The notes beneath the pieces are model-generated. The model worked only from the letters and a program-made list of their open reading frames with translations, was not told the DNA's origin and did not search any database. From Amphiscolops sp. MND2022 (Eukaryota), in assembly GCA_964187785.1 (NCBI GenBank), contig OZ076413.1, forward strand, positions 7,502,001 to 7,566,000: a stretch of 64,000 nt of DNA, in the 5' to 3' direction. The position numbers and the translations under genes are program-made. Below, one piece after another: positions 1 through 64,000 of this stretch; positions within the stretch are counted from its first letter, which is position 1, and the number at the start of each line of letters is the position of its first letter.

Positions 1-623
1 CATCTCATTTTCAATCTCTCATAACGTCAGAATTGATGTCGTCACTGCTGTCAATCAATGGGGGTCAATGTTTTGTTTATGTGCATGTATGATTCTTGCT
101 AACGCTATAATTTATTGAATTTGTTGTTTGTACACGCGGCGTGGATTTCTTCTAGCAGTGCTTTATAGCGCCGCCACACACCCGTCAACAAATCCTGAAA
201 CACTCTCATGAATGACTGGTACGCGTAATTTATTCATATCATCACTGTCGTAAACATCATTTTGACATACGCTGCTAACACTTTCTCGAGGTCATTATTC
301 GTTTTCATTTTGGAAGACCTTCTTTATTCATTTCAATTTTTAGAGAATTGCGGTACATTTGTCAATATCATTCTGTTTTCAGGTATGTGTTGTGCCTCTT
401 TATTAATTCAAATGTACAATAAACATGAATTTTAACACTCACTAAACCGGACCATCGTTAAAACATAATTCTCGTCATATGGTATTTGATTTCTAAACCA
501 ATCAAAATCAAAGTACACAAACAAGTATTCGAAACAACGTGAACTCCTTTTAACGTAATCAATGAGAGATGCACTAAACCGAGGTCCGACTGCAGTGGTT
601 ATTGAATTGTAATGACTTGCCTG

Positions 624-1157
624 TACATTACAGTGCATAGGTAAGCTATTCTGCTGCTTGTCGTGGAATCCGGGACACGAAAATTGAGAAAAGTCGTGGA
701 ATCCAGGACAAAAGTTCTCTTTGATGTTAAGGGTGTCCTTGATTCCACGCCAATACTGCTGCTATAATGACGCTTTTGCCGCTGCTCTCTGATTGGTCCA
801 CTGATTTTGAGTGATCATTATTGGAAAGGCAAAAGAACTTTTAATTAAATTAATTTTCTATCAATGGAAATTGTTTTGATTGACACGAAAAATCCCAAAG
901 TACGAATAGAGATACTCATCACTGGTACCAAAACTGCAGAACTTACGTTTTTGTGGAATCCGGGACACAGCGGCATGCCGACAGTGCGCACAGCTAAGCA
1001 TTTGTTACTGGAATCCACGACGAAATCCGTGGAATCCGGTACTTATGACGTAATTTGCCAATTTTGCACGGTTAAAGGTATGGTCGTGGAATCCGAGGTA
1101 TTGAAAGCACAAAGTTGCGCTTTGAGCTAATTAAGCTTGCCTATGCACTCTAATGTA
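624..1157. mobile_element. TIR-bounded non-autonomous DNA element (MITE) with internal GTGGAATCC repeats
   Basis: Inverted ends TACATTACAGTGCATAGGTAAGCT / AGCTTGCCTATGCACTCTAATGTA with TA at both extremities; about six GTGGAATCC-type motifs inside (661-1095). Confidence 0.7.
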
Positions 1158-2500
1158 GTTTCTCATTTTTGGGTCCTCAGAGTGTTTGTCTCCCAGTGAC
1201 AATTATTACTTGTAAGCAGCCTCGACAGTAGTCATGAAAACTTTCTGATACTTCGACACACTGACAGAGACCACATATCAGTAAAACAATCAAAAACATC
1301 CCGGTTGGTTTATGGAATATCATGGTCCAGCGCGCAATAAAAGAAGAGGCAGAGAGAGATGGGACTTATTTATTACTTTGTCAAATGTTATTTTCCGTCC
1401 ACATATAATGTAATGGGGGGGGAATCATGATCTGTGATGCGTTTTTTAAACAAATTTTGCCAAAGCTTCATCCACTTGACTATTTTAACATTAAAACAGT
1501 CAAGTAGTTACTAATGGTAAAATCTGCCAAATCTCCACAATCTCCATCCACTACTAGACTATTTTAGTCACTTGACTATTTCAGTTACTATCAATCAGTA
1601 GGTTTTGGGTTCGAATGTCGCCTCCGCCTGATTTTTTTCGATAAGGCGGAAAATATACCGGTGTTTAGCGGGCGTCTTGTTACATTTTCTTCTGTAGACG
1701 GACCAACAATTATTGTACATTTTCATCGCGTTTGGTTACATCAGAATGACTATTTATCTCCGTTGGGGGAGGTTCTGTTGGATTAGTTGAATGCACTTTT
1801 GATACTAGATAAGAAACAAGGTTTTTTAAAAAACAATACGCCCGCTATGCACCGGGATATTTTCCGCCCTGAAAGCGGAAACCGAAAATTTACCTCCTCC
1901 TTGGAAAAACCCAATTTACTTCGAATATAAACGTCAATATTCGGATATAGCGCAATTTTTTCGAACCTCCGCTTCCTGCGTAGAAGAACACAATTAATTT
2001 TGGATATAACGTCAAAAGTTCGGATATAGCTTGCTGAGGGGAATGGGAACGCTTGTTTTCGAACCTCGCCCTCCTCCTTAGTAAAACGCAATATTAAATT
2101 TAAAATGGAATAAAAAGGAGTTTTGGCAGAATTTGGAAAAAAACGCAACACGGATTATGATTTTGCTCCCCCTACACAATAGGGGGCAGAAAATAATATA
2201 CTTGATTGGAGCATTCTTGGTACAGTTTATACTTTGACTTCGTCCAGTAACGACAAAAACTCCTCACTATTCAACGTCATGGCTTCATTAGGCCAATGTC
2301 TCAATATATTGCAATTTCCATATTCATATATTGTAATTCCCATATTTATGGGCAAAATTTCAACGAGCAGGAACAACCCAAGTCGGTGACCCAGTCAGAG
2401 ACCGAAAAAACTGTCTGAACATGCTTCAAGTTTACTCAAAAATTATTCCGCTAGTTTCCGTTCAAAAAATTGAAAGACCTCCGGAGTGTTTTCCATTAGA

Positions 2501-3504
2501 GGCTCTTTTCTGTTCCCCCCCCCACCACCAATTTTTTTTGGAAAATTAGTGAAAATATTATAACAAATAGATTTGAATACAAACCAGAAAGCTTCAGTTT
2601 TAAACTTATCCTCGAGGTGACAGTTAAGGATTCAGATACAAACTTTGTTCACACTTTTTCCTTAAGTAGTCACGCATTTTTGATGAAGAAATCAACAGCT
2701 TCCTGTTTTAACCTTAACTTGGCCAATGTGCCAAATTTGGCACATTTAGTTTCTGCAAATTCTTAACGCACCAGCTGATTGTATGGTAAAGCAAACCCTT
2801 TAATAAGAGTTTCAGACAATATTGCATATCATTCGGCGCCTTTTCACGAAAAACTGACGTGATGTCTCCAAAATCCAGAAAATGAGGCGAAAAAATCAAA
2901 AGAAAAATAAGTGCAGATTTTCCGTTTTCCCAGTTTTCGTTTGTGCCCCTTTTATCCCACTGGTATCAACATTGGGTCAAAGCGGCCCCAGCATGTTTTG
3001 AAACATGCTGAAAAGCAAGCAGAGACACGACGCGTGCAAAGTTTTGGCGCAAAGTTCGGAGCCAGTGCGGCGAAGCCGCACGCCAGCGGAGAACTTGGCG
3101 CAAAACACTTTGCACGCAAGGGGCCCGCTCTAGCGGGCCCCAACCCCAGCAGTTTGAAAATTGATTTGAAAGCCCCAATGCTCCTCTTTCGAACGTTGTA
3201 TAAATCGTTTGTCGGACTTGTACAGTTCAGGAGATATTGCGGTTTAAAGTTGAAGCACCCGATTTTTGGATGGAACCAGATTTTTCCTGGCCAACTTAAG
3301 GTTAAGTGATAAATAGACACTTAATACGAACATAATTATAGTCAAAATGCGTGAACAATGTTTTGTTCAAGCGGAAAACTACTCTAATAGAAGTTAACTT
3401 CCTGTTATGAAAGAAGATTTTACTTTTAATTAGAATAGTCTAAAGTTTTCAAGGAAAATTATTTTCAAAATTTTTGGTGGTGGGGGGGGGAACAGAAAAG
3501 AACC
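2501..3504. mobile_element. Merlin-like MITE (GG termini, 8-bp TSD) interrupted by a piggyBac-like insert
   Basis: TIRs GGCTCTTTTCTGTTCCCCCCCC / GGGGGGGGAACAGAAAAGAACC; identical 8-bp flanks CCATTAGA. An uninterrupted inverted copy lies at 24008-24424. Confidence 0.8.
2712..3301. mobile_element. piggyBac-like MITE
   Basis: TIRs CCTTAACTTGGCCA / TGGCCAACTTAAGG flanked by TTAA on both sides (2708-2711, 3302-3305). Related internal sequence recurs at about 57950-58560 and 48690-49050. Confidence 0.8.
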
Positions 3505-3588
3505 CCATTAGATACATAAAACATGTGAAACTTTAGATGTGTCTATTTTGCATTATAGAATCTATTTTGCATATAGCGTTGCCCATTT

Positions 3589-3831
3589 TCACACAAGATT
3601 CGAAACAACTTTTAACTGTCGTCTTTTCAAAACTAGGAACCCCTGCCTGAGAGACTCTGCCGAGACTGCTCTGTCGTCTTTCAGGAAACGAGTGAAACGC
3701 AATTCTTCCCAAAGGCGCGGCTCATTGGAAATTCTTGCCCACTTTCTGCACACTCGATTGGCTGAACAGAGATCTCGCTTTGGCAATAAACGAAATATCT
3801 GGTGCAGAACATCGTCAGGGAGACTCTTCAT
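3589..3831 (-). CDS. F-box domain exon (probable N-terminus of an F-box protein; remaining exons not identified)
   Basis: SLPDDVLHQIFRLLPKRDLCSANRVCRKWARISNEPRLW matches the F-box consensus LPxEILxxIFxxL...L...VCRxW...LW; acceptor-like TTTTCCTATAG just upstream of the ATG. Confidence 0.8.
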   Translation of the reverse strand: MKSLPDDVLHQIFRLLPKRDLCSANRVCRKWARISNEPRLWEELRFTRFLKDDRAVSAESLRQGFLVLKRRQLKVVSNLV

Positions 3832-3905
3832 TTTTTCTATAGGAAAACCATGATACCTGAAACAAGACGCCCGCTAAGCACCGGGATATTTTCCGCCAAA
3901 AATGA

Positions 3906-3980
3906 AATGCATCAGCACGGGTTCGAACCGACGACCTCGTGTCTGCCAGGCAGACGCACCACCAATTGCGCCATGGTGAC
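3906..3980 (-). other. tRNA-like (Pol III A-box/B-box) sequence inside a dispersed repeat
   Basis: TGGCGCAATTGG A-box and GGTTCGAACCC B-box at tRNA spacing; the cloverleaf stems pair poorly. Confidence 0.5.
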
Positions 3981-4209
3981 AAGAATATTCAAATTTGTAT
4001 TTTCTAAATGGAGTAATAAAGTGTGGAGATTTAGCAGAACTTGGAAAAAAAGCGACACAGATTATGATTTTCATACTCCATTAAATGTGGGCGGAAAACA
4101 AACATCAACAAGGGACAAATGAGCACTGTGTTCGGATATTTGCTTCTGGGCCATTAGCTACCTACCGCAGGCAAAATGCTACTGAGCTAATTGCTACAGA
4201 TTGGGTGCT

Positions 4210-4386
4210 ACACTCAACTCAGTTTACAACGATTACGTTTATAACGATAGTCCGGTTATAGCGATAAAGCTTCACGGTCCCGCCCACGATGCTAGTATAT
4301 AACGATTTTCGCCTATAACGATATTCGGATATAACGATTAAAGAACGCCGGTCCCCGGGCAATCGTTTTAAGCGAAGTTGAGTGTA
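4210..4386. mobile_element. pogo/Tigger-like MITE
   Basis: Ends TACACTCAACT / AGTTGAGTGTA with TA termini; internal ATAACGAT repeats. Confidence 0.6.
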
Positions 4387-5544
4387 CTACGGAGTGTGCG
4401 ATTAGATTAATGAATTGATTATGAAAACAATAAACTATGCTAGAATGTCTTTTTACAACAAAATGTATCGGCCGGGACGTCTGATATGCTGTTTCTTCTA
4501 GTCGTTGACTCACGTTGGTGCCCAAGCATGAATTCAACACGAACTGACAAACTTCAAAAATGTTCGCTCTTCGGAAGAAGCAATTGCGTCTCCTGCTATT
4601 CAGCTACTCACGTGAGAACTATTGTATGTAAGAAACAGAAATTTGATAATCCCCTGTTTTCTAGAACAATGACTGATTTTCAACATAGAAAGTATCAATG
4701 TTTTAAAGTTGAAGTTCATTTTCAAGCTTTACAGAGATGTTTTTCACCACACTTTTCACTTATCCAAAATACTCGTTCCTCTTATCAGGAAAGTTTGACG
4801 TCAGTGATTTTTTTGATTTTCCAGAACTGGGCGACTTCTCTTCATTTTGTTTCCGTTTCAGCTAAGAGAACCTGCCTGACTTTGTTGTTTTCAGTTACGG
4901 AAAAGCCTATTCAAACTAAAGTTCTTGCGCTTTCTAAGCCTCCAATAGAGCCGAGCAGTTAACAACTCATTTATGCAACTTCTGCCGCTAGAAAGACGGT
5001 TGGTTACCGATCAGTACCTTTGCGAACAATCCCTTCACTTGCGCACATTTCTTGACAATTGAAACGTTCGAAAACTTTTCTCAACATTGTTATTTCAGTT
5101 TACTAGCAATAATTTTGCAGCAGCTAAACTTTTGGTACACATAAAAACGTATAGACAGAATTGCCCGATAATTTTCGTAGGGATAAAATGTCTTCAATTT
5201 TGGATCGATTTCCAGAAGCAAACAATGTCCATGAACTTCACAAAGATGCAAACCGAAGTTTTCAAGACTGTTGGGAGATTTCAATCACTAACAGTAGAAA
5301 AATAGCTATAAAACAGTAATATCAAAGAGGAAAGTACGAGACAAATTTCAGACACTCTCTTTAGTTTGACCCCTCTTAAAAGTTGCCAACTTTGTGTAGA
5401 AAGAAACCCCATCTAATTGAAATCCTGACTTTCAAAAGGAACTGACTCTCAAAAGGAACTGACTCTCAAAAGGAACGGAAGATAATTTTATATAGAAATT
5501 TCTTTGATCAAAATAAATACATGGATAACAAAATGTAACATTGG

Positions 5545-5922
5545 CAGGGTTGGCTTTTAATCGGGTTGAAATATTTCAATCATTTTAATCCGATTAAAAT
5601 GATTTAAAAAAATAAACTGACTAAAAATCAACATGCAGAAAGCTGATAATTCTTAAAAATAAACTGAAAAGTTGGATCAAAAATCAGAAAACAAGTGTTT
5701 GGAGTTTTTCAACTCCAATTCAATTTTGGTCTTCTAATGAACAAAGTCTAAAGTTATGAAAACGTATTCCGATGAAAATGCTCGGAAAGAAAGCCAAAAT
5801 GCGGGTGCGTAGATCAAATAACTCATCCATGTCGAGAAACTGGCCTATTCATACTGATTTTAATCAATCATGATTGAAATAATTTCAATGAAGTTGATTA
5901 AAATCTGATTCAGCCAACCCTG
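5545..5922. mobile_element. hAT-like MITE
   Basis: TIRs CAGGGTTGGCT / AGCCAACCCTG; 8-bp flanks AACATTGG / AACACTGG (7 of 8 match). Confidence 0.75.
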
Positions 5923-6046
5923 AACACTGGTAATTCCATGTGTCAGAACGTTTGCTCGAGCGGTTAGAACTGTTTTCTAATCGTTAATTCAAATCACCAT
6001 GAAAAATGAAACATCAGTGAAGAGATATCATGATTTAATCAGTGTT

Positions 6047-8230
6047 TCATAAATTGTGGTTTGTGGATCGTTCTACATAGACACATAGAGTGAATCCAAA
6101 GATTCTAGGCATTGGAGGACCTTTTGACCAACTATCACTTGTGATGTCGTAAATATCCACATCAATACAATTATCGCCACCGATGACATAAATTTTGTCG
6201 TTCACCACTACAGACCCGCGTGGACTATTTGTATCTGGATGATTCAATTGCGCAATAGCTGTCCAGTTATCAATGGAAGGATTGTACTTTTCACAGAACC
6301 CGTCACGACCAAAAACATATATCTCTCCATTATACGTTGAGACAGTGTGCCAGTGATTTCCTTGATTCCTTGATTTGCAGAATCTCCAAAAATTCATTTT
6401 AGGATCAAAGACTTCGACGGTTGCAATGTTGTAATAACTACCAATAGCATAAATTTCATCATCCACACAAGCAGCTTGAAAGTGGTATCTCTCAGTATTC
6501 ATGGCAGGAAGTCTTAGCCAACTACCAATAGGTTCGCCGCTTCCATTACATTGCAACATTTCAACTGATTTCGGTATATTTTTCCCAACACCCCCCATTA
6601 CATAAATAGCATTTGTAGAAGTGACACTCGCTGAGAGTCCATGACGACCTTCCAGCATGCTTGGACCAGCGGTCCAAACTTTTGTTTGTGTATTGTAAAT
6701 TGAAACTTTAGACAAATTAGGATGCCCACCAATAAGGAAAACATTTACTCCGACAATAACTACACAAAAATAAATACCGTGATTTTCTCCGTGCCATTCT
6801 GTCCAAATTCCTTTGACTGGGTCGAACATGAGGTTTTCACCATCTTGACCAAAGACCAATAGTTTGGAGGTGAATCGATACCGGCTATTCGCGGTACAAT
6901 TTCCAGCAATTGCATCTTCCACCAACTTCCTGGAATCTAGATTGATCATTATGACGTGATCAGGGTCTGATTCTATTTCCCGCAACATTTCACTTGAAAC
7001 TTTGCCGAACCTTACGTGCTTCAAAAGTGAAATGCAATTCTTCTTCCTGAGCCAGAAATCGAAGTGTATCCATTCATTGACAACCGAAACAACATCATCT
7101 TCGCTTTCAACGTTCAGTTTGTCTGACTTAGTGAGATCCTCCAAAACACTCTGACTGATTCTTCGATAGAAACTAGACTTGCTTTCATTCACAACATCCA
7201 TAAAATTTTTCAATATATAATCGAACGCTTGATCGTACAACTGTTGATTTCCAACCTTTTTGGATTGTCTCAGTATGGAGATGCAGTTTTTGGTACTCAG
7301 TGCTTGATTGAGGTCCATTTCTTCTGAGTCATCATGAATCTCAAATTCCAAATCTGCGTAGGCAATGGCAGCGCAACTAGCGCAACGCTTTTCCATTAAA
7401 ATCATCACTTGCTCTGATAAAAGCTTGGCTCTGTCAAAATCATCCTTGCAACGAATCGACTCCTTTTTCAGCTCAGACACAAAATTTTCCAAAGCCACGA
7501 TATTGCTGTCAACAAAATCGAGACTTCCTGATTCGAACATCTTCGAGAGGTCCTCCATACGGGGTTTGATATCAGCGCATCCTTTCAGAATCCCGACATC
7601 TCGAAGTTTCTCTTGTGACAGATTGTCGATCAGCAAATCAATCTCAGAAATGCGGAGCTTCGAATTGAATTTCACTTGGTCCAGTTCAGAGTCTAATCTT
7701 TCCCAACATGGAAGTAAATGCTTATGCTTCGCCGTGCCAATCGGTTCTATAGCGTGCTCTGAATGATCACCGATTAGACATTTAATGCACAGTTCCTTCT
7801 CATCTTTGTAGCAATACAGCTGGATTTTTTCCCAATGAATGTCACAATTTTCCTTCTTCTTTGTAACTAGAAACGTTACCAACTTCTGCTCTTCGTCTTC
7901 AGAAATGCTATGGGTTCTGAAAAGTTTGATTAGGATATTAAACAGACATTTATCTTCCTCAACTTTTGATTTTTCCACTTCCTTTGCCAGCTTCAACTCA
8001 ACTGTTGAGGAAACTTCTTCACATGATAAAAGGGCCCCGATACAATCTCCCCAAGATTCCTGACCTGATTCGAAGTTAATTTTCAGGCCACGAAAAAGTT
8101 CGTCCAAAATAAAAGTAGAAATGTTTCGGTAACTTTCGTTTCTGTTGAGGCCATGGGATATAATGAGGTTGGCAATACAATTCGAGAAGGTGACATCTTC
8201 ATTCAACCGTGATTCCAAAATCTCGATCAT
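6047..8230 (-). CDS. Intronless 727-aa protein: B-box zinc finger, coiled coil, BACK domain, Kelch repeats
   Basis: CDIHWEKIQLYCYKDEKELCIKCLIGDHSEH (B-box type 2), then a heptad-rich region; TKNCISIL...YILKNF...LNVESEDDVVSVVNEWI...LLKHVRF (BACK); five to six Kelch repeats (VFLIGG, IYVMGG, IYAIG, IYVFG, IYVIGG with Y..W motifs). Confidence 0.9.
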   Translation of the reverse strand: MIEILESRLNEDVTFSNCIANLIISHGLNRNESYRNISTFILDELFRGLKINFESGQESWGDCIGALLSCEEVSSTVELKLAKEVEKSKVEEDKCLFNILIKLFRTHSISEDEEQKLVTFLVTKKKENCDIHWEKIQLYCYKDEKELCIKCLIGDHSEHAIEPIGTAKHKHLLPCWERLDSELDQVKFNSKLRISEIDLLIDNLSQEKLRDVGILKGCADIKPRMEDLSKMFESGSLDFVDSNIVALENFVSELKKESIRCKDDFDRAKLLSEQVMILMEKRCASCAAIAYADLEFEIHDDSEEMDLNQALSTKNCISILRQSKKVGNQQLYDQAFDYILKNFMDVVNESKSSFYRRISQSVLEDLTKSDKLNVESEDDVVSVVNEWIHFDFWLRKKNCISLLKHVRFGKVSSEMLREIESDPDHVIMINLDSRKLVEDAIAGNCTANSRYRFTSKLLVFGQDGENLMFDPVKGIWTEWHGENHGIYFCVVIVGVNVFLIGGHPNLSKVSIYNTQTKVWTAGPSMLEGRHGLSASVTSTNAIYVMGGVGKNIPKSVEMLQCNGSGEPIGSWLRLPAMNTERYHFQAACVDDEIYAIGSYYNIATVEVFDPKMNFWRFCKSRNQGNHWHTVSTYNGEIYVFGRDGFCEKYNPSIDNWTAIAQLNHPDTNSPRGSVVVNDKIYVIGGDNCIDVDIYDITSDSWSKGPPMPRIFGFTLCVYVERSTNHNL

Positions 8231-8519
8231 ACATCTAGCATCAATGTCAGGTCAAAGGTGCGGCTATGTTGGGTAGAACAATTATTCTTGTCAACAAAAA
8301 ATCTGCCGATACCGAAGCAGGAGAGTAAAAAAGTAGACCTTTTTTTAAAGATCCAACCAACTGATAAAATAATGACATAAAATTCAAAAAAGTTCAATGA
8401 TGAAGCACCTACAGTCTATCTATTGGATAGAGATTTTAGAGAATAAGTCTGAGCACAGAGAAATGTAAAAAAACTGGTTCAGAATCCGGTTCAATTTTTG
8501 GTCACTAATTTCAATTCAT

Positions 8520-9000
8520 GAAAAATAGGCCCCTCCCCTCCGGGGCACATTACTATTTCTGCTTTAATCTTTCATTAATAACAGAATCATATATGGAATA
8601 CCAATACACTCCTGTTTAATCATTATTTAGCGCACAATTAATCACTGTAGCAGTTTATACTGTCTTTAAATCTCGGACTAAAACAAATATAACTACTAAG
8701 CGTAGACGGAGTTTCGCATTCGCATTTGAATGCAGGCGAAGCTCTCAACGAACGAATAATTAACACTCATTCGCTTCATCTCAATAACTCGAAAAGCATA
8801 CGAAAGCATAATTACCACTCGCTAGTTCCATCGCACTAGAATTGAAATGTCGTCGGCAGCTTGAGAAATTTAATTCCCACGCTTAGAGTCAGTGCCGAAC
8901 AAAATATCTGAAATATTCAGTATCATGCGAATAATTGTACTGAAAAAACGTAGACACCTTGAGATTTCAATAATATTCCTGCTATCGCAGAAATAATAAA
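8520..9000. repeat. Abundant dispersed repeat family R1 (AAAATAGGCCCCTCCGGGGC head; AACTACTAAGCGTAGACG...GCAGGCGAAGCTCTC core)
   Basis: Recognisable copies at about 8520-9000, 17063-17480, 23540-23650, 25850-27390 (split by a hAT), 37900-37980, 48440-48660, 50025-50545, 50960-51100 and 55780-56485. Confidence 0.8.
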
Positions 9001-9415
9001 TACGGAGCCGTTATTTTTGTTGTTTCTTGTCCTCTGATTTTTCAATCGAAATTGACCAAAAAGTGACCAATTTTTCAGCATGAGGTTTGAAGAGGGCCAA
9101 AAAAGCACAAAGTGTTCCTCTCAGTTAGACACCCCTTTGGATTTTTCGACGCTGTGCTTTCTCCGCATTTATTATTAGTCTTATTCATACAACAGTCCCT
9201 ACATGTTGTTATGATGGGGTTTTTCAGTTAAAACAACACTTTGGAACCCCAAACCGTTTTTTCGGCACTGTGCAACATTTTCAATTTCTAACAAAAGTTA
9301 CACCCGTGGTTTATATTTGCTTTCATTTAGGCAAAAGCTTTCTCTTTCTGTCGAGCCCAAAGGACACATTAAACAACCCCATACCCCCATAACTTTATTC
9401 TCGACACAGGGTAAC

Positions 9416-9643
9416 TGTTTACTAATTGAGCTTTGAATGAATCTCAGTTTTCTATTGAGTTGAAGAGACGAAGAGGGAAAGAATCAACTTTCTAATGAGA
9501 GTTTAACAAAAGTGTGAATGAAATTGAATGGAAAAGCAAATGTTTAGAGAAGTTGCACGTGAATGAATATGATTGGTTGAAACATTCAGATTGCTGTTAA
9601 AGTGACATGCGAGCTTCGAATTTTTCTTCTTTAGATCTCAACA
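9416..9643 (-). repeat. 3' LTR of the BEL/Pao element
   Basis: Direct repeat of 16530-16757, TGTTT...AACA. Confidence 0.95.
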
Positions 9644-9692
9644 TTCCGGCGGCCTTGAAGTATAATTTTACTTTAATCTTTCAGATCGAGTC

Positions 9693-10692
9693 ATGAGTGA
9701 ATATGATCATCTTACAGTTGAAGTTGACCGCGATTCGGAGAATCGGGAGAGGGAGGGGCGAGCACGTCGTCGGCCACCAATTGGGCAGTTTAGAGAGAGG
9801 CCATCGAGGAGGGTGAAAATACAGAGGCTGGATCCAGAGACGCTCGAGGGGTTCTGGGGTGATGTCGTCAGCGGCGCTGTCGGTCTGACTCCATTGTCAG
9901 CAAAGTCCCCAGAGCAGGTCCTGTCCAGTAGGAGGGAGGCAGCTGTGTTGGAGGGCCAATTCGTGGATTTGCCAGAGGATGTAAAGGTATATAAATAAAC
10001 TTCGAGAAAACTTCGATCTGGTTGAAGTAGTACTGCAAATACACTTGATTGAATTATGGGTTTATCTGAATGTTTTATTGTAGAAGGAGCTGTTGGAGAC
10101 CACATCGGTGGACTACGTGGCCACTTCGAAATTAACAGAGGGCACTGCGGCCAGAAATTGTCCGGAGCATCCCAGCAAGACCCGAGGGGACCGGCAATTG
10201 AAGGATGGTGAGGCAGTGAGTTCGTGGCCGGGGAGTGTCCAGCAGCCAATTCGAGTAATTCAAGTGGAGGGTTCATCTTTTCGTGCCTTCCACTATGATC
10301 TCTTGGACACAGCCGACTCCTTGCTATCATTAGTAAGGGGGAGAAAGCTATGGTTGCTGTGTCATCCTGGAAACACTGGGTCGCTGCTGGAGAGGTTTGC
10401 AGGGGCGAACGACTCTGAGGAGGGCTTTTCTGAAGCTGTGCGGTTTCTGCGGAATCTGTCGCCAGCGCAGAAGAAGCAAATTCTGTACTGTGTTCTAGAC
10501 AGCTCCAAGACACTGTACTTACCGTATGCCTGGGCCCACAGTGTCATAACAATTGTGCAGGAGGGATATGCTTGCTCGATGTGGTACATAGAGTTGCCAA
10601 CATCACAACAGGAGGTCTCGGAGGAGTGGAGGAAGGCGACTGGCAAGGGTCGTTGTGGTGGCAGGCGACAAGCAATGGCTGCTCCTCGATAG
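9693..10692 (+). CDS. Two-exon JmjC-domain protein (about 300 aa; exons 9693-9986 and 10084-10692) inside the BEL/Pao element, antisense to gag-pol
   Basis: Phase-0 GT-AG intron 9987-10083 (AAG|GTATAT...TTTTATTGTAG|AAG) joins the two ORFs in frame. Exon 2 has FRAFHYD (HxD), LVRGRKLWLLCHP (2OG-binding K) and TLYLPYAWAHSVIT (distal His). AATAAA at 10786-10791 followed by a T-rich tract. Confidence 0.85.
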
Positions 10693-10859
10693 GTAAGCAC
10701 TATATTTGGTAAATCTTTCAAATCATTGCATGTAAACTTGAAATAATGCAACAGATAATGTAATGAAAGTTTCAATACAAATGCAAATAAACTGTTTTTT
10801 GCTGCTTTTTCTTCAACAATGATCCGAAAGGCATGAGTACGAGGCGTGATGAGTATTAG

Positions 10860-11320
10860 GTAGGGTAATCAAGGCAATCTTTGCTCCATAACTCGTTATG
10901 GGGCACCGGGGTGCCACTTAGTATGAAGTCGAATGACAAACCTTTAGTCCAATTCAGGTAAGTTTTCCAAACATAAGAGATAACTAATAGGGCTAGAAGC
11001 GCAAAGATGCCAAAGTTGGAACCGGCAGGATACAGGCGAAGCTGTAGTACCAAAATTCTGCCCAAATTTTGAATTGGGGCATGGGGGTGCCACTTTGTTT
11101 AACAAAAAGTGGACCCTTTGCTAGGTAATTAATGATGAAATAGCTGAACTGCAGTTAAATAAAATGTCATCCAAACGCTTTCATAAGTAAATTCATTTGT
11201 ATGAATATCTAACTGAAGCGGTGGTAAGGTAATTCTGCCCGAAAATTCATTTGGGGCATAGGGGTGCCACTTTGTTTGTGGAAGAGTGGCCTCTTTCAAT
11301 GAAAGGTAAGTGAATTATGA
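10860..11320. repeat. Three degenerate tandem units of about 177 bp between JmjC and the end of pol
   Basis: GGGGCAnnGGGGTGCCACTT at 10900, 11076 and 11253; AATTCTGCCC upstream of units 2 and 3. Confidence 0.7.
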
Positions 11321-11322
11321 TG

Positions 11323-14300
11323 TCAGACACTAACGTATTTAACACCGGCAGTTGTCGCAGGGGTGGTAGCTGATTCAGAAATAATCGGCAGCTTTCGTAG
11401 TTTCACGACGGGTCGTATCAAAGTTGAGGAAGCGGTCTTGACTTTGCAGACTCGTGTGATGTCATCATTGCCAGAGTAAATCTCGATCACTCAGCCTGTT
11501 TTCCAGTGCAGTGGTGCTTCATTGTCTTCTGCTAGCAGCACCAAATCACCAACGTGGATTTCTGGGCCATTCACGAACCATTTTTTTCGTATTTGAAGCT
11601 CGGTCAAGTAATCTCTTTTCCAAGACTTCCAGAAATCTTCTTGAATCTTTTTGACTAGACGGAATCTTTGTACTGGATTGCTCTTTGAAGGTGCTCCTGA
11701 CGGCATTGACATTAGAGTGTCTCCAATGAGGAAATGGCCTGGAGTGAGGGCTAGTGGATCATTGGGATCATTTGAGAGAGGTGATATCGGCCTGGAGTTT
11801 AAGGCAGCTTCAACTTGATTGATGATTGTGAGAAATTCTTCATATGAAAAGATTTGTTTGCCAACCACTCTCCGCAAGTGTCGCTTCATGCTTTTCACTG
11901 CTGCTTCCCAAATTCCACCAAAATGTGGAGCTCGTGGTGGGATTGTGATCCATTCACAATTTCGTTGATTGACAAATGTTATCAATGAATTGTCACGATC
12001 AGTTTTGTCTAGTAGTACGTTGAGCTTGATCAGATCATTCCTTGCTCCCAAGAAGTTGGTTCCATTATCGCTAAGTATTTTAGCAGGCATTCCTCTGCGG
12101 GCAATGAAGCGATTCAGAGCCATTATGCAGTCATCTTTTGAGAGACTTGAGACTAACTCCATATGCACTGCTTTTGTACTCATACAAACGAAGATAGCTA
12201 TGTAGACTTTGTTCTCTGTTTCTCCATTCTTCACTAGGAAGTGTCCGGCAAAGTCAATTCCACAGTGTGTGAAAGGTCGTGAAGGGGTTACTCTCTCGGT
12301 TGGAAGATCGGCCATTAGTTGGACTGGAGGAGTTGTATTAAATCGAAAGCAAGTGATGCATTCTTTGATGAATTGATTGACTAATGGCTTGGCATTGACA
12401 ATCCAAAACTCTTGACGAATCAAATTGAGGGTTAGTTGCCCCCCTCCATGAAGCGACGCTTCATGAAAATGACGAATGATGAGTGGTACTAGTGATGAGT
12501 TCTTTGAGATTAATACTGGAAATTTCTTGTTTTCGCAATATGGGGATTGTCCGAGTCGACCTCCGACCCGAATAACATTGAATTCTTTGTCGAAGAACGG
12601 TGCGAGATTTTGTAGTGGGCTTTTTCGGTCCAATGGGCGATTTGATTGTAAAGTTATGTATTCCTTTGGAAGGTTCTGTAATTGGTCATGATGAAGTAGC
12701 AAGAATTTCGCCTTAGCAATGTTCACTGGATGAAGGGGTGAGTCGACTTTTGGAGTTTGCACGTGCTTTTTGAGCTTGTTCGCGAAGTGAATGACGTGTG
12801 CTGTCACGTGGAGTAATTTATTGTAATTACTGTATCGCTTGAAGTCGATGAAATTGGTATTTTCTTTGATTGCTGTGGTGGTTGTGAGGATTTGCGCATT
12901 GGTTCTCTGTTCGGGTACATCTCTGGTGACTTCAGGAAAGCTATTTGGCCATGATGTTTCAGCACCTGACAACCAATTAGGTCCTTGCCACCACAGTTCC
13001 GTCAGGACCAATTGTGAGGCAATGCATCCGCGTGAAGCTAGATCGGCAGGATTGTCTATGGAGGAGACGTGTTTCCAAGCTGATCGGGGAAGCACTGTTT
13101 GAATATGAGAAACTCTATTAGCAACAAAGGTTGACCATGTTTTTGGTAGTTGTGCTAACCATTGTAGCACGATGGTTGAGTCGGTCCATGCGTGAAGTGA
13201 GATGTCAGATTTGATGATTTCTAGAGTTGTCACCATTGTTGATGCAAGTTTGGCGGCTAATTCGGCACCACAAAGTTCGAGTCGTGGTAGTGAGACGGTT
13301 TTTACTGGAGCTACTCGTGTTTTCGATGAAAGTAGAGTGACGTTGACGTGTCCAATGTCATCTGTGATTCTGGAATATACGACTGCTGCGTACGCTTTCT
13401 CTGACGCATCAGAGAAGAAATGTAGTTGTAGGTTGGCAATTGTGTTCTTCATCACACATCGTGGGATCTTTAGTTGATTGAGTGCTGGAAGTTCTGAGCG
13501 CAGTTCTATCCAGAGCTGCTTGAGATCATCGGGAACCTCGTCGTCCCAATTGAGTCCTCTGACCCAAGTTTGTTGCATGAGAATTTTGAATTGAATGACT
13601 ATGGGTGCTAGCCAACCTAGTGGGTCAAATAGTTTTGACGTGGCTGAGAGCAAATTGCGCTTAGTTAGCTGTTGCGGTGGGTCGAATGAACTTTTGAAAA
13701 TAAATTCGTCAGAATTCGGTGTCCATTTGATTCCCAGAGCCTTCACTTTGAAATCTTCACTGAAGAGTTTCAATTCGTCGTTTTCAGTACGTAGATCCTT
13801 GTCGATGGACTTTAGGAGATCTTGACTGTTAGAAGACCACTTTCTGAGGGGGAACCCGTAGTGTAGGAGTTCTTGACGAAGATCTGTGAAGAGCTGGTGG
13901 GCTTCTTCAAGAGAGTTAGCTCCTCCAAGATAGTCATCAACAGAGAAGGAATGTTTGAGAGCTTTGGCCACATGAGGTTTTTGAGTTCGCTTTGCTATTT
14001 CGACGAGTGATCTTGTTGAGAGATGAGCTGCACATGATACACCGTAGATCACTCGCGTCAGACGAAAGTGCTTCAATGGTGATGATGATGTCTCTCTCCA
14101 CAAGAGTCTATGAAAATCTCTGTCTTCTTCTCTGAGTCCTACTTGTCGGTACATTTTTTCTACATCTCCTGTCAGTGCGATTTTGTAGAACCGAAATCGT
14201 GTGATGATGGCGAAGAGGTCATCTTGGACGACTGGTCCGACCATGAGAGCTTCATTGATCGAGATACCGTTGCTGGTTTTTGCTGACCCATCGAAGACTA

Positions 14301-16494
14301 CTCTCAACTTGGTTGTTGTTGAGTCTTCTTTAAAGACGCAGTGATGGGGTAAGTAGTAGCATTGATTCGCAGGACGTTGTATTTGGTGTTGCGGTACTTC
14401 CTCCATGTGATTCATATCAAGGAATTCTTGGATAAAGGCCTGATACCTTTTGCGTAGATCTGGTTTGGCATCAAGTCTTCTTTCCAGGTAGCTGAATCTC
14501 CTCTTGGCTTGCTCGAGACTGTCACCTAGCTCGACTGACTTCTTGAATGGAAGATTCACTACCAGGCGATCGTCGACGAATTTGGTTGTCTCTTCGTAGA
14601 GTTTTTCACATGCTGTTTCCTCGGGCGTCAAGTGTTTAGTTGTTGGTAATTCTTCCAATTCCCAAAATTTTTTGAGTTGGTCATCTAATGAGATGTGAAA
14701 GCTGTTGACTGGAATGGAACTCGATGATTGCTGCTGTGTACGGCCAGATACAACCCATCCAAACAGTGTGTTGCGAGCGAATAGATCTTTTGTGATAGTC
14801 CTTTTTTCTTGTCCGACGATTTGTTCGTAGACATCCGCTCCTAGTATCATGTCTACCTCACCAGGGCGTGTGAAGTTGGGATCTGCCCAAGTGATGTGCT
14901 TCATGCTAGTGAGGATTCGGTTGGTTGCTGGATAGCTTGGCAGCTGGTTTGCAACACGATCTAGTACAATAGCTGTTGTGGAAATTGTCTGATGATTTGG
15001 CGGAGTGAGTTGAATTGACACAATTGATCCTGACTTTGCTGTTAGATTTCCACCAATACCTGTGACACTGACACTTGCTTGTCGTGATTTCAACCCCAAG
15101 CGGTCGCGGCTCTTTTTTGTAATGCAGCTGATCTGGGAACCACTATCTAGGAGTGCACGAAGTGATGCGACCTTGCCAGAGTTTGTTTTGATTTGTACCA
15201 TTGCTGTTGGCAACAGAGTGAGGTCACATGAAGTGGCACCCCCATGCCCCAGAAATGATTGCGAGCTTGCTTGGTGGCTAGACGGCATCGTAGGGCGGTG
15301 GAGCAGCGTATTGTGCCGTTTTTTGCATGTGCGGCAAGTAGATTTGGACTTACACTCTTTAATAGAGTGCCCGGACCTCAGACAATTGAAGCACAAATTT
15401 TTTAATTTGACAAAGTCAACCTTTTCTTCTATTGAAAGGTCTTTGAACTGCTCACAGCTGTAAATGGCATGCGCTCCGCTGCATTTTGGACAGTCGAGAA
15501 TAGTATTTTCGCGCGAGTGATAACTTTGTAATTCTCTTTTACTTTTGTCTTGTTTGGTTGCTGCTGGTGAATTTGAGAAGTCGAGGGCTCGTGCTCTTTC
15601 TTCCAAAAACTTTGTCAACTCTTTCATTGTCTGTGGCTCGTCGCTTGTGTTGCTGAGTTCCCATTGTCTGCGTGTTTCAGGGTCTAACTTTTCTGAGATT
15701 ATATAAACCCAAAAATAGTCACATTCACTAGAGTCTTGACCCAGAGCTAACAATGCCCAAGAATTTTCAAGAAAAACAGTAGCTAACTTTCTCAATTGAT
15801 CTGATGACTCACGTTGTAGGGGCGGATACTTGATTATAGCTTCCAAGTGTGTGCGGATAATCATCCTCTTGTTTGCATAACGCTCTTTTAGAAGATCCTT
15901 GGCGACTTCATAGTTAGCGGTTGTTGCTGGTAAGTGAGCAAGTAATCTTGCAGGCTGATCTTTGAGTGATGTTTTCAAGTACTGGAGCTTTTGAATATCA
16001 CTCAGGGATTTGTTGGCATCCACAGTTTCCATGAAAAGATCAAAGAAAGGAAGCCATTCACTGTATTTTCCAGAGAAAGTTGGTAATGATAATTTAGGAA
16101 GCTTGAGGGCGTGTCTATACTCTGGTGCAGGTGGTGCTGTTGGTTCTGCAGCATCCTCAGTTGTTTCCGGCCTGGCGGCTGCGGCGTCGATGACGAATTG
16201 CAACGCATCGATGATTGTACAGATTTTTAGATCATTTTCATCTACTCGATTTCTTTCCTCTTGAAATGCATCTTCCTCTACTTCTGCTGCTATCATTGCT
16301 TCGTTAATTTGTTGATTCAACGTTTCTAGTTTTGTTTGTTGTTCCTTGCATTTTGTTAAACTGCATCGTAATGTAGCTAACTCTAGAGTTGTAAGTAACG
16401 ATGGATCTTTTTCCAAGATCTGCCTCGTTTTGTTTTCGACACAGGTAATTGTACCGATGTGTCCTGCCCTTGTTCGTCGTAATGCTTCTGTCAT
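11323..16494 (-). pseudogene. BEL/Pao gag-pol polyprotein (gag, protease, RT, RNase H, integrase) with a premature stop at 11491-11493
   Basis: LPKLSLPTFSG (DUF1759-type gag), three Cys/His knuckles, LLDSGSQ protease, YYLPHH and SVDD (RT), FSDASEKAY (RNase H), H..H..CxxC plus DFAG/DNG/E integrase. The frame continues past TGA as VIEIYSGNDDITRVCKVKT...RPVVKLRKLP to TGA at 11323. Confidence 0.95.
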
Positions 16495-16529
16495 GTTTCT
16501 GTTCCCGGGTCGATCGCGGCACCAATAAA

Positions 16530-16757
16530 TGTTTACTAATTGAGCTTTGAATGAATCTCAGTTTTCTATTGAGTTGAAGAGAGGAAGAGGGAAAGAATCA
16601 ACTTTCTAATGAGAGTTTAACAAAAGTGTGAATGAAATTGAATGGAAAAGCAAATGTTTAGAGAAGTTACACGTGAATGAATATGATTGGTTGAAACATT
16701 CAGATTGCTGTTAAAGTGACATGCGAGCTTCGAATTTTTCTTCTTTAGATCTGAACA
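16530..16757 (-). repeat. 5' LTR of the BEL/Pao element
   Basis: Direct repeat of 9416-9643; followed on the minus strand by a PBS and the gag ATG. Confidence 0.95.
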
Positions 16758-17505
16758 GTAACTTTTTCGAACATTTTCAATCCAAAAAAATTCTGGCTTT
16801 CAACTTGACGTTTTGTCAGAAAAATGTCCCATAAACTCCTCTGCGAAATAAACAGATCGGTAGAAAGAATACCAAGGTTTCAATCAAAAAATTTTGGTGT
16901 TTGAGAATATTAGGAACTTTAGCAGAAAGAAATAGCTCCTTAGCTGAGTTGGAGGACTTCAACGCTTTTCTACCCCTGATCGGAGCACGCCAATTTGGAT
17001 GATTCCCGGCTGGTATTGGCAAAAACACAATCGACAGGTTTTCGAGCAACAGAACTGTTTGGAAAAAAGGCCCCTACTGGGCACAGTATTATCTCTGCTT
17101 TCATCTTCAATAATAGAAGCATATCTTATTCATTTAAATAGGGCACAATTAATCACTCTACCAGTTTACACCGCCTTTAATTTTTCTCGGACTAAAGGAA
17201 ATATAACTACTAAGCGTAGACGAAATTTTCCATAAGCAATTGAATGCAGGCGAAGCTCTCGGCGAACGGATAATCAGTACTCGTTCCCTTCATCCCAATA
17301 ACTTGGCGTACGAATGCATAATTACCACTCGCTCGTTATATCGCACGAGAAACGAATTGTCGGCAGCTTGAGAAATTTAAATCTCACGCTTACAGTCACT
17401 GCCGAACAAAATATCTAAAATTTTTTTAGTATCACGACAAAAATTCTACTGAAAAAACCTGCTATCGCAGAAATAATAACACAGAGGCGAAGCGGTGCTT
17501 CGCAA

Positions 17506-17766
17506 CACATGACGAAGACATCGATTATCTAAATATGCGTATATATATTATTTTAATCGCATGCGTATATATTCAACAGTTCAACTTTGTTCAGTAACGT
17601 CCCTATGGCACAGTGGTCAACACTTATGCCGTGCAATCGGGAGGCTGCAGGTTCGAATCTTTCTGGGGTTTTGGGTTTTTTCTAAATGGCGCTCATTATG
17701 AAGTTGGCTATTGTGGAAAAAAAACTTACTTAGCTGGACTGCAATGCACATTGACTTCGTCATGTG
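17506..17766. mobile_element. CAC...GTG TIR element with an internal tRNA-like segment (second copy 50663-50922)
   Basis: TIR CACATGACGAAG / CTTCGTCATGTG with CAA on both flanks; A-box TGGCACAGTGG and B-box GGTTCGAATC at about 17599-17670; nearly identical copy at 50663-50922 including the left flank. Confidence 0.7.
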
Positions 17767-17779
17767 CAATAAGTCACAC

Positions 17780-20700
17780 CTCTGATTCATAGCCTTAATA
17801 TCGTCAATGGTCCGTTTCAATGCGTCTGTATCAACCTGAACACACCCAGTGTAGGCATAATTCACGATGCTTTGAATAGAACGGGAATCAATTCTATTGA
17901 ATGCGACTTGCAATAAAGATCGCCCATCGATTTCAGTCTCAGCCAGTGTCCCTTCGACGCCATCATTCAATTTGGACTCCCCAAACGTGGACGTCTGTGA
18001 GAAAATGCCTTCAAAAAACGAACTCGCTGCACGCAACACGTTCTTATGACAACGCCGATCTGTCCAAACTAAACCTGCGTTATATGGAAAGGGTTGTGAC
18101 ATCTAAAATCTACAACTTAGCGCAGAAGTAATCGCGAATAAAAATTTGGATACTCAATAAACGGCAACCAAAATGAAATAACAGCAAAACCATCGTTCAA
18201 AGGTTCACAAAAATACAAATCAATTCTGGCACTTTCTCAATTGACGTACTCGTTGCTCGTTAAAATGTCTTTGAATATTGTATGCTTCGAAGCTAAATTC
18301 AGGGGCTCTTTTATGTCCAAACCATCAGAATTTTTGTCCATAACATGAGAGTCGATTCTATCCGAGGTTTTTGTTTGAACAAAACATTTTTACCACAAAT
18401 GACTGTGAATATGCTGAAAATTAAGTTTTTTGTGACTCAAAACAGGACGTTGGTGAGTTTTCAACAAAAATGCGTGACTTCGTAAGGAAAAATAGCGTGA
18501 ACAAAGTTTGTATCGAATTCAAGACTGTCATCCTGAGGATATATAGAAAAGTGAAGCTTTCTAATTTAGTTCCACGTTTTTATTTCAATATTTTCAAAAA
18601 AAGCCGAAAACTTTACGTGGTGGAGGGAACAGAAATTTTATATTGATTTTATAGTGAATTTTATACTGATTTTATAGTGAACAGAATTTTATAGTGAACT
18701 CTTCACTGACAATCCTTTTACTACTTGTTGTTATAGAATTGAATATTTCAATTGGACTTTGAATTCATTCTTCAATTGAATTAATTTCTCCGTTTCGTCT
18801 AATTGTACGTTATGAAGTTCTTTTGTACTGTTTTCAGTGTTTATGTTTATTCCCAGTCGTTGCATCCAATCAAGGATCTTTTCTGTTAACTCCCCCCCCA
18901 CAGTAAGCGCATAAATTTTAATTCCCCACCACTATCAGCGATGAGTTTCAGTTGCAGTTAGAGTTATAAAATACTGCAATTTGATTGGTTGTTACTATTA
19001 ATTCAGTGATAATTTCACTTGACCGCTTAACTGGGGGGAATTAAATTGGTGGGGGGAATTAACAGAAAAGATCCCCAATCAATTCCCATTATTGGTGATG
19101 TTTCTGCAATTGTTATCAATACCGGTAGTAGTTTCGTCTCGGTTCGTTTTTACCGTGTCTAGTGTCTGTCCAATGAATTCGATTTTGTGGTTGTTTACAT
19201 CTTTCTAAGTTTCTTTATTGGTTCGAATTCAGTTATCGTTGAACAAACAGTTTGAAATTATAGTGACTGGTGACAGGGCTGGGAAAATAGTAAGCTATTG
19301 AAAAACAATATACAATTAATAGACATGATATATTTTACAACGTATTGAGATATAGATTATCTTACTTCACGTCCAAAGATAAACAGATAAGATTATCTAT
19401 TTACCAAATACGCGATCGACTAACGATTCATCATAAATCCCTGCCTAATAAATGTGTAATTTCACTTGCATTCTAGCACGTTATTGTTTGATTGTTTCAC
19501 GTTTATACATTACTTTAAACAAATGCCTATGCCTGTTTCATCGAAAGAAATCACTTCAATTTATCTCAAGTAGGAGGTTGCCAGTTCTGACTATTTTTGT
19601 GTTTGTGGTGTTAAACGAAAAGAGAAATCTTCCGGGTACAAAAATTTAATGTCTCATAAGAAAACATCTATTATCTTGATTCTAAAAACTCAGGGAAGTC
19701 TGGTGTCAGAATCTAAAGATTTTGCAGGATCGCCAATAGGAGCAAAAAGGGGAAAGAGACCAGGAGTCTTCCGTGAGTCGCTGCTACTTCGGACATGGCC
19801 GAGCGTCTTTTTAGCAGAGTTTCGCATGTATTTGGAACCTTGGAACCTTCTAAGCTTGAAGATTGTAACGAGAAACGTTGAACCATGAATGATGTCAATT
19901 TTGTTGTCAATAAACATGTAATTGATAAAGAAGATTGAATTTTCTGTTTCCATACCGTTTTCTGAGATGGAACAATATTTCGATACTTTAAATTATCCAT
20001 TTTCTCGGGTAAAAATATTAGATTATTCATTTTTCGGTTCAACATTATCGCAATACAATATTACACAGCCCTGACTGGTCATCCGCTGTCTATAATCAAT
20101 GCGAAAGGTACTTCGCTAACCAATAGCGTCACGTTCTAGAATTCTTTCTTTGGTTTGTTGCTGTTTATCTTCTGAAATTTGTTGTAATCCCAATTATCTT
20201 TTCCTGCTGATGATCTCTTTCTTTCGATCTGAACATCTTTACGTAGTTCCCTCTTATTTTACACTGTCTCCATTCTGCGTACTTTGGTGGGCAGATATGT
20301 TGTCTTGACCAGTTTGTTACCCCACACTTTGCGCAACGGTTCTCCCTATAGCTAGTTTTTTTGATTGTTCATTTTTTCCTCGGTCTTTCATGACAAGATT
20401 TTTCCGACCACTTTCTTTTGTGCCGTCGTTCTTGTACGTGTTGTATTCCTTTGCCGTCGTTGGAACTGTTGGAATCGTTGAGTGGATCGTACATATACTC
20501 ATGTATTAGTTATGTGATAGTTTCGATAGTCAGGTTGCTCGTCCGTATCTTTTTCATTTTTCTTTAGTTCGTAATCGCCGGTTGATCTTTCCATTAAGGA
20601 CAAAAATTTGGATGCTATAAAATCTGCTGTGGTGACGTTTCAAACTCGCAATTCTTTCCTACTTGTAGTAATCCTGTTCAAACGTCTTCAGCAGTTTTCT

Positions 20701-21634
20701 TTTTCCCTCGGGTTATTTCAAAGAAATCTGCACGACTGTGGATTTTTTTTCGTTCGGATATGAAATGTAACCGGAACATCGAATATAAGTGATTATGTTC
20801 CTTTAATTGGGATCGTTGTCTCTAACGGTCTTGGTCATGTCTATTCCCCCAATGCCTAAATAAATAAGTGTTTCATCCGGTTTTCCAAATCGTCACGATA
20901 TTACTGCAGTATTTCCCGGTCTGTTGTCAGTTCGTTCAAGTCGACGTTTTGTGTATTTCAAAATACTGTGTAAATCTTCACCACTATAATTTGGCTTCTT
21001 GTATCCCTCTTTTGTCAAATGTTGAGAGAGTAAAGTTTTGGTGGGGTTTCTCGTTTTTTTTTTTAAGTTTCCGCTTTGTGAGTTCTCTCCATTTGAGGAA
21101 CTTGTACTATCAGATGTTTTAGTATTATCTATCTTCTTGTCTGACTGCGCCATGTTGTATTCTCATGAATCAAGTTTCAAAAAAATATGCTTGTAAAAAG
21201 GTATTCTTTCGTGTACCTAATCTCAACGTATAATGACTATTCACGAATGTACAAGCTTTTATTTTACCAAAATGGCTGACAGGTACTTTGCCACTTATAT
21301 GACCTATAATGGTTTGAACTTGATAACAGTGACCAGTCACAGTCTTGTTCTTTGGTTTTTAACGGTAAATACGGTAAAATGATACGTTCCAGTTTCATTC
21401 AAATAACTCGTGATGGAAAAACTCCAATAAATTTTGAACGAAACAAACAAACTCAAACGAACAAGTCTCCTCAATCCCGAATATGAGTAACGATGTCAAA
21501 CCCTGGTCTGGCGAAGGGATGGTTGAGTTGGCACCCTGGTGGTCTGCGGATCGGAGAATGACGTCACAGCCTATTCCTTTGAGGAACTGATCGTGCAGTC
21601 GATCCAAGATCTTCTCAGCATGTGATTGAGTCAT
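17780..21634 (-). CDS. BTB/POZ domain gene fragment (exons 21634-21535 and 18074-17780)
   Basis: MTQSHAEKILDRLHDQFLKGIGCDVILRSADHQ joins in phase 1 to GLVWTDRRCHKNVLRAASSFFEGIF...IDSRSIQSIVNYAYTGCVQV, giving a contiguous BTB consensus. The donor GTGCC is weak and later exons were not found. Confidence 0.65.
18875..19075. mobile_element. Merlin-like MITE (second copy about 25346-25550)
   Basis: TIR GGATCTTTTCTGTTAA / TTAACAGAAAAGATCC; 8-bp flanks CCAATCAA in this copy. Confidence 0.75.
19274..20073 (+). mobile_element. Internally deleted hAT element with a remnant of the C-terminal dimerisation domain
   Basis: TIRs CAGGGCTG / CAGCCCTG; flanks ACTGGTGA / ACTGGTCA; plus-strand SVAATSDMAERLFSRV resembles the hAT PATSxxxERLFS motif. 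Confidence 0.75.
20310..21153 (-). pseudogene. Decayed ORF, possibly the SGNH/esterase-like ORF of a retroelement
   Basis: Broken frames RPGNTAVIS*...LIYLGIGGIDMTK and CTIHSTIPTV loosely recall GDSL/SGNH blocks; many stops. Confidence 0.25.
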
Positions 21635-22759
21635 CCTCAAACCAAGACAGACTTCTGCTTCAAAACCTTGAAAAAACTGCCGGAGTTATTCAGGACTGTT
21701 TCTCGAGGAAGTGATAACAAGTGCAACAGTTTAGCTTGACAGAGACAACAAATCCTCAAATCTTTATCAAAAAAACTTGATTGCGCCGCCTATATTTTGG
21801 AAATTAGACCATTTGTTGAAATTTTGTGACGATGTTTCTCAAAGTGGTCGCATGTTTTAGTGTCTGTCAACAGCACTATATTATTCGTTTAGGTTTCTCG
21901 AATCTCATTGAAAAAATTACTTGAATCAATCGATTAATAATCTAAGCCGTCTTTTCAACCGAAATGTTTAACCGATACTCAATATGGACATCACTATATA
22001 TCGCAGAAAAGCTTGATTTGACATCATTTTTTCCACATAGAGGCGAAGCCGTGCTTCGCAAACACTTGCGAAGAAAGTTGCGAACTACAGCAACCACTAA
22101 TTCGGTTAATAAGTCTAGACGGTTTCCTCAAACTTTGGGGCTGTAGTGTAATGGTCACCACGTCAGGCCGCGACTTTATAATTTTACAGCGCCAAAAAAC
22201 ACCCGAAGGGAACGCATACAACTCGAAAACCATTTTCTCCAACTGGAAACGGCGAAAAACCCATCTTTCTCGACCGAAAACCTTTGAAAAAACAAAGGTG
22301 AAAAAATCTTTTTTCGAAATTTTTTGAAGGTCTCCGGTAAGTCGCATTGTTCCGAAAACCCTGAGAAGTCCCTTATGCTCGTCAAACGTTTAAACGTTTC
22401 GTTTCTAGTAAAAACTGAGGGGGGCTTCGATGAAAACAAATTAGAAAAAAAGCGCATAGAAAAACGACGATCTTTTTAAAAAAACAATGCTGATATAGCG
22501 TGCTCGGCTTGAAAAAACCCAAGTTTAAGACAAAAAATATTCATTTTGAAAAATCTCACAGCACCGAAAAGTGTAAAACGGGGCCTTTTGAGATTTTTCA
22601 ACATCCATTCTAGTGCAAAATATCAAAAAAAAACAGAAGGGGGACCCTTTGGGGACGTTTTTTGAAAAAGTCTCACAGAGCCGAAAGGGGAGGGAAGTCT
22701 CATAGTGCCGAAAAAAAGGAAACCTGCTTCGGATTGCTAGAAAAAAATTAACGCATACA

Positions 22760-22835
22760 CACTGGTTCGAACACGAACCCTCTGGGTTGAAAATCAACCA
22801 TCTTACCACTAGACCACGAACGCCTGAACTGTGCG
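22760..22835 (-). other. tRNA-Glu-like degenerate sequence inside an AAAGGGGGACCC-type dispersed repeat
   Basis: GTGGTCTAGTGG A-box, TTTTCA loop and GTTCGAACC B-box; the T-arm does not pair properly. Confidence 0.45.
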
Positions 22836-23981
22836 AGCTGCGGGCTGAAACGAGAGTTGTCGCGCGGAAAAAAAGCACCCGCACTTCCCCATAACACTTG
22901 CTTATCGCATGTGTAATCATAAGCCCCGGTTTTTACTTTTTTCAACTCTCATTTTTCATTTGCTGACACAGGGAGGATGTCAGAATCTTGAATAGATTCA
23001 ACTACAGAAATTCGGAACAATATTGACATAAACGAATAAACTCGCTAAAATTCCAAAAACTTACAAAAAAAGGTTCTTGAACATATAACCTAAAAGGACC
23101 CTTGTGCAAAATGGAAGAACTAAACAAACTTAAAGCCAGAAAATCTAAAGCGGGAGACCATTCTCTATTTCTCGGTTCATAGAAAAGGGAAAGTTTTCAG
23201 TTTGTCTAGAAGGGGGCACTTTAAGATCCTTGAAAAAAAACGACAGAATTATTCAAAACCAAAAAAAATCGGATACGTAATATCCCAATTAAATAAATTA
23301 TATGTGTAATTGTTTGGGTTCAATCAGAAGACGGTATCAGTACAGTTCATTTGGAGGTAGAAACTGCAGTGTTGGCTATAACAACCAGAACGAGAACCGG
23401 TCTGTGGAATGAAAATTTCCCCCAAAAAGTTGCAGAGTGTCGAAAAACCCAAAGGGAACCTTTCGAGTTTAAGGCTTTCTCTACCTGAAAAACAATCAGA
23501 AAACCTAAGGGGGACCCTTTTGAATGTGAAATAACTATACACTCCTATTAATTCATTACAAAGCACAATTAACCACTGTATCTGTTAACAACGCCTGTGA
23601 TTCTTCTCGGACTGAAAAAAAAAGACAATTACTACGTTCGCTTTCGTATAGCGTCCACCTTGCTGCTAATAGAATTAGACTAGCTGCTTTAAAAAACAAT
23701 TTTATAAATATAGTCTGGTCTAAAAAAGTTACGCACAAATATTGAAAAAGCCACTTCGCAGGGATTGGATAAAAATTCTGCCAGATCAAACTTTCGCAAT
23801 AAAATTCAAACAAAATTTATCAATTCCACAAAAAATCACCGTCTAACATTCAAATCTCAGTCCAACAAAAACTCCACAAGCTAAACTGTTAATGCTAGAC
23901 AGATTGCTCCCGAAAATCTCTTCTATGGAAAAGGTTCAGATAAAAAGCCTTTGTTTAATTATTGCTTAGTCAAGTCAAAAC

Positions 23982-24880
23982 TAGGGGTGCTCAAAAATTG
24001 ATGGTACGGCTCTTTTCTGTTTCCCCCCCCCCCACCACCAAAAATTTTGAAATTAACTTTCCTTAAAAACTTTAGACTGGCCTAATTAAAAGTAAAACCT
24101 TCTTTCATAACGGGAAGTTAACTTGTATTAGAGTAGTTTTCCGTTTGAACAAAACATTTTTCACACATTTTGACTATAATTATGTTCGTATTAAGTGTTT
24201 ATTGATGGCTCAAAACAGGAAGCTGTTGATTTCTTCATCAAAAATGCGTGACTACATATTGAAAAAGTGTGAACAAAGTTTGTATCTGAATCCTAAACTA
24301 TCACCCTGAGAATAAATTTAAAATTGAAGCTTTCTGGTTTGTATTCAAGTCTATTTGTTATAAGATTTTCACTAATTTTCCAAAAAAAAATTTTGTGGTG
24401 GGGGGGGGGAAACAGAAAAGAGCCGATGGTACTTCCAATTAATTGCATACAATTAATTGATTGAGAATTTGAAACCAATTAGTGAATTGATTTTTGGGAC
24501 AAGCAATTAATTGCAATTGTTTCAGACAAATACATGTAGAAGGCATCAAACTATCTCGAAAAATGGAAAAATCCTCGAAAATTATTAAAAATGGCTACAT
24601 GGATTCACGATTTCTGTTGCCAACCTCAAACATGGTTGAAAGATTTTAGTGATTACAGGCAACGGCTGACACCAGCAAATCTTGAGATGCAACTTTTTCT
24701 GAAACTGAATAGAAAATTCTGGGACGAAGTACTTGTGAGCGAAGTGTGCGCTAGTGTTAAACATTAATGCAATTGTAATTGTTGTAATTAATTGATTGCC
24801 TCTGATAAGTAATTGCAATTAATTGATTGTTTCCTGAATAATTGATTTTTTGCCTATCAATTAATTATTGAGCACTCCTG
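23982..24880. mobile_element. hAT-like MITE containing a nested Merlin-like MITE
   Basis: TIRs TAGGGGTGCTCAA / TTGAGCACTCCTG; perfect 8-bp TSD GTCAAAAC. Confidence 0.85.
24008..24424. mobile_element. Merlin-like MITE
   Basis: TIR GGCTCTTTTCTGTTTCCCCCCC / GGGGGGGAAACAGAAAAGAGCC; perfect 8-bp TSD GATGGTAC. Confidence 0.85.
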
Positions 24881-25958
24881 GTCAAAACTAGCTTCTCTGT
24901 CGGTTCGAACGAAACGGTGACTGGATGTATTGGAAGAACGAATCAAAATGATATGTCACGGTAGAATTTAGTATTTGAATAGGATCGTGGCGGTAGAACT
25001 GTAAGATATGAAAACTTTCGACAGCCACCGCTCGTCAAAATTTGTATAGTGAGAAAGTTCGTCGAAGTAAACACCCAGAAAATGTGACTTGTTCAGTTTC
25101 ATTATTTTGAGAATTTCTCAAATATTGAGAGAGCAAACTCTTTATCACCTTTGAGCAGTTCATGACCTATCAAATTTGCTCGAACAAAGTAAAGAATGTC
25201 GCTCTTCAAATAGATGACGCTCGCCGAGCTTTACCGAAAGCCGACTATGTGAAAAAAGAAACAAGGTTCAAATACCATTATGTGGACATCGTTGGCGATG
25301 AAAACTCGGTCCTCTAGCATAATTATTGTCGACATAATACTATCGGATCTTTTCTGTTAATTCCCACCCCCACAGTAAGCGCATAAATTTTAATTCCCCA
25401 CCACTATCAGCGATGTTTCAGTTGCAGTTAGAGTTATAAAATACTGCAATTTGATTGGTTGTTACTATTAATTCAGTGATAATTTCACTTGACCGCTTAA
25501 CTGGGGGGGGAATTAAATTGGTGGGGGGGGGGAATTAACAGAAAAGATCCATAAACATAAAAGATTGTATTTTATGGCACTAAATTCGGGTTGAAGCAGG
25601 TGTGTTCAATAAATAATTATGGGTCAGAATAATTATAATGAATAAAATATTTTATTTTTACACTCAAATGGATAAAAATAATCATTTTTGGACCTGTAAA
25701 AATAGAAATAATTATTCCTGAGATAACTAAAACTAAGAGCGTTTAATTTAACATATCATCAGACGATTAAATTCGAGATTTGTTAACCATATCTAGATCT
25801 CGGGAGATCACCGCCTCAAACTTTACCAATTCATACTGCCTTCAAGTCTTCTCGGATTGAAGAAAATGTAACTACTAAGCGTATACGAAGTATCGCATTC
25901 GCTTTTGTACATTCTCTCGCTTCATCTCAATGAATTCGGCATACGAAGGCATAATTAC

Positions 25959-27200
25959 CAGATGTGTGACAGCGACAGCGATTGGCGGTAGCGATAGCGA
26001 CATTTTGGCCTAGAACGGTGTCAGCGACAGCGAGCGGAAGACAAACGTGAACAGCGGCATTCAGCGGTAGCCAATCAGATTGCAGAGAAATGAGACTGGT
26101 GTCTATGACGTAATCCAGTAGTAGGCTCACGGTTTCAATAGCTTGACGTTTCAGATTCACATGCAATTGGCCATTTCAATTGAACGCGCCTATAAAAGAA
26201 CACGTGCGCAGTACGTTACGCAATATTTACCTACATGTTTTGTCCATGTTAAGTAAGTTTCGCATTCTTTTGCCGTTTTCGGTAAAAACATGCCAAATTC
26301 AACAAACCAAGAAGAAACCAGTTTTTTAATGAGTTTTTGACCAAAATAAACAAAATTACATCCAAAATAATGGTAAATAATAAGCGAAAGACCTTTCTCT
26401 TCAGAATATCATTAAATTTTATTTGAAAATGAATATGCTGAAATGTTCCAAGAAAAGTAAGTGGAATCTCAAGACACATTACGAAAACTGTCACAAAACC
26501 ATATACGATGAACTCCTCGAACCGCCCGCCGAACAGACTACCTTAACAAACAATGGGGGTGCTATTGGAGAACATTTCTCTCATTCTTCACTCCAATTTG
26601 TGAAAGACCTACAGCCGAAAACGTTGCGTCGCGCCTCAGGAGACAATGATTACAAATCACATGAAACAGGAGGAGGCAGATGTGATACAGATTGCCAATG
26701 CGGCGCCTGCGAAAAGGCAGCCACAAATTTCGCTACTAGAGTCTGACTCAAACGGGTCAATGGAGCTGCGGACAATTTCAAATTTTGAGACAGTTTGGTC
26801 GGGTTTTCTTTTATGTTTACTCGCCAGTGTCTAATTCGGCAATTACGGAATATTGGTCTTTACAAGAATCTAATCCAATGACGATACTACTGCAAAATGT
26901 TCTGGGGTCCTTGCCAAGTGATGCAGCCGTGGGACGTCTCTTCTCTGTTGCGGGCGATATACAACGGCCCAAACGCGCCAAATTGTCTTCTGAAAACTTA
27001 TCAAGATTACTTTTGATTAAGTATATATGTAATTGAAATTATTCTTAGAATTAAAAACGCATTTTTATACTAGGGGATAGCGATTTAGAGAAATCCTAAA
27101 TAGCGGCAGCGATAGCGGCACCCAAAAAAGCGGTCTTAGCGACAGCCCAAAGTTGAGACGATAGCGAACAGCGGTTTTGGGGGCCGCTGTCACACCTCTG
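25959..27200 (+). mobile_element. Internally deleted hAT transposon (BED finger and dimerisation-domain remnants)
   Basis: 16-bp TIR CAGATGTGTGACAGCG / CGCTGTCACACCTCTG; perfect TSD ATAATTAC; CSKKSKWNLKTHYENCHKTIYDEL (BED-like) and LPSDAAVGRLFSVAGDIQRPKRAKLSSENL (hATC); subterminal AGCGA repeats. Confidence 0.9.
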
Positions 27201-28249
27201 ATAATTACTCATTTCACTGCACGAAAAATGAATTCTCGTCGGCGGCTCGCCAAATTTTAATCTCACGCTTATACTAACTGCCGAACAAAATTTCTGAATC
27301 TTTTTCATTAGGTACTCGGATCACGAACAGAAAAAAACTTCGCCTCCCGATTTCTATATTGTTCCTGCTGTCGCACAAAAAATAATCCGGGAACGGCTCA
27401 AGTCGGCGCCTCATTCAAGGTTCAAAAAATGGAGTATTTAAAATATGCAAAAAGACACTTTTGTAAAATATTTATCAACTTTACAGTGCAAAAAATACCC
27501 TGAAGAATACGTATAAGACTCGATAACCACTTTTTTCCAGTAAGACTTTCAAAAAACAAAAAGTGAGACTGACTTGTTGATTCTCGTATTCATGATGAGA
27601 ACTACAAACGAGCCGGGAACAGCCACGCTCAAGGTTCAAAAAAGTAGTTTTTATTTTTTTTACATATGCAAAAGGACACTTTCTAAATGTCATCGATTTT
27701 ACAGTGCAAAAAATACCCCGAAGAAGACGTATAAGACTCGATAACCACTTTTTTCCAGTGAGAGACTTTCAAAAAACAAAAAGTGGAGAAAAATGTTGAT
27801 ATTCCGAAAAAATTTTTGATGAAGGTCTCCGGTAAGTTACATAGTGCCGAAAATCGAAGGGAGTCCACTAAAAACCGACTTGTTGATTCTCGTATTTATG
27901 ATGAGAACTACAAGCGAGACGGCCCCGCTCAAGTAGTTTTTGTTTTTTTTTTACATATGCAAAAGGACACTTCCTAAATGTCATCGATTTTACAGTGCCA
28001 AAAATTAAACCAAGGGGTACGCATGAGACTCGAAAACCACTTTCTCGTCAATTGGAGACAACAAATCTTTATAATTCGATACTTGAAGAGCAGAAGATTT
28101 AGCAAATGGAGATAATTTTATTGGATCCAATTTACCGCAACAATGATGATGAGTCAAAGATTACATAAGAATATTGATGAATCAACTTCAGAATGAAATT
28201 TTATAAACTTGGTTTTGATGGGAAATGACTTCCAACACCCCTCCTCAAT

Positions 28250-29329
28250 TCATGACGCAAAAGACAACTTTGACACGAAATGTTTGAATTTTATCCCATT
28301 CAAGACTTTGGTGAACACGTCGGCTATGTTTGAATTCGTATCCACATAGAGAAGTTCTGCAGAACCATCCTCGAAAAACTGTCTGCAGAAATGATACTTC
28401 AAGTCGATGTGTTTTGATCTCTGGGAAATTATTGGATTTCGTATAAAGGCCATTGCAGACTGACTATCTGTGTAAACTGAAACATTATCGACGTTTGATT
28501 GAATACTGGTGAGAATATTCTGAACAAATTTGATTTCTTGAATCAATAATGTCAATGCTATGTATTCAGCTTCACACGTTGAAAGTGAAATCAAGGACTG
28601 TTTTGAAGATCGCCAAATCACTGGCGAATAATTTTCGTTTAGTTTAATTAGGACTCCTGAAATTGATTTCCGATCCTTTTGAGATCCCCAATCGGCATCT
28701 GAGTAACAGAGGAGATTGTTATTACCAGAACTATCTTTTGAATACTTCAAGCTGAATTTTATAGTTCCTTTGAGGTAACGCAAAAGTCTTTTAGCGGCAC
28801 CAAAGTGTGTTTCTTTTGGACAATTATTGAATTGAGCTAATCTGTTGACGGCAAAAGCTATATCAGGTCGTGTTAAAACAGACAAGTAAAGCAACGAACC
28901 AATTACATTTCTGTACAAATTTTCATCAAATGGTTTTGAATTTTTATCAAATTGCACGTTCGACTTTGGGTCTTTGGCTACTCTGCAGTCACTCATATTC
29001 CATTTTTCAAGTAATTTGGAAATATAACCCTCGTGAGAAATGGCAATTGTTCCATCTTTCATTTGAACTTGCATGCCCAAAAAGTTATTAACTCCTTTAT
29101 CATCTAATTGCAAAAATTTTCCAATTGAACTCTTAATCTCCGAGGCTTCATTGTCTTCATTAGTAAAAATGAGTATATCATCAAACCAAGATAAATATTG
29201 ATTTCTTTTACCAATTCGTCGGACAAAAGGACAAGGATCTTGTTCAGATTTCTCGAACTTGAGTTGTTTTGTTAAAATGTCCGCTAAATGTGTATACCAT
29301 GCGCGACTTGCTTGTTCAAGACCATACAA
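28250..29329 (-). pseudogene. Copia RT C-terminal half and RNase H
   Basis: YGLEQASRAWY, WFDDIL (YVDD equivalent), RPDIAFAV, YSDADWGS, SKHIDLKYHF. Confidence 0.9.
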
Positions 29330-30421
29330 ACATTTTTTTCAATTTCCAGACTTTGTCTTCATACCCCTCCTGAATGGAGCCGGGAGGTTGTTCCAGATAG
29401 ATATTATCCTTTATTGGAGAAATGAGAAAGGCTGTTTTGACATCTATTTGATGAATTTTCATTGAATTTTTAGCTGATAGTGCCAGTTTTGATTCGTAAG
29501 ACACGTATTGTTGAATGTGACACAGTGGGTGAAAAAGTTTCAGTGTAATTTTCACCATAAACTTGTGAATAGCCTTTCGCAACATAACGGGCTTTGTGTT
29601 TTGAAATTGAACCATCTGGTAATAGTTTGGTAACAAAGATCCATTTGCCTTTTATTAAAGTAAAATCTTTTGGTTTATCCACCAAATCAGAAACACCAAG
29701 TTTTTTAAGTGAATCCAATTCGGAATTTATCGCTTGTTTCCAACTTTCACAGTTCATTGAATTCATCGCATCCGATTCAGTCAAGGGATCTTTTTCCTCA
29801 GAGTGACACTGAGAAGAAAACGTGAAATCTGTTATTTTCTGCGTGTCAGGAAACTGAATGCCAAAACGTTGCCTAAACGTTCTGGTTTTTTACTTGCTTT
29901 TTTCAGGAGATGTTGCTTGGTTGACAAGATTTTCATTATCAGTGAGAGAGGGTAAGAGAAGAGATTGTGTACTTTCGGTATCTGTTAATTCATCCACATT
30001 TGCTATAGTAGGTACAATAACAGGATCATTAGTACCATCTTGACTGTTGGAAATTCAGTATTCTGGTTATTCACTACAGCCTGAAAAGCAAATGATCGAC
30101 TGGAATCTTTTGACACCGAGTAATAAAATTGTTGTTCGTCAAATTTGACATTACGACTACAGATGAACCGCTTTTTGATTGAATACAGAATATAACTCTT
30201 ACTTTCCCAGTCATATCGACGAAATATCATCTTTTCTGGTTTTGGGTCAAGTTTACGTATATTGACTATTAGACATAGTTTTGGTATAAGCAAGGCAACC
30301 AAAACGCCTTAAATGATATACAGTATGTTTCTTGTCGAAGAACATTTCGTAAGGTGTTTCGTCTGAATTGTTACCTTTTGTTGAACAACGATTTCGAATA
30401 TAGCAAGCTGCCAGAATCAAA

Positions 30422-30526
30422 TCTCTCAGAATCAAATCTGAAAGACATCTTTTGGGTTCGAGCTGCTGACACAGTGTGTCAGCAGCTCGAACCCAAAAGT
30501 TGTCTTTCAGATTTGATTCTGAGAGA
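30422..30526. repeat. 105-bp near-perfect palindrome within the Copia integrase
   Basis: 52-bp arms (30422-30473, 30475-30526) with one mismatch around a 1-nt centre. Confidence 0.95.
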
Positions 30527-33525
30527 AAACATCTTGTCATATCACAAACTGTTCGCCAATAACGCTCCGCTACTCCGTTTTGGAATGGACTGTAAGGTGA
30601 AGTAAATTCCTGTCGAATACTTCATTTATGCAAATTTCACGAAATGCTTTACTGGTGTACTCAGTTCTATTATCAGAACGAAGAGATTTGACATTTCCTT
30701 TGCCGACGTAAGCAAGATATTCTTTGAACTTTTCAGGAAGTTCTGATTCCTATCTCATGAAATATAATCTTGCAAACTTTGTATGATCATCTATGAAAGA
30801 CACCATGTAACGTTGATTTTTCAAAGACTTTGGAAAAAGTCCACAAATATCGGAATGAATTAGATCAAACTTTTCCTTCGAACTATCACGTGATGCTTTT
30901 GGAACATTCTCTATTGTGCTTTTATTAAGTGCACAAGGTTGACAAGGCTCCCTGTTCTCAATGCTAGAAAAAGTTTCAAGACCATAGACGGAATAGTCGT
31001 TTTTCATTTTTCTTAACATGCCATTTGAGGCATGTCCGAAACGCGAGTGCCACAAAGTATAACTGTAAAAAACTTTTGATTCAGTTTGAGCTAAAATGAG
31101 GTAATATAAATCGTAATCACAAAACAGCACAATTTTTTCTTTGTTTCCACTAATGAAATAACTTTCTTTCGAAATAAAGAGGAATAAATTGTTCTTCTCA
31201 ATTTCTTCATTGACAGTAAGTCGAATGTATACTCCGGAACATAAAGAGCTTGCTCAAGATTTATTACAACATGTTTACCATTGGCATCTACGATATCTAT
31301 CTTCGCTGAACCAATGCCATGAATTTCTTGTTTCGAAAAATCTGCATTGGAAACATATTTAACAGGAGAAGGCTTGTTGATTTCTTAAAAAAAAACTTCG
31401 ATCAGTTATAATATGATCGGCACAGCCACTATCAATCAATAATTTGTTCTCACAATTATAGTGAGAAGAAAGAACTAGCTTGTCATCGCTCTTCGCGAGA
31501 TCAGAAACAGCTGTTTCCTGTTTGGGTTTGTGCAACTTGCCACCAGGTGCAAAACAATTTTCCGTTTTGTGATTTGTTTTTCCACTATTAGCACATTTGT
31601 AAACTGGTTTGTTTTTCTTGTGTTTGTCAAAATGAATTTTGGCAACTACGCCATTCGAATTTTCTTCGATGGTTAAGTCTGCTCGGTAGGCACAAAGATT
31701 TTTCAATCAGTTTGTTCTTTAACTCGTTATAGTCATTTTTTTTCGAATTAAATTGCTGCGTTAAAAGACTCGAATTCTTCAGGTAAGGCTTAAGAACTGT
31801 CGCAATTTTCAAAATTTCACTAATTTCTCTAGCGGAGTCCAATTTGAATATCAAAACATCTAATCTAGTTAGATAACATGAAACGGTCTCAGCGGGTTCA
31901 ACTCACCGAGTCGATGAACTGCTTCCACAACGAAAGAATCTGCGACACTTTTATTTGCCCAAATTTTTCATCCAAATACGCCCATACTTTGATACCATCG
32001 TTTGCTCCAGAAGAAATGACAGCTTGCAGTAGAGAGTCATCTAGATGCATGACCAACTCATGATAGATTCACATTGTTTGCAGCTCTTCTTTCTTCAGTG
32101 ACATCATCTTGGTTTATTTGTATGTTCTTGGTTAGTAAATAGGCACTGAATCTTGTCTTGTTTTTCAAGTTATGAAATTCTCTGTCCTTCCGTTGAATAT
32201 GAAGTTTTTTGGTATTATCGTTTTCCATTTTCAGCCGGGCTCAATAACCTTTTAGAATTCGATACTTGAAGAGCAGAAGATTTAGCAAATGGGGACAATT
32301 TTATTGGATCCAATTTACCGCAACAATGATGATGAGTCAAAGATTACATAAGAATATTGATGAATCAACTCAGAATGAAATTTTATATATTTGGATTTGA
32401 TGGGAAATGACTTCCAACACAAAACCTCTCAAAAAACAAAATCGAGGAAAAAAATTTCGAAATTTTTTTGAAAAATTCTATGGTCTCCGGTAAGTCGCAT
32501 AATGCTGAAAACCGTACGGAGTCCTATGCTCGCAAAATGTTGTTTCTAGCAAAAATCGAGGGAGGGTTCGATAAAAACGAATTTTAAACAAGTCGCATGG
32601 AAAAAACGCCGGTCTGAAAAAAGTTTGGACATAGCGTGCTGAGAAAACCTGAGACCCTTTAGTCTCGTCCTCTTTTGCAAATGCACGAAAACGTTTCTGG
32701 TTGAAGCAGGGACTCGAAACCGCGACCACTGGGTTCCCCCTAAACCTATTGGTAGAAGTTACAAGTTATTAAGCAACAGCTTATCAAGCTTGTAAAATCT
32801 GTCAGTTCGTTGGTCTTCAAAAAGAGTCACTATAGTCTGCTTTTTCGATAGCACCTACTCAAAAAGCGCCTTAGCTATTAGCGGAAAAATTAGCGATGTC
32901 AAAACCCTGATAGAAGCTAACTTCCTATCATAGAAGAAAAGTTCACTTTCAATTTTGATTTTGAAAATTTTAATAGTGGGGACGGCAGAACACAGAAAAG
33001 AGCCGAGCTCGCTGAACAAACAGCCAAGGGTTATTACTGGTAAACGTGAGATCACGGGAAAGCTTCTGGGCGTTAAATCCACACCCGCTTTTTTAAATTC
33101 AATTTAAGTTCTTATTTCCAGTGAAGAACCAGAAAGAAAATTGTTCTAATTTCAGTCCCTCTCACATGAATGATTGAGAAAAAATTGACTACGATACTTT
33201 CATTTTCATTGATTCTATTTCTTTAGTCTGATTTCCACTCTCTTTAGTTGACACTAAAAACTTCAACGCAAGAACTAACGAAACAAAACATAACATCACA
33301 AAACTTTCCTCTCTATTTCAGTACAAATTTTCAAAACAGAAACAAAAACTCAAACACCTAAAGTTTTCAATGAGTACTTTAGAAATCAAGTAACTACTCA
33401 GGATATCTAAATGAAAAATCAAACTAAGTTATGACTCAACGGAGATGAAAAAGTCAAGAGCCAATGAGCTTCAGATCCACGATGACCGCATGTATGGCAG
33501 GAAACAATAGCAACGGAAGTTGGAT

Positions 33526-34668
33526 CTACTGGTTCAAACCGGGTTCTTGTTTGGGCACAACTTGTTCAGCTTGGCTCATTGGGGTAGCGTTGGGTTCACT
33601 GAAGCCCGAATCATTCAGAAATTGATTGGTGGCCGCGTAGTCCTGGGGTTCGTTCTTGATTATCGCCGTTTCTCCTGCGCTCAGTGAGGTCCAGATAAAT
33701 GAAGATACAAATACTGTTAACTTATATGTGTTCTATACATTGAGCCGAATGATGATATATAAGATATATAAAGCTGGCTGCGCTAATGTGAATAAAATAA
33801 GGCGAATACATACCGTATTTCTTGAATACAGGACGCGGCTTGTAATTTTTCCGTGGTGACTTCACGGCCTATATTCGAAGTAATGCGGTAAGTTATCCCA
33901 TTTAGTATAGCATTTTCAGGTTTAATGCGGCTTCTATCCAGGGCGGTCTATATTCGGAGGTGACTTTTATACGAAGAAATACGGTACTGTAGTTCAGAGA
34001 ATGACAGATAATATCAGTTAAGTCAAGAAATCAAACGATCAAAAACAGGTAGTTTAAAATATGAAGAAAATATAAAGGAAAGTCCTTTATAGTTCTTTCA
34101 TATTTTAAACTATTATCTGTGTTTGATTTCTTGACTTACCTAATATTATTTGTCGTTTCCTTCAAGGTAATATGGAAAAAGTCGCAGAGTACCGAAAAAC
34201 ATAACTTTGCCATTGCAGTAAGAATGTGAAAAAATAAAAAACCTTTTGAATCATTTTTGTGAAACAAAAAAGTTCGAAAAATGTCAATTAGTGGAGAAAA
34301 ACCCACAGTTTTGTAATTGGAAAAAAAATGTCAAAAAAGTTTACATATCGAATTATTGAAGAGGACTCTGATAGGGAGCGAGATGAAATAATGATTCTCT
34401 AAACATCACTGCCTGTGGAATTCATGTACTCGGGGGCCAATTCACATTTGACTGATGGGAACGAAGAAGTATTGGCACTTGCTGAGGCACTGGCGTCCAC
34501 GATGCCATTGAACTTCATACTCCCCCCACAGTGCGAGCCGTCCTGATTGACTATGACGTAATCGCTTTGTTTGGGAGAGAGCAATTGCGACTTTTCTATT
34601 TTGAACGAGAATGAAACCATTCGCCCAGACAGACCTGATTGCTGACCATACACATTGCTGTTGTCCAT
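33526..34668 (-). CDS. Orphan SUMO-motif-rich protein, paralogue A (exons 34668-34413 and 33674-33526, putative GC-AG intron)
   Basis: Strong similarity to 54638-55048. Removing 33675-34412 gives YMNSTGETAIIKNEPQDY, colinear with YKVGTDETPRIKNEPQDY in paralogue B. Confidence 0.6.
33682..34411. mobile_element. Old hAT-like insertion forming the intron of paralogue A
   Basis: Minus-strand ends CAGTGATGT ... ACCTCACTG (8 of 9 inverted match); 8-bp flanks TCCACAGG / AGCGCAGG. Confidence 0.5.
33811..33986. mobile_element. Tc2/pogo-like MITE nested in that intron
   Basis: TACCGTATTTCTT ... AAGAAATACGGTA with TA ends. Confidence 0.75.
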
Positions 34669-36263
34669 GATGAGTTGCAAAAACGATGATTAATACACAC
34701 AGGGGTAGTAGGTTTTTGAAGGAGACAAAAAACTGAAATACTCGGTGAAACTCATTAAAGTTCAAACATCAATGGCTAGAGAGCAACTGACAACAGTAGA
34801 GAATAACGTGAACTCAATAGAAACCGAGTGAATTCAATGGAAACAATAATTCTGCAACTGTGGAAAAATTCTCAATAAATTTCAACTAATAGGCAAAAAA
34901 CTTTTGCACGGCCGAGGGACGCGTTTTCGTGACGTAAGCGTGTTGGGCCACATGGGAGCGCTTTTTTTCGAACATCGGCCTCTTCCTTAATAAAACGCCA
35001 TTTAATTCGGATATAAAATGAAATTCGAATATAGCGCAACATTTTTTGAACCTCCACTTTTTCTGTAGTCGAACGCAAAAACGTCAGATATAAATGAAAT
35101 TCGGATAGTATTGAAAATAATTGTTGGATATATATTGAAAAACCCTAAATTCAGACGAAAAATGAGAATTTTGAAACAGTCTCATGGTGCCGAAAAAGTA
35201 AAAGGGGACCCTTTGGACTTTTTTAAAATCAGATTTGTTGCAAAATATCAAAAAAAACTGAAGAAAAAATCTTTGGAGACAAAAAAATTTTCGGAATGAA
35301 ATCTCAGTGTCGAAAAAAAATCGGTGACCCTTCAGTCTCGTCCGGTTTTGTATCTTACTTTAAAAATGGGAGTAAATGAAAGGGTGACCCTTTGCACTAA
35401 CTTAGATGTGTTTCCGTTGGCCGGTCCAGCAGTTAAGTAGTTTCTGTTAAAAAGTGCCTATGTTATGAAACCGCTAATCAGCGATTTAGCGAATTAGCGG
35501 CCGCGCAGATTTTTCAGCGATTTAAATTAGTGGCAATTAAAAGATTGCCCCAATCCAAAAATTCCTCCGAGTATACACGCAGTTTCAAAGTGAATTTCGA
35601 AAAATTTCAACTCTTGCCCACACAGTATGAAAATCCGCACAGTCTTTTTTCTTGCAAAAACTAATTTAGTTATCATTTAATTTTGAAAATTACCTCAAAT
35701 CAAACATTCAATAAGTTGGAGAGAAAGTTTTTCAGCGAAATAGCGATTTTGAAATGAGCGGTTTAGCAATTATTGAAAAAATAACGTTGTCAAAACCCTG
35801 CTCTCTATAGCTGTTAAAAGTCAACTGCAGCTAAAAAGACGGACGAATAACAGATGACTGTTCAGCCGTAACTGACGATTGGCTACGGACGCTAGCTACT
35901 GAAAAAAAAGATGAATTCTAGCATTTTATTATTCGCTCTCACTTAAGAGTATTAATGATAATCGAGCTCGCGAAAAATAAGTAATAAATATAGCACCAAA
36001 ATGGGAATCATTGAATTTCAACTAAAACTAAATTTAATTTAATACGGAAAATATTGAGCATCTGTAGAAAATATATACGTTCGGCATGAAAAAGAAACCA
36101 AAACAACTTTTAAAGGAAAGGAAATAGATATCAGATTCTATAAATATACGGAGCCAGACAACCAAAAGCCTTAAAAATTTCACAGTTATCATTCCTTAAG
36201 ATAACAGTATTGGTTCCCGCAAATTTTATCGTGTTTCTGGGGAGTTTAGAAAAGAGCCGAACA

Positions 36264-38923
36264 CTAATTGGCGATGAAGACAACTCCACGTTGTCGCCAT
36301 TCAGGCAAGATGCTGTCAGGGGTCAGTGACGTATTTTGGGCCTCGATCACCTGCAACTCGTTCAAATAGTTCCTCAACCCAACTCTGCTGGTGAATAGAT
36401 CCTCCGGCAGGCCAGTGCAGTTGTTGAACGTCAATTTGACCAGACCAGGAAACGCCAGAAGGATCTTGATCACATCTCGCTCGTCTGTGATTGAAGACCC
36501 GGATAAATCCAGTTCCTCGAATGCAGGGGAGTCAGAGTTGGAATGAAGGAGGAATTAAAAACTAGTTTGGAAAGGCATAAGTCGACGCTCAAAAAAGGCA
36601 AAAGTACTTCAAGAACCTTTTGGAAAGAATTGTTATAATCATATCACAGAACCGAAAGAACTTTTTTTTTGCTTTTATTCTCATCAAAAACATCGGAAAA
36701 CCAAAGCTTTCGTGGAAAGGAAATTCGCCCAAAAAAGTTGCAAAGTGCCGTAAAATTCAACCCCCTTTGGGCTTAAAAACGCTTTTTTTCTATCTAAAAA
36801 TATCAAAAAACAAGGGGGCCTTTTTCTGGGAAAAACATCGTACAGTGCCGGAAGAAAACCTTAAGGGAAAACGCTATAGATTTAAAACTCATCCAAAAAT
36901 ATGAAAAACCAAAGGGCTTGTGAAAATGAAATTTCGGCATTAATATTTTTCTTGACAGTGCAGTTAACTCTAATTTTCACAACCTATCCTATCCAAGAGC
37001 ATAACAAACGAAGAGTCATACAGAATTGTATAGTTGAAGACTACTAGTGCCAACCCTGACTCCGCAAAATTTGATCCAGCTGGCTTCTAATGCTCTTTTC
37101 AGGGATCTCATGCAATTATATCTTTCAAAATCAGGAGTGGTAGTGAAACTCAACTTAGTGAAAGTTTCGATTAGATTCAAGCATGCAGTATTTGCCCTAG
37201 AGTCATCAGATATTCTTGTATTAACCAGAACCAGCGACTCGAATCTTGGGAAAGGATCTTCGCCTTTGACATTTGAAAAGCATCCAGGTTCAGTGTATTG
37301 AAACGAATATACAGACGATTTGAAATTTTGACGACGCTCACATTGATTGGCAGTTTTCACTAGTGGTTCATATGACCAATTGAATCCGGTTCTGATTGTA
37401 TCTTCGCAAAGTAAATGAATGAAAATTCAACCATTTTCACATGAAGCTGGAACAACAAAAAAACCCATTTTCAGAAAACTAATTCATTTTCTAAACTTTT
37501 TCGGAGGAGTCTCATAGAGCCGAAAAAGGAACTTTCAGCTCGCAAAACTTTTTTTCTAAAGCCGAAAACAGGTTTGATATCGAGGGGTACCATTTGACCA
37601 AATGAAAGTTTCAGGAAAAGATGCACAGAGTCGAAAAAGCATGAAAAGGTCTTTTCAACAATCAGTACGCGTAACCCTGCTTCTCAGACCTTTTCAGAAA
37701 TCCGGATGAAACTCCGGTCGTTACATTCTAAAGAAAAGCGCCAACTAAAAATTATTGTGAATCGAATTTCAAACAGTTTTGTCGTAAATATTTTTATTTG
37801 AAAACTGCGAAAAGTGCAGAGCATATCATTCAGTGATTTCGACTAAAGGCTTCTAAATCGTAGACTTAAAATTGCTGCGGAATATTAGGCGAAATGGACC
37901 TTTTGCAACCTTATTTGAACGCAGGCGAACTCTCAGCCATCGATCAATTGGTGAGTAATCTTTCACTTCACATCAAAAAACGTATTCTTCATCTGCTGAT
38001 CAAGTTAAACTAGATGCTATATGAAAACATCTTATTACTATCAAAAATTCTGTGGCTCTCACAACACGAGTTTGTAGTTCCAGGTATTCCAAGTGATGTA
38101 TAAAAAAGACGGGAAAGTCAAGAAAGCCAAAAAAGACTCTCAGAGAAAACTACGAAAATTTCGAGAAAAATATACAGAGCGCCGAAACCCCTCAAATAAC
38201 CCTTTGTTACTTTGTAACATGGTCCTAAAAACATTATAGACTTGCTGGAGCTACTGCTGATTGAACATTGCGGCAGCGATTTCATGAAAGAATGAAATGA
38301 ATATTGTGCAAAAGTCAGGATTTACTTGAAGTGATGAGAAAAACAATGGAATAAAAGTCGAAAGTATGAACAGGTTATTCAGCAGGGTCACTAATTGTGT
38401 GTTCATATGAGATTGGTTGCATGAGCTATTCTGTCGCTAAATACATGCCTCAACGAATTATTGAGCGCTTCAACATTCCACTCCCCTTAGAGCACAAGAA
38501 CTTCAATTTCACTGACGGCATTGTAGTACAGTCCTTTATTTTTTTTCGGAACTCAAATGAAAACTTTGTCAGTTGTTTGCATCGGAGAGTGAATTGGAGT
38601 CGAAGGGTTGGAAGGCATTGCCAGAAGTCAATGATAAGAATATTGAAACTTGGGAAGTGCTTGGTGAAAAGGTGTTTTGTGCACCCTTGGTGCATAGAAT
38701 CGAATGAAGCATTTGATACACACGCAGAATGGGTCAATCTGCCATTGGAGGTGGAAACCCAGCAACCCTTCTCCATTGAGTCAACTTTCCTGACAAAATT
38801 GACTTCATAAACTTTCAGGGACTTCGAAAAATGTGACTGCCCAGGGATTGGTAAATGTTCCAGCACAATATCATGTAGTGATAACGAATTTACCAAGTCC
38901 AAAGCTTTGGCCTTTCTTATCAT
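36264..38923 (-). CDS. Probable exons of a leucine-rich-repeat (FBXL-like) gene or pseudogene (about 38923-38450, 37360-37016, 36520-36264)
   Basis: FEELDLSGSSITDERDVIKILLAFPGLVKLTFNNC, FPRFESLVLVNTRISD and CKQLTKFSF look like LRR units; splice junctions not resolved. Confidence 0.4.
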
Positions 38924-40169
38924 CTTTCCATTTATATCCTCCCAAGCAGTTCAAAATTTCAAACAATTTATGCTATTCTATCCAAAAACAAGTGCTTCAC
39001 CGAAGATCACGTGAAACTTCGTCGAGATGAGTCGACATTGTTTGGGAAAAAGTTAATTTATGGGTAGAGGGAAGACCATTTTCAGAGAAAGCCCTAAAGA
39101 GTGACAACGACATGTTAAAACAGGCTGAAAAGGACCCCCTTTAAAGCGAAAGGACCTCTGGTTGGACTCCATTCCAGAGTCAACAAGATTCCATTAACCA
39201 ACGAGCTCTTTTTGCGAATTGTGTCTTCACAATGAAAGCCCCTGCTCTTGTTTCTGAATGGTAGGCTGAACATCTTAGTGACACTGCTAGATCTTCAGCG
39301 GTAAGTTCAACTTTTGCATCTGGACTTGGGCCAGAATATCAAGAAAAAGTAAATAAGTTGTATCAAGTAGTACGAAGAAAATTTATCTACCAACTACATG
39401 GTGACGCCGGAGTACTATTAAACAGAGAAATAGAATCTGGTAATCCTGTCAAAAAACACACCAAGACAAAAACTATGTGGTCCAATTTTTGTAGTGTACG
39501 GAAATCAGACGAGACGAAGGAAGAGGCCAGAGAAAGTTAGATTGTCATAATGCATCCTTTGGCTTACATAGATTACTGAACGAACCAATTTACACAAGAA
39601 TACAAAACATCAATGAAGTAGATGTATGATTAGAAATCTTCACAAACGTCTGTAAACCTAACTTCTAGTCATCTCTTCAACAATAACTACTAATGTCATT
39701 TCGATAGGTGAGCAAAAGTGCAAATAATGAAAATCGATGAGTAGAAAGAAAAAGACTTCACACATGAGAAAAAAGTTGAAGAAAGTGATGTAATGTAATG
39801 AGTGATTATCTGTATACGAAAAAAACTGTAATCACGCTTCAACTCAGCTTTCTGTCATTGTGCTTTTGGCTTGTTTTGATAAGAATTTGGAGTGAAGTTT
39901 TAAGGTTGCCAAAAAAATGGGAAACGGCGCGCATTGAAAATCACCTCCAGGGGGATTGAGCCATCCGATCAAAACGCTGGTAGTAAAAAACGCTCCAGTA
40001 TATCTGCAGAGATTCGTAAAACCCGGATTTTAGACTTCGGCGCTAATGTTGTGAACTCATGAAATTTGAAAACAGGGGAAATACTGACATTCCGATGTTT
40101 CAATTGTTGCTTTTTGAAGTGAAACTGGCATGATTGTTTTAACAAAAACTCAAGCAGGCAAAAGTGTTT

Positions 40170-43100
40170 AAAAGGGCAGTTTGCGTAATTTGACTACGGT
40201 TTTGTTGAAATTTCAAGTAGATGTTTTTACTTTCGCAACTCAGTTGATGTTTTTACCGGAGTAACTTGTCAATTCGTGCCATCTCAAAGTCGGTAGATAG
40301 TCTTCAGCGACTAAAGGCAGATCACCTGCAGCGATGCTATGTCCCGCGACAAGCCACTGTTTTCTTATTTGCAAAGTTACTAAGTATTCTCCAAACCATG
40401 CTTTTCAGAAGTCGTCTTTGATTCGTTTGAACAACTTATATCGTTGCAACAGAGTCAAATGGTCTGACTAGTGAAACGTGAGCTGGTGTTATTGGTTTCA
40501 GGTCCCTTTGGACCGTTGGAAATAGGTGAAAGGGGTCATGACATCAAGGTTGACTCGATTTTTACGACCAATGTGTTCAACTTGGTTGCAAATCTCGAAA
40601 AAAGAATGCGCAGTCCAAATCCTCTTAGATGGCGCTTCATGCTCTTTACAGCGGCTTCCAACATTCCTCCGGAATGAGGTGACCGCAGAAGTATGATTTA
40701 CCATTCGGTTCCTTGATCAGCCATGAAATTACTCTGATCTGTAAAGCTGGACTTTGATGATGTCGTTCCTGGTCCCGATGAAAATGCCCCCATTGCCACT
40801 CACAATTTTATTGGGCGCGAAATGAACATCTTCATAGCTGAAATGAAGGCTTCCTCCGGCGAAACTTCGACTAATTCAATATGGACTGCTTTTATTACAA
40901 AACAACGAAAATATCGAAATAGATATTCTGATTTGAACTTCGTGAGGATTGGACATGCTACATCAAGACTACGGGTCTGAAAAAGTATCGATGCAGTGAT
41001 TCGTTCAGCTGGACGGTCTGCCATCAACTGACTTGGTACCTGTTTTTCAAATAGACCGCATGTGACGCACTGTTTGATCTTCTTCGCTAAATGTCTTCCA
41101 GTTGGAACCCAAAACTACTCTCTGCTTGTATTCAAGGTTAGCTGCACACCCGCCATGAAGGAAAGCCGGTTCATGAAAATACTGCACGTTCAAAATTTCG
41201 AGTTGAAAAATATTTTTTTTCGAGCGAGAAAAGAAAATTCTTCGTTTCTCTGAAGTTTCCTGGTGATAATCTGTCTCCAACACGTGGCGTTTTAGTTTCG
41301 TCATCGAAAAAGGGTGAAAGACTCAGCAGTTTGTTTTTAGGCAATTCCGAGACATGTTGAAAAATGGTGATTGCGTCCCTGACCGAGTCTCATTGGCGCC
41401 GTTTAACCATTTCAATCTCTACCGGGACACGATATTGAGCCGTAAAGTACTTCGAATTCAATTGCATCAAGAATTTTACAGCTATCTTCACGGTGGGAAC
41501 ACGATAAAACTTCCTGACCATCGAATACCGACATCAATCCAACAGATTTTGAAATACCGATTGCACAGTGAGAATGGTCCGTGCCACAAAGTCTTGATTG
41601 AGACTCTCTATGGTCGTTCTGCGAAAAGAATAATCAGCAGGGTTGCTTCCATATTTGACACGACGCAATTGCGATTTCGGAAGACCCGGTTGACTTTCGG
41701 ACATTCTGTTCGCGAAAAAGTAGTCCAAGTTCTCGGTAATTGCGCAAGCCATTGTAAAACGATCGTGGTCGGTCCGGTCCAGGCGGTGCTTTTACGTTGG
41801 TATGTTTGGTGAGTTGGGAAATACCACGAGGTTCCCTGAGTAATTTGATAGGTGTGACTCTGTTCTTTCCTACTACAAAATTGACAGCAATGAATCCCAT
41901 GGAATCGACGAATCTGGAATGCAAAACAGCTGTATATGCCAATTCGGATGCATTTGTGAACAAACTGAACAGAATTGATTTCACAGAGTTGAGACTTAGG
42001 ATACATGTTGGGAGATAGAGAACGAGCAATGATGAAGATTAGATTGCTATCATCCCTCCAACAAAGGGTCGAGCAACTGTTCATCCCAATCTACGCTCCT
42101 TGTCCAATGCTTTGTAGCAGTATGTTGAACTTGATGGCAACAGGACTGTTCGAGGTGTCCAAGGGGATCGAAGTTTTGCTGCATCTGACGGGTTGTCTTT
42201 TTGCGACTGATTCATAACATAGAGAAAATCTAGAAATGATCAGCAATTGGTTTCCAGGATTCCAAAAATCTAACATTGGTAGTCTTGGTCCATGGATTTC
42301 TTCTGAACTTTTCCCGAAAGGAATGAATTCAATTCAGTGTGACTTGAGACCCATTTTCTCAGTTCGAATCCAAAATTACTCAAATCCTAACAACGGAGCC
42401 GAATTTGTTATTTTGCGGCTGCTACTGAATCCGTTCTTGACAGATAATCGTCCTCGTAGTAGTAATTTATTGTCATTGAAATTTCTTCGACAGAAAATGG
42501 ATTACTGACCGCCATCAAGGCTCGTACTGAATTGCTGAAGTGATGCTGTAGATGCCTCTCGTCATACGGAGTTGCTGAAAGTGTTGATTTGGATCCTTAC
42601 GCCACAAAATCGGTGAAAATCTCTTCCTGTTTTGTCCAAAACTATAAGTCTAAACATTCTGGCAAGGTCCGCTGCTAATGCCACTCTATGTAAACAAAAT
42701 CTCACCAGCAGTGAAAAAAAGGTCTTGTTGAACGGTGGGACCAATCATTAGTGATTAAATGAGGGACGAATCGATGTCTGATTTTGGGAACCATCAAAAA
42801 CAAGTCGCAATTTGGTTGTGCTTGTTTCACCTTTCTGAACGCAATGGTGTGGTAGGAAGTTGATTTTTTCGTTAGGTTTGTGAATATCATCAACGGGTAC
42901 TTGTTCAGTGTGTCTCAATTCGGCGAAGTCATGAATTACAGTGTAAGAGCCTTCTTCCAGTTGCGAATCAAATTATACGCGTTTTTTCTACGACAGAAAT
43001 GGTCTCTTCACTTGCAAATAGGTGTCACCCGATGGTTTGACATCACATTTGAACTACAAAAAAAACGATTGTTTTCAACTCTGGTTGTGAACTGGAAGTG

Positions 43101-44530
43101 TTCACATGCTATCTCGTCCGGTCATTGTGTCTTAACTGGGGGTATCTCAAAATATCTCAAAAAGTTCCTAAAATTTCTCAAAAACGAAGTGTTGTCAATG
43201 CAAACTGAATGTTATCTCTGATTGCGTCTGTTTTGAATCAGTATGCTCTCCAGATGTACTCCAACTGAAAACAGTATTTCTGAAGTTAATTCCACTTTCT
43301 TCAGTGAAATTGCCTGCCGTCCAGAACAAGTTCTTCGAAGACATCTGAATCAACAATCATCTCAATTCTGACAGGTTTATTGAAAGTTTAGTATGCAAAT
43401 TTGACCAAACGAAATTAGGAAATTGTTAGAATGCTGAGTTCTAATGAAGGAAGGAAATCTGAGTGTTGGGAGTATGTAGGCTGTGACGTCTATCACCATT
43501 TTCGAGTTGTGATCTGAAAAACTACTGATCCAGAATTGTAGGATTTGGTTACATTACTAATTCCGTTGTTTGTGAATAACTGCTTGAGACGTTCAAATTC
43601 CATTTATTACAGAGTGTCTTCTGTGACTAAACTGAGTTGCGACCCACTGTCTAGCAACACACAACACAAGTTTACGGGAAATCATTGGAGAATCATTGCT
43701 GTGGGAAGGAGTCCAACTGTGAAATGGATTCCAGAAAGACCTGCCACTATAGATCCAGTTGACTTCAAGCTGACTCTTGTTGATGAAACATGCAAGAGAT
43801 TTGTGTCGCCGCTTGCATGTTCGACAGGATAATTTTGAATTGCAATCTTTCGTTGCGTGGCCTAAAATCAAGCATTTGGAACACACTTTAGCTGTAAAGA
43901 CGATGTTTTCCGCTCTTGAATTAGGTTAGATTCTTGAACTTGTCACAGCTGAAGATATGATTTTTTAAACAAGCAGTACATCTTTCAGTTGATACCTTGT
44001 AGTTATGTGAGACATGATTGGAATCTCGAGACTTTCTGTGTTTTCACGATTTGAATGTGTTCAAACTGCTTTGATGAGTCCTGGATCCGGAAACTTCTAA
44101 TGCTTGAACCCTCCAGTTGAATAATTTTCCAAGGTTAGTAATAATTATTCCAAGGTTAGCAAGTATTTGCTTGGATAGTAAAGATAATTTTTTTTCATTG
44201 GATGTCAAGCTTTTCCGATATGCCCACCACAAACACGCAGGAAACGGTATCTACCTGAGAGATGGTATCTACCCGAGAGATGAATTGCCATCAAATTGTC
44301 TTCGAAAGCTACAATTAGCATCCTAAGCTCGCGTGCAGATTCTTTACTTGAGCTGAAAAATAGCTGATCAGTCTTGACAGTCAACCATGGATTATCGTAT
44401 TTGCCGGTAAGGCTGTTGAGGGCAATTTGATTATTCGAATTTGATAGTGGAAGATGAGAGATCAATTGTGATGCCTCTTCAGTTAGGGTGGATTTCAGGC
44501 AGTTGAAGTTCTGAATATCTGGCAGACTGG
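40170..44530 (-). mobile_element. Heavily decayed, 5'-truncated BEL/Pao retrotransposon
   Basis: Fragments CLKSTLTEEASQLISHLP...KYDNP, CSKCLILGHATKDC...CRTCKRRH, TIVLQWLAQLPRTWTTF, WEAAVKSMKRH and terminal VVKLRKLP, with many frameshifts; no LTR pair found. Confidence 0.85.
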
Positions 44531-44759
44531 CGCGGGACTAAAAACTTGGGTCTGAAAGTGTGGACAAAAAACGTAGGTTGAAAAAATGGTCGTTGTTCAA
44601 TTGATGAAGTTTGGAGGAAAGTGAATATAACTAAATTTTGGGGAGAAAAAAGGACAGCAGTACAGATTGAAATTTTTCGAAAAATGTTCTGTTTTTTTTT
44701 GGAAACAGATGTAAAGCAACAAAAAATACTCCAAGTTGGACAAATAGGCACCACATAAA

Positions 44760-45161
44760 TATCATTTTCCTACTGATAACACCCAACAGATCAAACAAGC
44801 AACACACATCAATACACTGATCAAGCGGCGGAATGAGGTCGAAATGAAGTGAACAATTCTCCAGGGTTACTTGCTTCACGTTGTTGTTTGGGGCGATTCG
44901 GAACCAATAGACAAAATAAAGGTTATTATAACATCCCATTTTATCACACTTGATTTCGATTCTTTCAATATTCGTTCCTATTTGACCAAGAAGTTTGGAG
45001 TTGGCCGGCGTGAAGACCCTGTTGAAATGGCAAACACACATGGTTCTACAAGTCCACTCAGAATAAGTCATAGTACCATTCTTCTTCACCTCAAAAGTGA
45101 ATGATCTCGTATACTCAGACAGCCTGTACTCCAAACACTGCCTGAATTCAGAGATGTTCAA
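44760..45161 (-). CDS. Possible LRR/F-box-associated exon
   Basis: Open 176-aa frame with LLGQIGTNIERIEIKC and NVKQVTLENCSLHF; composition is protein-like but no family is certain. Confidence 0.3.
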
Positions 45162-45908
45162 TACTAGAAAGGGTCAAAAATTGCTAATAAAAATAAAGAC
45201 GGAATTTATGTTGTTTCAAAATATCATATCAGATTTTCGGATAAATAACGGCCTAAGTTGGCGCCCCATTTGTACCGTACACGATCATTTTTGTACACGA
45301 TACCGTTCCAATAAAGGAAAATACACGAAAAACACGATACACGATTTTCAGTACAAGAAAAAATCTCAAAAGGGAGCGACAAGAAAACAATCGAAAGTCA
45401 CATAGCTTGCTGTTCAACCTTGAGCCCTAATATGGTGCTATACACATTTTAGACACCCGCTAATAAAACCACTAACGGGGTTGAACAAATTGAACAGAAA
45501 AAGTGGACCTTTTGTCATGGTACTAATTATGTATACTACTCCAAAACTTCTTTTGAGTGTTCTTCCTCTATCAACATACAACCATATAACTGTTTTTCAC
45601 AATATACAGCCTTTTCATTTCAAATTGTTACATTTGCTTCTAGGGATCGCCGAATTAGAGAAAAAAGGGGCGCATTTTTGCAGCATAAAATTGAAACTTT
45701 CCGAATTTAATTCGGTACTTCTAAATACCTTAGTTCGAAGAAGCTCAAATGTCCTTTGGAAGGTTTGAGAGAACATCACTGCCTCAGTGCTTCAGCGGTG
45801 TTTGCATAGTCATCCTTTATCACTGTAGTGAAGCGAAGAATCTGCCACAAAGTTGGGTCATCCGATATCGATTTCCAATTTCGACAAACCTGATTAACTG
45901 AACGGAGG

Positions 45909-46548
45909 CAGGGATGTAAAAAAAAATTTCTAAATATTATTTTCAAGTACAGTCAAACTCGGATAAAAGAAACTCGAAAGGCGGTAAGAAAAAGTTTCTT
46001 TATCCATAGTTTATTTTATCAGTTGCCCTACTAACGTAGAAAGTTTGTCTTGCATAAAAGCGGAAGAGTGGACGTTTCTTATTCTATCCAGATATTTCTT
46101 TTATCCGAGTTCGACTGTAAATATATTTATTTGCTGCTGGTCAACAATAAATATATTTAATAAATTGTCCAATATTGAGTGAGAAATATAATCTTCGAAG
46201 AAATATTTAGTTTCTACACTTCTTAGACTGCATTTATAACTATCAATAATTTTACAAAACTTGCTCAAATGAGCAAATGGTTTTTCCACACGACTAGTAC
46301 CTAAATCCGAATACTTAACAGTTGGCCGAGAAATTGAATTGAGTTTCGTGTATTTCGCGTAAAAACCAAAATTATACATTTGTTTCAATACTTGCCAACA
46401 TTAAAATGAATATCGAAACACATTGGCCCAAAACACAAATACGTTGGATCAAAAAATAAATATTTTATATTGTACAAAACTAAAAATACATATATTTTAT
46501 TCATTCATTGTCAATATATCTAAATGAAATATATTTTTTACATCCCTG
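45909..46548. mobile_element. hAT-like MITE with a nested Tigger-like MITE
   Basis: TIR CAGGGATGTAAAAA / TTTTTACATCCCTG; flanks AACGGAGG / AACAGAGA. Confidence 0.7.
45948..46119. mobile_element. Tigger/pogo-like MITE
   Basis: TACAGTCAAACTCGGATAAAAGAAA / TTTCTTTTATCCGAGTTCGACTGTA. Confidence 0.8.
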
Positions 46549-46731
46549 AACAGAGATCTTTACTAGGTAAGTAGGTGAAAATTTGGTGCCACACTTCCAC
46601 CGGAAGACTATTACTGCTCGTCATTTGATTGAGTTTTGGAGAGCGTTACAGTATGACTGGCGGGACTAAATACACTTCACTAACTGGTGAGATTGCTGAA
46701 ACAAATCCAATTGTTTAGATTGAAAGAGTCC

Positions 46732-47453
46732 TGTAACGGAGGAGTCAATGAGTCACTACAACTACAACTTTTCATTACGACATTCCGACTGACTCATTTA
46801 TTGGTTTTCCAACAACCAGATGATGAACAAAAGGTGAGACAAATTACACAGAGACAACCGGGATGATGAAACGCTGTCTAAACTGCAACAAAGAGATATC
46901 AAGTGCCAACTTTGCAAGACATTCGAGAACATGTCGTACATCCAAAAATATACCGCAAAACACTCCCCTACAATCAACTGCCAGAATCTATGGAACAAAA
47001 TACACCACATGCCCGAATTGCCAAATGCAAGTTTCAACAACAAATCTAGCCAGACACCGACAACCCTGCTCACAGGGAGGTGAGGAGAGCGTACCCTTTG
47101 AAGAAGGGTGAAAGCTATAGAAGAAGACACAATGAACAAGAACATAACCCAGCAACTGGATACTACAACAAACAGCAGAATAGCAAAGACAGCCTTTGTC
47201 TGAACACTTCATTTTCAACTTATTCTTAAAATGTTTGGAAAGCAGCAGAACCCCCCCCCCCACTAGGACATAAGCCTAATTATATTACCAAGGTAAAATG
47301 GGGCTGGCTGTAATGGAGAAGTCAATGACTACTACAACTACAACTTTGCATTACGACTTTTCATTCACAAGACTAACAAATCATTAGTTTTTCACCAATC
47401 ACCGCCTAAAGTTGACTCAAGCAAAGACTCAAAATAAAGTTCATAAACTTACA
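46732..47453 (+). mobile_element. Small LTR-like unit: diverged direct repeats at 46732 and 47309
   Basis: TGTAA(C/T)GGAG(G/A)AGTCAATGA...CTACAACTACAACTTT shared. The second copy follows a purine-rich AAAATGGGGCTGGC and ends AATAAA...CTTACA. Confidence 0.45.
46863..47111 (+). CDS. 82-aa protein with two C2HC zinc fingers
   Basis: CLNCNKEISSANFARHSRTC and CPNCQMQVSTTNLARHRQPC, both C-x2-C-x11-H-x3-C. Confidence 0.6.
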   Translation: MMKRCLNCNKEISSANFARHSRTCRTSKNIPQNTPLQSTARIYGTKYTTCPNCQMQVSTTNLARHRQPCSQGGEESVPFEEG

Positions 47454-50400
47454 GTCTTGACAAATCCTTTAATCCTATTAGAGAGAGAAAGCGAAAAAGT
47501 CCCCTTACAAATTTATCAAGTCCCTGGTTGAGGAAAAAATATGAATCATGCAAGACATCGGAAAAAATCTTGCAAGATTCTGGCAGAAACTACGAATCTT
47601 GTAAAAATCAGACAGAAAATTTATTTTTGCAAAGATTTTCAACAAGGTGTATTTATTTTATCCACGATCAAACAAGAATTGAACATTACTTATAGTGTCT
47701 TTACAAGAGTGGTGTGAAGAAACAATGCGACTTAGAAAGTTTGATGCGCTTTGAAAAAACCTTGATTAACTAAGTAAAGAATAGTATCTCAGACAAAACG
47801 AACATATCTTGAGAAAAATCATTTTCAGGGCTTTCAGCTGATTCATTTATTTACCTAAAACGATGCCTCAAACCAGCAAAAAAAGCGTCGACAAAAAATA
47901 AATCTGAACTTGCAAAAACTTTGTTTGTCAAATTTCCAAAATAACCAACGTACATTAATCAACTGTTTCACTAATTATCATTCGATACAATGACCGAGGA
48001 GTTCGATCATTCTATACAATGACAGAGTTGGAAGCGGGGCTAAATATTCAGGACCGGCCCGTTCAACGCTTTTGAAACTCCTACAAACAAACAGAAAATG
48101 AATTTAATTCTGACCCTTTGTGATCTACACCTATCAAAACACAAGCCCCATATTTAGAGCAATAAAAGTCCCGGTCGGCCGAAAAAGTCAACCAAGTAAT
48201 GTAAAGAATTGATTCGAGCTTCAAACCAGACCCTTTCAAACTACTGTACATTTCATACAGGCCAAAATCGGCGCTAAAAATTTTTCTACAGCTGCAAGAA
48301 AAAACATATGACACTGCTTTTATCATTTCTGCATAATTTTGGGAGAAAAAATTCATTTCAAAATGAGGAAATAAATCCACCAGATTGTTGTCAAAATTTT
48401 TAAGTTTCCGAATGCGCAAACTTAGTCAATTCTTCTACTGAAAGCATTCAAATGTTCATGTTTGTAACAAGCTTGAGCTTTTGCACTCGAACATTTGAAT
48501 GAAGGCGAAGCTCTCAGCCATACATTAATCAGCGAGCACTCATACCATTCATGTCAAAAAAAAAGTTTTCTTCTTGGTTTCGCCTTGTACGTATCACCGT
48601 AATTCCGTCCAAAAACTCCCAATATCGTTCCTCACAACCGCCGTACCTCACAGCTGCCGAATTCGCAAACTCAAAGACAAAACTTCTACAGTTTTCACAA
48701 AGGCAAAGTTTTTTCCCGTTTTTCTATTTTTGGCCCATCTCTGAGACATCAAGTCAAAATTCTGTGGAAAAGCGTGCAATGCTATGTAATGTCGCCTCAG
48801 CCTGAAAATACCATTCAAGAGTTTTACGGTCAACTGGTGCTTCATAAGTTTGCAGAAACTAACTGGTACGAATTCGACCTTATCGTCCATTTAGGGTTAA
48901 ATATTATTTAAACGGTCAACACAGCTGGTAGTTATTTCGAATTGATATTTACTCTAGTAAACAAGAGGTACTTCAACTTCTTAGTAAAGTGACGATTGAG
49001 AGCTGGTCGCGTTTGTCATTTCGTAACATGGAATATGATGAATTCCTCCATGCAAATTGATTTTCACATACGATTCAGCATCAACTCTGAAAAACTTGCG
49101 ATATCTACTTGCAATTCTGATGAAAAATGATTGCAGTCGGTTTTCCTACATGGACGATTCGCACGAATTAGAGCGAAATCTGCAAAATCGCTGATTGCAA
49201 GACCTAATTAATTATTCCCAATAGCCTCCAAACACAACTTTTTGAGATGAAAACCCAGGTTTTCAATCTTTGCGAATCTGTAAAGATCTGCAGGATTTTT
49301 CTGCAGGGTTCTGCAAAGATCGTTGCACTGAATCTTGAAGATCCATACAGATCTGCAAGATCTTTACAGAAGTGTGCAGATTTTCTTTAAAGATTTTTGC
49401 AGAAATGGGGTTTTCTGCAGCGTTTACGTTTTCATTCTGGATTCATTGTGATAGCCTGTACATTTTCTTTGTGTTCGCTTTTCTCAACTCAAGTGAAAAA
49501 AAATGAGGAGGAATACTGTTCTTTGGTGAAATATTCAAAACAAAATCAATTTAAATGCAAAGAAAAACCTAAAAACCAAAAATAAATTATTGCTTGTTGA
49601 AATTTAGGACGTTAAGATACACTATGGCACCAAACTAATGACAGCTGATATAAAAGACGAACTCATTGAAAGCGCACTTTTACTTAGGACATGCACTAAA
49701 CAAAAACGTCTAAGGTGCAAATGTTCCTCAAATTTCGATCAGAAATACAACCGCATATTGTTGCATATTTGTAAGTATCAGCCTTCTACTTCTTTGACCC
49801 GAACACTAGAACAAGAGGACATGTGACGTATTTCCACCAAAATGAGTTTTGAAATTATCCAGATTTTCAGTTCGCTGAGTCGTGAACAAAATCACTATAG
49901 TCTGTGGTCTTTACTCGAATGACAAACAATTTATATGGTCACTCTTTCAGCTATTGTGGGCTTCGGAAAAATTCACACAGAACTCCATTAATTTTCTTAT
50001 TTCACGCATTTTCTTATCCCAAAAAATAGGCCCCTCCGGGGCTCAGTACTAATTCTGCTTTAATCTTTCATTAATAATAGAATCATATCTGGAATACCAA
50101 TACACTCTTGTTTAATCATTATTTAGCGCACAATTAATCACTGTACAAGTTTACACCGCCTTTAATTCTACTTGGACTAAAGAAACTATAACTACTAAGC
50201 GTAGACGAAGTTTCGCATTCGCATTTGAATGCAGGCGAAGCTCTCGGCGAACGAATAATTAACACTCATTCGCTTCATCTCAATAACTCGGGGCAACGAA
50301 AGCACAATTACGAACATTCGCTTGCTTCATCTCAATGACGTCAGCATACGAATGGATAATTACCACTCGCTCGTTCCATCGCACTAGAATTGAATTGTCG

Positions 50401-53048
50401 TCGGCAGCTTGAGAAATTCAATTCTCATGTTTATAGTCACTGCCGAACAAAATATCTGAATTATTCAGTAATCGTTCGAAGAAATTTACTGAAAAAAAGT
50501 AGACATCTTGAGATTTCAATAATATTCCTGCTATGGCAGAAATAAACAAATTTCCAGACTTCCAGAGGCGAAAGCCCCCGTTTAATGGAGGCCTCAAAAA
50601 TAATCAAATAGAAACTGAGTCGTGTCTGAAAGATAACACAGAGGCGAAGCGGTGCTTCGCAACACATGACGAAGACATCGATTACTTTAATATGCGTATA
50701 TATATAATTTTAATCGCATGCGTATATATTGAACAGTTCAACTTTGTTCAATACCGTCCCTATGGCACAGTGGTCAACACTTATGCCGTGCAATCGGGAG
50801 GCTGCAGGTTCGAATCTCTCTGGGGTTTTGGCTTTTTTCTAAAAGGCGCTCATTATGAAGTTGACTATAGTGGAAAAAAACTTACGTAGCTGGACTGCAA
50901 TGCACATTGACATCGTCATGTGCAAAAAAAAGGTTCATTAAAGATTAAAAGAAGAATATTTTCTTTTAATCCCCACGCTTACAGTCACTGCCAAACAAAA
51001 TATCTGAACTATTCAGTATCGTACGAAAAATGTACTGAAAAGAAGTAGACAGTTTGAGGTTACAATAATATTCCTGCTAAAGCAGAAATAATAATAAAAC
51101 AAGCCGGTACCGGCCCAAAGTCAGCGCCCCGCTGAAGTTTCTTGAATATGCAAAGGACACTGTTTTCAAACTTTTATCACTTTCTCAGTGCCGAGAAATA
51201 CACCAAACGATACGCGACTCGGAAACCACATTTTCCCCAACTGCAAACAAAATATCAATGTTTCGAAAAAAAATCGATTTTTCACGGAAAATGTCAAACT
51301 GCCGAAAAAGTAACTTTCAGCTCAAAAAACTACCTTTTCTCAAGCCTAAATCCGCCATGAAAGCGGGAGGTTACTCTTTGACCAAACGAAAGTTTAGGAA
51401 GAAAGCGCACTGAGCCAAAAAAACTTCAACAAAGTATGATAAAGTATTGAGAAAAAAAAGAAAAACAATGGGGTCTGACAATACTAGAGAAAATCTAATA
51501 AAAAGACAATAACAAGCCGAGAACGGCCAAAGTCGACGCCATATCTAAGGCTCAAAATTGAAAAGGGGGGACCCTTCGGGCTTTGTGAAACTCCAGCTGG
51601 TTGTAAAAAATGAAAAAAAAATTGAAGGGGGGACCCTTTGGGGACATGAAAAAATTTCCCAAAAAATTTTTTGAAATGAGATTTTTGAACAGTGCCGAAA
51701 ACTGTAAAAGGAGGGACCCTTTGCGATTTTTTGACATCCATTGTGTTGCAAAATATCGAAACAAATGAAGGGGCAGCCCTTTGGTGCAATCCAAAAAGTT
51801 TCAAAAAGTCTCATAGTGTAGAAAAAAAGTGGGGCTATGGGAGGATCCTTAGTGTGTTTTCGAGGTTCTGGACGTCTGTTTTGTTTTTTCTTTTCGTTTT
51901 GGACGCGCTTCTGAGGTTGGAGTTGTTGAGGTTTGAAGTTGTTGAGGTTTGACGTTGTTGAACAAATGAACAAACAAGACGGGAACTTCTCAAGTCGGCG
52001 CTATATCTAAGGCTCAAAAAGCGCAAAACATTTTTTTTGGAAAAAAACTTGAAATTTTCGAAAAAAAATTTCTTTCGGAAAATGTCGCACAGTGCCGAAA
52101 AATGTAAAAGGGGGACCCTTTTGATTTATAAACACGCATTCTGTAGCAAAATAACAAAAAGACTCAAAGGGGGGACCCTTTGGGGACATAGTGCCGAAAA
52201 AAAATCGAAAGGGGGGACCCTTTAGTCCCGTCCGGGCTTGTAGGTAACGTTTAAAAAGTAAATGAATGCGCTCCCCGTTTGCCTTTACCGGTCCAGTAGT
52301 TTAGTACTGTATTTAGTAGTTGAACGTTAATTTTAACGTTCGTCGCTTCGGGTCTGTCTTAAATAAAAAAAAAAGAAAAAAAACGAGTGACTGTAATAGT
52401 CGGGCTCTTTTCTTAAGAAAAGCGCCGACTAAAAAGTGGACCTTTCGTGTCTAAAAAAACTACCCACTGTAAGAGTCGGGCACATTTTCTACTGAAATGC
52501 GCCGACTAAAAACAGAGCTTTGTTTACGAAAAACATCTTTCAAGATTCAAGCGATTAGACTACTGACAGGTTTCGATGATTACTAAAATAGACCGAATCA
52601 TTTCAGGCATCTACTAATAGTATTAAGAGAAAGACTTTTCTGAAAGATTGAACTTTTCTACCTAGAAAACAAAATCTATCCAAACTATCAAAATAAACAT
52701 TGCATACAAACTGTAGTGTATGTAAATAAAATGGCTTCAAGAAAACATTCTATACAAAATTTCATGACAATTTCCAATTATAAAAAGTGTATCCCACATT
52801 TTATAAAGATGCAAACTTCTTAAAACTTTTCAAGTAAATCAAAAATGATATCAGATATAGACATATAAATTCTTGGCTAACTTGTAGGACTAATCTCTGC
52901 TCTCTTTCATAAAATTCTCGAAGTTCTATTTCTATAGAGTAGCAGCTGAACTATAAACTGCAGCATTGAGGAATTAGACTGGTTTCCGTCTTATAACCGC
53001 GAGCCCTAAATGATGATCACCAGTTACCGATTAGATTCCAAGAAAGGA

Positions 53049-53465
53049 TCAAAAACCGGATCCGTGACCCCTGATCCTTCTAGCGAGTTGCAGATCTTTC
53101 ACCATGATGGTGACCCGCTTGGCGTGTATGGCACACAGATTCGTATCCTCGAACAAGCTTACCATGTGTGCCTCAGCCGCCTCTTGCAACGCAAACAAAG
53201 CTGCAGTCTGGAACTTGACATCTGGCTTGAAATTATGAGCAATCTCTCTCACCAGTCGTTGGAAAGGAAGCTTGCGCAGAAGGAGTTCGGTGCTTTTCTG
53301 GTACTTCCGGATCTCTCTCAAAGCTACGGTGCCAGGTCTGTATCTGTGGGGTTTCTTGATCCCCCCATGCGCAGGTGCCATCTTCCGGGCAGCTTTTGTA
53401 GCCAGAGTTTTTCGAGGGGCCTTTCCTCCGGTAGTTTTTCTGGCAGTCTGCTTTGTTCTCGCCAT
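53049..53465 (-). CDS. H3: Divergent histone H3 variant
   Basis: Unmistakable H3 (ARTKQTARK...[17 protein letters not shown]...[17 protein letters not shown]); about 25 substitutions versus canonical H3.1 as I recall it, plus a 2-aa C-terminal extension; intronless. Confidence 0.95.
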
Positions 53466-54637
53466 GTTGAAAGATTTAGTCCGAGTTGTTACTGTTCAGT
53501 CAAAACTGGGCTGTGATTTTGAAAAGTATGATCAGAACACTGAAAGACTAGGAGGAGAATGAAAAACACATACAGTCGTGGAAAAAAGTTTTTCTAGTGA
53601 AAATTAAATTTGCAAATGACATCAATAAATTTGTTATAGCTTTTTATTGGGTGAATGAAATAAAATGAAAATTGAAGCAGAGACTAATAAGAGCTGGTTC
53701 TAACACCAGCCATAATGACTTATTCTATACGTTTCGGCAACGAGGCCTAAAGCCTTTTTATAAATTGTGCATCAATTCTTTCCTACTCCTCTTTCGTCAC
53801 GGCAATCAATTCCTGTATAAATTGATTGGAGATTGAAATTAATGCGTCTAAATGAGAGATAATTTTAGAACAAGTGGTGGTGTTTTTCAATGTTATGAAA
53901 AAACATTCATTAATATTTAATAATTAAGGAATTAATCGCATCAAAGCGAACGTTAAAAGTTGGAATTGACTTTGATTTGTCGCAGGGAAAATTAATCGCC
54001 GATTTGCAATCCAGCTTTAAATGGAGAGGAGCCGCTCGCATAAATAATGCTAGGAAAAACGAATTTGAGAATTGAGACGACTCACGAAGTTAAAAATGTT
54101 TTAATCTTGAAGTAACGTAATTTTAGAAAAGTTCCATAATTCATAATTTACTGAGAACAACATATCTTATAAACGTCTTTTGAAAAAGCTATTTCAGCCA
54201 AGTTTTTTCTGATTTCACTCAGAAAAAACACTTCGACTCTACAAAAATTCTTTCTATAAAATAAAACAATCATGGGTCATCGGTAATCAGCACTTCAGAT
54301 TAGCAAAAACCTTACAATTGGCCAAATTGGCTAAACTCAGCCGAAAACAAAAATCTGAAGGTTTTAATTGCACATTAGATTTAGATGAAAGTATTGATCT
54401 AACCGTTTCTAGCAAAAGAAACGCACTAACTCAGCGAAAAGAAGCTACTATAAATCAACAAAAAGCACTCGTGAAAAATTAAAAAAGCATCAATGGTGAG
54501 CAGCATTTCACAGATTAGCTACTGAAAGGATAAGAGGTTACTTTGATAGGAGCATAATGCATAACCAGATTGTTTTATAATCAGATTGACAAGTTTAGCA
54601 AAATTGAATCAAGTGTCTTTTGGGTTCAAAGCTGTAA

Positions 54638-55048
54638 CTATTGACCTAAACCGGGTTCTACTTTTGGCACGACCTTTTGACTCTCTTGTTGCTGAGGATC
54701 CATTTCAGAGAATCCAGAATCGTTCAGAAGCTGATTGGTCATGTAGTCCTGGGGCTCATTCTTGATCCGAGGTGTTTCATCTGTTCCAACCTTGTACTCA
54801 GGGGCCATCTCACACTTGACTGCAGCCGTTGAAGGAAAAGAAGCAGAAACGCTGGCACTGGTAGCTTGACTCGGCTCCACGATGCCATTGAACTTCATAC
54901 TCCCCCCACAGTGCGAGCCGTCCTGATTGACTATGACGTAATCGCTTTGTTTGGGAGAGAGCAATTGCGACTTTTCGACTTTGAACGAGAATGAAACCAT
55001 TCGCCCAGACAGACCTGATTGCTGGCCATACACATTGCTGTTGTCCAT
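54638..55048 (-). CDS. Orphan SUMO-motif-rich protein, paralogue B (uninterrupted)
   Basis: MDNSNVYGQQSGLSGRMVSFSFKVE...VKCE...IKNE...PKVEPGLGQ; flanking sequence also duplicated (about 34680-34930 vs 55060-55310). It may be only the last exon of a longer gene. Confidence 0.6.
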   Translation of the reverse strand: MDNSNVYGQQSGLSGRMVSFSFKVEKSQLLSPKQSDYVIVNQDGSHCGGSMKFNGIVEPSQATSASVSASFPSTAAVKCEMAPEYKVGTDETPRIKNEPQDYMTNQLLNDSGFSEMDPQQQESQKVVPKVEPGLGQ

Positions 55049-55779
55049 GATGAGTTGCAAAAACGATGATTGATACACAGAGTGACAGCAGGTTTTTGAA
55101 GGAGACAAAAAAAAACTGAAATACTCGTTGAAACTCATTAAAGTTCAAAAATCAATTGCTAGAGAGCAACTGAAAACAACAGTACAGGAGACTAACTTGA
55201 ATTCAATAGAAACTTCAATAATTCTGCAACTGTGGAAAAATTCTCAATAAATTTCAACTAATAGGCAACAAACTTTTGCACGGCCGAGGGACGCGTTTTC
55301 GCGACATGAGATTCATTCCAAAAAAAAAACAGACTGCTGGCCAAAAGGTTGTTGGCTCAGAAGGTTTCACTTATGTTTATTTTCTCTAACATTCTCTCTC
55401 TTTCAAAGCAACAATATATAACATTCAAAACAACAAAGCAAGAATAACGTTCTGTAAGAAACTTGCAAGAAGGGTGCAAAATTTATATTTCTTCCAAACT
55501 AGGATAGTTTCAAGGGAATTGAAAGAAAGAACTCAATGAGGATTCGAAACTTTGCAAGTTTCAGACTTAATTCTAAATCATCATAAATCCAAATATCATA
55601 GGCTTTCGACTATGCTTTACTTGAACAGAATCAAGTGGAACAATTGGGAATAAACTTTCTTTGAAGTTGTCAAAAATGATATTTATCGCTACTTCCAAAG
55701 ATGTATTCACAATAACCAAACAACGTCTTGAAATGTAAAATTGTTGGACTGATTTTTCATCGATTGAAACATTCCATTC

Positions 55780-56030
55780 AAAAAATAGTCCCCTCCGGGG
55801 CTCAGCACTATTTCTGCTTTAATCTTTATTTTTTTTTAAACAAAAAAATTCATTAATAAAATAGGCCCCTCCGGGGCTCAGTACTATTTCTGCTTTAATC
55901 TTTATTTTTTTTGAAACAAAAAAATTCATTAATAAAATAGGCCCCTCCGAGGCTCAGTACTATTTCTGCTTTAATCTTTATTTTTTTTTTGAAACAAAAA
56001 AATTCATTAATAAAAGAATCATATCTGGAA
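55780..56030. repeat. Triplicated ~75-bp head of the R1 repeat
   Basis: AAAATAG(T/G)CCCCTCCG(G/A)GGCTCAG...CTTTAATCTTTA-polyT-AAAC-polyA-TTCATTAAT three times in tandem. Confidence 0.85.
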
Positions 56031-57118
56031 TACCAATACACTCTTGTTTAATCATTATTTAGGCACAATTACATGTAATCACTGTACAAGTTTACACCGC
56101 CTTTAATTCTTCTCGGACTAAAGAAAATATAACTACTAAGCGTAGACGAAGTTTCGCATTCGTATTTGAATGCAGGCGAAGCTCTCCGAGAACGAATAAT
56201 TAACACTCATTCGCTTCATCTCAATAACTCGGGGCAACGAAAGCACAATTACGAACATTCGCTCGCTTCATCTCAATGACGTCAGCATACGAATGGATTA
56301 TTACCACTCGCTCGTTCCATCGTGCGAGAATTGAATTGTCGTCGGCAGCTTGAGAAATTTAATTCCCACGCTTACAGTCACTGCCGAACAAAATATCTGA
56401 ATTATTCAGTATCGTCCGAAAAATTGTACTGAAAAAAGTAGAAAGTTTGAGGTTACAATAATATTCCTGCTAAAGCAGAAGTATTAAAAAATTTAATCAC
56501 AGTTAATCTGACCGGCAGCACTGTTGTCCAGGTTGAAATTCATCTCATCTCTGAGAAATTGGATGATAGAAACCAAACGAGTTGTTTTAGAAGCAAGTTG
56601 ACAAAAAACTGAGAATCTTTTTAAAACCTTCAACTCTATAGTGGAGTATACATACAAAAGATAGGTATTCTTTCCCTTTCAAGTAGTTGTTGAAGTGATC
56701 TGGTAAACTCTTCAGTTTTGACTGGCTGTATATACTTTTCATTGAGAAAGTGAAAACCGGCTCTGAAGCAAAATTTACACCCAATTTTGCTTTATACCAA
56801 AAGTTGAATGAATTGCGTTGAATATCAGCTCCCATGACGAAAAGTACTTCGAGTGAATTTCGGTTTATAGCCCCCCACCACGGCAACCATTTTCTTCGAA
56901 TAAAAATTTCAAACATTTTCCCAACTGGCATTTAATTATGAATTTTCCCATTACAGGAAGTTAAATCCAGTTGAAATAGTCATTTGTTTTCATCTTTCAC
57001 ACCTCTGGACTGTGATTATGCTCAATCAACTGTTGCATGTGACTAAACAAACCGGGAACGGCCCAAGTCGGCGCCATATCTATGGCTCAAAAATAGCAAA
57101 AGGACTTCAAAGTGTTAA

Positions 57119-57280
57119 GAAAACGTTACATCCAAACTTCGAAAACATTACAACCGAACTTTAACGTTATATCCAAACTTTGAAAACGTTATATCCAAAC
57201 TTTAAAAACGTTATATCCGAACTTTGAAAACGTTACATCGAAACTTTGAAAACGTTATATCCGAACTTTGAAAACGTTTT
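57119..57280. repeat. 22-bp minisatellite
   Basis: About seven imperfect copies of AAAACGTTATATCC(A/G)AACTTTG. Confidence 0.85.
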
Positions 57281-60200
57281 CGGCCGAAAAAGAAAAAAAC
57301 GGGGGACCGTTTGGTCTCCCCTCTACTTTTCGGAGCATAAACGAGAAACGTTATATCCAGTTTGCGGTAAATCGGGTTTGCGCCAAAAAAAATCCAAAAG
57401 GGGGACCCTTTTGTAACATTAAAAAATTCTCCAAAAACCGTTATACCCGGTTTATGTTATATCCGGTTTACGCTAAATCCGGTATGGGTTGTGTTATTAT
57501 CGAAGGGGACTCCTTAGCACTTTTTACAGCTTCGAAAAATTCTCCAGGAACGTTATATTCAGTATACGTAACAGCTCATAAAATCTATCACTTCGTTGGT
57601 CTTAAAAAAGCCAGTGCTATAGTCTGCGTTTTCTACGAAACGCGCCAACTAAAAATCGGAAGCCAAAAAAGAAAAAGTTTCTGGCTGAAACAGGGACTCG
57701 AACCTGTGACCGCTGGGTTCCCACTGAACCGATTAACCGCTGTACCAAAATGTGGTACATACAGGATGAGCTCTGTGGTCTGACGAAAAAAAACTAGTCA
57801 CAGTAAGAGTCGGGCACTTTTTTTTAAAAAGCGGTGACCGAAAATAGGTTGATTCTATCATGATTTTATTAATTCAAGGTTTCAAATTTTTTTCAAGCAA
57901 GTGTTTAACGGAGCGTTGAAAAAATCATCGCTTGAACGAAACAAGCGTTTAACCCCAAATGGACGAGGAAATTTCCGGATCCATCCAACAATCTGGTTTT
58001 TAAATTTTAAGCCGCAATATCTCCTAAACTATTGGAGTCCGACAAACGATTAATAGAGCGTTCGAAAGTAGACAATCGGGGCTTTCAAATTGATTTCGCA
58101 ACACTGGCTGCGGACCTGGCGGCAAAACCTTGCACTCCTCGTGTCTCTGACCTCATTTCAGCATGTTTCAAAACATGCTATGGTCGCTTTGACCCTACCT
58201 TGATACCAATGGGATAAAGTGGCCACAAACGCAAACAGGAAAAACTGAAATCTGGACTCGTGTTTTTTTTCTATTTTTCGCCCATCTGAGAAATCAAGTC
58301 AAAATTCTGTGGAAAAGCGTGCAATGCTATGTAATATCGCCTCAGCCTGAAAATACCATTCAAGAGTTTTACGGTGAACCGGTGCTCCATAAAATTTCAG
58401 AAACTAACTGGTACGAATTCGACCTTATCGTCTATTTAGGGTTAATTGATATTTACTCTAATAAACAAGAGGTACCTCAACTTCTTAGTAAAGTGACGAT
58501 TGAGAGCTGGTCGCGTTTGTCATTTCGCAACATGGAATATGATGAACACATTTTCACCAACTGGAAACAAAATATCCATTTTTCACGGAAAAGTCTCATA
58601 GTGCCGAAAAAGGAAGCTTCAGCTCGGAAAACTACCTTTTCTCAAGCCGAAATCCGCCATGAAAGCGGGAGGTTACCCTCTGACCAAATGAAAGTTTCGG
58701 AAAAAACGCGCAGAGCCAAAAAAGCTTCAACAAAGTATGATAAAGTATTGAGAATAAAACAGCTGTTCGGTTAAGTTGAAAAAGAATAGGGTCTGACAAT
58801 ACTAGAGAAAATCCAAAGGGGATTTTTCGGCTTCAAATGATTCTGTATCAACTCTAGATGTCCTAAAAATCAAAAGGGGACAGTTTTGTATCATATAAAA
58901 ATTCTCCAAGAAACGTTATATCCGGTATTCGCTATTGCCGGTGTGCATTAAATCCCGTATGAATTGTGTTATTGTCGAAGGGGACTCCTTTACTGTTCAA
59001 AAGTAGTATTCAAAAGGTTCAATAATGAAGAGTAGAGCTTCTGGTAGAACTATTTTCGACAATTCAGGTGTATCGAAAAAAACGGACGAAAAGACATGAC
59101 TATAGTCAACTCTTTTCATTTAGAAAAGCTCCGACTACAAAAAAAATTCGTTTGACATTGATCTACAAAAAGAGTAATTTCTGAAATTTTTAAAATTTAA
59201 ACTTTGACGCTCATTTGTCAGACTTTTTAGCAGGCTGCAAAACATTCATGTTTCGTTGCTAATTAAGAAACGACAAAACAAAATTTTCCTGTCGAAATTG
59301 ACGTCTTTTCACTCGGTATTTTCCATTCAAATAGTTTTTTCATTCAATTTCAAGCCACATTACCACATTTTGAACGAAAACTGAGTTACTTCGATGACTA
59401 CTACTTTCATCTCATCTTCGACGACACGCTGAAATTTGATTTCAGCGCGTGATCAATAATTCACGCGATTACACGATTTCATGTGGCGTGAAATTCTGCG
59501 GAACCCAAGCTACCCTCACTCTTAAGAAGAAAAAAGTTCCGAGCAACCAAAAACTAGTAAATTTGTTTTGAGATTTGAGAACGAAAAGTAAAGAAAGAGG
59601 CGCTGGCGTGGAGTGAACGGCGGACATGGGTAAAGGAGAAGGAGGTCGTTGGTTCATAAACATATCAAGTGTTACAACTAATCCTGCTCTGTAGCGGCGG
59701 CGGCGACTATTTAAATAAAATCCATCTAATAATGAAAAACATTCCAACAAGAGGTCAATAGTTCCAAAGTTCAAAGTTCAAGTACCAACAGAGAAGGGCA
59801 TAGTCTAACCAGGGTTATGACATCGCTAACTTTTCTAGCAGTTTTAGGTGACCATACAAAAAATTCAATTTCAAGAATCGCCTGCAAAAATAATAGCAAA
59901 TCTTTGGCATTTTAACTTGGGAAGTGTCAGAAGCCTGGGTTAAACTGTTGATTCTCGCTGGCAAGTCAGTGCAGTGCGGTTGATATAGGTCAGTTATGTA
60001 ACTCCTGAAAGCAGTATGAACACAACGTTGATAACCCAATACTCTCAATGTTCACTGAAATTGCTAGTTTGCCGAAGAATCAAAGAAATTTAATTGTATC
60101 GCTTCTGGAGACATACCTTTTTACGGAGAAATTGTAGAATCAACTCAAACTTCTATCATTGATCTAGAAAACGATCTCAACTTTTGCTTTGGACGTACTG

Positions 60201-60948
60201 CTTCGAGTGAAACCGGCACTATATCGTAAAAGTCGTGGGATTGGGTTTGAAAAGTGGGGGTTTTCGGGACTTGAGGGGTAGTGGTAATGTTTCAACGGAC
60301 AAAGACCTCGCTAAGTCAGTGTCGTAGAAATGAAAAATATACTGCAATAAAGAGAATATGAAAGGCCCAGGGTCCTTTTCCAAAAGTAATAAGCTGATTT
60401 CGTCGTGGGTTGAAGGCAGGGGGGGGAGATTTGGGTTTTTCATGAGATGATGATAATTTGGACAAGTTTACATTAAGATAGTTTTCATGGCAATGCAGTT
60501 TTTATAATTCACGAGGAATAAGAGCGCTAATAAAATAGTGATAAGAGGAGAGGGTTGTTGGTGGCAGCATATCACCCAAAATATACGAGACAAATCTGAT
60601 GAAAAACGTACGAAAAAAAATCGTTTTTACTTTATGAGATTATCTATCATGAAACTTTTCTCAGACTTTCTCAAATCTTGATCTTTTTATTCATGATATT
60701 TTTAAAAGTTCAAAGTTCTTTCTTCTACTTACTAGTTTCCGATTAAAATGACGCTCGTGCGCCTTGAACATTAAGAAGCCATGATGGCCTATACTAAGAG
60801 GGAACATAATTTTAGGGTGTATTTACATTTTTAATACAAAATATCCTAAATAAAAACTTGTATCAAAAAGATATGCGGACAACCGGGCGGTTCAGGGGGC
60901 TAACGACAAAACTACTGAGGGGACGGGACTTGAGGGGACGGGGGGTTA

Positions 60949-61389
60949 TGTTAGGATTGTGGAAATCTAGGCACCGAATTGGTGGTGATGGATAATAAAA
61001 TAAAAGGAGGATAATGACTCATCAAGACTAATAATAGTAATAACAACAAAGACAATAACAACAATCATCTACTACTCTAGCATACTATCATCTAGTTCTA
61101 GCTACCTGTATGTTCTATCTCTCGTATATCTACCGAATCTACCTCGCAAGTTGGCTGGCCGGTCAGGGTCAAAGGTCAACCAGAACAAGAAGGGGTAACT
61201 TGCACTGTCAGGAAACAGAAATGAAAAGAGCACCTTGTGAATAGACTAGAACATTGTATATTGTACGTATTAATTGTATTGTATTCTCAAGTAGAAATCA
61301 AACTTACAATTAATCGAGAGAAGAGCAATTGTCTCTCAACAACTACAAGTCACGCATCGTCTGTTTCTTTACTACTCTAATACTTACAG
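60949..61389 (+). repeat. Possible solo or 3' LTR
   Basis: G-rich tract GAGGGGACGGGGGG immediately before TGTTAGG; candidate end TACTTACA; no partner LTR in the window. Confidence 0.3.
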
Positions 61390-62589
61390 AATTAAGTCAT
61401 TTACAACAATTAGCACTCAATCACAAACGATCCAACTTGCAACGGATAATGTTTTAAAAGAAAACTTTTGAAAAATTACATGTTTAGTTTGTAAGCTAAG
61501 TCTGAAATGAAACGGCTTTGTCTAGAGAGAATGATTATTAGGCTAAATGGCGACCTTTAGGATAAAAACTATTATTCTTTTCACCAAAATGGGTAGAAAG
61601 TGACGTAATTATACAAAAAATCGAGGCGCGTCGATTCCATATGAAACAAAAGTTACAAGAGAATCCGTTGCGATTGGTGTTCACAATGCAATGATGATAA
61701 ATCGCGAGGGTCGGGTCATTTTACATGAGGTCAGTGACCTTTACGCCATTCAGGTCAAGTTGGGTCAGGATTGCGAGAGGGGGAGAGTGCGGTCTTGATT
61801 CTCTAAGTAAGTTAGTTAAGTCGTCGGTAGCTGAGTCGAAAATATCAACACTCAAGATCTTGTCCCAAAATTTTGAAAAAAAACGTCATTCCAAAAACTT
61901 CCAAAACAAAACTAGAAAACTTTCAAGTTTTTTTGCAAAACCAGCTCCATTCATTATGATCATTATGATCAGTCAAAATGATCATCACGAAGGAAGAAAA
62001 GTCTGACAAATTATGGAGCTGTTGTTCATTTAAATTTTTTTCAAAAAAGAAATGGAAACGAAATGCAAAAAGCATAGCATATAGTGCATGGTTAAAATGG
62101 GGTTAAGTTTTCTCTTTTTTTTGCATGTGTGAGTAAAACGTGAGACAAGAGTTGGATGTTAATTTGCAGTTAATAAACCAGGAATAACTGGTTCCGCTTT
62201 GTGAGTAAACAGGAGGGTGGGGTTGGTACAGGAGGAAAAAGTATGAAGATGAGGATGTGAACCTGCGCACGCTAATATGCACCTACAGTTGCTGTTTATA
62301 ATTTGTATGTTATAATAATCTAGAGATAAATGATGCATCAACAGTTGTCGAAAAGAGCCCTGCTCATTGAAGTACGTATAGAAACCAAGGAGGTGGATGA
62401 GGGGTGAAAAAGAATACCGAAGAAACGGTAGCCGTTCGTATAGCCGAATGAGCTTCAAGAAGAACGAACATGAAACCGACCTCATAGCTGATTGGACGAC
62501 GAAATAAGCAAACTACCACTTTGACTTTCATTTACTCTGACTGTTGCAAAGTTACATAATAGTTTCATCATTCAAAGCTCACTGTCGAA

Positions 62590-62660
62590 CGAAGCGACCA
62601 ATCGCAATTGAGAATTCGATTCGGCTCTGCTATAAAGTTATTCGGCATCATTACAGTTCG
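62590..62660 (+). promoter_or_regulatory. Possible Pol II core promoter
   Basis: CCAATC, then TATAAAG about 35 bp later, then TCATT; an opposite-strand CCAAT lies near 62490. No transcript evidence. Confidence 0.2.
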
Positions 62661-64000
62661 GCTATACGACCTACCACCTACCGAAACTACACTAGCTCAG
62701 CAAATTCCTCTCACTGACTGTTGTAAGAATCACACACTTCACATGCAGTTCAGGGACAGTTAATTTAGTCGAATGAAATTCAAGCCGAACTAAATTTTAT
62801 AACTATTTTTCATACAAAAGTCAACAACCGTCAACGATTGGATTGGATTGGATGAGAAATTACGTCATTCGGACTTTCAAAGTTATCAATTTATTCGGCT
62901 TAAAAATAACTGGACTAAAATAGATACCTCTTTTTCTTCCACAAACGTACAAACCAGCTACAACTCAGCAGTTCTTCGAAACTTCATGAGAGAAATTTGC
63001 CCCAAAATCAACTAAATAATTTTTACTGAGAGACGAAATTCCACGTTTGAATGTGAAGTTTAGGATTTTTCACTTCGAAGTTAGGATACCTGGTTGAAAC
63101 TTAGTTTCATACAATGAATGAAACGTCTTGTTTAAAAAAAATGGCTTTTTTGTCTCTCGTAAAACATGAATTTTATCATTCGCGATAGAATATAAAATGC
63201 AGAAAGGCTGGAGCCGAAAAAGGGCCATTGATTAACTTTTCAACAGATGTAATGGGCTAACATCAAATCAAAGAGCGAGAATTAAAAGCAGTCATTGGAT
63301 GAAGTAACTTCAATACAAATTTGCACAGATAAAATTGAGACTCAACAAGTTATGTTATGCACAATCGAATATTGAAATTCAAATCAATTCATTCAAAGTT
63401 GTTTGATTGAAACGGAGCCATTTTAATTGCCTATTCATATTTTAGAAATGTACTTTTCGACATAAGTTGAGCGCTTAAGTCGACAAAAAGCTGTTGTTAA
63501 TTCGCAAGTCAATTAATTGCCAAAGAAGGTTTCTCAAAATCTCTTGTTTTAAAGAATACCAAATTTTTAGACAACCAATTTTTTTATTAAAATCAAATTT
63601 GTCATAACCCGTGGTTTCAATATTCTCTGTTCAATTCAAACTTCTTTTTTCGTTCCTAAATCGTCGATGATTGGATGTTAGCCGAGGGGCAGAAAGTCAC
63701 GAGGGTTGGGTGGTCGGGGGGGGGGGGTCAGGTGGGGGTTGGGGTGGTCTTTGTTGGTTACAAGTGGGGGACAGGGCCTTGCATGTAGGCATGGAGGGGC
63801 ATGCTATTCAACAACGGATGGATGGCGTTCGTTTATAATTTGATAGAAAAAAAACAAGGAAAAGCATTCTTGATTACAAAAATAAGCTAACGATAATTCG
63901 ACTACACCGACTACTTCACTGATAATATCAGACGCATGTGCAGTCACGCAACTGACGCCAAAAACCACCGAACATGTGAAGAAAAACATGAATATTCGAA

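Follow-up and report, generated by a model that had tools for sequence, protein, structure and literature searches.

Genes for 2-oxoglutarate-dependent oxygenases are known as accessory genes of eukaryotic mobile elements. Ty3/Gypsy elements of the orchid Phalaenopsis contain an extra ORF for an AlkB-type 2-oxoglutarate dioxygenase, which has been proposed to counteract host surveillance by removing m6A from RNA (PMC9289625), and fungal DNA transposons (Kyakuja-Dileera-Zisupton and others) encode TET/JBP dioxygenases (PMC12730594). Accessory genes on the strand opposite to gag-pol are found in plant LTR retrotransposons, e.g., gene23 of maize Grande and the antisense ORFs of rice RIRE2 and Silene Retand, all located between pol and the 3′ LTR; the same review mentions that deltaretroviruses have an antisense promoter in their 3′ LTR (PMC7264820). 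In animals, LTR retrotransposons of bdelloid rotifers have captured ORF3s, families of which are shared among retroelement types (PMC5408684).

The locus analyzed here, located in a 64-kb stretch of genomic DNA (the window), is a BEL/Pao retrotransposon that contains an antisense gene for a putative JmjC-type oxygenase. As in Phalaenopsis, an LTR retrotransposon lineage has a fixed Fe(II)/2-oxoglutarate dioxygenase ORF, but the element is BEL/Pao instead of Ty3/Gypsy, belongs to a probably marine animal instead of a plant, encodes a JmjC instead of an AlkB protein, and measures 7.3 kb instead of ~25 kb, with an oxygenase gene that is antisense and spliced (PMC9289625). With the fungal transposons it has in common a 2-oxoglutarate oxygenase potentially able to remove an epigenetic mark of silencing; those are, however, DNA transposons, and their enzymes modify methylcytosine in DNA, while the targets of JmjC enzymes are proteins (or tRNA) (PMC12730594). 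The position of the gene resembles that of the plant antisense ORFs, accessory genes read inward from the 3′ end and opposite to gag-pol, which are transcribed separately, as we infer for the gene described here; yet the plant ORFs lack recognizable homologues or a known function, while in this animal element the product has a recognizable enzyme fold in which the catalytic residues are conserved, as is the intron of the gene (PMC7264820). The bdelloid elements offer a precedent for the capture of enzymatic ORFs by animal LTR elements and for the sharing of such families across mobile-element classes (compare the Maverick-associated relatives below), although their ORF3s are DEDDy, GDSL, coiled-coil, transmembrane or env proteins of Ty3/Gypsy-like lineages, with no JmjC, cupin or antisense gene reported (PMC5408684). 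Literature searches for BEL/Pao elements with JmjC domains, for transposon-encoded JmjC proteins, and for JmjC or Cupin_8 proteins linked to Polintons, Mavericks or retrotransposons returned no report.

Structure of the element

The element is 7,342 bp long (9416–16757), structurally intact and in minus orientation (Table 1). Its single gag-pol ORF matches the Pfam families Peptidase_A17 ("Pao retrotransposon peptidase", 175.7 bits), DUF1759 (109.5 bits) and DUF5641 (59.4 bits), as well as Asp_protease, RVT_1, Integrase_H2C2 and rve, and thus combines the peptidase_A17, reverse transcriptase, integrase and DUF1759 gag domains of BEL/Pao (Belpaoviridae) elements. The termini are also those of this group, with direct LTRs ending in TG..CA, a 5-bp target duplication and a primer-binding-site-like tract beginning with TGG beside the 5′ LTR. 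The minus-strand reading direction of gag-pol makes the LTR at 9416–9643 the 3′ LTR, an orientation that is supported by the position of the primer-binding-site-like tract. Scans of the 64-kb window for tRNA genes and for Rfam families gave no match. A second, degraded BEL/Pao copy, which lacks the oxygenase gene, lies at ~40.3–44.6 kb of the window. The BEL/Pao identity, the near-identical LTRs and the perfect GTAAC duplication proposed in a first-pass annotation, made from the sequence alone, are thereby confirmed: window 9416–16757 is a young, recently inserted BEL/Pao LTR retrotransposon. That annotation had also placed the oxygenase gene wholly between pol and the 3′ LTR, where it indeed lies, between the pol stop (11491) and the LTR edge (9643), but had left unmentioned the minus-strand orientation of gag-pol, which makes the gene antisense to the element.

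Table 1. Features of the BEL/Pao element and its antisense oxygenase gene, in window coordinates
Feature	Position	Strand	Description
Target-site duplication (left)	9411–9415		GTAAC; same 5-mer at 16758–16762, both directly adjoining the LTRs
3′ LTR	9416–9643	-	228 bp, TG..CA ends; 225/228 bases match 16530–16757, without gaps
Leader	9644–9692	+	49 nt from LTR edge to oxygenase ATG; G/C-rich tract by the LTR, TTGAAG motif, acceptor-like TTTCAGAT
Acceptor-like motif	9679–9686	+	TTTCAGAT; putative function
Oxygenase gene	9693–10692	+	JmjC-type, antisense to gag-pol, predicted 300 aa once spliced; no stops or frameshifts
Exon 1	9693–9986	+	98 codons; Arg-rich N-terminus, second half in the folded domain
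Intron	9987–10083	+	97 nt, GT..AG, phase 0
Exon 2	10084–10692	+	202 codons plus stop, JmjC core; Cupin_8 match, conserved residues, PHF8 alignment
H-Y-D motif	10291–10299	+	exon 2 residues H70-Y71-D72
2-Oxoglutarate Lys of G-R-K	10345–10347	+	exon 2 residue K88
Distal His of W-A-H	10537–10539	+	exon 2 residue H152
Candidate polyadenylation signal	10786–10791	+	AATAAA, 94 nt past the stop; also in L001; putative function
Spacer between convergent stop codons	10856–11300		three copies of hairpin-forming motif GGGGTGCCACTT, spaced 176–177 nt
gag-pol	11491–16494	-	single unbroken ORF, 1,667 aa; gag DUF1759, zinc knuckle, protease, RT, Pao peptidase_A17, integrase, DUF5641
Primer-binding-site-like sequence	16501–16524	-	starts TGG, 5 nt inside the 5′ LTR; read from sequence
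5′ LTR	16530–16757	-	228 bp; 225/228 bases match 9416–9643
Target-site duplication (right)	16758–16762		GTAAC; perfect match to 9411–9415

The G/C-rich tract of the leader is the complement of the element's polypurine tract. The acceptor-like motif TTTCAGAT has only three plus-strand occurrences in the 64-kb window, and is found 6–15 nt upstream of the ATG in the window element and in the related elements L001, L002, L003, L004, L007 and L017, the LTRs of which cannot be aligned. The hairpin motif GGGGTGCCACTT has four matches in the 64-kb window, against 0.16 expected, and is common only to the window element and L001.

A predicted two-exon gene in antisense orientation

A two-exon structure, yielding the spliced 300-aa product that the first-pass annotation had predicted, is supported by comparison with relatives, since the intron position is common to related elements and intronless relatives align across the junction. 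An intron with GT..AG borders is present at the same site in L001 (97 nt), L002 (104 nt), L004 (108 nt) and L007 (64 nt), and with GC..AG borders in L003 (111 nt), while intron sequences are unalignable between element families. The joined product, assembled in silico and used for the alignment statistics and pN/pS estimates, aligns in a single segment (aa 7–274) with aa 1–263 of the intronless relative P0015 (E 5e-37), and likewise across the junction with the intronless P0022 (E 7e-29). Exon 1 has homologues in L002, L003, L004 and L007 and is colinear with the N-terminus of P0015, the structural model of which is confident from about residue 41.

Family and fold of the predicted protein

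Of the two domain families suggested at first, JmjC (PF02373) and Cupin_8, only the latter was recovered from the window itself: exon 2 (10084–10689) matches Cupin_8 (PF13621) just above threshold (30.5 bits, E 4.5e-7, curated cut-off 27.4), along the C-terminal half of that family, and has no match to PF02373. Among 26 relatives, Cupin_8 is matched by 11, JmjC_2 by eight and JmjC PF02373 by seven (best E 1.1e-4). A profile of the family searched against the PDB finds PHF8 (2.5e-7), KDM7A (2.7e-6), PHF2 (1.4e-4) and C. elegans KDM7A (5.6e-4) as its best matches, in alignments that run from H-x-D to the distal His, whereas JMJD6 and JMJD7 only reach a marginal E of 0.08. HMMER alignments place the H-x-D, Lys and distal His of the window protein on those of PHF8, and K88 on the Lys that follows G-E in PHF8. 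In JmjC enzymes, a lysine of this type binds the C5 carboxylate of 2-oxoglutarate.

Modelled alone with 11 sequences, exon 2 of the window gave a poor AlphaFold2 structure (pLDDT 40.6). The full-length, intronless P0015, which is colinear with the window protein and 34% identical to it, was modelled with a pLDDT of 87.6 and a pTM of 0.85. This model has 463 PDB matches in Foldseek at E<=0.001, the best 50 of which are all JmjC enzymes, with JMJD5, C. elegans KDM7A, FIH, KDM7A, PHF2, KDM2A and PHF8 at the top (E ~1e-7, TM 0.4–0.53). It therefore suggests a double-stranded beta-helix of the JmjC type for the window protein as well. A search of BFVD returned only giant-virus JmjC/cupin proteins and the AlkB domains of plant RNA viruses, none of them closer than the cellular enzymes. 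The iron triad (H-Y-D and W-A-H) and the G-x-K lysine read earlier from the sequence are thus all present, and support the assignment of the window protein as a putative JmjC-only oxygenase of the Fe(II)/2-oxoglutarate type.

The further likening of its motifs to KDM2/KDM7(PHF8) and to JMJD4/JMJD6 enzymes holds in its first half, with PHF8, KDM7A and PHF2 best by profile and KDM2A appearing by structure, but not in its second, as JMJD6 is marginal and JMJD4 never appeared among the matches of the profile and structure comparisons. The window protein is nevertheless not a member of the KDM7 subfamily. Despite the shared fold, triad and lysine, it has ~300 instead of >900 aa, shares only ~10–13% identity with these enzymes in structural alignments, and lacks their N-terminal PHD finger; in fact, neither a PHD nor another reader domain is detected by Pfam in either exon or in full-length relatives. 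The PHD finger of KDM7/PHF8 reads H3K4me3 and positions the JmjC domain. Moreover, a search of 1.84 billion proteins returns no cellular KDM7 at E<0.001.

The reading of the substrate that we favor, tentatively, is that the enzyme acts on methylated histone lysines and erases repressive marks as do the KDM7/PHF8 enzymes, which demethylate H3K9me2, H3K27me2 or H4K20me1. It is somewhat doubtful, although it deserves serious consideration, that the protein is instead a JmjC-only hydroxylase similar to JMJD5, FIH, JMJD7 or JMJD4, the target of which would be a host factor (of translation, the ribosome, splicing or defence) or else Gag or integrase of the element itself. Most small JmjC-only proteins are hydroxylases, and the window protein is predicted to be such a stand-alone domain of 300 aa, without PHD, Tudor or other reader domain and of a size similar to JMJD5/KDM8 and FIH; JMJD5 also leads the Foldseek matches by E-value, with FIH high as well. 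However, neither JMJD5/KDM8 nor FIH gives a significant match at the sequence level, and their TM-scores are only 0.4–0.5, whereas among PDB sequences the profile is nearest to PHF8, KDM7A, PHF2 and C. elegans KDM7A, and the best query-normalized TM-scores (0.50–0.53) are those of PHF2, KDM7A and KDM2A. The substrate is therefore a guess, because a reader domain is lacking and demethylases and hydroxylases are not told apart by the structure search; so, with it, is the counter-silencing role suggested in the first-pass annotation.

Conservation and selection

Catalytic columns are strongly kept among 40 relatives (first His in 35, Asp in 38, Lys in 39 and distal His in 36), the mean column identity of which is 21%. 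In three pairs without saturation, pN/pS ratios of 0.32 (P=2e-6), 0.45 (P=0.002) and 0.31 (P=4e-8) support purifying selection on the oxygenase. Deep pairs have a saturated dS and a dN of 0.37–0.6, and the two differences between the oxygenase genes of the window and L001, both non-synonymous, are too few to interpret.

This pattern weighs against the idea that the antisense RNA itself regulates the element, by pairing with the genomic RNA or through small-RNA pathways, with the ORF being incidental, or that the protein is a non-catalytic scaffold. Some JmjC proteins do act without catalysis, and an antisense transcript would necessarily overlap the 3′ part of the sense genomic RNA. Regulatory antisense transcripts are also known for several retroelements (PMC7264820). 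Yet synonymous changes exceed non-synonymous ones, the metal and 2-oxoglutarate ligands are present in 35–39 of the 40 relatives, and the fold appears preserved at such low column identity, constraints that an RNA-only role would not maintain; we consider this explanation improbable. A role of the RNA and a role of the protein are not mutually exclusive.

Mobility, distribution and age of the gene

A second copy of the element, L001, is inserted at another site, is 99.3% identical over 7.3 kb and has the same oxygenase cassette. Its LTRs are identical to each other and flanked by a GATGA target duplication of its own; gag-pol contains one premature stop and one frameshift in this copy, and the oxygenase gene is unbroken. 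The convergent layout recurs within LTR pairs of the diverged families L002, L004, L005, L009, L010 and L017, so that an arrangement of the aORF-3R type (an antisense ORF between pol and the 3′ LTR in most copies) is seen in these families (L004 in two copies), in the window element and in L001. Since a second insertion with its own duplication exists and the layout recurs in diverged families, the oxygenase is true cargo that moved with the element, as first proposed.

Identity to the window drops in nearly the same order for both genes, from ~99% (L001) through ~59% (L002), ~56% (L004), ~55% (L007) and ~46% (L009) to ~40% (L010) for gag-pol, and from 99% through 61, 48, 52 and 39% to 26%, respectively, for the oxygenase. 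The oxygenase family, which has no name, comprises 38 representatives among 1.84 billion proteins. Its relatives are found in Tara Oceans marine metagenomes as well as in one or two assemblies of long reads that are metagenome-style, and distant members adjoin genes of the Maverick/Polinton type, such as those of a Maverick/Polinton-like unit of >20 kb in L008/L018; the contigs from which P0015 is known (1.8–2.7 kb) are too short to reveal a surrounding element. No relatives were found in a scan of IMG/VR. One extra match from a JGI metagenome scan (L021) was discarded as irrelevant, being a remote cupin (33% over 90 aa) on a bacterial contig of 67% GC.

LTR retrotransposons occasionally transduce host sequences (PMC7264820), and the gene could in principle be a neutral passenger, i.e., a host fragment transduced once and now decaying. 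This is very improbable: the gene occupies one position and orientation in every family of the clade examined, down to 26% protein identity; pN/pS is 0.3–0.45 with P as low as 4e-8; catalytic residues and intron splice sites are conserved; and no cellular parent gene is detectable among 1.84 billion representatives, where no cellular homologue is close enough for a reliable alignment. The oxygenase gene is a long-standing, selected component of this element clade and not a passenger, and the decay in a single copy that would have spoken against selection is contradicted by L001 and the diverged families. Least credible of all is a 268-aa sense-strand ORF (9707–10513, minus) as the real gene, a third sense ORF with the oxygenase frame as its shadow, which we rejected because it has no Pfam match and because the minus-strand stop-free stretch, which covers both exons and the intron for 278 aa in the window element and L001, shrinks to 100–186 aa in other families, whereas domain, structure and homologues back the plus-strand frame.

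Proposed mechanism

We regard it as likely that this is an intact, selected BEL/Pao cargo gene for an active oxygenase that serves the element, whatever its substrate. As judged from sequence conservation, the gene would be transcribed inward from the 3′-LTR end as a separate antisense unit. Because the gene is antisense, its intron would not be spliced from the sense genomic RNA and would be copied through reverse transcription; antisense orientation would thus be central both to intron retention and to expression of the gene. The antisense pre-mRNA would then be spliced, possibly a second time at the conserved TTTCAG (9679–9684) immediately upstream of the ATG, which may be a cis or a spliced-leader acceptor, and polyadenylated ~100 nt past the stop codon. 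The protein may act in trans as an active oxygenase, to the benefit of the element family, and is a candidate for a transposon-encoded accessory enzyme that modifies chromatin or proteins.

In animals, retrotransposons are silenced for the most part by repressive histone methylation that is guided by small RNAs, and the nearest solved relatives of the window protein, of the KDM7/PHF8 type, remove H3K9me2 and H3K27me2. To our knowledge, element-encoded countermeasures to repressive histone methylation are essentially undescribed in animals. The most specific scenario, which we consider possible but rather unlikely in its entirety, is that this BEL/Pao clade, and perhaps unrelated Maverick/Polinton-like elements too, has a mobile-element-specific JmjC enzyme that erases host repressive histone methylation in a KDM7-like manner on the elements or in their surroundings, and that is expressed from a gene at the 3′ LTR which is antisense and contains an intron.

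Significance

With the predicted enzyme, whatever its substrate, JmjC proteins join AlkB and TET/JBP as the third class of 2-oxoglutarate oxygenase encoded by accessory genes in eukaryotic mobile elements. Among antisense accessory genes of LTR retrotransposons, this one would be the first whose product has a recognizable enzymatic fold, and it would be a natural case of a retroelement intron kept by antisense orientation. An apparently active JmjC oxygenase has been retained while gag-pol diverged to ~40% identity, that is, over a long evolutionary time. Whether retrotransposons fight chromatin silencing enzymatically can be examined in this clade with data on host expression and chromatin marks. 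If the demethylase reading is true, the protein would be the first histone demethylase to be encoded by a transposon, and would correspond in animals to the anti-silencing factors of plant transposons.

Structure of the Element and of Its Antisense Gene

The first-pass annotation placed a JmjC-type oxygenase gene between pol and the 3′ LTR of a BEL/Pao retrotransposon with near-identical LTRs and a perfect target-site duplication, and this description of the element holds (see the table of features). The two LTRs differ at three positions without gaps, and the gag-pol product contains DUF1759 (a BEL/Pao-type gag), a zinc knuckle, an aspartic protease, a Pao peptidase_A17 region (175.7 bits), RT, integrase domains and DUF5641. 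Because gag-pol lies on the minus strand and a primer-binding-site-like tract adjoins the repeat at 16530, the element is minus-oriented, which defines its 5′ and 3′ LTRs. It measures 7,342 bp and all its genes are unbroken. The oxygenase gene has the coordinates reported earlier, but the annotation omitted that it runs antisense to gag-pol. It starts 49 nt from the inner edge of the 3′ LTR and is convergent with pol, with an 800-nt spacer between the two stop codons. Within this spacer, region 10856-11300 contains three hairpin-forming copies of GGGGTGCCACTT (at 10908, 11084 and 11261, 176-177 nt apart), and a fourth copy lies within gag-pol (15231-15242, minus strand); these four matches in the window compare with 0.16 expected, and the motif is common only to the window and L001, a near-identical sister copy of the element.

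Features of the BEL/Pao element and its oxygenase gene
Feature	Position	Strand	Details
5′ LTR	16530-16757	minus	228-bp direct repeat, TG..CA ends
3′ LTR	9416-9643	minus	228-bp direct repeat, TG..CA ends
Target-site duplication	9411-9415 and 16758-16762		GTAAC, same 5-mer flanking both LTRs
Primer-binding-site-like tract	5 nt inside repeat at 16530		TGG start
gag-pol	16494 -> 11491	minus	one ORF, 1,667 aa
Leader	9644-9692		49 nt between LTR edge and oxygenase ATG; G/C-rich tract, TTGAAG, then TTTCAGAT
Oxygenase gene	9693-10692	plus	antisense to gag-pol
Exon 1	9693-9986	plus	98 codons
Intron	9987-10083	plus	97 nt, GT..AG, phase 0
Exon 2	10084-10692	plus	202 codons + stop
H-Y-D	10291-10299	plus	exon 2
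G-R-K	K at 10345-10347	plus	exon 2
W-A-H	H at 10537-10539	plus	exon 2

Both flanks of the element (8535-9000 and 17126-17770) belong to another repeat family, with further copies at 50031-50925 and 56003-56488; its other copies, in the window as well as in L004 (another locus with a related oxygenase gene), are 82-95% identical. The element thus inserted into, or beside, older repeats. A host-like ORF in a single exon, encoding 727 aa that include B-box, BACK and Kelch repeats, lies 1.2 kb away from its 3′ LTR (6047-8230, minus strand). A further BEL/Pao-like gag-pol, now degraded (~40279-44645, minus strand), is 25-55% identical to the first in fragments and has no match to the oxygenase.

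The splice model of the oxygenase gene is based on comparison with relatives. Both exons have homologues at five other loci, and there a short intervening sequence always divides them at one and the same codon. This sequence has GT..AG ends in L001 (97 nt), L002 (104 nt), L004 (108 nt) and L007 (64 nt) and GC..AG ends in L003 (111 nt), and is unalignable between families. More distant relatives carry the whole protein in a single ORF (P0015, 283 aa; P0022, 293 aa; P0033, 294 aa). The joined exons of the window align over the junction as a single segment with P0015 (aa 7-274 to 1-263, 34% identity, E 5e-37) and likewise with P0022 (E 7e-29). The spliced product has 300 aa and no stops. The three active-site motifs claimed for it are all present in exon 2, which also matches Pfam Cupin_8 (30.5 bits, curated cut-off 27.4). 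On the element's sense strand, a 268-aa ORF (9707-10513, minus) spans exon 1, intron and exon 2; it has no Pfam match, is not conserved in other families and is probably a shadow ORF.

Mobility and Long-Term Retention of the Gene

Over its full extent, L001 (in ENA assembly ERZ25074608) matches the window's element at 99.3% identity. It is a separate insertion at another site: its two LTRs are identical to each other, and the 5-bp duplication around it reads GATGA. Transposition of the element has thus carried the cassette along, as the first-pass annotation had concluded from the window. Diverged families have a common layout, in which the oxygenase gene lies on one strand, convergent with Pao integrase/DUF5641 on the other, and inside the LTR pair wherever a pair could be found; L005 and L017 also show this convergent layout. 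The rank order of divergence from the window is nearly equal for gag-pol and oxygenase, the pattern expected of a single ancient acquisition with co-inheritance thereafter.

Divergence of related loci from the window (oxygenase identity over exon 2; gag-pol identity length-weighted)
Locus	LTR pair	Oxygenase exon 2	gag-pol
L001	100% identical	99%	~99%
L002	93% identical	61%	~59%
L004 (two copies)	no flanking pair detected	48%	~56%
L007	none detected	52%	~55%
L009	94% identical	39%	~46%
L010	no flanking pair detected	26%	~40%

Several contigs show additional arrangements. In L007:2-5267, L017:6-2646 and L004:10001-20553, the gag of one copy is followed by an LTR-sized gap and the next copy's oxygenase gene, and L004 has a tandem pair of element copies that both carry an oxygenase gene. 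Such contigs represent either tandem arrays with a common LTR or assembly paths through collapsed LTRs. The GC-donor copy at L003:9593-10606 is a near relative of the L002 family. No gag-pol can be detected up to 10 kb from it, and it is probably the remnant of a deleted element.

The gene has also been under purifying selection. In the three pairs with unsaturated synonymous sites (binomial test), pN/pS is 0.32 for exon 2 of L002-L003 (P 2e-6), 0.45 for exon 2 of L005-L007 (P 0.002) and 0.31 for exon 1 of L004-L007 (P 4e-8). Deep pairs have saturated dS, with dN of 0.37-0.6. Mean column identity among 40 oxygenase relatives is only 21%, and the catalytic residues are kept in most of them (H of H-x-D in 35/40, D in 38/40, Lys in 39/40 and the distal His in 36/40). 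Exon 1 of the older copies L002 and L003 no longer reads through, which is expected from decay after insertion.

A Divergent JmjC Oxygenase and Its Relatives

A profile of the family run against 1.84 billion representative proteins gives only 38 matches at E<0.001, none of them named and none a canonical cellular JmjC protein. Against PDB sequences, the best matches are PHF8 (2.5e-7), KDM7A (2.7e-6), PHF2 (1.4e-4) and C. elegans KDM7A (5.6e-4), followed after a gap by JMJD6 and JMJD7 (0.08), in alignments that extend from H-x-D to the distal His. Among PDB sequences, the KDM7/PHF clade thus comes closest to the core, in line with the proposed likeness to KDM7(PHF8), but the protein is not a member of that clade. 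The proposed link to JMJD6 is marginal, and JMJD4 did not appear in this search.

The structure model of the window's exon 2 alone is poor (pLDDT 40.6), while that of the full-length relative P0015, built on a 40-sequence alignment, is confident (pLDDT 87.6, pTM 0.85) from about residue 41 onward. This start corresponds to the second half of exon 1, so exon 2 alone would not fold. In the P0015 model, strands carry H159, D161, K177 and H239, and the blocks that hold these residues have pLDDT >=94. Only JmjC enzymes occur in its best 50 Foldseek matches in the PDB, among them JMJD5, ceKDM7A, FIH, KDM7A, PHF2, KDM2A, PHF8 and NO66 (E ~1e-7, TM 0.4-0.53), and viral structures yield no closer fold match. 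The protein contains no reader domain. Judged from its sequence and from the model of this relative, it is a divergent JmjC oxygenase that stands alone, and the signature of its active site is intact. The N-terminal 60 residues include 13 Arg/Lys and 13 Asp/Glu and the C-terminal 30 residues 7 Arg/Lys versus 3 Asp/Glu, and these Arg/Lys-rich ends could serve nuclear targeting.

Two distant relatives, P0033 and P0051 (293-294 aa, single ORF, ~25% identical), come from ENA ERZ26859043 (L008:10001-20885 and L018:10001-20882), where their setting is no BEL/Pao element. Their neighbors are a gene for a protein-primed DNA polymerase B (DNA_pol_B_2) with an Endonuclease_7 domain and C2H2/BED zinc fingers, at a distance of ~2.5-3 kb, and a gene for an adenovirus/Ulp1-type cysteine protease. 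Such a polymerase and protease are hallmarks of Maverick/Polinton elements. Throughout their 20.9 kb, L008 and L018 share 98.8% identity; the 90% cluster counts nine members, on different contigs. The oxygenase family may therefore be common to unrelated mobile-element classes.

Proposed Expression and Mode of Action

An intron can persist in a retroelement only when the genomic RNA retains it, which antisense orientation guarantees, as in antisense-intron reporter cassettes. The orientation of the oxygenase gene thus accounts for the retention of its intron. Since GT..AG stays at a single position and the rest of the intron diverges without constraint, we infer that selection acts on the very splicing of the antisense RNA. 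The gene would accordingly form an independent antisense transcription unit. Its 49-nt leader is conserved among families with unalignable LTRs, and TTTCAGAT lies 6-15 nt ahead of the ATG in seven loci (window, L001, L002, L003, L004, L007 and L017). TTTCAGAT looks like a 3′ splice acceptor, and the mRNA 5′ end may thus arise by cis-splicing from an LTR exon or by spliced-leader trans-splicing. Alternatively, its conservation could reflect constraint on the other strand, beside the polypurine tract. For an independent antisense mRNA, the 3′ end would be specified by AATAAA, 94 nt past the stop codon.

The protein likely acts in trans. This fits the state of L001, in which gag-pol has one premature stop and one frameshifting indel while the oxygenase gene, with two substitutions relative to the window, is unbroken. 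As to its substrate, KDM7-like removal of repressive histone methylation, and with it the counter-silencing role first suggested, is a tentative possibility, only slightly ahead of hydroxylation of a host or element protein; neither is more likely than not, and the remaining probability falls on something else.

Relation to Known Systems

Extra ORFs are known in LTR retrotransposons, including antisense ORFs between pol and the 3′ LTR in the plant elements Grande, RIRE2 and Retand, which, however, are without recognisable homologues or known function (PMC7264820), and varied ORF3s captured by LTR elements of bdelloid rotifers (PMC5408684). Among dioxygenases, an active AlkB-type 2-oxoglutarate enzyme is encoded by one Ty3/Gypsy lineage in orchids (PMC9289625), and TET/JBP enzymes by fungal DNA transposons (PMC12730594). 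In the literature found, of incomplete coverage, no report links JmjC or Cupin_8 with BEL/Pao, transposon-encoded proteins or Polintons, in agreement with the first-pass annotation, which knew of no such cargo in BEL/Pao. Mobile elements with an accessory 2-oxoglutarate oxygenase are thus already known in kind; the present case differs in its enzyme family and element superfamily, both of them new, in its animal host, and in having the gene antisense and spliced.
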